A stretch of DNA of 64,000 nt from Selaginella moellendorffii (lineage: Eukaryota; Plantae; Lycopodiophyta): assembly GCF_000143415.4 (NCBI RefSeq), contig NW_003314362.1, positions 333,648 through 397,647 of the forward strand. Reading direction: 5' to 3'. The position numbers and the translations under genes are program-made. Under the pieces are notes generated by a model, which saw only the letters and a program-made list of their open reading frames with translations, searched no databases and had not been told where the DNA came from. Shown one piece after another: positions 1-64,000 of the stretch (the stretch's first letter is position 1; every line of letters starts with the position of its first letter).

Positions 1-19
1 ATCATCTTCATTTGGATCT

Positions 20-660
20 TTCCACTGCCATAATACTTGACAATCTCGGGATTTACAAGCATGCCATCCAAAGTCAGCCTCTTGCTTGGCTCCATAAAAA
101 GTATTTTCTAGATGAAATCTTCCACTTTGCACAATGCAAAATCGTTTGGAAATGCCAAGAAATCCATCTTTACCCTCAGTTTATAGTTTCTTACCAACTC
201 ATACACAATAACTCACAGTCCCCACACGTCCACAACCAACATGTAACTCTCATGATCCTCAAGCTCCATCTCTCTTCACTGCCACCACCTCATGCACCAT
301 GTACTTCAATGTTCCACAGTTGACAATACTGCCGCATGTCCCACTATTTGTTCGTGGCCATGCCAAAGTCTCCAATCACCACTTCATCCTTGCAGTGGCA
401 TTGAGCCTCTCAAAGATGTTTTTGAGCTTGAGATTGCAGTGGACAACCCCTCTAGAGTGCATCCACTTAGCATTTTTACCAATGTTTTGATTGTCTTCAC
501 AGACCCTGGATCAATCACTCTGCCAGTCTAGGGCGGCATAACTCCATGTCCCATAGCACCTCCTAGCCCTCATAAAATTCTTGTTGTCAATAATTTCACA
601 AACTCAAAACTTGGACATGACCCAGCTTCACATTGATCCAACAATTTCCTGATATACCTC
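20..660 (-). pseudogene. Degenerate Ser/Thr protein kinase pseudogene fragment
   Basis: Reverse strand reads HSRGVVHCNLKLKNIF (HRDLKxxN-like catalytic loop), VVIGDFGMA (DFG) and DVWTVGVIVYEL (subdomain IX), interrupted by stops and frameshifts. Boundaries approximate. Confidence 0.65.
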
Positions 661-1658
661 TTGAGAAACTTGAACCTTAATTTAGGCTAATTACTTTTAA
701 AAAATCTTTAATTTAAATCTTGGTAAAATTCTCAAGCTAATTGGACTAAGAGACATGGACAGCGTGTACTGGCTCGCTGGAGTTTTGCATGGCATGTTTG
801 GAGAGAGGTGGTGGCGATGGGGATTCCAACACTCCACGAATGGATTCTCTATCATATTTCAGTCCCAGAAAAGACGGCAGCGATGCCTAGAGTTTCAACA
901 GAGAAAGAGGTGTTGCTTTGCCACAAAATTATGAGCTTTGACAACGTTTCGATTTGGACTTCCAAAATGCACAAACTAACGCATGGCATGAATGGTATAA
1001 AAAGAGCTCTCGCAAGAGAAGAAGAAACCAAAAGAATGGCCGGGTGAGGATCTGTTTCACGAGGCCGAACTCCAAGGTCCAAGGCACGGCAGCGTCCAGC
1101 TCGAGCACTGATCACGGCATCCAGTTTCACTGATGATTCAAGAGCGTCCTGTACCTGTACGAGCTGCCAAGCACTGGCTGCAACGACGAGCTTCAGGGGT
1201 GCAGCGATGCGGATAGCGAGTCCCATCGCCAGAAGCTCCGGGCCAGCGCTGGCTAGCCGTGATGATCCCGATGCATCACGCTCGGCAACCTTGCCAGCGA
1301 TGGTAGCGTTCGAAACAGTTCGGGAGGACGAGATGATTCCATACGTGGATGGCTTTCCATGGGATTCCGCGGAGGAGCTGGAACGTGCAGCTTGCGGGCC
1401 TTTTTCTCCCGAAGAAATAAAGGATGCAGCGTCAGAGGAGGGGCATTTTCCATGGCAAGAAGTGGAAGACCTTCCACCACCTCACGAGGCCAACGATGAT
1501 CAAGCAACGACGACAGCGCCAGCTCCAAGGAGAACAAGCAGAGGCACTGAACAAGAAGAAGAAATCTATACATGGAAGTCGAAGGTGATGAGGCATAGAT
1601 CGAAACTAGTTCAACTAATCCGGAAAAACTTATTTTAGCTGTAGAAATAAACATTGTC

Positions 1659-4600
1659 TTAACGGCGCCTTTTCTTCTTTCGACCCAGCTGACCGGACTT
1701 GGCAGCCGCCTCTTGTTCTTCCAAGAATGCCATGGCTTTCTTGTACTTGTCTTCACGCTCCTGCTCGGCCTCGGCTCGTTCTTTCAGTTTCTCTGCAGCC
1801 AGGAACTGGTTGTCTTTCCTCAGCTCCCGAGCCGCGCCTTTGGCTTCGCGTTGGATTTGGCGCCGCAGCTTCTTCCTCTCCGCCCTGTCTCGATCAATAT
1901 CGTAGTCTCTTCCCTTGGCAAAACTGAGAAAGAAGAAGAATACCACCACGTTAGAAGAACAATCGTAAAGCGGCGACTACGTACTCTTCCTCAAACTTCG
2001 GGTTGAACTGCTTGATGGGAGTGGGTTTCTTCAGCCGCAATTGCAAAGGCTGCCGAAACTTTTCCAGCTCCTCTACTGTCTTATGGATGAGCTCGAGCGT
2101 GTCAATTATGGATGCCTTTAAACTCTTTGGGAGGAGCTTTGAGGAGGACAGCTCCAGCAGTACAGGAACGAACTCCCTGAGGATCTCGGGACTAGACGGT
2201 AAGTCGTTGTAAATCGTTACAAATCCTTTCAATGTTTGGATGGAAGCATTCAGGATGCCACACCTGAATTTACCAGAACCGAGTTATTAAACGACCTCAG
2301 CGGTATAACCAAACCTGAAGGAGTCCGTGTCAAAGATATCCAAATCGCCATCTGCCGCCACTAACTCTGGGAAGTCCAGGTCGCAAAAGCTTTTATCAGA
2401 ATTGTCGTCCTTGAGAAGTAACCAAGGCCGACTTCCAACCAGCTCTCTCAAAAATTGTGGACCCTGGAAACCACCAGCTTACTTCAGAAAAAGAAAATGG
2501 TCATACAAATTTACCGTTTTTCTAGCCGCGCTACTATCTGGCAGGCCCGTCGACAGCAGCACCAACAAAAAGCTCAAAGCCTCTGGGAAAAATCTCCGAG
2601 CATGTTTCATGATCTATCAAACAAAAGCAGGTTAAAGCAATAAAAATAAAAGATGAAAAAATCGGTGCTCACTGAAAGTGCCAATGAGCATAGAAAGGCT
2701 CCAACTCCAACATCTCGGCCTGAAGTAACTGGACAACGCATCAAATACTCTCCCAACAAAAGTACCAATGGTGTCATGACTACATGCCGAAAGTCCGATC
2801 CAGGAAATATAAGAGACCAAAGCCTCATCAAGAGAAGAGTTCTCACTGACGGCCAGCAGCTGCTTTCATCTCCATCTACACTGGATTAAGGTCGAAGTTA
2901 AAACAAAAATGGACATTGAAACGCGCAAGAGCAGCATACCTTTGCTTCGTAGCTTGTCCGACAAAACTTGTTGCATGCGTATCAGCCTTTCACGTGCACA
3001 CGCAGCTGCGTAATAAGGCGTCTCTAAACTCATTTCGATCAACGGCTTCGTTAGCATGTTGATTCTATCCAGAGGTAACGGTTTCGCTCCCGCCAAATCC
3101 GAAATGTACAACACCAAAACATTGTAGAACACCTGGAGCAGAAAAGATTAGTCAGGGAGAAACAGAAAAACCAAGATAAACAAGTACCTGCATCTTTTTC
3201 CTGTTTTCGGCCGCTAGACTGATGGCATTACAAGCTCTGATCCGTTGAATTGCCACCCCTAGCTCCTCAGTCGACCTGTGTTTAACCAGCCCCAGGAGCT
3301 GTTCGAGAGTCTGAGGTGCGTTGATAACGAACGGAAGCTCACGGGACTCTTCTATATCTTTGTCGTCACTCTCGTCTTCCTTACGCAACGTAGATTTCAC
3401 CTCCTCGATTAGCTCCTCCCTCGTGGACTCCTCACTGCCTGATGTTCCGCTGTCTTCACCTTGTACAGCTTCATCGAAGTCAGTGTCTTCTTCATCATCG
3501 TCGTCGCCATTTTCCTCATTGTCAGTATCGCTAGCATCTGGATTCTCAGCCTCAGTCCTGGCCATGACTTCGTCCACCCATCCCTTTTCTTGATACTCCT
3601 CTTCCAGAACAAAGTTTTCACCGAGATCATCACCAGATATCTCAGCACGCTTTCTCTTCTTCTTCCGCTTCGAACCTCCGTCGTCTTCGTCGGCCTCAGA
3701 GTCTGATTCCTGCGCTCCGGTCATTCTTTGTATCCGTTTTTTCTAAAGCACGCAAAAGTTTTGTCAGAAAGTCTACAGAACTTGGAAGATTCATTACGTG
3801 CCTCGAGCTCCTCTAGACGTTCTTTTTCCTCCTTTGCAATCTCTTCGGATGTCTTTAGCCTCTCCGAAGCCTGTGCGCGTATTTCAAAAGCCATCTCCTT
3901 CATCAGCTTGTCGTAGTCATCTGGTTTCTCCTGCACAAATATATAAGCCAAGTATTGCAGGACAGTGTGTGAAGTACCTTCTCGGTATCTGCGTCAGAAG
4001 CTTTATCATTCTTAATCGAGCCTTTCGCCAAGAGAGCCTTCAAAGTATTAATCTTTTTGGGACGCATCAAAGAGAGCAGAGCTGGCGTTTCGGCCAAAAC
4101 TTTAAAATCGCTGTCCAGCTTTTCTCTGAGATCAAGGTCGTCTTCTTTTTCTTTGGCTTTCACGGCCTGCAAATAAGCAAAGTTGAGTACGCCGGTGTAT
4201 GGACCGACCAAATGAGCATACCTTGAAGTGCTTGCTTTTGGCAATAACTTCTTCCATAATTTCTTTCTTTGATCGTTTCTCCTGATACCAATCGCATCTT
4301 AAGAGTGAAATCACCTTGAAAGAAATATAGAAACTATCTGACCTTTCTTGCGGGATCAGCGTCCGTGAAACCACCTCCGAAATTGAGCTCTTTTTGTGCT
4401 TCGGCAACCTGAGGAAGCTCTTCTTCATCGTCTCCCGAAACATCTTCATTAAAGTCATCCAACATCGATAAAGCTGCTCCCTTGTGAGTAAGAAGATCTC
4501 CCTCTTCTTCTTCTTCTTCCTCAGCGTCGGGCAGTGCAAACTTACTCTTCCTCTGGAGTTGAGCCTACACGAAAGACCAACCAAGAGACTTAGTTTCTAG

Positions 4601-4973
4601 CAATAAAAAAAATTGCACCAGTCTTTCACGTTGAAACCGCACAATCGCCTTCTCATCCTCGCTCATCTCTTCGTCATTCTCTCCAAACCGACGATCAACG
4701 AAAGCATTGCTCTTGTGCCGCAGCTTATACTCCCGCAATATCGTCTTCTTCCGCTGCAAAACTTCCCCACAATCGGCTCCAAATCGAAAATGCATTGCAT
4801 ACGGGTACCTTCTCAATGCCGCGGGATCGCAACTCGCCAATCCTGCGCCCCTCGCCCTTCTGCTTCTTGCCGAGAATGTCAAATTTCCGCCGCGACCACA
4901 GCGTCTCGAAGAGACTGGGAGCAGCAGCAGCCGGACGAGGCGCAGCCTTGGCCGGGCGCTTCTTCTTGGCCAT
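1659..4973 (-). CDS. NOP14: Nucleolar protein 14 (small-subunit processome), multi-exon with short introns
   Basis: Exon ORFs give hallmark Nop14 segments: FETLWSRRKFDILGKK, NAFVDRRFGENDEEM, KSKKEIMEEVIAKSK, DDYDKLMKEMAFEIRAQASERLKT, ELPFVINAP, DFRHVVMTP, PIKQFNPKFEE and C-terminal REAKGAARELRKDNQFL. ATG at 4973, TAA at 1659-1661. Exact exon boundaries not all resolved. Confidence 0.93.
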
Positions 4974-4979
4974 CGCTTA

Positions 4980-4999
4980 AACCCTAAACGTTTAGGGTT
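4980..4999. promoter_or_regulatory. Palindromic double telo-box (AACCCTAAAC|GTTTAGGGTT) just upstream of the NOP14 start
   Basis: Perfect 20-bp palindrome made of two telo-box-like halves. Telo-boxes are established elements of plant ribosome-biogenesis gene promoters. Confidence 0.65.
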
Positions 5000-5065
5000 C
5001 TAGCATCTATTAATTTTTATCGAGGTACATATTAAAGACCTCTAAGCCATGGTTATAAATGTTAA

Positions 5066-5139
5066 GCTTTCATAGCTCAGTTGGTCAGAGCACCCGTTTA
5101 GTAAGCGGGAGGTCCCGAGTTCAACTCTCGGTGAAAGCA
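5066..5139 (+). tRNA. tRNA-Thr (anticodon AGT)
   Basis: Acceptor stem GCTTTCA/TGAAAGC plus discriminator A; D arm TAGCTCAGTTGGTCAGAGC; anticodon arm CCCGT-TTAGTAA-GCGGG; T loop GTTCAACTC; TATAAA at ~5054 upstream. Confidence 0.95.
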
Positions 5140-5149
5140 GCTTGCCCTC

Positions 5150-5746
5150 TAAGGCGAGTGAGCTTAGCCAGCTTCGATAATGCGGGAAAGAAGAAACTCA
5201 TTATCAAAGGTATAGCGTTTGGCTTCACCCCTTCCATATCTTCGCAGCTCAAACACTTCTCTTCAGTTGCTGGCACCGGGAAGCAACAGTCGAGGAGCGT
5301 GACGAAAGTTACTCAATCCGGCTGGAAACCTTCTAAATCCATCTGCTGAAACAGCTCCCAAGTGCCTTGAATTCCAGGCGGCGAGGATGGCGGAGATTGT
5401 AGTGGCGCTGGGCGTCACCGCCGCCTCGAGGAGCATGATCCGGAAGATCCCAAATGCCCGGGTGTGATGCCCGTTCTGGGCATATGCGGAGATCATCGCG
5501 TTCCACGCGATTACATCCCTCTCGCCCATCGCCTGGAAGATCTCCTCAGCTTGAACTACGCAGCCGCAGCTAGCATACATCCTGAGCAGCGCGGTTTCCA
5601 GCACCACCAGATTCCCTCCAAGATCGTGAATACATGCCGAGCAGCGAGATCGCCACCGATGGATTGTGGTGGCGCTGGGCGTCACCGCCGCCTCGAGGAG
5701 CATGATCCGGAAGATCCCAAATGCCCGGGTGTGATGCCCGGTGTGG
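5150..5746 (-). pseudogene. PPR pseudogene patchwork, largely an inverted copy of parts of the adjacent PPR gene
   Basis: 5375-5626 is the near-perfect reverse complement of 6320-6571; 5627-5663 matches 6635-6670; 5663-5746 matches 6467-6550. 5150-5345 encodes degenerate PPR motifs (QMDLEGFQPD*VTFVTLLDC). Confidence 0.85.
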
Positions 5747-5867
5747 AAAATAGATCTACCCCCTGAGCTTCTCTCCAAAGCCCATGGTTGGCATCATTCT
5801 TGACAATGATAAAATTTAAATCGAATCTTGACTAGAACTAGTTTTGGACAAACACAAAGATGCATGA

Positions 5868-8372
5868 ATGCGTGGGGGCATTTTGGCGGAGCTCGCTAGA
5901 GTGGATTGCCAAGCCGGCTACGCATCGCTCCTCCAGAGATGCGCGGATCCCAGGCTCTTGCCCGAGGCCAAGCTCCTCCACTCCCACATCGCTCGCCATC
6001 CCCTCCACTCGCGCAGCCTCCTCCTCCGCAACCACATCGTCCACGCCTACGCCAGATGCGGCAGCCTCGCCGACGCGCGCGCCGCCTTCGATGCCATCCC
6101 CGCCAAGAACGTCTTCTCCTGGAGCATCATCATCGCTGCCTACACCCGCCATGGCCACCACCGCCAAGCTCTGGATCTCTTCGACCAAATGGAGGCGAAT
6201 CCCAGCGCTGCGCCGCCGCCCAATGCCTTCGTTCTCTCCACGGCCCTCGGCGCCTGCTCGGCGCTGCGCGATCTGGGCCGCGGCGAGCGCATCCACTCGC
6301 GGATCCAGCAGCGGCGGAGCGATCTTGGAGGGAATATGGTGGTGCTGGAAACCGCTCTGCTCAGGATGTATGCTAGCTGCGGCTGCGTAGTCCAAGCGGA
6401 GGAGATCTTCCAGGCGATGGGCGAGAGGGATGTAATCGCGTGGAACGCGATGATCTCCGCATATGCCCACACCGGGCATCACACCCGGGCATTTGGGATT
6501 TTCCGGATCATGCTCCTCGAGGCGGCGGTGACGCCCAGCGCCGCTACAATCTCCGCCATCCTCGCCGCCTGCCTCGATCTGGGATCCGGGAGGAGGATCC
6601 ACTGCTTAGCGGCATCGATCGGGGTGGAGTCCCATCCATCGGTGGCGATCTCGCTGCTGGGCATGTACTCGCGATGCAGTAGCTCCATCACCAGCGCTAG
6701 AGCGCTGTTCTTGGGCATGGAGAGGAAGAGCCTGGTGGCGTGGAACACGATGATCGCGGCGTGTGCGCAGAGAGGTCTAGCGGCAGAGGCCCAGGAGCTG
6801 TTCAAGGCCATGGATGTGGAGCCGGATGGATTCACTTTCGCGAGCTTGCTGGCGGTGTGCTGCGATCTAGACCTCGGGCGGCGCCTCCACGCCGGGATTG
6901 CCACGGCGCGCCTCGCTTCGCGCTTGATCGTGGACACGGCGCTGGTGGGCATGTATTCGCGGTGTGGGAGCTTGGGCGATGCTGCGGCTGTGTTTGAGGG
7001 AATGGAGGATCGCGACACAGTCGCGTGGAATGCCATGATCGCGGCATTTGCCGAGGCGAGAGATCTAGATCGGGCTATGGAGTGCTACCAGAGAATGCTG
7101 GATCGATCCACTTGTGAGCCCAATGGGATCACGTATGCCACCCTTCTCGCTGCTTGCCGCGATCGAGGTGATCTTGGCCATGGCCGGCGCCTTTTCAAGG
7201 ATGCCCAGGATCGAGGGCTCTATCCCGATCGATTCGTGCAAAGCGCGGCGGTGGCGATGCTCGCGCGGTGTGGCGCGATCTGCGAGGCCAGGAAATTGCT
7301 GCGGGAGGGCAAGATCAGGGACGTGGAGGCCTGGAACGCGATGATCTCGGCTTATGCCCAGATGGGTCATTTGCGCGAGGCTCTGGGAATCTACCGGGAG
7401 ATGGAACACGACGGCTCCAGCAGCCCCGATCTCTTCACCTTTGCAAGCGCTCTAGCTGCTGCAGCTGGGCTTGGAGATCTGGACACCGGGAAGGCCATCC
7501 ACGAGAGAATGGCGGCCGAAAGATCGCTCAAGCTCGATGTCTTCGCCGCAAACGCGCTGCTCACCATGTTCTCCAAGTGTGGCAGCTTGGGCGATGCCAA
7601 GCTCGTGTTTGATCGCATCCCGGACAAGGACGCAGTGTCCTGGAACTCGATGATCTCGGCCTACGCCCACCACGGCCGCTACAAAGACGCCATCGCCACG
7701 TACCGCGCCATGGACTGTCGCCCGGACGAGGCCACCATCGTGAGCGCCCTCGCGGCAGCGTCGGCTCTCGCGGATCTAGACGAAGGAGCTGCCATCCACG
7801 CCCGAGCTCTCGAGCTCGGGATCGCCACTCCTGCGGTGGAGTCCACGCTCGCGAGCATGCACGCCAAGTGTGGGAGCTTGGACGCGGCCATGGCGCTCTT
7901 CGAGAAGAACCGCGAGAAGGATCTAGTCTCCTGGAACGCGATGGTGGCAGCGTACGCGCAGCACGGAGATGGCTCCGAGGCGCTCGCGCTGATCCACCGG
8001 ATGGAGCTGGAGGGGATCTCCCCGAATGGAGTGACGCTGTCCGGGGTGCTGGCGTCGTGCTCCCATGCCGGGCTGCTCGAGCGGGGGATGTTCTACGTGG
8101 GGTGGCTGAGCCGGGAGCACGGCGTGGCGGTGGAGAGTGAGCACTATCGGTTTGTAGTGGAGCTGCTCGGGCGGTGTGGGAGGCTGGGCGAGGCCGAGGC
8201 GGTGGTCCGCGGTATGCCGCTGGAGCCCGAGCCCGCGCTGTGGGTGACGCTGGTGGCCGCTTGCGTGCTCCACGAGGAGGTAAGCCGCGCGGACCGTGCC
8301 GCTGCGGGGTTGGATCCTGGCGACGCTGCGTCTTACGTGCTCCTCGCCAATGTATACTCGGCTGGGATTTGA
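5868..8372 (+). CDS. PLS-class pentatricopeptide repeat protein with E domain (834 aa, intronless, no DYW)
   Basis: Tandem P/L/S motifs (YARCGSLADARAAFD, DVIAWNAMISAYA, PDGFTFASLL), C-terminal HYRFVVELLGRCGRLGEAE...MPLEPEPALWVTLVAAC and E-domain SYVLLANVY. Confidence 0.93.
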   Translation: MRGGILAELARVDCQAGYASLLQRCADPRLLPEAKLLHSHIARHPLHSRSLLLRNHIVHAYARCGSLADARAAFDAIPAKNVFSWSIIIAAYTRHGHHRQALDLFDQMEANPSAAPPPNAFVLSTALGACSALRDLGRGERIHSRIQQRRSDLGGNMVVLETALLRMYASCGCVVQAEEIFQAMGERDVIAWNAMISAYAHTGHHTRAFGIFRIMLLEAAVTPSAATISAILAACLDLGSGRRIHCLAASIGVESHPSVAISLLGMYSRCSSSITSARALFLGMERKSLVAWNTMIAACAQRGLAAEAQELFKAMDVEPDGFTFASLLAVCCDLDLGRRLHAGIATARLASRLIVDTALVGMYSRCGSLGDAAAVFEGMEDRDTVAWNAMIAAFAEARDLDRAMECYQRMLDRSTCEPNGITYATLLAACRDRGDLGHGRRLFKDAQDRGLYPDRFVQSAAVAMLARCGAICEARKLLREGKIRDVEAWNAMISAYAQMGHLREALGIYREMEHDGSSSPDLFTFASALAAAAGLGDLDTGKAIHERMAAERSLKLDVFAANALLTMFSKCGSLGDAKLVFDRIPDKDAVSWNSMISAYAHHGRYKDAIATYRAMDCRPDEATIVSALAAASALADLDEGAAIHARALELGIATPAVESTLASMHAKCGSLDAAMALFEKNREKDLVSWNAMVAAYAQHGDGSEALALIHRMELEGISPNGVTLSGVLASCSHAGLLERGMFYVGWLSREHGVAVESEHYRFVVELLGRCGRLGEAEAVVRGMPLEPEPALWVTLVAACVLHEEVSRADRAAAGLDPGDAASYVLLANVYSAGI

Positions 8373-8559
8373 TATGTTGGCGGGAATTTTTGTAGTCGGT
8401 TAGAGTCTAGGCTGCGTTCCTGGATGCTGATCACCAAATACCACTTGGGAAGCGATGGTGAATTTTCAGCATCCAGGAACGCGTTCACTTGGAGTTCATG
8501 GCGAGGAGGTATATTTTCTTTTCTTGTCTCTGCCTCCATTGCAAAAAAAATTCTATCTG

Positions 8560-10150
8560 TGCAGATGTTTGGCTTTGTTGATCCTATGGTACAGTTTCTC
8601 CTAGGGGACTTGTTTCTGCTTCATTGAAAAAAGATGAGACAGAAGTCAATGTGCAAAGTTCACTGGAAGGAAATAGGAAGCGAGTGTTATCTCCGTGGCC
8701 AGGAGACAAGGGTGCGAACTAAAAACAGACAAGAAGTCGCAAAAGTGTCAAGGTCCTTCTAAGTTTTTATTATATTTTTCTTCTTTTGACAAACTTTTAT
8801 GGACTTACTAGGTCCAGAAGATGTTTATGTCTCGGATTCGGGACCTGAGCTGGAGCCTAAGATTGTGTCCGATACACTGGTGGTACTTCACGTGAGAGAA
8901 GAAGAACCAGTCAGAAAGCATAATTCACCAAATCTAGAGCGTAAGTACAAATAGCTTCCTCATGAAATGCGGCGAGAATCTAATTCTTTTCTTTTACAAG
9001 TGCCAATCGACACCAGTCGGGATCCAGCTCAGAAGAAAATCAAAACAACTCGGACTTGTTTGCCAGCATGATATCTCTGCTACTTCCAAATGCTGTCTCT
9101 CATGAAAAAACGTTCAAAAAGAAAACGCAGAAGTTGACAACGCGGAAAAACCTCAGCAAACAAAGAATATCGATGAGGACACACAATCAATGTGCGGGCG
9201 GAAACATAATCGGTACCACAGTCATCGTCAACAAGCTCACTAGCTCGAATGAGCTTGAACAAGTCACAATGCAGCCCAGCCAGCTCTTAGTAAAGCAACT
9301 GGAGGCTGTCAAAAGGATTCGACAATCACAACAGCCAATGCTTTGGACGACCATTGTGCTGATTTGGACAACAAGCGGTACATTATCTCGGATACTCTTG
9401 AAAGGCTACCAGTGGAGCCTTCTGCTGAAGCTGAAGAAAAGGTCCAGGATCTCGGACATGTCGAATCACTTGATCCAGCGTGCGTGACGGATAGTATACT
9501 TCGGCCCCCAACAATGCTTTATACCTGAAGTCAATACCTTTCACAGGCGCTGGTTCCATTGAGCTACTTGATCTAGAAATTCCGTATGCGTGACGGACAG
9601 TCACACTTCGACCGAACAAGAAAAACAACAATGCTCTAGACCACAAGTCCGGTTCCATCAACGAACAAGCAGTATCTACTACGGCTCAAGCAAAGGATAC
9701 GTGGACTAAACCGGAGCCTGCTCAAAATGATTCCGTAGCCAACGATTTGGCCAAGCAGTCGAGAATATATACTGGCTTTAGTTCCATCAGCCAGGCTCGG
9801 ACATGCTAAAACCCGTCGCTGCTCTTGAGCACGAACTTTCAGTTCTTTGCGTGGCACTCAACGCAAGGAGTCAGGAGGTGGATGTTTGCGGCTCTTGTAG
9901 TAAAGCATGGTGTACAATTACATGCATACCGTGTTTTTGGAGCAGAGGCTTGTTCTGTGTTTCTTTCATCTTGGTACATTTGGCTTTATTTTCGCAGCTG
10001 CAAGCGGAGTTTGGAATTTAGCTCACTCCAGATGGCGACGGCCTTCTTTGTTCATAGCCCCAAGCTTCCCATATAGTGCGGGTGGTTTAACAGTCTTTGG
10101 TCGGTGCTGGAGATGAAGGTTGTGTATCCAAGAATGGCGCATGGATTGAG
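8560..10150 (+). other. Possible multi-exon hypothetical gene or pseudogene (acidic low-complexity region, Cys-rich C-terminal motif CGSCSKAWC...CIPC)
   Basis: T-rich intron-like tracts ending in AG (~8810, ~9000, ~10190) and partial open frames; no family recognised. Confidence 0.25.
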
Positions 10151-10348
10151 GTAATTGTTTTTCATGTTTGCATTAATCACGTCCTATTCAGGCATTCTCT
10201 GTATGAAACACCTGCAAGATATAGCTGGAAGACTTTTCAAAGCATTTTTAAACCTAGCCATAGTTCCTCATGAAAAGCAAGGATGGCTAACTTTGATGCA
10301 CACCTTTTTATCATTTTAAAATCTATTGTTCTTACAAGAAGAAAAATA

Positions 10349-11905
10349 GGTTTCTTTGAGGGATTGAGTCAAAAACATATTTCACCGCACTGGGCGTTTG
10401 CTCGGAGCATTCCAGTCCACCCCATAACATCGTGCTGTGGCAGTCTCTCATATATGCCTCTCGCAAGATTAGTGCAGCCATGCTGCGCAAAAGAGTTGAC
10501 AGGTGTTGCCCATGACACGGAATCTCTCTGCGACATCCTCGCAAAGAACTTTTGTGCTTGCATCCGCAGCGATCATAGAGTTCCGTAGAACTGGATTGCT
10601 CAGTATTTTTGTGTGTGAGAATCATGATCTCGTTCCATCCTGACAACAGCTTCTTTGCTTCGAGAATCACATTCCACGACACAGAGTCTCTCAGGCATGT
10701 TTTCAAATTGGTTTCTAGCCTCGCTAATCATTCCAGCTTTCGCAAATAGCATTCATGCAAACTACGTGCCACTCTGGAATTCGATAAAAAACAAGCCTCG
10801 CTACGTGAATTTGCCGGCTTTGGGCATTTGCTGAAAGAAGCGCATTCATTCTTCCCGGGCATGGACTCCAAGACGCGCTTGGCCTCGTGAAGCTGCTGGT
10901 TGTGAATGTAGGCCTGGAGTGTCGATTTCCCGCTGGGATTCCTGCGGTCCAGTGTCGATCGACAGAGGGATTCCATCCGTGGTCTCGAATGCGTCCAGAG
11001 CACGAGGGATTCTTCGCCAGGTGACGCCCAAGATCCAAGCGTTCCAGGCAACTACATTCTCGCCTCAACCAGGCAGCCAGACATGCCCATCAAGCTGCAA
11101 GGAACGTAGAGATCACTGTGCTGCTTGGCTCTCTGCGAGGCTTGCGCTCCTTGATTCCCTCCACTCGGGCACAATGGAGCTTGTTCCTGGAAGCCATTCT
11201 AGTCTTGCTCGCTTGCCTGAGCCCAGCAGCGCCTTCCATGGTTAGCACGCTTATGGAACAATATCCTTGTGGAGCGGATCAACGCTGCCTTTGTGCCCGT
11301 GCTCGCAGTGCACAAAGGGCTCGAGTTTTAGTTCCATCTCGATAAACAATAAGTTTGTTTTCCAGGTGATTAGATTCTGGAGATAAACAATAGGCAGCGC
11401 AAAACTTTTGAGAAGAGAAAGCTGTTCGCTCTCCCAAGTCTTAGAATTTTCTCTCCCGGATCGACGACGCTGTCGAGAGAATCTGGAGCACAGCAGCGAT
11501 TCTCGCAGTTTGAAACGAAAAAGTCGTGAAACTCGTCACGATATCTCAATAGCTTCTTGTTCTTGCTCAAGTTCCTCGAAAAACTCTTCGAGCGCTCTCT
11601 CGTCTCCTGCCCGAGTAGCAAGGCCGATGGCACGGGTCCATAGCCACCAGGCAGCGTACGTGTTGGCCAGAAGCATGCACGACTGCGTCTTCTTGTCTGG
11701 AGCGAAATGGTTGATGTAGTTTGTCACCCGCAGTGCTCGAGCGATGTCGCTGTGCGTTTTGCAGGCACTCGGCTCGAACGGCATGTTGCAAATCATATCC
11801 TCGGCGATTTCCAAACGCCCCGCTCTTCCCAGAACGTCGAGGAAGCAACCATAGCACTCGTTTGCAAAGCTAACTCCATAGTCCCCTATTATACAAAGAA
11901 AGCCA
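10349..11905 (-). pseudogene. Degenerate PLS-PPR pseudogene fragments (also at ~34620-36176 and ~58150-59712)
   Basis: Frameshifted motifs RDSVSWN, QHDVMGWTGML, VFDSIPQRNL, and E-region YGCFLDVLGRAGRLEIAEDMICNMPFEP...MLLANTY. Confidence 0.8.
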
Positions 11906-11915
11906 AACCAGTCAG

Positions 11916-12175
11916 TCAGCCCCACACCATCGCCACCGCGTCCTGCTCGCTCAGATCCATTGACAAGCTTAGCTCCCTAGCACTGAGCTTGAGCTTGCAA
12001 ACTTCCTGCTCCAGCTTGTGTATCTCGTCCCTGTGAGCCCGCAAGTCCGCCTCGGACTTCCTCTGTATCCTTTCCACTCTTTGCTTGGCCGCCGCTTCGG
12101 CTTTCTCCCTGGCTAGTTTCTCGGCCTCCAAACGCAAGAGTGCCTCGTCTTTGGCCTTCTTGTCTTGCCTGCTCC
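11916..12175 (-). pseudogene. Coiled-coil fragment resembling RF298/RF4/PIR-type RING E3 ligases (also 36187-36446 and 59723-59982)
   Basis: DEALLRLEAEKLAREKAEAAAK...KSEADLRAHRDEIHKLEQEVCKLKL resembles the pre-RING coiled coil of that family (recalled, not searched). Confidence 0.5.
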
Positions 12176-13310
12176 TACCCTGTGTAGTGTTCATGGAAGT
12201 TAACACATGAATGCGAGGGAAGTATATGCGTACCTCGGCTTGGTGCTGGGACTCTTGTATTTCTGATGTATATGGTCAATCCACCTGTCGCGCAAACAGG
12301 TTTGCAGCTCTTTTCTCTCTTTACACTGCCTTTGTGTCCTTTCACTGCTCTTTTGATCCCTTTGACAGAGTGCCAACTCCGACATCCAGGTGACGGCGTC
12401 CTTGAATTGGACCCCCTGGAAGAGCGGCAGACGCCTTGGGAGCCTTCCACAAGATGGAAGATTGAGATGTTTTCTCGTGGAACATTGCGACGGCGGCATT
12501 TGCCCGATGCGAGAAGCGGTGGCACTCATGCTTCTTCATTCAACGCCTCAGATCCACGCGGTATTCGTCGCCGCTGGCCTAAGATAATGAGCTCGCATTT
12601 GCCCCACTGGTCTCCCACGAGGTTCTGCCAGCCAGCTCCTGCAAGCTTTCGCCCAGGATCTTGGGAAGCTGAAAGCTGAGGCACACAAGCAAGTACCGCA
12701 GAATCTCCATCGCCACAGTGCTGCTCAACGTCTACGGCAAGCTCACGCCACGATCAGCAGCCGCACTTTCCATACATTTCCATGACGAGATTAGCGAGGC
12801 CGCTGGAGACGATTTCCTCCCAGAGATCTGTGCTCACCGACCGCATCCTTGACAAGGCGTCCGCTCCTCATTCCTGCAAATCGGAAGGATAACTTACACA
12901 CAAGCAATCGAGATTTATTCTTTCCTTTGCGTGATCTTATGCGTGAAAGACTTTCCCTTCGAAACTCCTGTGCAATGGAGCAAGCACCAAAGGTGTGTTA
13001 GAGGGAAACCAAAATCAACGTTTTCTGGTGATCTTCTCATTCCAGGTATCTCGCAGAGCAGCTCTTCCAAGGGCCCGTCTTTGTATGCGACTATCAAAAC
13101 GCGTTTCATAGCGATGATGGCCAGATGGCGGCATGCTAGTGCGCGAGGCGGGAAAAGGCTCCCTCCCACAAGCTCGCCGACCTGGAAGAAAAACACGACT
13201 TTCAAGAGCTCTGGCTTTGATTCTCCTGGGGAGCCAGATGCAAAGGTATGGGGATTTGAGAGTTTCGTAAGACCTCCGGGCCACTGAAATGGTGTGCTTG
13301 ATTCTTGCAG

Positions 13311-13450
13311 GCTCGTATGTAGAAGAACTACATACGAGTGGTACTGGATTGGCGACGATGGGATCGTGAAGCACTCTGGATTCGGGCTGGGATTTGAGAG
13401 GATGAGTAGAGAACATCGGGGATGTGATATTTCCTGGAAAGGCCAATCAA
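13311..13450 (+). pseudogene. Asparaginyl-tRNA synthetase C-terminal fragment (also 61118-61257; split by the insertion in copy 2)
   Basis: YEWY...GIVKHSGFGLGFERM followed by ENIGDVI..FPGKA matches class II aaRS motif 3 of AsnRS with small deletions; preceded by a TTGCAG acceptor-like site. Confidence 0.75.
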
Positions 13451-13541
13451 TGGATCACAACGTTGACAAGAGTATATGCTGATAAGTCACCGTCACGAAA
13501 GCTGTCACAGGAATATTCTTTAGGAGATTTTCCTCATGGTA

Positions 13542-14339
13542 TTAATCGAAAAAGTTTATCGCCTCCACAAGGCTCTGAACACTCATGGCCTTTACTTTGG
13601 CCAAGGCGTTGGCGTCAGCAGCCAAGGAATTACTGTTGAGTTTAGCGGTGAAGCTGGTGATGGTTATGGTGGCTTCCCAGGTGGTGATCTTCCCCGCCTT
13701 CTTTGTCATGGTGGCGTCCGCCCAATACATATTTAACTCCGGGTTTGTGGCTGGCGACCTGAAGGAGAAGAGCGTGTACAGCGCCCGAACACTAGTGTTG
13801 TCCTCGACGTGCGCAAACGTAGGGACGTGCAGCAGCGCCTTTTGCAAAGTCTTGGTAATCTGGTTAGCGGTCTCAGTGTCGTGGGTGCGCTGCAGGTAGT
13901 CGCTGACGTCTTTCCAGATCGTGTCGCAGCTGCCAGACATGTCCTCGCTGGCCGCTGCCGTGAGGTAAACATACTGCGGGAATGTGGTGACAAGCACTGT
14001 CAGAAACTGCTGGAAATGCTTGGCCTGTTGGCTGGCCTCGGCGGGATCGGTGATGAGCTTTGGAGAGTAGTGGGCGAGTTGCATTCCAACAGCCGTAAAA
14101 GTTGCCAAGGCGTGGACATGGAACTTTGGTAGCTTGTAAACCTCGGCATTTGCTCCAGGAAGAGGCGGGGCGTTCACAGCAATAGCTACAGGAATGTAGA
14201 CATCTACATCAGTGGCCACATGAGCGTCAACATGCAGGAATCGTGCTCGAGAGACCGCCTTGGAGTTGGAGCTCACGTTCCTGAACACCTCTAAAGCGTG
14301 ATTGAACTCATTGTTATTCATCAGCAATGGCAGCGCCAT
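13542..14339 (-). CDS. Gene A copy 1: 265-aa intronless protein, paralog of gene B; putative Cyt/Evf-like pore-forming fold
   Basis: Intact ORF from the ATG at 14339 (MALPLL...INFFD); TATATAAAG ~75 nt upstream on the minus strand; clear homology to gene B. The fold call is inference. Confidence 0.8.
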   Translation of the reverse strand: MALPLLMNNNEFNHALEVFRNVSSNSKAVSRARFLHVDAHVATDVDVYIPVAIAVNAPPLPGANAEVYKLPKFHVHALATFTAVGMQLAHYSPKLITDPAEASQQAKHFQQFLTVLVTTFPQYVYLTAAASEDMSGSCDTIWKDVSDYLQRTHDTETANQITKTLQKALLHVPTFAHVEDNTSVRALYTLFSFRSPATNPELNMYWADATMTKKAGKITTWEATITITSFTAKLNSNSLAADANALAKVKAMSVQSLVEAINFFD

Positions 14340-15061
14340 GAATATAAAAGCGGGATAAAGAGCAGAGTGATCTAGAGACAACGAGAAAGGAGCGGATGTT
14401 CAGATGGGTAGTCATTCCAGCTTTATATACCACCAAGAGCTTGAGCATGCAAAAAACGATGTCAATTGCAATGAATGATCAAGGACATGGGGCCATCTTG
14501 AAGTTCCAAGGAATGACAGTGAAATATCACTTTCTTAATAGAATGCTATAGTTTTTGAGATTGCAAGATCATAGCTAGAACTATACATCAGCCTACGTAC
14601 CCTTGCAAAAAAAACATATCATAAATCATCAAGGACATGGCCCCAATATGGAATGACTGTGAAATATCACTTTTTTGACAGTCATGCTATAGCAATGTTG
14701 AGATTGCAAGATCATAGCTGGTCCAGCATGACATTTTTTTGTTTTGCAAGGGTACGTATGTCGTCAAGAGCTGGAATGACCCATTGCAATTGACAAGTAA
14801 GTATATGCCCTTGCAAAAAAAAAATGTCATGAATGATAAGGGACATGGTTTATATATAGGGCTTTAATTTCGACAACCTGCTTGACAAAAGAGCCTTTAG
14901 TGGCTATTTTATCTCTATTTATCCCCCAAGGTTTTAAGGATCCATGATGACAATATATTTAAATATTATCTTATGATCACATGCGCTACATTAAAGATTG
15001 ACAATGTAATATACAGCATGCTATACTTGTTGAGATTGCAAGGTCATAGCTACCAACCTAT

Positions 15062-16726
15062 TGTAAGCGACTAATTTTTCTTTTTTACTTTAGTCACTTA
15101 ACTGCACCTTCAACCACTTGGAGGAGTCTCATTCACAACCTCCATAAGTCCCAGTTAGGACTTGGGGCTTGCCAGCCCTGAGAATGGCATCCATGCCACT
15201 CAACCTTTGCATTTGGTCCAAGTGCTCCACGTGTCCGATCCCATGACCGACACCCCAAGGTACCACCGACATACCAGCCTGTTATGCTAGGCCATGCCCA
15301 TTCACCTTGGTCACACCGGTGGTCTAACGCCACCTACATCATAATCCCGTCTCTCAAAGACTGGGCCATCCATCCATGAGCAATCATCCTAGATCTACTC
15401 CTTAGCATCCTTATGATGCCCGCAGACATGGGGAGTAGCCTTCCCCAACAACTCTTTTCCAGTCCCCACCAAGTCCCTTTTAGTCCATGACCGTGTTCGC
15501 CAACACTGCCACTGGATCAAGGCCTGCAGGCCTGACCGCGAAGTCCCACTATCCTTTGGGACTTCCTCACCATGTGACCGTATCCTTGGTCACTACATTA
15601 GAGGCCTACTCCTCTTCCCTTTCACCGTTTGGGACTTTGGGACAACATTTCGGAACACCGTGGCCTTACGCAAACCTCATGGGTACTCTCCCCACCTTTT
15701 GCCTTTAGGTGCTCTAGCCATGGGCTTAGAGCGAGGTTCCGTTGAGCCACGACAGGTATCCAAGTAGGTAGTGCCACCCACACTTGGATTGGGAGTATCG
15801 GCCAGTCGATCTCCCGGGGGAACTAGAGCCGGCTTTTGAACACTTCACCAAGCTACCCCGCTTGTCGGTCCGTGTTCACTCTAGTCTTGGACTTCCCAAT
15901 GGGCAGCTCATCACCCAACACTGGGTCTGGCCTTCCTGGGCCAAACTAGCCTTTCCTGGCCAAACTGGCTCCACTGCAGTCCTCCCCCTAATATACTTTT
16001 GGAGCTCACCAAACCCCCCAGGGTCTGGGAGACGAACGCTTTGGGCTTTCACCCTCTCAGACTTGAACTCGGACTCGGACTTGGACTCGGACTCGGACTC
16101 GGATTCGGACTCGGACTCGGACTTGGGCTCGGTCTCAGCCTCGGCCTCGGTCTCGGTCTCGGTCCCGGTCTCGGTCCCGGTCTCGGTCTCAGTCTCGGTC
16201 CCGGTCTCGGTCTCGGTCTCGGTCCTGGTCCCGGTCTCGGTCCCGGTCTCGGTCTCGGTCTCGACTTCGGACTCCATCTTGGGTCCATCTCGGACTCTAT
16301 CTTGGACTCCATCTCGTGTCCATCTCGGACTCCATCTCGGGTCCACCTTGGACTCCATCTCAGACTCCATCTCGGACTCCATCTCCAGTCTATTTCGGAC
16401 TCCATCTTGGACTCCATCTCGGGGTCCTTCTCGGACTCCACTTTGGACTCCAACTCGGGTCCATCTCGGACTCCACTTCGGACCCCAACTCGGACACTTC
16501 CACGTGTCATGTGTTGGTCCTTTTGGGTCCCTTTTTGGAACCTCGCTTATTGCTCGCTTCGTGCTCGTTCCTTGAGCACTTCGTTGGGAGTTCCACTCCC
16601 GCTCTCAACCTTTTAAGTCGGAGCTTTTAGTCCAAACGTGTTACACTCGTTTGGTTTTCGCTTTGGCCACCACCACATGGCACACTTCCGGCTCCACTTT
16701 GGGGCCTAGGGATTTCGTGTCTCACA
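15062..16726 (-). mobile_element. Solo LTR (1.67 kb), same family as the LTRs at 39281 and 45113, specific to copy 1
   Basis: TG...CA termini, 5-bp TSD CCTAT (15057-15061 and 16727-16731); empty site in copies 2 and 3; internal hexamer minisatellite. Confidence 0.92.
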
Positions 16727-16786
16727 CCTATATACCCTTGCAAAAAACATTGTTATAAATTATCATGGACATGTGGGCCCCAATCT

Positions 16787-16899
16787 TGAAACGAACAAGC
16801 GAGCAAACCTTAGGCCAACCTCCCAACCCTTAAGGCGTTACAGCCTTATATTCCACAAGCCATAGAATATTTTAAAAATAATCCTATGGTTTCATGTCA
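16787..16899. mobile_element. Solo short LTR (113 bp) of the same family as the 37701-49432 element; present in all three copies (51125-51237, 62924-63036)
   Basis: TGAAACGAAC...CATGTCA with TSD AATCT on both sides; aligns with LTR 37701-37812. Confidence 0.9.
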
Positions 16900-17964
16900 A
16901 ATCTTGCTTGGCATACAATACACCCTTAGCCCTCACAGAAATCATTAATTATGGCATTGGACCAGACAAGGGCTAGAAATGTACACCATCCAGCATGACA
17001 TTTTTTTTTTTGCAAAGGTTTTTTGCAAGGGTATGCATGTCCTCAAGAACTGGATGCAATTGACAAGTATGTACATACCCTAGCAAAAAATAAAAATAAA
17101 AAATTTGTGAATGGTCAAGGACATGGGTGGTCCCCAATTTTGACAACCTCAAGAGGTCAAATTCAGCTTCATTGTTGAGATTGCAAGATCATAGCTACCA
17201 ACCTACATACCCTTGCAAAAAACATTGTCATAAATTATTAAGGACATGGGCGTAGAGCTGCTACAAGTGGGCCCCAATCTCACTTATAAGAAATGATGGT
17301 GAAACATCACTTTCTTATCACTTTAGGGTGTCCTGACAAATACTAATGGTTGCCTCTGGCATAATTAATTATTTCTAAATCATTAATTATGGCATCTAGG
17401 TCCAGACAAGGGCTAGAACTGTACACCAACCTATGTGGTCCAGCATGACATCTTTTTATTTTTTGCAAGGGTTTTTTGCAAGGGTACGTACGTCGTCAAT
17501 AGCTGGAATGACCGCTCTGCCCTTGACGAGTACATGCAAAACAAATGTGTCATGAATGATCAAGGACATGAGCTTAAAGAATGACGGTGCATGCTATAAG
17601 CATGCCTAGAGTATACCAATGCAATTTTGTTTTCAGTCTCTGCAAATGGACTCACTTTTATTATGCAGCACAGATCTGGCTGTTGATAATGTCACATGTT
17701 CAAAGTTGACATACTACCAAATTCTGAGCTCCAGCTATAAAGATCCCAGTGATCCATCACAGTTAACACCAAGGCCTGTTATTTGATCTCCTTTCACGTC
17801 CAGCAATTGTGTGTTCAGTCTTTCTTTCCCCTCTCAAACCTTATTCTCACAAGTGTGCTTCTGCAGGTAGATCTTGAACAATTCCCTCTTTGCAGGAGAG
17901 CAACTCTTCTATTGACTTTCTTCTCTTTCTCAGTCAAGCTCGAGCAGGCCACAAGAGCAGAACA

Positions 17965-18804
17965 ATGGGAAGCCTACCACAGCTTCTCAGTGAGGACGAG
18001 GCTCGACACAACCTACAGGTTTTCACTAAGTCTGCCATGATTTCAAAAGCTCGCAGCTACATCCGCTCATCTCAACCCCTGTCAGTAGTGATAGAAGTAC
18101 CGACAAATAATGACATTGTTGCACCTGGGGCCGAAGTTGTGAATGGTCCTGATGACACTGCGTCGTCACAGCTGGAGTTCTACAGAAACCCCAAGTACCA
18201 CACTGACGTCCTTGCCACCTTTATTGCCACAGCGATGTCTATTGCTAAATATGTTCCACTACTGACGGAGCTTACAGACCAGGCCAACAAACAATCGGAG
18301 GATTTTGCCAAATTCCTCCAGATCCTGGTGTCCACTTTCCCGCAGTATGTTAAGTTTGCAGGAGCAAGCAGCATCGCCATCGAGAACAAGTCAAGTTATA
18401 ATCAGTTACTGTCAACGGTGCATGACTTCATACAGGAGACTGCTATTGACCCGTCTAAAGCTGGTGCGGGCGTGATCCAAATGATCAAGAATGCAACCCA
18501 TGCCATGGATTCTACAGTAGAAGGCAGCTACAGGCGTTCACTCTATACTTCATATTCTTTCCAGGGCCGTGCTCGCAATCCCCAAACGACAATGTACTGG
18601 AGTAGTGTCAACTTGGAGAGGAACCGCAGCGGCAAGACTACGTGTGTGTCTGCTGAGCTGAAGATCGTCCGCTTTACCGTTGAGGTCATCAGTAATTCCG
18701 TGATTGCTGATGCTCATATCCTGGCAGAGGCAAAGGGCCGGGCAGCCCAGGAGATTGCGGATATCATAAATGGACATATAAATCCGTCCAAGGACAATCA
18801 TTAG
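17965..18804 (+). CDS. Gene B copy 1: 279-aa protein with uninterrupted CDS, paralog of gene A; putative Cyt/Evf-like pore-forming fold
   Basis: Intact ORF from ACAATGG at 17965 (MGSLPQLL...KDNH); CTATAAAG at ~17735; pyrimidine tracts ending in CAG suggest 5'UTR intron(s); homologous to gene A. Confidence 0.82.
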   Translation: MGSLPQLLSEDEARHNLQVFTKSAMISKARSYIRSSQPLSVVIEVPTNNDIVAPGAEVVNGPDDTASSQLEFYRNPKYHTDVLATFIATAMSIAKYVPLLTELTDQANKQSEDFAKFLQILVSTFPQYVKFAGASSIAIENKSSYNQLLSTVHDFIQETAIDPSKAGAGVIQMIKNATHAMDSTVEGSYRRSLYTSYSFQGRARNPQTTMYWSSVNLERNRSGKTTCVSAELKIVRFTVEVISNSVIADAHILAEAKGRAAQEIADIINGHINPSKDNH

Positions 18805-21800
18805 AGAGCTCTGTTGGGGCCGTAAGCCAAATGATAATGAATGGAAATTTGCTCTAAGTATATAGGTATATGGGAAGTATGTAAAAGGAAAATTGGTAAT
18901 AAAAAAGTCCATAAATATTATTAGATGCAGTGATTAAAAAATTAATTAAGAGATCCATAAATATTTAAGTTACAAAGGTGTGAGTGGGTGACCACTCCAA
19001 GGTGGATTATAGTTTCAACACAAGCTTTATCATAGTGGATACTCTACAAGGTTGTTGCACAGTTTGTTGAAGCAGGACAATATTGCTTCCCTCTGCTCTT
19101 CTTGGCATAAAAACTTTTTGGACCAATATTCAGTTTATTTAGCATTTTACCAGGAAACTTTACATGTAATTTTCTCTCCCTTATTAAATTTGCCATCGTT
19201 AAATAATAGGTAAAGCATTAAATTAGTGGCCACCAGATTATTTGGGTATGATATGTTGTTTCTCAAACTCATCCATAGTAAACACATGTGGTTTTTTATT
19301 TGCAACGCAAGACTCTTCAAGCTAATTCCACCACTGAAGACTCGTATCTCGCAAAACCATTGGAATAACCACTAAAGCCTTTGCATCTAGAGCTCTTTAG
19401 GCAGCCAAAAACTTCTTCACATCAGCTAGTCAAGCTAAACATTTATCCACACCACCATCACTGAAAAAATTACAATCATAAGTCAATCCACTAAAGAAGG
19501 CTTCCTTAAAGCACCACCACCACTGGCCTTGAGTACCTCAACACACTCTACCATTGTAACCATCATGCCATGCATCTCCTTTTGCGTCTCTTTTGGTCAA
19601 AATTGGTACATAACAACCTTCCTTTCAGATTCCGAGGTGGAGAGTGAGGTGCATATGCCATGACCCTTAGGCAATAGTGTTTCTTCCCAAGGTCCCAAAG
19701 TGTGCAACACACCTAAAGACTCGGGATGTTAAAGTGGTCTATGAACAAGTTTTGTGGAACCTTGGGAAGTTAGGATCCTAGAGGCTTGGAATGTTTGGTT
19801 TGCTTGTGCATGAGAGGCTTCAATACCAAATTGTAAACCATAAATTTTTTCAAGCAAATTATTGACTCATTTCTATCCTTAATTCTAGCAAAGAATAAAA
19901 GCAGATCACTAAGTGATAGCTATGCCAGAGCAAAACCCTTCCCAGAAACTTAGGACTTAAAGTTCAATTACATTTCCCATCGATCCACCACCTTCACTTT
20001 AGCTATAGATAAGATCCCTTTGCCAAGGTCCACTTCTAGGTACCACTGTCTACTGGATCCTTACTCGCTTAGCTAGTTATTACATACATACAAGAGTGTT
20101 AGCCATTTCTCAGTAATTTCCTCAATTGCTCTCCCAAACCCATACTATAGTGGAGGACAAGCCTCCTATGGAACAAGAACCGATGGAGGAACCTATGGAT
20201 GAGGTTTTGGTACTGGAGGAGGATCCTAGTGAGGAGACTTCTAGGCAAGAATTGAGTGGTGAGGCTCCTTCCTCCATTGGTATCAAAGGGAGGTTGGTTG
20301 TGATGGCTGACCAATAGAAATGCTAGAATCCTAATGACGAAGGTGGTCACAATAGTGGAACTAATGAAGCTACAGAGGTTTGGATTACCCATGATGTTTT
20401 GTATAAGCTGCAAGCCCTCAACAAAAATTAGCAAGAGATGCAAGAGAAGATGCATGGCATAATAACTATGATGGGAGAGTGTGTTGAGATACTCAAGGTT
20501 GGTGGTGGTGGTGCTTCAAGGAAGTCTTCTTTGGTGGATGTAGCACATGTGGTTTTCACCCTTTATCCTATACTATAGGATAATTATGAAGTGGACCGTA
20601 AACCCTTTATATGCTACATATCATATACCACATGTCTAAAGATAGTGGAGTAGAATTTGAGTTTCAAGGCCTTGGGGCCACTGAATGAAAGAATGGAGCC
20701 AAACTTCCAAAGTTAACCAAGGAACGAAAGAACTGAAACACGGTGCAACTCTTGAGCGTTCAACCTAAAAAGTAAAGGGACAAGAGTATGGAGCGATATA
20801 AGAACAGTCCTAAAGTATCTAATATTCCAATGCTAGGACCAACATACAAAACGAAGCTAAACAGAGTCTAGCGCTATTTTAGCATACTGATGGCCTAACA
20901 CGAGGATATGGGTACCATGGTATGAAACTTGGGCTTAGACCCAAGCCAAATGCAGAACAAAGACATGCATGCAAGTAGGAGTTAAACTATACCTCACGTT
21001 GGTCAGCCACACTTAATCTACCCACTATCCTTATTATACATTTGGAACTGTAGCACATGTGGTTTTGACCCTTTATCCTATGGTGATTTACCATAGGATA
21101 ACACCACGGAGTGGAACCTAAACCCTCTTTGTGCCATGTGACAGGTGCCACGTGTCACATACCACGTGTCCATGCCACGTGTCCATAGGAACCCGAGGTT
21201 CAGGGCCTTGGGGCCACTGAACGAAGGAACGGTGCCAAACTCCCAAGCACGAAGCCAAGGAGTGACGGAACCGAACCACGGAGCAACTCCTGAGCATGTA
21301 GCCCAAAGAGCGAAAGGACAGGAGCCCGGAGCGACTTGGAACAGTCCTAGAGTAACCAGCATCCCAATGCCAGGACTAGCATGCAAAACGGAGCCAAACG
21401 GAGTCTAGCGCTATTTCGGCATACCGGTGGCCTAACGTGAGGACATGGGTACTCCACTAGCTAGCATGGAATGGAACTTGGGCTTAGACCCAAAACAAGG
21501 ACAGGCACGCAAGCGGAAGCTAGATTATGCCTCAGGTTGGTCGGCTATGCCCGACCTACCCACTATCCCTACTATACATTTGGAACCCCCCACAGCCCTT
21601 CCCCCCCTCCTTGAGGAACACACGCTTTGGGCTTTCACCCCAAGCCTCCCTTAGTATCAGGAGTTAGTCTCTGGAACAAGCTCGAAACTTACTAAATATG
21701 GAATGACGCTAGATTGTGAATTTGGACACGGGACGAACACCATTGTGTTCAGGCCGATCTCTACATTTCGTAGATATGCCAAATGAGCAAATCTGGACAC

Positions 21801-24800
21801 TTTCCATAAATAGTAGTTGGGACCGAAATGAGACTAACACAAAGGGCATGATAGCGAGGGTGTTTGGCAGACACAGTAAGCTATCATCTAGCGATATTGA
21901 GGGACCAAGCTCAATATCGCGGGGGTTCCCAACACTAGCAAGTGCAAGCCAACATCATGAGTTTCTCATCACCGTGTCAAGTTTGCTTGACTAAATGACA
22001 ACTTAGGATTTCCTTCCTTAGTGCCCTTCCAGTCTAAGTGCACATGTGATGACCAGTTTCTCAACTAGCTTAGGCAGAGACTGATAACAGGTCCAGTAAT
22101 ACCGACCTCTTGCCATCGTGGTAGTAAGGTAAGAGTGTCCGTAAGGATTGGTCGACAGGTAGTTTTCAATACCCGAAGTCACATTCGCGACACTCTCCTG
22201 CATACTCGAGTCTAGAATACCGCCAAGGAAACAACTCCAGAAAAAGTTCACGGTACTTACACTATGTGAGAAATGCACTAACTTAAATGAGTTAGGGGTA
22301 ACCTCTTTGTCTAACGCGGATGCGCTACCAGCTCAGACACCTTCCGGCCGTCGCCGACAAGGAAATGACCAACGGAGTGAGCCACCCTTGCTGCTCTGGT
22401 TGTCATCTAGCTTACAAAAGTGTGATATGCCCTGCCCATAGAGACATAGAGAGAGGAGCCAGGGGCCCCAACCCTTCTGAGCAAAAAAACCAAACCCGTC
22501 AGTAAGGTTTAGATAGACTACTGTAAACATGCAATTAGAGTTGTTTACACGGTCACGCCCGTTCAACGGAATAAGGAATATCGACAAAGAGGCGGGTTAT
22601 GTGACCAGTCGACAGTAGCTACCCCATGACTAGAGATTTCACCATGCACACGAAGTCCCGAAGCCAGTCTGCCTATACTGGCCCAAACTCAAAGATCAAT
22701 AGATGGACAATATCAAAGTCATAGACAATGATATCTTAGAGGCTTAATTATCAGTGAGTATATCTTAGAATAGAACACAAAAGTATTCTAATTAAGTTGT
22801 CATCCGATAAACTAGTATTATAGGATAGGAACCACCAAGATCATCATCTTTGGAAACATAGGATGGACCATCCAACAAAGTTCAATAGCAAGTATATCAT
22901 TAAGGAAACTCAATGATGAAACTTAACTACCAAAGATGGCAGATAGTATGCGAAACAACTTACTAAAGATAACTCAAAGAACACAAAGTATCATTGACTA
23001 GCAAGTAAGATGCTCGCGAATGTATCACCCGAAGGAAATAACATCTCAATCGATCAGAACTAACTCGAGCAACAATCAACAGAATAGAATGAATGTGGCA
23101 AGTCCAACAAACACTCGTTTATGCCAACTATCACACTAGCTAATCTGAATAGATCCCAATCAACAATACAAAGGAACCAAAGTTGTTTAAGCAAGTGTCA
23201 GCAATATCCTTTTGATGTCTCAAACCCAAGAGACCAATCCAGAGCAAATCACAAAGAACACGTGGTATTGCAAAAAGCCAAAAGCCTTCAAAGAGAATAA
23301 CGAACCATCATGAAAGACCATCAATCATCCCATCAATAAAGAGATGCATAATCATCATTGAAGAAAGAATTTACCATCCCAAAGAACAGTAACTCAGTTT
23401 ATTTTAACAATAATCAAGCAAAACTCTTGACAAGGATAATCAACTATCTTAGATGATAGTTAATCATCACCAATGAGTGTTAGATGCAAAAGCTAACTTC
23501 AACATCGAAACTAATGAGCTAAAATGCCTTCCCCAACAACTTCTAACAAATGGAACAATGAGCATAAAACTCAAAGAACCAAAAGCTCAAAGAAGCTTAT
23601 AGCCAAGTCGTACCTAATAATGATCACAAGTCTTGCATAACTAATTCCAATGTTAAAGAAGAAATCATGGTACAACCCACAATATCTTCCTCAATACATC
23701 CATAAGCTAAACTTCATAATGCTAAAGTTAATGAAGAGCATGTTTGCATTAATCCAAAAGCCAAACACCATGGAGCTATGCTCAACAAGTGATCACAAAA
23801 CGATCCTCCATGAATCCATCTATAGCAAAATGTAACTCACTTCATAACAAGCATAAGAAGAATCATTAATGATTGATATATTCCAACTCAAATCCAACAA
23901 GGATTCAAACTTTCCAATATCAATCATTAACTCTTCCGCTTGTAGAGTTAGCATAGTCCACGACTGAATCACTTTTCAAGGAAAAGCCAAAGCTTAACCC
24001 CTACTAAATAATCCTGTCTAGAACACAACTAACTCAAACTTGCCATTTAGTTCGTTTGAACGTCAACACAGTTGCTAACTAGCAAATGCATGAATGCCAA
24101 CAACATAAAGCTACAACCAAATCATCAACACTATCTCTATCGAGACTAATGAAACTCAATATCAATCGAGAGAGAGATATCTCATTTCACTTGAATCTCA
24201 ACATCAATATTGTCAACGGCAAGGCATCACTTCAATGTCATCAACACCATAACAAAGTTAAACGAAAGCACGAGTGAATCACCACTCAAAACTCTCTAGC
24301 AACTAAGCTAACCAAAGTCGAAGATACTTTACTCAGCATCCGAGACCAATCCTTCAGCAAAACTCAGTTACAGATAACACTTCCTCAAGGAGTGAATCAC
24401 CACATCCAAGACTCAATGAAATCCAACACGATAGACTAAATGCAACCAAATGATATTAACAGAGGTAGAATCAACATGCCAACATGGAAAACCCATGTAA
24501 GTCTAACAACACGATCCTCCACAACACCATCCGGTAAAGCAAGCCCATCACTGCTAATTCTTCATCGAGTGAAGCAAGTATCAATAGTCCTTGACAAAGT
24601 CTACAAGCAATCACTAGTTGCAAAGCAACCAACAATCACTCTTCAACTTGCCTTCACAAGATCTAACACTAAACTCATGTCATCAAGTTATATACTCATC
24701 CAACATAAACATAATACCTCAAGTATGAGATAAAGGTTTATGGACAAGCATAACAAAATGACCACTCAAATCCAACTCAACCGCAATAAGCTCACTAATG

Positions 24801-25219
24801 CATTTAGCCACTAGCTCTGAGCATGCCTTGAAGAGGCTAGCTATGCATGATCAACACTAAGCCGAAACTAATATGAAGACCATGAGATGAACTCATATCG
24901 GTACACAACCTCCACTTGGTCAAAGCTATAGTATGGGTACCAACATCTTAAACTCAAACAACTAAATTGGACATCACTATCCTCAGCCAAGGCGCAAAGC
25001 CACCAAAACCAAGTCAAGATCAGTGAGAGCTCACTACTCTCATAGAGTCTAACAAAGTGCAAGGTGCAACCTGCCACCAAGCATAACGCTATAGAAGAAA
25101 GGCACAAGGGTCACCCTTCTTAGAAAAGTGCAATAGCCACTTTTCTACACCAACTCCAAACTCTATCCAACTCAATTGCCTTATCCCCAAAAGTTAGCAT
25201 CCCTTTCGGGCCGCATCAT

Positions 25220-28200
25220 TGTAGCGCACCTGAATTTGGAGCCGAACTCCAAGCCCGTTGCGCTACGAAACGAGGGTCCAGTACAATCCCACGAGCACCA
25301 GCTCCCCGTATCCAGCACCTGCACGCAAAATGGTGTCAGACGGAGTCTGGCACAATTTTGGCATACCGGTGGCCTAACGCGAGGAGGAGGGTACTCCACC
25401 GACTAGAGCAGCGTGGAGCTTGGGCTTAGACCCAAGCCGGACGCAGAACAAGGAGCGACACAACCCAGCGGGAGCCAAACTAATGTCTCAGGTGGTCGGA
25501 CATGCATTCCAACCACTATCCCTACTATACATTTGGAACCCCCCACAGCCCCCCCCCCCCCCCTTTAAGGGACATACGCTTTGGGCTTTCACCCCAAGCC
25601 TCCCTTAGTACCAGGAGTTAGTCTCTGGGACAAGTCCGAAACTTACCAAATATAGAATGGCACTAGATTGCGAATTTAGACACGGGACGAACACCATTGT
25701 GTTCAAGCCGACCTCTACACTCCGTAGATATACTTTCCATAAATAGCATTTGGGACCGAAATGAGACTAACACAAAGGTCGTGATAGCAAGGGTGTTTGG
25801 CAGACACGGTAAGCTATCATCCAGCGATATTGAGGGACTAGTCTCAATACGCGAGGGTTCTTGCCAAGTTAGTGCAAGACAGAGCAAAAGAGAACTAAGA
25901 GCCAGGCCAAGAATGCTCAGCTAAAAACACATAGGAGTTCCTACCTTATGTCTATCTGGCTAAGTACAGATGCTAAGCCCAGTAAACTAACACTTGGACA
26001 AGAGGGGCCAATAAAGGGAACCAGTAGTACTGACCTCCTGCCGTCATGGTAGTAAGGAGAGAGTGTCCGTAAGGACTAGTCGACAAGTATCTTTCGATAC
26101 CCAAAGTCACATTCGCGACACTCTCCCCCCCTTAGGGAAGATCGACGTCCTCGTCGATGTATACCCGAGTCTAGCAAACCGTCAAGGAAACAACTCCGAA
26201 AGTTAACGGAAAGCACACTATGTGGGAAACACACTAACTTAAATGAGTTAGGGAACGACCTCTCCTCTACGTCCAAAGACGTTAAGACTCAGACATCCTT
26301 CGGCCGTCACCGACAAGGAAATGACTAACAAAGTTAACCACCCTTGCTGCTCCGAGTACCACTCAGCTTACAAAGGAATGATACATCCCTGCCTGCAGGG
26401 ACATAGGGAGAAGGCCAGAGGCGATCTCCCCTGAGCAAGAAATCAACCCCGTCGGGAAGATTTAGATAACTACTATAAACTGGCAGATTAAGTTGTTTAC
26501 ACGACCACACCCCTTTTCGAAAATGAGTCATCGAGAGAGAGGCGGGGACTTGTGATCAGTCTATAATAGTTATCCCCATGGTTATGGATTGGACCCATGC
26601 ACCGAAGTGCCGAAGTCAGCCTGCCAAAACTGACCCAAGTACGAACGAACGAGAGAAACAACACTTTGATTTACAGAAATATATATGACTTTATTAATTT
26701 GCAAGATTTATTACAAGATTTACAAAAGCTAGTTTTTATTACGATTTTCATACTCCGTGACAAGCTCATGAGCATGTGTAAGATTCCTAAGAGGTTCCCA
26801 AGTTGATTCACAAGTCGAGTAACCTTTCCACTTAACGAGATATTCCTTCGCATGAGCCTGTCTCCGAAACCGAGAATCTAAGATAGATTCAGCTTCGTAC
26901 TCAGGTTCACCATCCACGATTACTGGCGGAGGATGCAAATCCGTAGAGCGTTCCACAGCAGCATGATATGGTGCTAGTAAACTGACATGAAACACATCAT
27001 GTAGCTGAGATAACTCATCCGGAAGATCCAACTTATAGGATACATCACCAATGGGTTTTAACACCCGATAGGGTCCAATATATCTCGGCAAGAGCTTCCG
27101 AGACAGAGAACCCTTAATGTTCAAATTCTGGGAAGATAGCCACACCTGATTTCCCACTTGATAGGATACATCCCGACGATGCTGATCCTTATCACATCGA
27201 TACCTATCTTGAGCTTTGCCCATCGCCTCAGTTGCCCTAGACCAACCTTGATGTAGCTGCTCCGCATAAGTCTCAACGGCCGGGACCAATACCTCGGACA
27301 TTGGTTTCGGTATAACAATCTGTTGGGGAACCCCACGAGCATTCCCTTGCAGCATCTCCCATGGAGAACAGCCTATAGCGCTGTGAAATGTGTTGTTATA
27401 ACATATTTCTGTTGTATCCAAATGCTCAACCTAGTCGCGTTGGTCTGCCGCAACATAGTACCGCAGATAATCCTCAACTTGAGCATTCACACGTTCGGTC
27501 TGCCTATCAGTCTGAGGATGATAAGCCGTACTAAACTTTAACTTGGTACTGAACAATTGGAACAGTGTGCCCCAAAACTTCCCCGTAAACCTTGAATCTC
27601 TATCTGAGATCATCTCTTTAGGAAGACCACGAACCCGCACTACTTCATGGAAAAAGAGTTTTGCTGCTTGTTTCGCATTCACTGTTCCCACAGTTGGAAT
27701 GAAGTGTGCAATCTTTGACAACCGATCCACAACCACCATCAAAGTATCGTAACCCTTAGACTTCGGCAAGCAAGTGACGAAATCAAGTGTCACACTCTGA
27801 AATGGTCATGCCGGTATTGGAATGCACTGCAACTTTCCAGCCTGCTTCTCAGCTTTGCACTTACATTGCTGGCATATAGGGCAGGAACGGACATAGTCCA
27901 CTACATCACCTTCCATACCAGACCAGAAAAATCCCTTTTTTAACGAAGCCAGAGTCTTTTGCTGTCCACCATGTCCTGCTGCTGGAACATCATGATGTTC
28001 CCGCAGAAATAACTGTTGAAGATCCTTAGAGGGAAGGTACAATCTTTCTTGCTTATAGAATATAAGCCCATCCCGAACTGAGAAGTGAAGCTTCGCATTA
28101 GTGCGACTAGCAACTTTTGCTGCTTTGCTACCAGGGCTCCGCTTCAACAACCCCGCACGGCATAAGATTGCCTTCGCCAATGGATCACTTCCATACGAAG

Positions 28201-29081
28201 CCTGAACATCTTCCAACCAGTCCGAACTGATTGCCGATATTGCCCGGAATTGAGCTTGACGACTCAATGCATCCGGAACAACATTGTCTTTACCAGGTTT
28301 ATATATGATTTCAATATCATATCTAGCAAGCTTCTCTTGCCAACGAGCCTACTTCGGCGTAAGCTTAGGCTGCGTAGCAAAGTAGCTTAGTGTGTTACTA
28401 TCTGTATAAACCTTGGTGTGTCCACCCAAGTAGTGTCTCCAGTGTTCCAGGGCCGACACTATAGCAAACATCTCTTTCTCATGCGTTGGCCATCTTCGTT
28501 GGGTTTCATCCAATTGAGGGACACACGCTTTGGGCTTTCACCCCAAGCCTCCTTTAGTACCAGGAGTTAGTCTCTGGGACAAGTCCAAAACTTACCAAAT
28601 ATAGAATGGCGCTAGATTGCGAATTTGGACACGGGACGAACACCATTGTGTTCAGGCCGACCTCTACACTCCGTAGATATGCCAAATGAGCAAATTTAGA
28701 CACTTTCCATAAATAGCATTTGGGACCGAAATGAGACTAACACAAAGGTCGTGATAGCGAGGGTGTTTGGTAGACACAGTAAGCTATCATCTAGCGATAT
28801 TGAGGGACTAGTCTCAATACGCAAGGGTTCTTGCCAAGTTAGTGCAAGACAGAGCAAAAGAGAACTAAGAGCCAGGCTGAGAATGCTCAGCTAAAAACAC
28901 ATAGGAGTATGTCTATCTAGCTAAGTACAGATGCTAAGCTCAGTAAACTAACACTTGGACAAGAGGGGCTAATAAAGGGAACCAACAGTACCGACCTCCT
29001 GCCGTCATGGCAGTAAGGAGAGAGTGTCCGTAAGGACTAGTCGACAAGTATCTTTCGATACCCAAAGTCACATTCGCGACA
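25220..29081 (-). mobile_element. Internally deleted Ty3/gypsy chromovirus nested in the 21049 element
   Basis: TSD ATCAT; 3' LTR 25220-26120 with PPT (CTCTCCCCCCCTT on plus); truncated 5' LTR ~28515-29081; retains RNase H, integrase and chromodomain sequence. Confidence 0.92.
26729..28510 (-). pseudogene. pol remnant: RNase H, integrase (HHCC, DDE, GPY/F) and chromodomain with in-frame stops
   Basis: HDVPAAGHGG...CPICQ, TLDFVTCLP...VVVDRLSK, SDRDSRF, HPQTDRQTER, RYIGPYRV, HDVFHVSLL, EYEAESILD...YLVKWKGY...STWEP; stops at ~27431, ~27806 and in RNase H. Confidence 0.9.
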
Positions 29082-32000
29082 ATCATATAAACTACTTACT
29101 AAGGTCTAAGCCAACTGAAGTCAACTCCAACCATTTCACTAGTTTGTATTGGCTTACGAAAACGGAATGATTTTCGGGCAAAGTAATCAACAGATCAGCC
29201 ATTGGAAAAGTCTAAGAAAATTTGTGGAAAATTTTCCATCCTAGAGAAAGAATGACTCTCAATCTAGAAATGCAAACTTTCAAGACTCAACCAACTTCCT
29301 CCTACCTACAATTTCACATAGGTTCACTTCAATATCAATTCTCATGACTCATAGTATGCTTAAGCCTCGAACATCTTTTTGCCCATACTTCCGACATCTA
29401 ACATTGACATTCGCAAAATCCAAAGTGAACATCCAAGGCTTGATCACAAAGACCACATCTTCAGATATCCATATTACACTAACACTTTTCTTCAACCACC
29501 TTCAAGATCCAACATGAAGCCAAAACATTAACAAGAAAAATGACATGGAAAATCAAGCTCTAAGGAAAATTCCTTATCATTTGAAGAACAATGCCACTTC
29601 CACTAACACAAGTGCTAGCGATGTCAATGCCTCAACTACACACTTTCTCCATCCAACAATCTACTCCAAGTGCTAACGGAGAAACCAACAAGTTATAGCA
29701 AGTGAATGTTATAACCCTTTTCCAACACCTAATGGGCACACCCTCAAGGAACAAGGAACCAACTTAAGCTTAGCATAATGGACCACCATCGAGATTCCAG
29801 TCAAAGCTACTACAATGCTTCGTGTAAGTAGACTAGCTTCACCATCAACCACTTTGGGGTTGATCATCATTTGACCAAGCAACTTCGTAAACACATTGCT
29901 CATTATCACATGGATATGATATGAAAATCACAATGTCTTGATCATCAATTGAGTAACACCATGAGCAATGCCAATGTCATTACTTCAAAGGTTTATATGA
30001 GTATCAAGTGCCAACTCAATTCGACAAAATGCAACATAAATGCCACACTCCACCGATAGAGATTTACAACACTGAACACCACTAACTTTTGTTCACAACA
30101 CAGACAAGCTCATGCCACTTTCTTTCCGACCAAACTCAAAACTAATCCAACACCAAGCTACTCAAGGAGCAATAGCAAGGTTCCCCAGAAAAGAATTGAG
30201 CATTGCAACCCCCAAGTCTCCCAATAGCAAGCCTAAACAAAATGGTTTAGCGCTTCACTGCTATCCATCCCATAACTCACCATTTGTAAGACCATCATTT
30301 CCAACATGCATCAAGATAGGGACTCTTGATTGCATGATGTGAACACGAGCAATGAGTCACACCTCGTTGCAAATCATTTCTCCAAGAGAAGATGATTTAC
30401 GTGTTTGATCCTTCGTCCCTGACGACTCTCTTTTCGGTTTCATCTTTGACTAAACCTCAAGCTTGCTTTCACACTGCCTTCAGTCCAATCCAAGAAAAGT
30501 TTATGAGAGAGCACAGCAATGACTACTTGAACCAATAGACTAATCCCTATAGTCTTAATTGATCCACTCATAATCATGCCTAGGAAGGATCCACTAGTGC
30601 CGTGCTAAACAGCTACGGACCAGCCTATTTGCCACTCACAGCAAACCCAGGGAAAGGTTTACTTAACCCACGGTACATGGAACAACTCATGGAACCACCG
30701 ATAGGCTAACATTAATCCTGTCAACTCAAAGTGTATCCTTGAGTTGCTAATGTGCCCCACTCACGAGCCCAAGCTCAAACTCGTGCAAACGGAACAACTC
30801 AATCCCTCTTGTGAGCCCAAACTCAAGCTCACAAAATATGGTACAACAAGGTAACCAAATCCATACCCAAGGAACTATTGCGAAGCCTTTGCACCCAAAC
30901 GTGTACCCACTCGGATCATCGTTTTCATCTCTGCATATGCAACGAGACTAGTTGCCCAATCTCATTGTATAGTACTCGCTGAGACGTATCCTCTGATACC
31001 AAATGTAGCGCATTGGTTTTGACCCTTTATCCTATGGTGATTTACCATAGGATAACACCACGGAGCAGAACCTAAACCCTCTTTGTGCCACGTGACAGGT
31101 GCCACGTGTCACATGCCACGTGTCCATGCCACGTGACCTGAGGTTTAGGGCCTTGGGGCCACTGAACGAAGGAACGGTGCCAAACTCCCAAGCACGAAGC
31201 CAAGGAGTGACGGAACCAAACCACGGAGCAACTCCCGAGCATGTAGCCCAAAGAGCGAAGGGACAGAAGCCCGGAGCGACTTGGAACAGTCCTAGAGTAA
31301 CCAGCATCCCAATGCTAGGACTAGCATGCAAAACGGAGCCAAACGAAGTCTAGCGCTATTTCGGCATACCGGTGGCCTAACGTGAGGACATAGGTACTCC
31401 ACCAGCTAGCATGGAATGGAACTTGGGTTTAGACCCAAGCCGGACGCAGAACAAGGACAGGCACGCAAGCGGGAGCTAGACTTTGCCTCAGGTTAGTCGG
31501 CCCCCCCTATCCCTTTTATACATTTGGAACCCCCCACAGGCCCCCCCCCCCCCCCTTGAGGAACACACGCTTTGGGCTTTCACCCTAAGCCTCCCTTAGT
31601 ATCAGGAGTTAGTCTCTGGAACAAGTTTGAAATTTACTAAATATGGAATGGCGCTAGATTGTGAATTTGGACACGGGACGAACACCATTGTGTTCAGGCC
31701 AATCTCTACATTTCGTAGATATGCCAAATGAGCAAATCTGGACACTTTCCATAAATAGTAGTTGAGACCGAAATGAGACTAACACAAAGGGCATGATAGT
31801 AAGGGTGTTTGGCAGACACGGTAAGCTATCATCTAGCGATATTGAGGGACCAAGCTCAATATCGCGAGGGTTCCCAACACTAGCAAGTGCAAGTCAACAT
31901 CATGAATTTCTCATCACCGTGTCAAGTTTGCTTGACTAAATGACAACTTAGGATTTCCTTCCTTAGTGCCCTTCCGGTCTAAATGCACATGTGATGACCA

Positions 32001-35000
32001 GTTTCTCAACTAGCTTAGGCGGAGACTGATAACGGGTCCAGCAATACCGACCTCCTGCCATCGTAGCAGTAAGGTAAGAGTGTCCGTAAGGACTGGTCGA
32101 CAGGTAACTTTCGATACCTAAAGTCATATTCGCGACAGGAACCCCCCCCCCCGTTGAGGAATGCACACTTTGGGCTTTCACCCCTAGTCTCTTTTAATAC
32201 CAAGAGTTAGTCTCTAGAATAAGTTTGAAATATACTAAATATGGAATTGTGCTAAATTACAAATTTGGATATAGAACTAACACTATTGTGTTTAGGACAA
32301 TCTTTACATTTTATAAATATGCCAAATTAACAAATCTAGACACTTTCCATAAATAACAAATGGGACCGAAATGAAACTAACATAAGAGGCATAATAACAA
32401 GGGTGTTTAGTAAACATAGTAAATTATCATTTAGCAAATATTGAGGGACCAAACTCAATATAGGGTGTTATTTTTTTATTAAACAAGTATATAACTCGAT
32501 GATGTGAGTTTAATATTTAGGTCTTGTGAAGGCAACTTAAAGTTGCTCTACGACTAATAATTTTGTGTAAACTTCATTAAGGACTATTGACACTTCCTTT
32601 ACTCGATGATGAGTTAGTAATGATGGGCTTATCTTACCAAATAGTGTTGCAAAGGATTGTGTTATGGGTTTTTATGGTTTTTCCATGTTGGCGTATCAAC
32701 TCTATCTCTGTCAATATCATTTGGTTGCATTTATTTTGTGATGTTGGATTACATTAAGTTTTAAATGTGGTGAATCCTTCCTTGATATCTGTTATTTGTA
32801 GGTAAGTATTGTTGAAAAATTAGTCTCAAATACTGAGTAAGGTATCTTTGACTTTGGTTAGCTTGGTTGCTAAAGGATTTAAAGTAGTGATTCATTCTTG
32901 CTTTCTTTTAGTTTTATTTTGATATTGATGGCATTGAAGTGATACTTTATCATTGACATTGTTGATGTTGAGATTCACAAGATTGATATTAAGTTTCGCT
33001 AGTTTTAATGTAAATAGTATTAATGATTTAGATATAGCTTTGTGTTATTGGCATTCATATATTTGCTAGCTAGTAACTATATTATCATTCAAACAAACTG
33101 AGTAGCAAGTTGAGTTAATTATATTCTAGATAACATTGTTTAGTAGGGGTTGAGATTTGGCTTTTCCTTGAAAAGTGATTTAATTATGGACTATACTAGT
33201 TTTACGAGAGGAAAAGTTAGTGATCGATATTAAAGTTGGTTTTTTGTTAGATTTGAGTTGAGAATAAATCGATCATCGATAATTCTTTTTATGTTTGTTA
33301 TAAAGTGAGTTACATTTTATAGAATATAAATTCATGGAGGATTGGTTTGGTAATGACTTATTTAGCATAACTTTATTATGCTTATATTTTAGATTGATGC
33401 AAACATGCTTTTCATTAGCTTTAGCATCATAAATTTAGCTTTTTGACGTGTTGAGGAAGATATTGTGGGTTGTACTGTGATTTCTTCTTTAACATTGACA
33501 TTAGTTCATGCAAGATTTGTGACCATGATTAAGTGAGACTTGGCTATAGATTTCTTCGAACTTTTAATTCTTTAAGTTTTATGTTCATTATTCCATTTGT
33601 TAAAAGTTTTTGGGGAAGGCATTTTGGCTTATTATCTTCAATATTAAAGCTAGTATTTTGCATCTAGCAATCATTAGTGATGATTGACTATCATTCAAGC
33701 TAATTAATTATCCTTGACAAAGTTTTGCTTAATTGTTGTTAATATAGAATGATTTGTCCTTTTTCGGGATAGTGGATTGACCGGAACTTGTGACCATGAT
33801 GTTGTTACTTGTTTGTGATCTGCCAGAGGTTTACATCCAAATAAAGAAATGATCGTATTATTGTTCTTTCAAGTTTTTCAAACAGCTGATACATTTTCTT
33901 TCCTTGACTTCCTCATCTATACTGATATTGATATTGTTGTTGTTATTACTTTTGTTTATTTGATTATACATCTTTGGAGAGTTCCTCAAAGACCTGAACA
34001 TGGTCGGCATCAATCTCCCGAAAATCCTCAAAGACAGCCTAATCTCCAATGGTAGGATACAGATCAAATCCTGAATTCTGTTGACAGCATTAGCATCCAA
34101 AGACAACAGACCCCTTCTGCCTGAGGTAGACACAACACATTCTGAAAAGTGGCAAACACAAAAAGTAGAAACACCAAAGCAGCCTGGCTTAAATGCATTA
34201 GTGTTTAAATGCAGTAATTCATACATTAATATATCAAGAGAGTGATTACGATTGATGATCTTGCTGTGGTTTATGTATGGCCCCGCTACAGATTTGCAAG
34301 ACCCTAGCCAAAGAAAAAGCAAAGGAATTACATGGCTGCTAAAACCACTTCATCTATAGATGCTGTTGAGCTTGGTGTGCTGGAACACCTCAAATTCCTT
34401 CCAAGAGTCAATTAAGTCACACAACGTTCGTATCTTCCCCTGAATTTCATCGTCCATCCTGTGATACCAATCACCCTAAACCAACACCAGAAACATCAAG
34501 ATGTTGCCACCTTTGAAATGTATCCTCCTGCCCAGAGTTGGTCCCAAGAGCATCGACGACATGGAAAACACTCGTTTAGCTTTTGCAAGATTGTCTTGAT
34601 TGCAAAGTGTATTGGCAAGGAGACAAGGTTTCTTTGAGGGATTGAGTCAAAAACATATTTCACCGCACTGGGCGTTTGCTCGGAGCATTCCAGTCCACCC
34701 CATAACATCGTGCTGTGGCAGTCTCTCATATATGCCTCTCGCAAGATTAGTGCAGCCATGCTCCGCAAAAGAGTTGACAGGTGTTGCCCATGACACGGAA
34801 TCTCTCTGTGTCATCCTCGCAAAGAACTTTTGTGCTTGCATCCGCAGCGATCATAGAGTTCCATAGGACTGGATTGCTCAGTTTTTTTGTGTGTGAGAAT
34901 CATGATCTCGTTCCATCCTGACAACAGCTTCTTTGCTTCGAGAATCACATTCCACGACACAGAGTCTCTCAGGCATGTTTTCAAATTGGTTTCTAGCCTC

Positions 35001-38000
35001 GCTAATCATTCCAGCTTTCGCAAATAGCATTCATGCAAACTACGTGCCACTCTGGAATTCGATAAAAAACAAGCCTCGCTACGTGAATTTGCCGGCTTTG
35101 GGCATTTGCTGAAAGAAGCGCATTCATTCTTCCCGGGCATGGACTCCAAGACGCGCTTGGCCTCGTGAAGCTGCTGGTTGTGAATGTAGGCCTGGAGTGT
35201 CGATTTCCCGCTGGGATTCCTGCGGTCCAGTGTCGATCGACAGAGGGATTCCATCCGTGGTCTCGAATGCGTCCAGAGCACGAGGGATTCTTCGCCAGGT
35301 GACGCCCAAGATCCAAGCGTTCCAGGAAACTACATTCTCGCCTCAACCAGGCAGCCAGACATGCCCATCAAGCTGCAAGGAACGTAGAGATCACTGTGCT
35401 GCTTGGCTCTCTGCGAGGCTTGCGCTCCTTGATTCCCTCCACTCGGGCACAATGGAGCTTGTTCCTGGAAGCCATTCTAGTCTTGCTCGCTTGCCTGAGC
35501 CCAGCAGCGCCTTCCATGGTTAGCACGCTTATGGAACAATATCCTTGTGGAGCGGATCAACGCTGCCTTTGTGCCCGTGCTCGCAGTGCACAAAGGGCTC
35601 GAGTTTTAGTTCCATCTCGATAAACAATAAGTTTGTTTTCCAGGTGATTAGATTTAAACAATAGGCAGCGCAAAACTTTTGAGAAGAGAAAGCTGTTCTC
35701 TCTCCCAAGTCTTAGAATTTTCTCTCCCGGATCGACGACGCTGTCGAGAGAATCTGGAGCACAGCAGCGATTCTCGCAGTTTGAAACGAAAAAGTCGTGA
35801 AACTCGTCACGATATCTCAATAGCTTCTTGTTCTTGCTCAAGTTCCTCGAAAAACTCTTCGAGCGCTCTCTCGTCTCCTGCCCGAGTAGCAAGGCCGATG
35901 GCACGGGTCCATAGCCACCAGGCAGCGTACGTGTTGGCCAGAAGCATGCACGACTGCGTCTTCTTGTCTGGAGCGAAATGGTTGATGTAGTTTGTCACCC
36001 GCAGTGCTCGAGCGATGTCGCTGTGCGTTTTGCAGGCACTCGGCTCGAACGGCATGTTGCAAATCATATCCTCGGCGATTTCCAAACGCCCCGCTCTTCC
36101 CAGAACGTCGAGGAAGCAACCATAGCACTCGTTTGCAAAGCTAACTCCATAGTCCCCTATTATACAAAGAAAGCCAAACCAGTCAGTCAGCCCCACACCA
36201 TCGCCACCGCGTCCTGCTCGCTCAGATCCATTGACAAGCTTAGCTCCCTAGCACTGAGCTTGAGCTTGCAAACTTCCTGCTCCAGCTTGTGTATCTCGTC
36301 CCTGTGAGCCCGCAAGTCCGCCTCGGACTTCCTCTGTATCCTTTCCACTCTTTGCTTGGCCGCCGCTTCGGCTTTCTCCCTGGCTAGTTTCTCGGCCTCC
36401 AAACGCAAGAGTGCCTCGTCTTTGGCCTTCTTGTCTTGCCTGCTCCTACCCTGTGTAGTGTTCATGGAAGTTAACACATGAATGCGAGGGAAGTATATGC
36501 GTACCTCGGCTTGGTGCTGGGACTCTTGTATTTCTGATGTATATGGTCAATCCACCTGTCGCGCAAACAGGTTTGCCGCTCTTTTCTCTCTTTACACTGC
36601 CTTTGTGTCCTTTCACTGCTCTTTTGATCCCTTTGACAGAGTGCCAACTCCGACATCCAGGTGACGGCGTCCTTGAATTGGACCCCCTGGAAGAGCGGCA
36701 GACGCCTTGGGAGCCTTCCACAAGATGGAAGATTGAGATGTTTTCTCGTGGAACATTGCGACGGCGGCATTTGCCCGATGCGAGAAGCGGTGGCACTCAT
36801 GCTTCTTCATTCAACGCCTCAGATCCACGCGGTATTCGTCGCCGCTGGCCTAAGATAATGAGCTCGCATTTGCCCCACTGGTCTCCCACGAGGTTCTGCC
36901 AGCCAGCTCCTGCAAGCTTTCGCCCAGGATCTTGGGAAGCTGAAAGCTGAGGCACACAAGCAAGTACCGCAGAATCTCCATCGCCACAGTGCTGCTCAAC
37001 GTCTACGGCAAGCTCACGCCACGATCAGCAGCCGCACTTTCCATACATTTCCATGACGAGATTAGCGAGGCCGCTGGAGACGATTTCCTCCCAGAGATCT
37101 GTGCTCACCGACCGCATCCTTGACAAGGCGTCCGCTCCTCATTCCTGCAAATCGGAAGGATAACTTACACACAAGCAATCGAGATTTATTCTTTCCTTTG
37201 CGTGATCTTATGCGTGAAAGACTTTCCCTTCGAAACTCCTGTGCAATGGAGCAAGCACCAAAGGTGTGTTAGAGGGAAACCAAAATCAACGTTTTCTGGT
37301 GATCTTCTCATTCCAGGTATCTCGCAGAGCAGCTCTTCCAAGGGCCCGTCTTTGTATGCGACTATCAAAACGCGTTTCATAGCGATGATGGCCAGATGGC
37401 GGCATGCTAGTGCGCGAGGCGGGAAAAGGCTCCCTCCCACAAGCTCGCCGACCTGGAAGAAAAACACGACTTTCAAGAGCTCTGGCTTTGATTCTCCTGG
37501 GGAGCCAGATGCAAAGGTATGGGGATTTGAGAGTTTCGTAAGACCTCTGGGCCACTGAAATGGTGTGCTTGATTCTTGCAGGCTTGTGTGTAGAAGAACT
37601 ACATACGAGTGGTACTGGATTGGTGACGATGGGATCGTGAAGCACTCTGGATTCGGGCTGGGATTTGAGAGGATGAGTAGAGAACATTGGGGATGTGATA
37701 TGAAACGAACAAGAGAGCGAACCCTAGGCCAACCTCCCAACCCTTAAGGCGTTATGGCCTTAAATCCCACAAGCCATGGAATATTCTTGGAATATTTTTG
37801 TGGTTCGTGTCATTCTCCCCTCCCTCATGACCCAGCCACATACGGTAGCCTCGAGAAGCTAAATGAGCCTCAAGTGAAAGGAGTCCAAGGCAATATGGCC
37901 ATGGAAAAAAGATGTGCAAACAGCAACACCAATGTCGCAACAAACGGTCATGAAAGAAAGAAAGCAATATGGCTTTCTCACATGACAATACGATCATGGA

Positions 38001-39509
38001 AAACAAAAGAATGAGAATAGAACAAACGGCTCAAATCATATAGCAATACGGCTATAGAACTCAATTCTCCCTTTCCTCAGAAATGTCATCCAAGTCATAA
38101 CCAAAACTCAGAAACACTCTCTTCATGTCATCCTCAGTTTCCCATGTAGCTTCGTCCATGGAATAACCATTCCACTGAACTAACAACTCCCTAGTTGTTT
38201 TCCAGCGTGTTTTCACCAATCTTTTAGCAAGAATATTGGCCGGACTAGCCTTCTCTGCATCAATCTCTAGAACCTGGATGATGGACTAATTCATGATATC
38301 ACCAGAGTGCAAACATGATTTAAGCTTGCTCACATGGAACGTGTAAGCTCCTGAGTTTGGACTTCCCGGGAGGTCACCCAACCCAGTACTATTCAAACCC
38401 AAGGACGCTTAACTTCAACTATCCCAAGACCCTTAACCGATTGGAAAAGGGGGTGCACTCTTGTTCATGGGCCCTTTCCCTCTATATTTGAACCCCATGG
38501 ATCGTCTCTCAAGTCGTTCTCTTTCGTTGCTTACAATCCACCACGCTTCCCTGCAAGTTCACGCCCTCGTGAACGGAAGCTGAGAGCCGCAGCTCTCCCG
38601 AGAGCCCCGCTCTCTTGACACCCTACCCCTCGGGTCGAGCCCAGCGGGAGCAAACTGGACCAGCCAGATGTCAATCAACATGTGGTGTGATTCCCCTAGC
38701 CAACCAGCAAACTGGACCAGCCAGATGTCAATCAACATGTGGTGTGATTCCCCTAGCCAACCAACAGAGTCGGACCCGAGACCCTCTGATACCAAATGTA
38801 AACGCTCCTGGATTTGGACTTCCCGGGAGGTCACCCAGCCCAGTACTATTCAAACCCAAGGACGCTTAACCCCAAATATCCCAAGACCCTTAACCGATTG
38901 GAAAAGGGGGTGCACTCTTGTTCATGGGCCCTTTCCCTCTATATTTGAACCCCATGGATCGTCTCTCGAGTCGTTCCCTTTGGTTGCTTACAATCCACCA
39001 CGCTTCCCTGCAAGTTCACGCCCTCGTGAACGGAAGCTGAGAGCCGCAGCTCTCCCGAGAGCCTCGCTCTCTTGACACCCTACCCCTCGGGTCGAGCCCA
39101 GCGGGAGCAAACTGGACCAGCCAGATGTCAATCAACATGTGGTGTGATTCCCTCAGCCAACCAACAGAGTCGGACCCGAGACACGCTCCGATACCAAATG
39201 TAAGCTCCTGAGTTTGGACTTCCCGGGAGGTCACCCAACCCAGAATGGAAAATTTAGTCACTTACAATTGTGACTACAGTTGTGAGACACAAAATCCCTA
39301 GGCCCCAAAGTGCAGCCGGAAGGGCGCCACATGGTAGTGGCCGAAGCGAGAGCCAAACGAGCGTAACACGTTTGGACCAAAAGCTCCGACTTGAAAAGTC
39401 AAAAGCGGGAGTGGAACTCCCAACGAAGTGCTCGAGGAACGAGCACGAAGCGAGCAAAAGGTGAGGCTCCAAAAAGGGACCCAAAAGGACCAACACATGA
39501 CACGTGGGA

Positions 39510-39878
39510 GTGTCCGAGATGGACTCGAGTTGGAGTCCGAAGTGGAGTCCGAGATGGACCCGAGTTGGAGTCCGAAGTGGAGTCCGAGATGGACCCGAGT
39601 TGGAGTCCGAAGTGGAGTCCGAGATGGACCCGAGTTGGAGTCCGAAGTGGAGTCCGAGATGGACCCGAGATGGAGTCTGAGATGGAGTCCGAAGTGGAGT
39701 CCGAGGTGGACCCGAGATGGACCCGAGTTGGAGTCCGAAGTGGAGTCCGAGATGGACCCGAGATGGAGTCCGAGATGGAGTCCGAGATGGAGTCCGAGGT
39801 GGACCCGAGATGGACCCGAAATGGAGTCCGAGATGGACCCGAGATGGAGTCCGAGATGGAGTCCGAAGTCGAGACCGG

Positions 39879-39916
<38 letters not shown>

Positions 39917-40022
39917 TCGGGACCGAGACCGAGACCGAGGCCGAGGCCGAGACCGAGCCCGAGCCCGAGTCCGAGTCTGAATCCGAGTCCGAGTCCGAGT
40001 CCAAGTCCGAGTCCGAGTCCGG
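39510..40022 (+). repeat. CCGAG(A/T)-based 6/12-mer minisatellite inside the LTR (also ~16060-16495 and ~45340-45920)
   Basis: Runs of GGAGTCCGAGAT, GGACCCGAGAT, GAGACC and GAGTCC; length differs between LTR copies. Confidence 0.9.
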
Positions 40023-43000
40023 AGCCTGAGAGGGTGAAAGCCCAAAGCGTTCGTCTCCCAGACCCTGGGGGGTTTGGTGAGCTCCAAAAGTATAGTAGGG
40101 GGAGGACTGCAGTGGAGCCAGTTTGGCCAAGAAAGGCCAGTTTGGCCCAGGAAGGCCGGACCCAGTGTTGGGTGATGAGCTGCCCACTGGGAAGTCCAAG
40201 ACTAGAGTGAACACAGACCGACAAGCGGGGTAGCTTGGTGTAGTGTTCAAGAGCCGGCTCTAGTTCCCCCGGGAGATCGACTGGCCGATGCTCCCAGTCC
40301 AAGTGTGGGTGGCACTACCTACTTGGATACCTGGTGTGGCTCAACGGAACCCGCTCTAAGCCCATGGCTAGAGCACCCAAGGGCAGAAGGCGAGGAGAGT
40401 ACCCAGGTGGCTCGCATAAGGCCACGGTGTTCCGAAATGTTGTCCCAAAGGCCCAGACTGTGGAAAGGAAGAGGAGCAGTCCTCTGGGGTAGTGACCAAG
40501 GACACAGTCGTGTGGTGAGGAAGTCCCAAAGGACCGTGGGACTTAGTGGTCGGGCCTGTGGGTCTCGATCCAGTGGCAGTGTTGGCAAACACGGCCAGGG
40601 GCAGAAAGGGACTTAGTGGGGACTGACAGAGGGATATTGGGGAAGGCTATTCCCCTTGTCGGTGGGCATCCTAAGGATGCTAAGGAGTGGATCTGAGATG
40701 ACCACTCACGGATGGTTTGCCTAGTCTTGGAGAGCCAAGACGGTGATGCAAGTGGTATTGGACTACCAGTGTGGCAAAGGTGATTGGGCATGGCCTTAGC
40801 GTAACAGGCTGCTATGTCGGTGGTACCTTTGAGTGTCGGTCATGGGATCGGACACGTGGAGCACTTGGACCAAGTGCAAATGTTGAGTGGCATGGATGCC
40901 ATTCTCGGGGCTAGCAAGTCCCAAGTCCTGGATTGGACTTATGGAGGTTGTGAATGAGACTCCTCCAAGTGGTCAGAGGTGTGGTTAAGTGACTAAACTA
41001 GAATGGAAAATTTAGTCACTTACAATTTGGTATCGGAGCTGTTCCTTAGTCCGACTTTTATTGGTGCTCAAGTATATCACCACTGGTGTTGGCAATGGAA
41101 GGTCCGAGAAGTGGGCCTATCTTTGAGGAGTAGCAGGTCGGGAAGATATGGCTCTCCATTACAGTTCATGTGTGAACTTGTAGACAAGGTGGTGGATAGA
41201 AAAGGGCCAATAATGGAACGACTTTGGGATCTTGGGAACAGTATATGGTTTTCCTCAAAGAGTTGAGGATGTGATCTAGATGAGCGTTTGACTTAGCAAA
41301 CTGGCTAATGTAGTTGTGGTAAACAACTACGGGAAAGATAAAGACTCCAAAGCAATAAAGGAGTCACAAGATTTTCCTCATATAGTTGAGGTTGGTGCTC
41401 ATGAATGTGAGACCAGAAGTAATGACCGTGGGAGGTCAAATACGGAAGAGGACTCAAGTCCTTGAAAAGGTAGCCGGGGCTACCTCTAATAAATGCTGGA
41501 ACAACCCAAGGAGTTGGGGGTGTATTAAGTGGATGAGTTGGTGTTCTCATCACATGGACAAATAGTCCTAAGGGGCAAAGGTTGCCCCCAGAGAACAAAA
41601 TCAAATGTCGGAGTAACACTTGTGAAAATAGTCCTTTTGAGTAGGACAGGAATGCAAGAAGTGTATTCCAGTGAGCTAGTGCCTCACAAGTAGGACCTTA
41701 CGGGTCTGTGGATTAACCAAGTCCAAAACTGCTGGATGACTCAAGTAGAGTCAACGGATGGTCCTAAAAGGACTGATTGAAGCATTTGGACTGAGGTGTG
41801 TTGTACCCCACAAAGGATGGGGGGGGATCATAGGATCCAAGGATGAGAACAGAGGGTATCTCATCGATGGCAAAATGTGCCATACTAAAGTTATGGGAAA
41901 GGTGTTCCCAGAAGAAAACAACTTTGATATAAAGTTGTGTATGACCTCTATGGTGCAGTGCTAACGGATGGTTGGCATGAGAAAGAGCGGTGTTGGTCTT
42001 GGCAAAGACTTAGACACGAAGGGGAAATGTCATAGAGGTAGGCTCGTGGAGCCGATGGTGTGGAGACACCAAATGTGCCAGGGTGTGATACCTTGAGGCT
42101 ATGTTGGTGGGTTCATGAGAACCCCTTGCCAAAGGAATCCCAATGGAAATGGGAATAGCATAGCCTAAGCTGTAGAGCATGCAGTTGGAGTGTGGTGACC
42201 CAAATAATGATGGAGGTGTGGAAGCACCAAACAATGAGTTGTAGGACTTGACAACTATGAGGCAACTAAACAAGAGGTGCAAAATAACTGGTTAAACGGG
42301 TAGAAGGTAGCTACCCAAGATTTCTTAATAGCATAGGGAAGTTGGATATACCCTTACGGGGGATAAGTTGCTTGTGTTGCGATATAGTAAGTCAATGTCA
42401 TAAAAGGAAATACTCATTGTCAAGAAAGCCATCATTGGGACACCCGAACACTCTAGAACACCAGAAGGTGGTGTTTGATGTCGCGAGGGTAATGGATAAG
42501 GCCCAAGGGACTAAGTCCCTAGCGAATGATGGATAGAAGGTGCTATCCAAATGTCCAAAGGTTGCGAAAACAGGAGAGGACTGTCTACCAGAGTTAGACA
42601 AAGCCAAAAATAGAATTTTGGCAAGGCTAGTGATGGGCATGTAAAGGCCCATAAGCAACAATGTAATCCCAGTGTGTGGGATTATAAGGTGAGCATACCC
42701 GGATTGAAGAACCACTCCCTGGGCTATTGGGTTGGTTCATCCCTAGGAATACTTGCTAAGGCATGATAGAAAGTGCAAAGCTATCCTCCTGGTCTGAAGG
42801 AGAATGACCGAAGGAAAGGTGCGAAGCCAAAAGCAAGAAGTAAAGGGATAGAACCGAACCGTAGGAATCAAAGGGCATAACCAAGGTTGGTTATGCCAGC
42901 TGAGAGTGGAGAATCAAGTGGGGGCTCGAGGGTGTTGCCGCTAGCAACCGTGATGCCATGGAGAGTCTAAAATATGGAATTGTCCATGTTAGACTATGTG

Positions 43001-45359
43001 GCATTTGGAAGGCTTACAAAAAGGGAGGCCTTAGCAAGCTGAGGGACAGAGTTCCTTCAAGGTTCCCAAAGACGATTCTAGGTAGCTTAGTACCTAGAAA
43101 GGCCAAGTGTAAATGGTTCATGGAACGCGCGAAATCAGAGTGGCGCAGCAGAAGCGTGGTCTTGAAGCTTGCCATGAAGCAAGGCTATCAAGGTTAGGGA
43201 AGTAGTTCCCGAGTGTTCAAAGAGAGGGCTTTGAACGAAAGTCGATGGTTAAGGACTTTCACGCTTATGCAGGAACCATGTTACAGTGGTCGGAGGACTT
43301 GCCAAGCGAGATTGGCACGTCGGGGGAACAAATACCCTAGTTGAAGGTGATAACTTCAAAAAGGGTGGGCCATGGGGCCGAGCATGGAGGAGTCCATGCA
43401 TGATCACAGACATGTCAAGTGAGAGGACTTGGCAGTGTGGAGGAACTAGGTTCCTAAGCTGTGATCTGTAGCGCGCTTTAAAAATAAGTTGGTGCACCGG
43501 CGTGGGGAGTCACGCCAGGCATCTTGTGTGATGCCGTCCGTAGATGCATATACGGAGGTTGGGTTCAAGTCCCGACCCTCTAGTGCTTGGGTTCAAGTCC
43601 CAAATCACTAGGGCGTGGTGATGGTTTGGAATATGAGGACACTTATATTTCGGTGGTCATGGACTCTCAGTGGGGAGACTGGTTTGGGCACACCGCCAAG
43701 CGAGGGATGCCTCGGAGTCGTGATGCACGGTTAGATTGCTTAGTGTGAAAGCTCGGCATATCTAACTTGAACGCTTTGGTGCAAGTGGCACCAAGGTCGT
43801 GGTGAGTGAGATGGGGACACCTAATCTTAGTTGCTATGAACCCTTGGCCGTAAGGGCTAGCTTGGGTGCACCGCCAAGTGTGGGGGATGCCCCCGGGGTT
43901 ATAGTCAACAACTTGGAGGTCTAGAAGACCAAGTACCTATTGGCAACTCTGTTAAGGTGCCAAGGTGAGATCACTAGGTGATCTTATGGCCAGATAAGGA
44001 CAAGGTCCTTGGTTGGCTAAGGAATGAAGTTCCTGGTTCAAAATGTTGAAATTGAACTGTTTAAGGTGGTGTGGCTTGGTCGTGATGACCAAGTGGGAAG
44101 AGCACCTAAGGGAAATAAATTATGTCCGTGCGATGGCATAGTGAGTCCGAGGAAAGTAGTCTCTATAAAAGACCCATGGGAAGGTCACGAAGTTGGGCCG
44201 TGGGTAGAGCCCATAGCAGAAGATGCTAAAGAGACATACTAGGGGTGAACATCCTCCGGACTTGGCAAAGAAGAGTCTTTGCTATGGAACCGAAACAATA
44301 CCTCAAGGAGGGAGGTAGAGATTCGATGTTGCTTGGTGCAACAATCAACGGATAAGAGCAAAAGATGAGTGGCCAAGATAGGGCCGTGGAATCCCTTGGA
44401 AGGAATCCAAGTGACAAAGTTAGGCGAGGAACACTAATGTGTTGGATGCTAACAAGTTGCCGGAAAGGAAGTGTGTTTCCAAGGAGGGATTCCGAAATGC
44501 TCCGATTTGGCAAAAGTGGAAGCTCCAAGGGAGGGAGCGGTAAGGTAGCCAAATGATAGGGCCATGAACAGCCCTAGCACAAAGTATGATAACTGGAACT
44601 TTGGCACGAAATAGAAGAGAGGATGATGGTGCCCTCGAGTAGAGAACTTCCTAGGATGGGAAGTGGAGTTGCACAAAAGGTGCAAGGCAAGGTGTCGGAG
44701 ACACCTAGGAAATTGACTCCAAGAAGTCAAAATTCAAAGTTCCAAAGTGCAAAGGTTATATCGATGGAAATTGAGACTACTCGAGAAGGAGTAGTGGGAT
44801 TGACTTAGAGAAGGGTCTCTAAGAGGTTTAGCGAGAACTAAACCAATAAAAGGAGAGAACCACTATATGTGGTCCAATCAGTCTCTAAGTTGGAGAGACT
44901 ACCCTCCTTAGAGGATATGCAAAAGGCATGGTGAGCCTTCAATGTCCAACCATTGACGAATATGGAGAAGGCATGGTGAGCCTTCAATGTCACACCATTG
45001 ACAAATATTGGCTACGCGCCAAGGATGGAAATGGTAACACATGCGGGTGTTACTTTATAAAATGGTTCACCGTTCGATGAGGACATCGAACTTCGTCTAT
45101 GGGTGGTGGAGTTGTGAGACACAAAATCCCTAGGCCCCAAAGTGCAGCCGGAAGGGCGCCACATGGTAGTGGCCGAAGCGAGAGCCAAACGAGCGTAACA
45201 CGTTTGGACCAAAAGCTCCGACTTGAAAAGTCAAAAGCGGGAGTGGAACTCCCAACGAAGTGCTCGAGGAACGAGCACGAAGCGAGCAAAAGGCGAGGCT
45301 CCAAAAAGGGACCCAAAAGGACCAACACATGACACGTGGGAGTGTCCGAGATGGACTCG

Positions 45360-45712
45360 NNNNNNNNNNNNNNNNNNNNNNNNNNNNNNNNNNNNNNNNN
45401 NNNNNNNNNNNNNNNNNNNNNNNNNNNNNNNNNNNNNNNNNNNNNNNNNNNNNNNNNNNNNNNNNNNNNNNNNNNNNNNNNNNNNNNNNNNNNNNNNNNN
45501 NNNNNNNNNNNNNNNNNNNNNNNNNNNNNNNNNNNNNNNNNNNNNNNNNNNNNNNNNNNNNNNNNNNNNNNNNNNNNNNNNNNNNNNNNNNNNNNNNNNN
45601 NNNNNNNNNNNNNNNNNNNNNNNNNNNNNNNNNNNNNNNNNNNNNNNNNNNNNNNNNNNNNNNNNNNNNNNNNNNNNNNNNNNNNNNNNNNNNNNNNNNN
45701 NNNNNNNNNNNN
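45360..45712. other. Assembly gap (N run) within the LTR minisatellite
   Basis: Run of N. Confidence 1.
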
Positions 45713-45777
45713 TCCGAGATGGAGTCCGAGATGGAGTCCGAGATGGAGTCCGAGATGGAGTCCGAAGTCGAGACCGG

Positions 45778-45815
<38 letters not shown>

Positions 45816-46948
45816 TCGGGACCGAGACCGAGACCGAGGCCGAGGCCGAGACCGAGCCCGAGCCCGAGTCCGAGTCTGAATCCGAGTCCGAGTCCGAGTC
45901 CAAGTCCGAGTCCGAGTCCGGAGCCTGAGAGGGTGAAAGCCCAAAGCGTTCGTCTCCCAGACCCTGGGGGGTTTGGTGAGCTCCAAAAGTATAGTAGGGG
46001 GAGGACTGCAGTGGAGCCAGTTTGGCCAAGAAAGGCCAGTTTGGCCCAGGAAGGCCGGACCCAGTGTTGGGTGATGAGCTGCCCACTGGGAAGTCCAAGA
46101 CTAGAGTGAACACAGACCGACAAGCGGGGTAGCTTGGTGTAGTGTTCAAGAGCCGGCTCTAGTTCCCCCGGGAGATCGACTGGCCGATGCTCCCAGTCCA
46201 AGTGTGGGTGGCACTACCTACTTGGATACCTGGTGTGGCTCAACGGAACCCGCTCTAAGCCCATGGCTAGAGCACCCAAGGGCAGAAGGCGAGGAGAGTA
46301 CCCAGGTGGCTCGCATAAGGCCACGGTGTTCCGAAATGTTGTCCCAAAGGCCCAGACTGTGGAAAGGAAGAGGAGCAGTCCTCTGGGGTAGTGACCAAGG
46401 ACACAGTCGTGTGGTGAGGAAGTCCCAAAGGACCGTGGGACTTAGTGGTCGGGCCTGTGGGTCTCGATCCAGTGGCAGTGTTGGCAAACACGGCCAGGGG
46501 CAGAAAGGGACTTAGTGGGGACTGACAGAGGGATATTGGGGAAGGCTATTCCCCTTGTCGGTGGGCATCCTAAGGATGCTAAGGAGTGGATCTGAGATGA
46601 CCACTCACGGATGGTTTGCCTAGTCTTGGAGAGCCAAGACGGTGATGCAAGTGGTATTGGACTACCAGTGTGGCAAAGGTGATTGGGCATGGCCTTAGCG
46701 TAACAGGCTGCTATGTCGGTGGTACCTTTGAGTGTCGGTCATGGGATCGGACACGTGGAGCACTTGGACCAAGTGCAAATGTTGAGTGGCATGGATGCCA
46801 TTCTCGGGGCTAGCAAGTCCCAAGTCCTGGATTGGACTTATGGAGGTTGTGAATGAGACTCCTCCAAGTGGTCAGAGGTGTGGTTAAGTGACTAAACTAG
46901 AATGGAAAATTTAGTCACTTACAATTGTGACTAAATTGTTGGGTGTGA

Positions 46949-46971
46949 CCCTAAACCCTAAACCCTAAACC
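46949..46971. repeat. Interstitial plant telomeric repeats (CCCTAAA)x3
   Basis: CCCTAAACCCTAAACCCTAAACC at the junction between the LARD and the Cassandra sequence. Confidence 0.9.
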
Positions 46972-49549
46972 GCTCCGATACCAAATGTAAGCTCCTGAGT
47001 TTGGACTTCCCGGGAGGTCACCCATCCCAGTACTATTCAAACCCAAGGACGCTTAACTCCAAGTATCCCAAGACCCTTAACCGATTGGAAAAGGGGGTGC
47101 ACTCTTGTTCATGGGCCCTTTCCCTCTATATTTGAACCCCATGGATCGTCTCTCAAGTCGTTCTCTTTCGTTGCTTACAGAACGTTGGATGAATTTTCGA
47201 ACTAACTGGCAAGTCCAAAGTGTATGCAAGATCCCTCACACGCTGTAAAATTGTCCAAGGCCCACAATACCGTGGGGACAACTTAGCACTACCACTTCCT
47301 TTTAGAGATTGTTGTGCATCCGACAGCTTAAGGAAAACCTTGTCACCAACTTTGTACTCTTAATGACAACAATGCTCATTAGCCAATCTTTTGTCTCGTT
47401 CTTGAGCTTACTTCATGTTCAATTTTGCCAACTCAAGCTTGTCTTGCATATCCTCCAGGAAATCATAATCATGAGGAACCCAAACCAAAGCCAAATTCAA
47501 ACTCACAGGAGACCTAGGCTCATAGCCATACATCGCCATAAAAGGAGACATGCCAATAGCCGATTGATGAGCGCTATTGTGAGCAAACTGAAGCAAAGGC
47601 AAGTATTTTTCCCATACTCCCTGTCGAGTCAAGTTTCCCACAAAAGACCGTAGCATATCTTCTAATAGCTGATTCATGCGCTCTATCTGCCCATCAGATT
47701 GTGGATGCTCACCACTACTCATGCTCAGTTTAGTCTCTAGTTTTTCAAAGACCGTTTGCCAAAACTTGGATGTGAACTTAGGATCCCGATCACTCACAAT
47801 GTCACCCGGCAAACCATAGAGACTAAATAACTGGTCTACAAACAACTGAGCAAGTTCAGAAGCTTTTATCATTGTCTTCACAGGGAAAAAGTGAGCCATC
47901 TTCGTCAAACGATCCACAACAACCCAAATAGCATCATTTCCTCGAAAGGTTTTGGGCAAACCAGTGATAAAGTCCATCGAGATGCTATCCCATTTATTCT
48001 CGGGTACACGTAAAGGATGATAGAGGCTAGCAAGCTTCTGATGATCAACTTTGACCGCTTGGCAGGTCAAGCAACCACGTACGTACTTCTCAACATCTTA
48101 CTTCATCCCAGGCCAAAAGAAATGCCTCTTCACCAACATATACGTTCTCAATACCCTCGGATGCCCAGCACTTGGCATATTATGACACTCAACCAAAATC
48201 CGTTTGATGAGTTTGTCAACACGAGGAACCACTACACGTCCCTTCTTCACCAGGATTCCATCTCGTATCTTGAATGACGCAAACTTGTCACCCTTTAAAT
48301 CTGTAGAGGCGTCCCTCAACAAAACCTTCGCGCGAATATCAGTGATAAAGGAGTTGAAGTCAGCAAACTCCTTAAGCTCATCCAAGAGATCGCTGGATAG
48401 CTTCACGAACGAGATAGAATTTACCATCCTAGATAACGCCTTAGCCACCTTATTGTCACCTCCATGCTTGTACCGGATCTGAACAAACATTTCCTGCAGG
48501 AACTCTTGCCAACGAGCAAGGCGGCCTCGAAGATCCACATCTGGAGAGACTAATGAATTGAATCTACATGGAAGTCCGATCCATACAGATAATGTTGCCA
48601 TTCTCAAGTAAGTCAATTCCGCTGTGTGGTATCAAACTTGTGGCTCATGAATGCGAGAGAATACCTAACTTGAAGCAATACGGCCCCAAAAGCACTATCA
48701 CTCACATCATTGCCTATAATTTCCACCACAGTCACCTTATTATTCATTGATCCCTTCAGAACAATCCTTGCTCTAATGTCTAGCTTTATGGCAACGAAAA
48801 CAATTGCCCTCCACCTTGTCCTTCTCTTGTTAGTCCAAACGAAGTTTCTTAGTCTCATTGCCATCTTCATGCTTCAAGCCATCATGGAATAACGACTGTT
48901 TCTTCCCCGAATATGATCTATTTTCACCTTATCCTCACAAGGATTGTGAGACCAACAACTTTCCCACAATTCCAACCAAGAATCAACCTCTTGACTATCA
49001 CAAACATCCGGTGATGATTTCCATTCCATAATACCATAATCCTTGGCATGCTTGATGTACCAATGGTAATCACGGACATGAGATCGATTCAATCCTTGAG
49101 GGTCCATGCGAAGCAAGAAATCCTTAATGAGATTGACGGAATCCTTAACCTCCTTTATGTCGCTTTGAACTGCAGAAATCTGGCGTCCTTGCCGCAAAAC
49201 GACATCATTAAGAGTTTCTTCCGCATCATCATGGCTATCATCACTAACGCCATACTCCTCATCAGGATCAATATCTTGCTCTCCCGCCATCCCCAAAAGA
49301 ATGTGCTGCTTTGATACCAATGAAACAAACAAGAGAGTGAACCCTAGGCCAACCTCCCAACCCTTAAGGCGTTACGGCCTTAAATCCCACAGGCCATAGA
49401 ATATTCTCGGAATATTTCTGTGGTTCATGTCATGATATTTCCTGGAAAGGCCAATCAATGGATCACAACGTTGACAAGAGTATATGCTGATAAGTCACCG
49501 TCACGAAAGCTGTCACAGGAATATTCTTTAGGAGATTTTCCTCATGGTA

Positions 49550-50347
49550 TTAATCGAAAAAGTTTATCGCCTCCACAAGGCTCTGAACACTCATGGCCTT
49601 TACTTTGGCCAAGGCGTTGGCGTCAGCAGCCAAGGAATTACTGTTGAGTTTAGCGGTGAAGCTGGTGATGGTTATGGTGGCTTCCCAGGTGGTGATCTTC
49701 CCCGCCTTCTTTGTCATGGTGGCATCCGCCCAATACATATTTAACTCCGGGTTTGTGGCTGGCGACCTGAAGGAGAAGAGCGTGTACAGTGCCCGAACAC
49801 TAGTGTTGTCCTCGACGTGCGCAAACGTAGGGACGTGCAGCAGCGCCTTTTGCAAAGTCTTGGTAATCTGGTTAGCGGTCTCAGTGTCGTGGGTGCGCTG
49901 CAGGTAGTCGCTGACGTCTTTCCAGATCGTGTCGCAGCTGCCAGACATGTCCTCGCTGGCCGCTGCCGTGAGGTAAACATACTGCGGGAATGTGGTGACA
50001 AGCACTGTCAGAAACTGCTGGAAATGCTTGGCCTGTTGGCTGGCCTCGGCGGGATCGGTGATGAGCTTTGGAGAGTAGTGGGCGAGTTGCATTCCAACAG
50101 CCGTAAAAGTTGCCAAGGCGTGGACATGGAACTTTGGTAGCTTGTAAACCTCGGCATTTGCTCCAGGAAGAGGCGGGGCGTTCACAGCAATAGCTACAGG
50201 AATGTAGACATCTACATCAGTGGCCACATGAGCGTCAACATGCAGGAATCGTGCTCGAGAGACCGCCTTGGAGTTGGAGCTCACGTTCCTGAACACCTCT
50301 AAAGCGTGATTGAACTCATTGTTATTCATCAGCAATGGCAGCGCCAT
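49550..50347 (-). CDS. Gene A copy 2 (protein identical to copy 1)
   Basis: Same ORF translation; only synonymous differences seen. Confidence 0.8.
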   Translation of the reverse strand: MALPLLMNNNEFNHALEVFRNVSSNSKAVSRARFLHVDAHVATDVDVYIPVAIAVNAPPLPGANAEVYKLPKFHVHALATFTAVGMQLAHYSPKLITDPAEASQQAKHFQQFLTVLVTTFPQYVYLTAAASEDMSGSCDTIWKDVSDYLQRTHDTETANQITKTLQKALLHVPTFAHVEDNTSVRALYTLFSFRSPATNPELNMYWADATMTKKAGKITTWEATITITSFTAKLNSNSLAADANALAKVKAMSVQSLVEAINFFD

Positions 50348-52286
50348 GAATATAAAAGCGGGATAAAGAGCAGAGTGATCTAGAGACAACGAGAAAGGAG
50401 CGGATGTTCAGATGGGTAGTCATTCCAGCTTTATATACCACCAAGAGCTTGAGCATGCAAAAAACGATGTCAATTGCAATGAATGATCAAGGACATGGGG
50501 CCATCTTGAAGTTCCAAGGAATGACAGTGAAATATCACTTTCTTAATAGAATGCTATACTTTTTGAGATTGCAAGATCATAGCTAGAACTATACATCAGC
50601 CTACGTACCCTTGCAAAAAAAACATATCATAAATCATCAAGGACATGGCCCCAATATGGAATGACTGTGAAATATCACTTTTTTGACAGTTCTGCTATAG
50701 CAATGTTGAGATTGCAAGATCATAGCTGGTCCAGCATGACATTTTTTTGTTTTGCAAGGGTACGTATGTCGTCAAGAGCTGGAATGACCCATTGCAATTG
50801 ACAAGTAAGTATATACCCTTGCAAAAAAAAAATGTCATGAATGATAAGGGACATGGTTTATATATAGGGCTTTAATTTCGACAACCTACTTGACAAAAGA
50901 GCCTTTAGTGGCTATTTTATCTCTATTTATCCCCCAAGGTTTTAATGATCCATGATGACAGTATATTTAAATATTATCTTATGATCACATGCGCTACATT
51001 AAAGATTGACAATGTAATATACAGCATGCTATACTTGTTGAGATTGCAAGGTCATAGCTACCAACCTATATACCCTTGCAAAAAACATTGTTATAAATTA
51101 TCAAGGACATGTGGGCCCCAATCTTGAAACGAACAAGCGAGCAAACCTTATGCCAACCTCCCAACCCTTAAGGCGTTACAGCCTTATATCCCACAAGCCA
51201 TAGAATATTTTAAAAATAATCCTATGGTTTCATGTCAAATCTTGCTTGGCATAACCAATACACCCTTAGCCCTCACAGAAATCATTAATTATGGCATTAG
51301 ACCAGACAAGGGCTAGAAATGTACACCATCCAGCATGACATTTTTTTTTTTGCAAAGGCTTTTTGCAAGGGTATGCACGTCCTCAAGAACTGGATGCAAT
51401 TGACAAGTATGTACATACCCTAGCAAAATAAAAATAAAAATAAAAAATTGTGAATGGTCAAGGACATGGGTGGTCCCCAATTTTGACAACCTCAAGAGGT
51501 CAAATTCAGCTTCATTGTTGAGATTGCAAGATCATAGCTACCAACCTACATACCCTTGCAAAAAACATTGTCATAAATTATTAAGGACATGGGCGTAGAG
51601 CTGCTACAAGTGGGCCCCAATCTCACTTATAGGAAATGATGGTGAAACATCACTTTCTTATCACTTTAGGGTGTCCTGACAAATATTAATGGTTGCCTCT
51701 GGCATAATTAATTATTTCTAAATCATTAATTATGGCATCTAGGTCCAGACAAGGGCTAGAACTGTACACCAACCTATGTGGTCCATCTTTTTATTTTTTG
51801 CAAGGGTACGTACGTCGTCAATAGCTGGAATGACCGCTCTGCCCTTGACGAGTACATGCAAAACAAATGTGTCATGAATGATCAAGGACATGAGCTTAAA
51901 GAATGACGGTGCATGCTATAAGCATGCCTAGAGTATACCAATGCAATTTTGTTTTCAGTCTCTGCAAATGGACTCACTTTTATTATGCAGCACAGATCTG
52001 GCTGTTGATAATGTCACATGTTCAAAGTTGACATACTACCAAATTCTGAGCTCCAGCTATAAAGATCCCAGTGATCCATCACGGTTAACACCAAGGCCTG
52101 TTATTTGATCTCCTTTCACGTCCAGCAATTGTGTGTTCAGTCTTTCTTTCCCCTCTCAAACCTTATTCTCACAAGTGTGCTTCTGCAGGTAGATCTTGAA
52201 CAATTCCCTCTTTGCAGGAGAGCAACTCTTCTATTGACTTTCTTCTCTTTCTCAGTCAAGCTCGAGCAGGCCACAAGAGCAGAACA

Positions 52287-53126
52287 ATGGGAAGCCTACC
52301 ACAGCTTCTCAGTGAGGACGAGGCTCGACACAACCTACAGGTTTTCACTAAGTCTGCCATGATTTCAAAAGCTCGCAGCTACATCCGCTCATCTCAACCC
52401 CTGTCAGTAGTGATAGAAGTACCGACAAATAATGACATTGTTGCACCTGGGGCCGAAGTTGTGAATGGTCCTGATGACACTGCGTCGTCACAGCTGGAGT
52501 TCTACAGAAACCCCAAGTACCACACTGACGTCCTTGCCACCTTTATTGCCACAGCGATGTCTATTGCTAAATATGTTCCACTACTGACGGAGCTTACAGA
52601 CCAGGCCAACAAACAATCGGAGGATTTTGCCAAATTCCTCCAGATCCTGGTGTCCACTTTCCCGCAGTATGTTAAGTTTGCAGGAGCAAGCAGCATCGCC
52701 ATCGAGAACAAGTCAAGTTATAATCAGTTACTGTCAACGGTGCATGACTTCATACAGGAGACTGCTATTGACCCGTCTAAAGCTGGTGCGGGCGTGATCC
52801 AAATGATCAAGAATGCAACCCATGCCATGGATTCTACAGTAGAAGGCAGCTACAGGCGTTCACTCTATACTTCATATTCTTTCCAGGGCCGTGCTCGCAA
52901 TCCCCAAACGACAATGTACTGGAGTAGTGTCAACTTGGAGAGGAACCGCAGCGGCAAGACTACGTGTGTGTCTGCTGAGCTGAAGATCGTCCGCTTTACC
53001 GTTGAGGTCATCAGTAATTCCGTGATTGCTGATGCTCATATCCTGGCAGAGGCAAAGGGCCGGGCAGCCCAGGAGATTGCGGATATCATAAATGGACATA
53101 TAAATCCGTCCAAGGACAATCATTAG
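52287..53126 (+). CDS. Gene B copy 2 (protein identical to copy 1)
   Basis: Same ORF translation. Confidence 0.82.
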   Translation: MGSLPQLLSEDEARHNLQVFTKSAMISKARSYIRSSQPLSVVIEVPTNNDIVAPGAEVVNGPDDTASSQLEFYRNPKYHTDVLATFIATAMSIAKYVPLLTELTDQANKQSEDFAKFLQILVSTFPQYVKFAGASSIAIENKSSYNQLLSTVHDFIQETAIDPSKAGAGVIQMIKNATHAMDSTVEGSYRRSLYTSYSFQGRARNPQTTMYWSSVNLERNRSGKTTCVSAELKIVRFTVEVISNSVIADAHILAEAKGRAAQEIADIINGHINPSKDNH

Positions 53127-56100
53127 AGAGCTCTGTTGGGGCCGTAAGCCAAATGATAATGAATGGAAATTTGCTCTAAGTATATAGGTATATGGGAAGT
53201 ATGTAAAAGGAAAATTGGTAATAAAAAAGTCCATAAATATTATTAGATGCAGTGATTAAAAAATTAATTAAGAGATCCATAAATATTTAAGTTACAAAGG
53301 TGTGAGTGGGTGACCACTCCAAGGTGGATTATAGTTTCAACACAAGCTTTATCATAGTGGATACTCTACAAGGTTGTTGCACAGTTTGTTGAAGCAGGAC
53401 AATATTGCTTCCCTCTGCTCTTCTTGGCATAAAAACTTTTTGGACCAATATTCAGTTTATTTAGCATTTTACCAGGAAACTTTACATGTAATTTTCTCTC
53501 CCTTATTAAATTTGCCATCGTGAAATAATAGGTAAAGCATTAAATTAGTGGCTACCAGATTATTTGGGTATGATATGTTGTTTCTCAAACTCATCCATAG
53601 TAAACACATGTGGTTTTTTATTTGCAACGCAAGACTCTTCAAGCTAATTCCACCACTGAAGACTCGTATCTCGCAAAACCATTGGAATAACCACTAAAGC
53701 CTTTGCATCTAGAGCTCTTTAGGCAGCCAAAAACTTCTTCACATCAGCTAGTCAAGCTAAACATTTATCCACACCACCATCACTGAAAAAATTACAATCA
53801 TAAGTCAATCCACTAAGGAAGGCTTCCTTAAAGCACCACCACCACTAGCCTTGAGTACCTCAACACACTCTACCATTGTAACCATCATGCCATGCATCTC
53901 CTTTCGCAACTCATGCACAACATCATGGATAGTCCAAACCCCCATAGCTTTGTCAGCTCCACCACTGACACCACTTTTGTCATTAGAACTCCAACATTCC
54001 TCTTGGTTGGCCATTGCAACCAACTCCTCTAATACCATTGCACTAAATAGCAAAAATAAAGAGGCCTAGCCCTAGTCAAAGATACACTTCCTCTTGAGAT
54101 TATTCACCACCCAACCACCTTCAAGCTATCTCAAAAGCTTGACCGCACTGCCACCGCCATTGTGAGCTTTTAGGGTAAGATAAATCCCCTATAACCTTGA
54201 GCTTACCTTTGACTCACGTTGACCATGTGGTCAAAATTGGTACATAACAACCTTCCTTTCAGATTCCGAGGTGGAGAGTGAGGTGCATATGCCATGACCC
54301 TTAGGCAATAGTGTTTCTTCCCAAGGTCCCAAAGTGTGCAACACACCTAAAGACTTGGGATGTTAAAGTGGTCTATGAACAAGTTTTGTGGAACCTTGGG
54401 AAGTTAGGATCCTAGAGGCTTGGAATGCTTGGTTTGCTTGTGCATGAGAGGCTTCAATACCAAATTGTAAACCATAAATTTTTTCAAGCAAATTATTGAC
54501 TCATTTCTATCCTTAATTCTAGCAAAGAATAAAAGCAGATCACTAAGTGATAGCTATGCCAGAGCAAAACCCTTCCCAGGAACTTAGGACTTAAAGTTCA
54601 ACTACATTTCCCATCGATCCACCACCTTCACTTTAGCTATAGATAAGATCCCTTTGCCAAGGTCCACTTCTAGGTACCACTGTCTACTGGATCCTTACTC
54701 GCTTAGCTAGTTATTACATACATACAAGAGTGTTAGCCATTTCTCAGTAATTTCCTCAATTGCTCTCCCAAACCCATACTATAGTGGAGGACAAGCCTCC
54801 TATGGAACAAGAACCGATGGAGGAACCTATGGATGAGGTTTTGGTGCTGGAGGAGGATCCTAGTGAGGAGACCTCTAGGCAAGAATTGAGTGGTGAGGCT
54901 CCTTCCTCCATTGGTATCAAAGGGAGGTTGGTTGTGATGGCTGACCAATAGAAATGCTAGAATCCTAATGACGAAGGTGGTCACAATAGTGGAACTAATG
55001 AAGCTACAGAGGTTTGGATTACCCATGATGTTTTGTATAAGCTGCAAGCCCTCAACAAAAATTAGCAAGAGATGCAAGAGAAGATGCATGGCATAATGAC
55101 TATGATGGGAGAGTGTGTTGAGATACTCAAGGTTGGTGGTGGTGGTGCTTCAAGGAAGTTTTTTTTGGTGGATGTAGCACATGTGGTTTTCACCCTTTAT
55201 CCTATACTATAGGATAATTATGAAGTGGACCCTAAACCCTTTATATGCTACATATCATATACCACATGTCTAAGGATAGTGGAGTAGAATTTGAGTTTCA
55301 AGGCCTTGGGGCCACTGAATGAAAGAATGGAGCCAAACTTCCAAAATTAACCAAGGAACGAAAGAACTGAAACACGGTGCAACTCTTGAGCGTTCAACCT
55401 AAAAAGTAAAGGGACAAGAGTACGGAGCGATATAAGAACAATCCTAAAGCATCTAATATTCCAATGGTAGGACCAACATACAAAACAAAGCTAAACAGAG
55501 TCTAGTGCTATTTTAGCATACTGATGGCCTAACACGAGGATATGGGTACCATGGTATGAAACTTGGGCTTAAACCCAAGCCAAATGCAGAACAAAGACAT
55601 GCATGCAAGTAGGAGTTAAACTATACCTCACATTGGTCAGCCACACTTAATCTACCCACTATCCTTATTATACATTTGGAACCCCCCCGTTGAGGAATGC
55701 ACACTTTGGGCTTTCACCCCTAGTCTCTTTTAATACCAAGAGTTAGTCTTTGGAATAAGTTTGAAATATACTAAATATGGAATGGTGCTAAATTACAAAT
55801 TTGGATATAGAACTAACACCATTGTGTTTAGGACAATCTTTACATTTTATAAATATGCCAATCTAGACACTTTCCATAAATAGTAAATGGGACCGAAATG
55901 AAACTAACATAAGAGGCATAATAACGAGGGTGTTTAGTAAACATAGTAAATTATCATTTAACAAATATTGAGGGACCAAACTCAATATAGGGTGTTATTT
56001 TTTTATTAAACAAGTATATAACTCGATGATGTGAGTTTAATATTTAGGTCTTGTGAAGGCAAGTTAAAGTTGCTCTACAACTAATAATTTTGTGTAAACT

Positions 56101-58155
56101 TCATTAAGGACTATTAACACTTCCTTTACTCGATGATAATTTAGTAATGATGGGCTTATTTTACCAAATAGTGTTGCAAAGGATTGTGTTATGGGTTTAT
56201 ATGGTTTTTCCATGTTGGCGTATCAACTCTATCTTTGTCAATATCATTTGGTTGCATTTATTTTGTGATGTTGGATTACATTAAGTTTTAAATGTGGTGA
56301 ATCCTTCCTTGATATCTGTTATTTGTAGGTAAGTATTGTTGAAAAATTAATCTCAAATACTGAGTAAGGTATCTTTGACTTTGGTTAGCTTAGTTGCTAA
56401 AGGATTTAAAGTAGTGATTCATTCTTGCTTTCTTTTAGTTTTATTTTGATATTGATGGCATTGAAGTGATGCTTTATCATTGACATTGTTGATGTTGAGA
56501 TTCACAAGATTGATATTGAGTTTCGCTAGTTTTAATGTAAATAGTATTAATGATTTAGTTATAGCTTTGTGTTATTGGCATTCATATATTTGCCAGCTAG
56601 TAACTATATTATCATTCAAACAAACTGAGTAGCAAGTTGAGTTAATTATATTCTAGATAACATTGTTTAGTAGGGGTTGAGATTTGGCTTTTCCTTGAAA
56701 AGTGATTTATGGACTATACTAGTTTTACGAGAGGAAAAGTTAGTGATCGATATTAAAGTTGGTTTTTTGTTAGATTTGAGTTGAGAATAAATCGATCATC
56801 GATAATTCTTTTTGTGTTTGTTATAAAGTGAGTTACATTTTATAGAATATAGATTCATGGAAGATTGGTTTGGTAATGACTTATTTAGCATAACTTTATT
56901 ATGCTTATATTTTATATTGATGCAAACATGCTTTTCATTAGCTTTAGCATCATAAATTTAGCTTTTTGACGTGTTGAGGAAGATATTGTGGGTTGTACCG
57001 TGATTTTTTCTTTAACATTGACATTAGTTCATGCAAGATTTGTGACCATGATTAAGTGAGACTTGGCTATAGATTTCTTCGAACTTTTAATTCTTTAAGT
57101 TTTATGTTCATTATTCCATTTGTTAAAAGTTTTTGGGGAAGGCATTTTGGCTTATTATCTTCAATATTAAAGCTAGTATTTTGCATCTAGCAATCATTAG
57201 TGATGATTGACTATCATTCAAGCTAATTAATTATCCTTGACAAAGTTTTGCTTAATTGTTGTTAATATAGAATGATTTGTCCTTTTTCGGGATAGTGGAT
57301 TGACCGGGACTTGTGACCATGATGTTGTTACTTGTTTGTGATCTGCCAGAGGTTTACATCCAAATAAGGAAATGATCGTATTATTGTTCTTTCAAGTTTA
57401 TCAAACAGCTAATACATTTTCTTTCCTTGACTTCCTCATCTATACTGATGTTGATATTGTTGTTGTTATTACTTTTGTTCTTGCCTATTTGATTATACAT
57501 CTTTGGAGAGTTCCTCAAAGACCTGAACATGGTCGGCATCAATCTCCCGAAAATCCTCAAAGACAGCCTAATCTCCAATGGTAGGATACAGATCAAATCC
57601 TGAATTCTGTTGACAGCATTAGCATCCAAAGACAACAGACCCCTTCTGCCTGAGGTAGACACAACACATTCTGAAAAGTGGCAAACACAAAAAGTAGAAA
57701 CACCAAAGCAGCCTGGCTTAAATGCATTAGTGTTTAAATGCAGTAATTCATACATTAATATATCAAGAGAGTGATTACGATTGATGATCTTGCTGTGGTC
57801 TATGTATGGCCCCGCTACAGATTTGCAAGACCCTAGCCAAAGAAAAAGCAAAGGAATTACATGGCTGCTAAAACCACTTCATCTATAGATGCTGTTGAGC
57901 TTGGTGTGCTGGAACACCTCAAATTCCTTCCAGGAGTCAATTAAGTCACACAACGTTCGTATCTTCCCCTGAATTTCATCGTCCATCCTGTGATACCAAT
58001 CACCCTAAACCAACACCAGAAACATCAAGATGTTGCCACCTTTGAAATGTATCCTCCTGCCCAGAGTTGGTCCCAAGAGCATCGACGACATGGAAAACAC
58101 TCGTTTAGCTTTTGCAAGATTGTCTTGATTGCAAAGTGTATTGGCAAGGAGACAA

Positions 58156-61100
58156 GGTTTCTTTGAGGGATTGAGTCAAAAACATATTTCACCGCACTGG
58201 GCATTTGCTCGGAGCATTCCAGTCCACCCCATAACATCGTGCTGTGGCAGTCTCTCATATATGCCTCTCGCAAGATTAGTGCAGCCATGCTGCGCAAAAG
58301 AGTTGACAGGTGTTGCCCATGACACGGAATCTCTCTGCGTCATCCTCGCAAAGAACTTTTGTGCTTGCATCCGCAGCGATCATAGAGTTCCGTAGAACTG
58401 GATTGCTCAGTATTTTTGTGTGTGAGAATCATGATCTCGTTCCATCCTGACAACAGCTTCTTTGCTTCGAGAATCACATTCCACGACACAGAGTCTCTCA
58501 GGCATGTTTTCAAATTGGTTTCTAGCCTCGCTAATCATTCCAGCTTTCGCAAATAGCATTCATGCAAACTACGTGCCACTCTGGAATTCGATAAAAAACA
58601 AGCCTCGCTACGTGAATTTGCCGGCTTTGGGCATTTGCTGAAAGAAGCGCATTCATTCTTCCCGGGCATGGACTCCAAGACGCGCTTGGCCTCGTGAAGC
58701 TGCTGGTTGTGAATGTAGGCCTGGAGTGTCGATTTCCCGCTGGGATTCCTGCGGTCCAGTGTCGATCGACAGAGGGATTCCATCCGTGGTCTCGAATGCG
58801 TCCAGAGCACGAGGGATTCTTCGCCAGGTGACGCCCAAGATCCAAGCGTTCCAGGCAACTACATTCTCGCCTCAACCAGGCAGCCAGACATGCCCATCAA
58901 GCTGCAAGGAACGTAGAGATCACTGTGCTGCTTGGCTCTCTGCGAGGCTTGCGCTCCTTGATTCCCTCCACTCGGGCACAATGGAGCTTGTTCCTGGAAG
59001 CCATTCTAGTCTTGCTCGCTTGCCTGAGCCCAGCAGCGCCTTCCATGGTTAGCACGCTTATGGAACAATATCCTTGTGGAGCGGATCAACGCTGCCTTTG
59101 TGCCCGTGCTCGCAGTGCACAAAGGGCTCGAGTTTTAGTTCCATCTCGATAAACAATAAGTTTGTTTTCCAGGTGATTAGATTCTGGAGATAAACAATAG
59201 GCAGCGCAAAACTTTTGAGAAGAGAAAGCTGTTCTCTCTCCCAAGTCTTAGAATTTTCTCTCCCGGATCGACGACGCTGTCGAGAGAATCTGGAGCACAG
59301 CAGCGATTCTCGCAGTTTGAAACGAAAAAGTCGTGAAACTCGTCACGATATCTCAATAGCTTCTTGTTCTTGCTCAAGTTCCTCGAAAAACTCTTCGAGC
59401 GCTCTCTCGTCTCCTGCCCGAGTAGCAAGGCCGATGGCACGGGTCCATAGCCACCAGGCAGCGTACGTGTTGGCCAGAAGCATGCACGACTGCGTCTTCT
59501 TGTCTGGAGCGAAATGGTTGATGTAGTTTGTCACCCGCAGTGCTCGAGCGATGTCGCTGTGCGTTTTGCAGGCACTCGGCTCGAACGGCATGTTGCAAAT
59601 CATATCCTCGGCGATTTCCAAACGCCCCGCTCTTCCCAGAACGTCGAGGAAGCAACCATAGCACTCGTTTGCAAAGCTAACTCCATAGTCCCCTATTATA
59701 CAAAGAAAGCCAAACCAGTCAGTCAGCCCCACACCATCGCCACCGCGTCCTGCTCGCTCAGATCCATTGACAAGCTTAGCTCCCTAGCACTGAGCTTGAG
59801 CTTGCAAACTTCCTGCTCCAGCTTGTGTATCTCGTCCCTGTGAGCCCGCAAGTCCGCCTCGGACTTCCTCTGTATCCTTTCCACTCTTTGCTTGGCCGCC
59901 GCTTCGGCTTTCTCCCTGGCTAGTTTCTCGGCCTCCAAACGCAAGAGTGCCTCGTCTTTGGCCTTCTTGTCTTGCCTGCTCCTACCCTGTGTAGTGTTCA
60001 TGGAAGTTAACACATGAATGCAAGGGAAGTATATGCGTACCTCGGCTTGGTGCTGGGACTCTTGTATTTCTGATGTATATGGTCAATCCACCTGTCGCGC
60101 AAACAGGTTTGCCGCTCTTTTCTCTCTTTACACTGCCTTTGTGTCCTTTCACTGCTCTTTTGATCCCTTTGACAGAGTGCCAACTCCGACATCCAGGTGA
60201 CGGCGTCCTTGAATTGGACCCCCTGGAAGAGCGGCAGACGCCTTGGGAGCCTTCCACAAGATGGAAGATTGAGATGTTTTCTCGTGGAACATTGCGACGG
60301 CGGCATTTGCCCGATGCGAGAAGCGGTGGCACTCATGCTTCTTCATTCAACGCCTCAGATCCACGCGGTATTCGTCGCCGCTGGCCTAAGATAATGAGCT
60401 CGCATTTGCCCCACTGGTCTCCCACGAGGTTCTGCCAGCCAGCTCCTGCAAGCTTTCGCCCAGGATCTTGGGAAGCTGAAAGCTGAGGCACACAAGCAAG
60501 TACCGCAGAATCTCCATCGCCACAGTGCTGCTCAACGTCTACGGCAAGCTCACGCCACGATCAGCAGCCGCACTTTCCATACATTTCCATGACGAGATTA
60601 GCGAGGCCGCTGGAGACGATTTCCTCCCAGAGATCTGTGCTCACCGACCGCATCCTTGACAAGGCGTCCGCTCCTCATTCCTGCAAATCGGAAGGATAAC
60701 TTACACACAAGCAATCGAGATTTATTCTTTCCTTTGCGTGATCTTATGCGTGAAAGACTTTCCCTTCGAAACTCCTGTGCAATGGAGCAAGCACCAAAGG
60801 TGTGTTAGAGGGAAACCAAAATCAACGTTTTCTGGTGATCTTCTCATTCCAGGTATCTCGCAGAGCAGCTCTTCCAAGGGCCCGTCTTTGTATGCGACTA
60901 TCAAAACGCGTTTCATAGCGATGATGGCCAGATGGCGGCATGCTAGTGCGCGAGGCGGGAAAAGGCTCCCTCCCACAAGCTCGCCGACCTGGAAGAAAAA
61001 CACGACTTTCAAGAGCTCTGGCTTTGATTCTCCTGGGGAGCCAGATGCAAAGGTATGGGGATTTGAGAGTTTCGTAAGACCTCCGGGCCACTGAAATGGT

Positions 61101-64000
61101 GTGCTTGATTCTTGCAGGCTCGTATGTAGAAGAACTACATACGAGTGGTACTGGATTGGCGACGATGGGATCGTGAAGCACTCTGGATTCGGGCTGGGAT
61201 TTGAGAGGATGAGTAGAGAACATCGGGGATGTGATATTTCCTGGAAAGGCCAATCAATGGATCACAACGTTGACAAGAGTATATGCTGATAAGTCACCGT
61301 CACGAAAGCTGTCACAGGAATATTCTTTAGGAGATTTTCCTCATGGTATTAATCGAAAAAGTTTATCGCCTCCACAAGGCTCTGAACACTCATGGCCTTT
61401 ACTTTGGCCAAGGCGTTGGCGTCAGCAGCCAAGGAATTACTGTTGAGTTTAGCGGTGAAGCTGGTGATGGTTATGGTGGCTTCCCAGGTGGTGATCTTCC
61501 CCGCCTTCTTTGTCATGGTGGCGTCCGCCCAATACATATTTAACTCCGGGTTTGTGGCTGGCGACCTGAAGGAGAAGAGCGTGTACAGCGCCCGAACACT
61601 AGTGTTGTCCTCGACGTGCGCAAGCGTAGGGACGTGCAGCAGCGCCTTTTGCAAAGTCTTGGTAATCTGGTTAGCGGTCTCAGTGTCGTGGGTGCGCTGC
61701 AGGTAGTCGCTGACGTCTTTCCAGATCGTGTCGCAGCTGCCAGACATGTCCTCGCTGGCCGCTGCCGTGAGGTAAACATACTGCGGGAATGTGGTGACAA
61801 GCACTGTCAGAAACTGCTGGAAATGCTTGGCCTGTTGGCTGGCCTCGGCGGGATCGGTGATGAGCTTTGGAGAGTAGTGGGCGAGTTGCATTCCAACAGC
61901 CGTAAAAGTTGCCAAGGCGTGGACATGGAACTTTGGTAGCTTGTAAACCTCGGCATTTGCTCCAGGAAGAGGCGGGGCGTTCACAGCAATAGCTACAGGA
62001 ATGTAGACATCTACATCAGTGGCCACATGAGCGTCAACATGCAGGAATCGTGCTCGAGAGACCGCCTTGGAGTTGGAGCTCACGTTCCTGAACACCTCTA
62101 AAGCGTGATTGAACTCATTGTTATTCATCAGCAATGGCAGCGCCATGAATATAAAAGCGGGATAAAGAGCAGAGTGATCTAGAGACAACGAGAAAGGAGC
62201 GGATGTTCAGATGGGTAGTCATTCCAGCTTTATATACCACCAAGAGCTTGAGCATGCAAAAAACGATGTCAATTGCAATGAATGATCAAGGACATGGGGC
62301 CATCTTGAAGTTCCAAGGAATGACAGTGAAATATCACTTTCTTAATAGAATGCTATACTTTTTGAGATTGCAAGATCATAGCTAGAACTATACATCAGCC
62401 TACGTACCCTTGCAAAAAAAACATATCATAAATCATCAAGGACATGGCCCCAATATGGAATGACTGTGAAATATCACTTTTTTGACAGTTATGCTATAGC
62501 AATGTTGAGATTGCAAGATCATAGCTGGTCCAGCATGACATTTTTTTGTTTTGCAAGGGTACGTATGTCGTCAAGAGCTGGAATGACCCATTGCAATTGA
62601 CAAGTAAGTATATACCCTTGCAAAAAAAAAATGTCATGAATGATAAGGGACATGGTTTATATATAGGGCTTTAATTTCGACAACCTACTTGACAAAAGAG
62701 CCTTTAGTGGCTATTTTATCTCTATTTATCCCCCAAGGTTTTAATGATCCATGATGACAGTATATTTAAATATTATCTTATGATCACATGCGCTACATTA
62801 AAGATTGACAATGTAATATACAGCATGCTATACTTGTTGAGATTGCAAGGTCATAGCTACCAACCTATATACCCTTGCAAAAAACATTGTTATAAATTAT
62901 CAAGGACATGTGGGCCCCAATCTTGAAACGAACAAGCGAGCAAACCTTATGCCAACCTCCCAACCCTTAAGGCGTTACAGCCTTATATCCCACAAGCCAT
63001 AGAATATTTTAAAAATAATCCTATGGTTTCATGTCAAATCTTGCTTGGCATAACCAATACACCCTTAGCCCTCACAGAAATCATTAATTATGGCATTAGA
63101 CCAGACAAGGGCTAGAAATGTACACCATCCAGCATGACATTTTTTTTTTTGCAAAGGCTTTTTGCAAGGGTATGCACGTCCTCAAGAACTGGATGCAATT
63201 GACAAGTATGTACATACCCTAGCAAAATAAAAATAAAAATAAAAAATTGTGAATGGTCAAGGACATGGGTGGTCCCCAATTTTGACAACCTCAAGAGGTC
63301 AAATTCAGCTTCATTGTTGAGATTGCAAGATCATAGCTACCAACCTACATACCCTTGCAAAAAACATTGTCATAAATTATTAAGGACATGGGCGTAGAGC
63401 TGCTACAAGTGGGCCCCAATCTCACTTATAAGAAATGATGGTGAAACATCACTTTCTTATCACTTTAGGGTGTCCTGACAAATATTAATGGTTGCCTCTG
63501 GCATAATTAATTATTTCTAAATCATTAATTATGGCATCTAGGTCCAGACAAGGGCTAGAACTGTACACCAACCTATGTGGTCCATCTTTTTATTTTTTGC
63601 AAGGGTACGTACGTCGTCAATAGCTGGAATGACCGCTCTGCCCTTGACGAGTACATGCAAAACAAATGTGTCATGAATGATCAAGGACATGAGCTTAAAG
63701 AATGACGGTGCATGCTATAAGCATGCCTAGAGTATACCAATGCAATTTTGTTTTCAGTCTCTGCAAATGGACTCACTTTTATTATGCAGCACAGATCTGG
63801 CTGTTGATAATGTCACATGTTCAAAGTTGACATACTACCAAATTCTGAGCTCCAGCTATAAAGATCCCAGTGATCCATCACGGTTAACACCAAGGCCTGT
63901 TATTTGATCTCCTTTCACGTCCAGCAATTGTGTGTTCAGTCTTTCTTTCCCCTCTCAAACCTTATTCTCACAAGTGTGCTTCTGCAGGTGTATCTTGAAC
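58156..64000. repeat. Tandem segmental repeat, copy 3 (truncated by window end; lacks both copy-specific insertions in the part visible)
   Basis: Near-identical to 10349-17879 minus the solo LTR; shows the empty sites GATGTGATATTTCC and CAACCTATATACCC. Confidence 0.95.
61349..62146 (-). CDS. Gene A copy 3 (one F-to-L change: HVPTLAH versus HVPTFAH)
   Basis: Intact ORF in the track. Confidence 0.8.
   Translation of the reverse strand: MALPLLMNNNEFNHALEVFRNVSSNSKAVSRARFLHVDAHVATDVDVYIPVAIAVNAPPLPGANAEVYKLPKFHVHALATFTAVGMQLAHYSPKLITDPAEASQQAKHFQQFLTVLVTTFPQYVYLTAAASEDMSGSCDTIWKDVSDYLQRTHDTETANQITKTLQKALLHVPTLAHVEDNTSVRALYTLFSFRSPATNPELNMYWADATMTKKAGKITTWEATITITSFTAKLNSNSLAADANALAKVKAMSVQSLVEAINFFD

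Follow-up and report, generated by a model that had tools for sequence, protein, structure and literature searches.

Two genes, A and B, that lie head to head in a 64,000-nucleotide stretch of DNA from the spikemoss Selaginella moellendorffii (the window) belong to a small, unnamed family of eukaryotic proteins of about 250-350 aa that lack a signal peptide and occur in lycophytes, ferns and soil fungi of the Mortierellaceae. From its predicted structure, the family is best read as a new clade, in eukaryotes, within the cytolysin fold. Proteins with this fold are known from bacteria, as Cyt and Evf, and from a small number of fungi, as volvatoxin A2 and CytCo, and a search of the journal literature gave no plant example. 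If the predicted fold holds, a membrane-active fold extends to early vascular plants and Mortierellaceae through a family that is invisible to sequence searches, and genes that are all annotated as “hypothetical” acquire a testable structural hypothesis. As to A and B themselves, we consider it an even call that these tandemly amplified genes encode cytolysin-fold proteins that represent diversified defence variants and not obligate partners.

A tandemly amplified gene pair

The pair and its copies have the following positions in the window:
13542..14339, minus strand: gene A copy 1, 265 aa plus stop, intronless CDS (ORF, end-to-end alignment with B)
14340..17964, no strand: A-B spacer copy 1, 3.6 kb
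15062..16726, no strand: solo LTR in the copy-1 spacer, 1,665 bp (empty-site comparison with copy 2)
17965..18804, plus strand: gene B copy 1, 279 aa plus stop, intronless CDS (ORF, modelled, cytolysin-fold match)
49433..61231, no strand: single uninterrupted tandem unit with A and B, about 11.8 kb (self-BLAST)
49550..50347, minus strand: gene A copy 2, protein same as copy 1
52287..53126, plus strand: gene B copy 2, nucleotides same as copy 1
61349..62146, minus strand: gene A copy 3, differs by one amino acid

The ORF of A spans 13542-14381 on the minus strand, and the ATG at 14339 gives 265 aa; this start and the C-terminal helix are both backed by the family alignment. The ORF of B spans 17890-18804 on the plus strand, with the ATG at 17965 giving the 279-aa product that is annotated on scaffold GL377666.1, to which the window belongs. 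BLASTP aligns A and B over their full length (36% identity, 53% positives, E 2e-45) and covers all segments that the sequence-only reading had quoted for a head-to-head pair of diverged paralogues. Hydropathy likewise agrees with that reading on the absence of a signal peptide or transmembrane helix: no N-terminal hydrophobic stretch was found in either protein in 19-residue Kyte-Doolittle windows, and the highest window means (1.29 in A, 1.67 in B) lie within predicted amphipathic helices. Judging from sequence, A and B are real coding genes under coding constraint, since both frames are still open over 265-279 codons although dS between them is saturated (dN 0.68). The copies of B show 0 differences in 840 positions, compared to 18 in 2000 in the flanks (p=0.003). 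No transcript evidence for A or B turned up, and exact-protein look-ups returned the genome assembly alone.

The pair belongs to a tandem unit of about 11.8 kb, of which the window holds three copies of A and two of B; the B partner of the third A lies just past the window end. The A ORF recurs at 49550-50389 and 61349-62188, and all three copies share 837-839 of 840 nucleotides pairwise, while the B ORF at 52212-53126 is the same as copy 1 at 915 of 915. Scaffold GL377666.1 contains at least four exact copies of B, with a spacing of 11,816 bp beyond the window. Self-BLAST aligns 49433-52201 with 61232-64000 at 99.7% and 10348-15061 with 58155-62868; retrotransposon insertions split units 1 and 2. 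The spacer between A and B, which presumably contains the promoters of both genes, measures 1.94 kb in the second and third copies and 3.6 kb in copy 1 because the solo LTR was inserted there. This LTR begins with TG and ends with CA, is flanked by the 5-bp target duplication CCTAT (15057-15061 and 16727-16731), has relatives at 39275-41026 and 45769-46925, and is separate from the A-B gene pair. Outside A and B, the ten largest ORFs of the unit have no Pfam match, consistent with the earlier description of the remainder as debris.

An origin of A and B from a transposable element or virus was considered and rejected. Pfam domains are absent from A, B and the ten largest other ORFs of the unit, the copies arose by tandem segmental duplication into which transposable elements merely inserted, and the fern and fungal homologues are intron-bearing genes at ordinary loci.

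Distribution and descent of the family

An HMM search of 1.84 billion representative proteins recovered relatives of A and B in Selaginella, where a second head-to-head pair is present (SELMODRAFT_410290, minus; SELMODRAFT_410291, plus), in Adiantum ferns, which also have a head-to-head pair (GOP47_0020702, minus; GOP47_0020703, plus), in Mortierellaceae fungi and in some further assemblies, and nowhere else. The label “orphan” given to A and B from the sequence alone is wrong: the two have homologues in Mortierellaceae and ferns as well as at another Selaginella locus. No true bacterial relative was found among these 1.84 billion representatives, and scanning bacterial genomes and metagenomes by pattern, a method of low sensitivity, gave no match. 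One candidate bacterial homologue (P0007) proved spurious, with an hhalign probability of 0.5%.

The fern and fungal members contain introns and so are resident eukaryotic genes. The earlier suggestion of possible horizontal acquisition is not supported as a recent event, with no bacterial relative found in these searches and introns in the fern and fungal members. If the family ever passed between plants and fungi, it would have done so long ago. Should the predicted fold hold, ancient fungus-plant transfer versus massive loss becomes a tractable evolutionary question.

Identity within the family is 15-35%, and the tree groups its sequences by lineage. A and B are sisters and are 34-36% identical, whereas either is only 21-24% identical to the second Selaginella pair. 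Because A and B are mutually closest, their pairing reflects a lineage-specific duplication and not to a conserved pair of distinct partners. Three fern loci (P0004, P0024 and P0025) are solo, without a partner within 10 kb, and the fungal paralogues follow one another on a single strand. Throughout the family, the four long helices keep an amphipathic periodicity and the last strands an alternating pattern, and an invariant set of His, Pro and Phe motifs is specific to it. In the family alignment, a Cys common to most plant members is absent from the fungal members.

A predicted cytolysin fold

The structure of B was modelled with AlphaFold2 on a 23-sequence family alignment. The model has a pLDDT of 76.6 (72-77 among the five models) and a pTM of 0.79, with a pLDDT of 53-72 in the helix C/D region; the model of A, built from a 2-sequence alignment, has a pLDDT of 35, and the confident model is that of B only. 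In B, an extra N-terminal helix is followed by a strand, a helix hairpin, a strand, a second helix hairpin, three long strands and C-terminal helices, an order that after the first helix matches the Cyt topology described in the literature. When the model was searched by Foldseek against 350,542 PDB chains, the best 12 matches, and 13 of the 14 best, were Evf (2w3y), Cyt1Aa (6t1a, 6t14, 6t1c, 3ron), volvatoxin A2 (1pp0, 1vcy, 1pp6), Cyt2Aa (1cby) and Cyt2Ba (2rci), with probability 1.00; the remaining matches had probabilities below 0.25. The lowest E-value, 1.6e-5, was shared by Evf 2w3y and Cyt1Aa 6t1a. TM-scores to the cytolysin-fold chains were modest (0.33-0.57) and RMSDs high (5-11 Å). 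At this level of similarity, the search agrees with the resemblance to Cyt, volvatoxin A2 and Evf that the sequence-only reading had guessed, and the model supports a predicted cytolysin fold for the family, in which two amphipathic helix hairpins enclose a beta-sheet.

One alternative interpretation is that the fold match is a false positive and that these conserved alpha/beta proteins serve some unrelated function. Consistent with this, most TM-scores fall short of 0.5, the model was built on only 23 sequences, and pLDDT is 53-72 around helices C and D. Nor was a sequence or profile link to Cyt found: none of the 23 members matched the Cyt, Evf or volvatoxin family models of Pfam and NCBIfam, even at E<=10, nor was there a match to the model of another toxin family in these collections, and family profiles searched against PDB sequences left the Cyt, Evf and volvatoxin A2 chains unmatched. 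We nonetheless regard a false positive as rather improbable, given that a single fold family fills 13 of the 14 best places before probabilities collapse, that pTM is 0.79, and that the order of secondary structure elements in B agrees with the Cyt topology.

Compared to Cyt1Aa, Cyt2Aa and Cyt2Ba of Bacillus thuringiensis, the predicted structure shares a single alpha/beta domain with two helix hairpins flanking the sheet and three long strands at the C-terminus, a top TM-score of 0.57 (Cyt2Ba), a size of about 190-280 aa and the lack of a Sec signal peptide. Unlike Cyt, A and B are eukaryotic nuclear genes with putative cytolytic activity, show no detectable sequence similarity to it (8-14% identity in structural alignments) and have their own invariant motifs, and B carries an additional helix at the N-terminus as well as a loop some 50 residues long. 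Evf of Erwinia/Pectobacterium is similar in length (267 aa) and aligns with B over 278 columns, but it is bacterial and 10% identical to B. Volvatoxin A2 of Volvariella volvacea is fungal, and so shows the same fold in a eukaryote (E 3.9e-5, TM 0.46), but at about 190-200 aa it is shorter and has no N-terminal extension. With CytCo of Conidiobolus obscurus, a further fungal example of the fold, Cyt-like proteins are known from early-diverging fungi (PMC8157652). Volvatoxin A2 and CytCo form a separate sequence family, and no sequence search linked the Mortierellaceae and plant family to them.

It is the predicted fold alone that suggests toxicity of A and B. To our knowledge Evf is not an established pore-former, so the cytolysin fold does not in itself imply toxicity. 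An unlikely but serious alternative is that the proteins have the cytolysin fold and are not toxins, acting instead as Evf-like proteins that bind lipid or associate with membranes inside the cell and serve a physiological role. Examples of such roles are lipid storage or transport, membrane remodelling and stress protection. The absence of a signal peptide would suit this alternative, as would the occurrence of the family in Mortierellaceae, which are oleaginous fungi. Evf shares the best E-value and binds palmitate covalently in its pocket, and a lipid pocket, conserved in the fold that joins the Cyt, Evf and volvatoxin clades, has been proposed as an ancestral feature (PMC5390079). Against a non-toxin function, the family is patchily distributed, diverges rapidly (15-35% identity) and has been amplified in tandem in single lineages, features that mark defence or effector genes more often than housekeeping lipid proteins. 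Further, A and B have one Cys each, in non-equivalent columns of the family alignment, and at the level of this alignment they offer no apparent conserved counterpart of the palmitoylated cysteine of Evf.

Head-to-head pairing and proposed role

The sequence-only reading had proposed that A and B form a two-component toxin driven by one bidirectional promoter. In its strict form, the two would depend on each other as subunits of a binary Cyt-like toxin that forms pores, and one promoter would drive both. Head-to-head diverged paralogues do occur at three plant loci (A/B, SELMODRAFT_410290/410291 and GOP47_0020702/0020703), with p ~0.016 for 3 of 3 under random orientation (1/4 each), and A and B are invariably amplified together as one unit. 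A Ty3/gypsy insertion enlarged the spacer of the second Selaginella pair, indicating that this spacer was originally short. The three pairs, however, are few and non-orthologous, A and B being sisters distant from the other Selaginella pair, and so give no conserved partnership of an A-type with a B-type protein. Solo loci in ferns and the same-strand fungal tandems also argue against obligate pairing. The usual distance for a bidirectional promoter is under 1 kb, whereas the A-B spacer, the putative site of a shared promoter, is 1.94 kb, or 3.6 kb where enlarged.

Clustered, diverged cytolysin-fold paralogues that arose by local duplication and form a conserved linkage group are known from cytA-D of Dickeya dadantii, though these are a one-strand, horizontally acquired bacterial operon with clear sequence homology to Bt Cyt (PMC5390079). 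The same source reports that CytA, CytB and CytC are individually toxic to aphids, and describes no hetero-oligomeric Cyt system. With individually active Dickeya paralogues, lineage-specific duplication of A and B and solo fern members, the two-component proposal lacks direct support, and we judge the binary toxin highly improbable. Less probable still is a previously unrecognised fourth cytolysin-fold clade, common to lycophytes, ferns and Mortierellaceae and anciently exchanged between fungi and early vascular plants, whose co-regulated head-to-head pairs of diverged paralogues form hetero-oligomeric pores in membranes; if true, it would mark the first case of a two-component Cyt-type system and of a Cyt-like toxin in plants.

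Under the reading of A and B as tandem-amplified defence variants, an inverted local duplication in the Selaginella lineage would have produced the two intronless nuclear genes, and their later joint amplification the unit of about 11.8 kb. By analogy, the proteins are probably cytosolic and target lipids or membranes in a defence role. Each would most likely be a soluble cytosolic lipid-binding protein, stored for defence. They would meet a target membrane in tissue that is being eaten or invaded, for instance; the helical layers may then swing off the sheet, letting the three long strands at the C-terminus enter the membrane and oligomerise, as in the mechanism proposed for cytolysins, in which helices swing away and beta-strands insert (PMC5390079). 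A and B may work alone or as homo-oligomers, and additional gene copies would increase the dose.

IPD079, an insecticidal fern protein, is a MACPF protein, and PtIP families from Selaginella are described in the patent literature. Together with IPD083 and IPD113, IPD079 sets a precedent for bacterial-toxin-like folds in fern defence (PMC6669613, PMC10622923). Unlike A and B, IPD083 has 867 aa and IPD113 is a two-domain Cry-like protein, and none of the three is a Cyt-fold protein of about 270 aa. If the predicted fold holds, the A/B family adds to the bacterial-toxin-like defence proteins of ferns and lycophytes. That head-to-head pairs recur is a minor but intriguing regularity, for which expression data could supply an explanation.

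Coding genes and their tandem array

The two paralogues align end to end with 36% identity (BLASTP, E 2e-45), including every segment quoted in the sequence-only reading, whose description of an intact, aligned pair is confirmed. They have diverged to a dN of 0.68 with synonymous sites saturated, and despite this each reading frame stays open from start to end, indicating that both have been kept as coding genes. As had also been noted, neither protein has an obvious signal peptide or transmembrane helix: an N-terminal hydrophobic stretch is absent from both, and the peak 19-residue hydrophobicity windows (1.29 in A, 1.67 in B) fall within predicted amphipathic helices. The pair is not unique in the window, where self-BLAST revealed a tandem unit of approximately 11.8 kb.

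Copies of A and B and insertions in the tandem array (window coordinates)
13542-14381, minus strand: gene A, copy 1, ORF; 265 aa, ATG at 14339
15062-16726: solo LTR in the copy 1 spacer; 1,665 bp, TG...CA ends, 5-bp target duplication
17890-18804, plus strand: gene B, copy 1, ORF; 279 aa, ATG at 17965
21046-32137: LTR retrotransposon in tandem unit 1; direct repeats 21046-22192 and 31001-32137, 92% identical
26729-27421: Ty3/gypsy integrase-SH3 and chromodomain ORF inside that retrotransposon
37702-49432: 11.7-kb block in unit 2, between the pre-A segment and A
49550-50389: gene A, copy 2; near or full identity to copy 1
52212-53126: gene B, copy 2; near or full identity to copy 1
61349-62188: gene A, copy 3; near or full identity to copy 1

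Positions 49433-52201 match 61232-64000 at 99.7%. Retrotransposon insertions break up units 1 and 2, and two more exact copies of B lie outside the window with 11,816 bp between them. Copies 1 and 2 of B show 0/840 differences, compared to 18/2000 in their flanks (p=0.003); a contrast of this kind between gene and flanks was not seen for copies 1 and 2 of A. Without its LTR insertion the spacer between A and B measures 1.94 kb. The solo LTR is present in copy 1 only, its site being empty in the copy 2 spacer. This element is rich in dinucleotide-type simple repeats, which generate long spurious ORFs at 15784-16630, and has relatives in the window at 39275-41026 and 45769-46925. The block in unit 2 contains direct repeats at 39816-41027 and 45714-46926 (99.75% identical) and integrase ORFs at 47408-48616, as well as a 353-N gap in the assembly at 45360-45712; it probably consists of one or several young LTR elements. 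At 46989-47076 on the minus strand, beside the end of an LTR-like repeat, lies a weak match to 5S rRNA (39.9 bits, gathering score 38; an 88-nt hit to a 120-position model), which could be a 5S-derived fragment.

We rejected the possibility that A and B are themselves transposable element genes: Pfam transposable element domains are absent from A, B and the ten largest other ORFs of the unit, and the repetition reflects tandem duplication. These ten ORFs had no Pfam match of any kind. The window is plant nuclear DNA, and exact protein matches assign it to S. moellendorffii scaffold GL377666.1 (GCA_000143415.2), approximately 333.6-397.6 kb; in addition to a Nop14 fragment and ORFs for Ty3/gypsy integrase and chromodomain, it contains the following genes.

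Other genes of the window
5066-5139: tRNA-Thr (AGT), preceding the PPR gene in the window
5868-8372: intact, intronless PPR gene, 834 aa, in a GC-rich (64%) island

The start codons chosen for both genes are backed by the family alignment, as is the C-terminal helix encoded by the final 17 codons of A in its uninterrupted ORF. The annotated model of A, SELMODRAFT_447836 (579 aa, window 11539-14339, minus strand), joins the first 248 residues to downstream exons and splices out this conserved helix, and the extra exons have neither a Pfam match nor a recognisable domain. The loss of a conserved helix in exchange for domainless exons makes the 265-aa reading preferable, and SELMODRAFT_447836 is probably an over-extended gene prediction; a different copy of A carries a 265-aa annotation. 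Since residues 475-542 of SELMODRAFT_447836 weakly resemble the 3' end of the 834-aa PPR gene, the tandem unit may, judging from this similarity, contain a PPR-derived fragment.

Predicted fold

Modelled by AF2 with B as its sole alignment partner, A reached a pLDDT of 35 and the model was set aside; only B was modelled confidently. The model of B, based on an alignment of 23 family sequences, has a mean pLDDT of 76.6 and a pTM of 0.79 (72-77 across five models). Its elements follow the order N-terminal helix, strand, helix hairpin, strand, second helix hairpin, three strands that are each 11-12 residues long, and C-terminal helices. Across the family, the four long helices keep their hydrophobic periodicity and the last strands keep their alternation.

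Cyt, Evf and volvatoxin have been described as three clades of a single "cytolysin fold" with a conserved lipid pocket; the mechanism proposed for this fold involves a swinging aside of the helical layers, with insertion and oligomerisation of the beta-strands (PMC5390079). When the model of B was compared with 350,542 PDB chains using Foldseek, chains of this fold made up 12/12 of the top matches and 13 of the top 14, with probability 1.00 and E values down to 1.6e-5, and the remaining matches all had a probability below 0.25. The top matches were Evf (2w3y), Cyt1Aa (6t1a, 6t14, 6t1c, 3ron), volvatoxin A2 (1pp0, 1vcy, 1pp6), Cyt2Aa (1cby) and Cyt2Ba (2rci). TM-scores were modest (0.33-0.57, Cyt2Ba best), and identity in the structural alignments was 8-14%. 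The model and its matches thus support the earlier suggestion of a Cyt/Evf/volvatoxin-type fold, and we consider it likely that the family adopts it. Given that no sequence-level link to Cyt emerged from the Pfam, NCBIfam and PDB searches, the family would form a new clade of the fold and would not belong to the Cyt family of Pfam.

The model of B also matched uncharacterised BFVD proteins, several from giant viruses, with probabilities of 0.9-1.0 and low TM-scores. These include UniProt M1I283 and M1HBT0 and Marseillevirus-, moumouvirus- and Edafosvirus-type entries, and suggest that cytolysin-like folds may also occur in large DNA viruses.

Relatives, origin and predicted role

Neither A nor B had a meaningful match in Pfam, NCBIfam or PDB sequences in single-sequence and profile searches, and a word-indexed search of proteins for which B was the sole query recovered nothing except B. 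An HMM search of 1.84 billion representative proteins with an A+B profile found eight further proteins, so that the term "orphan" used in the sequence-only reading does not hold. Relatives occur in Selaginella (SELMODRAFT_410290 and SELMODRAFT_410291), in the ferns Adiantum nelumboides and A. capillus-veneris (hypothetical proteins) and in Mortierellaceae (a 271-aa hypothetical-protein cluster in Podila, Linnemannia, Mortierella, Actinomortierella and Haplosporangium), together with unnamed proteins in Logan and ENA assemblies. One of the eight, the bacterial T9SS-tail protein P0007, was discarded as spurious, with an hhalign probability of 0.5%.

No bacterial or archaeal relatives were present in the HMM search, nor were any found by pattern scans of bacterial and archaeal genomes and metagenomes. 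Introns interrupt the fern genes at positions they have in common, and one intron interrupts the fungal gene, so these are resident eukaryotic genes. A recent bacterial origin of the family is not supported. In a neighbour-joining tree the sequences cluster by lineage (fungi, ferns, Selaginella), with 15-25% identity between lineages, and A and B are sisters, which places their duplication inside the Selaginella lineage. The patchy spread across a lycophyte, ferns and Mortierellaceae fits both an ancient transfer between fungus and plant and vertical descent with loss.

Searches of the open literature found no description of the A and B genes under their locus tags, and no report that Selaginella, ferns or Mortierella have proteins resembling Cyt; the family may already be known from industrial work. 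The fern insecticidal families IPD083 (867 aa), IPD113 (Cry-like) and IPD079 are different proteins (PMC6669613, PMC10622923), and identity with IPD083 is ruled out by length. Most likely, A and B represent a new clade of the cytolysin fold in eukaryotes, with members predicted to be cytosolic, to target membranes or lipids and to serve in defence; in S. moellendorffii their genes have been multiplied in tandem.

A fern-like member on a 1,936-bp Logan contig (SRR8185329) is 59-61% identical to the Adiantum proteins P0024-26. It is coded without interruption, in contrast to its intron-bearing Adiantum relatives. The contig thus probably represents a transcript, a hint of expression of the family in ferns.

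Pairing of paralogues

The sequence-only reading proposed that A and B are the two components of a binary toxin. Consistent with this, diverged paralogues are arranged head-to-head at three plant loci, namely A/B, a second Selaginella locus (L001, 410290 on the minus and 410291 on the plus strand) and an Adiantum locus (L002, GOP47_0020702 on the minus and GOP47_0020703 on the plus strand), and A and B have been amplified together in every case. The L001 spacer has been enlarged by a Ty3/gypsy insertion. This regularity, seen at three loci only, is suggestive, but the pairs are not orthologous, and three fern loci carry a solo family member with no partner within 10 kb. Furthermore, the Podila paralogue (hhalign 95.9%) is a same-strand tandem copy, and the plus-strand member of L001 is not a single continuous ORF: straight read-through is halted once, by an in-frame stop that an intron removes in the annotated model. 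Clustered paralogues also have a precedent in the Dickeya cyt cluster, where they were reported to be individually active (PMC5390079). We regard a two-component system as improbable. The analysis gave no support to the shared bidirectional promoter or the horizontal acquisition that the sequence-only reading had suggested.

Features of the L001 and Podila loci (locus coordinates)
L001, 4855-8174 (S. moellendorffii GL377577.1): Ty3/gypsy pol ORFs (RNase H, integrase, protease) between the pair members
L004, 5304-6068 (Podila verticillata KN042433.1): diverged tandem paralogue
L004, 8001-9019: fungal family member

Directly upstream of the plus-strand member of L001 lies a partial additional copy of that member. 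At the Podila locus, 3542-4216 on the opposite strand is a possible third relative, with a weak match to the C-terminal motif only, from the comparison of one exon ORF.
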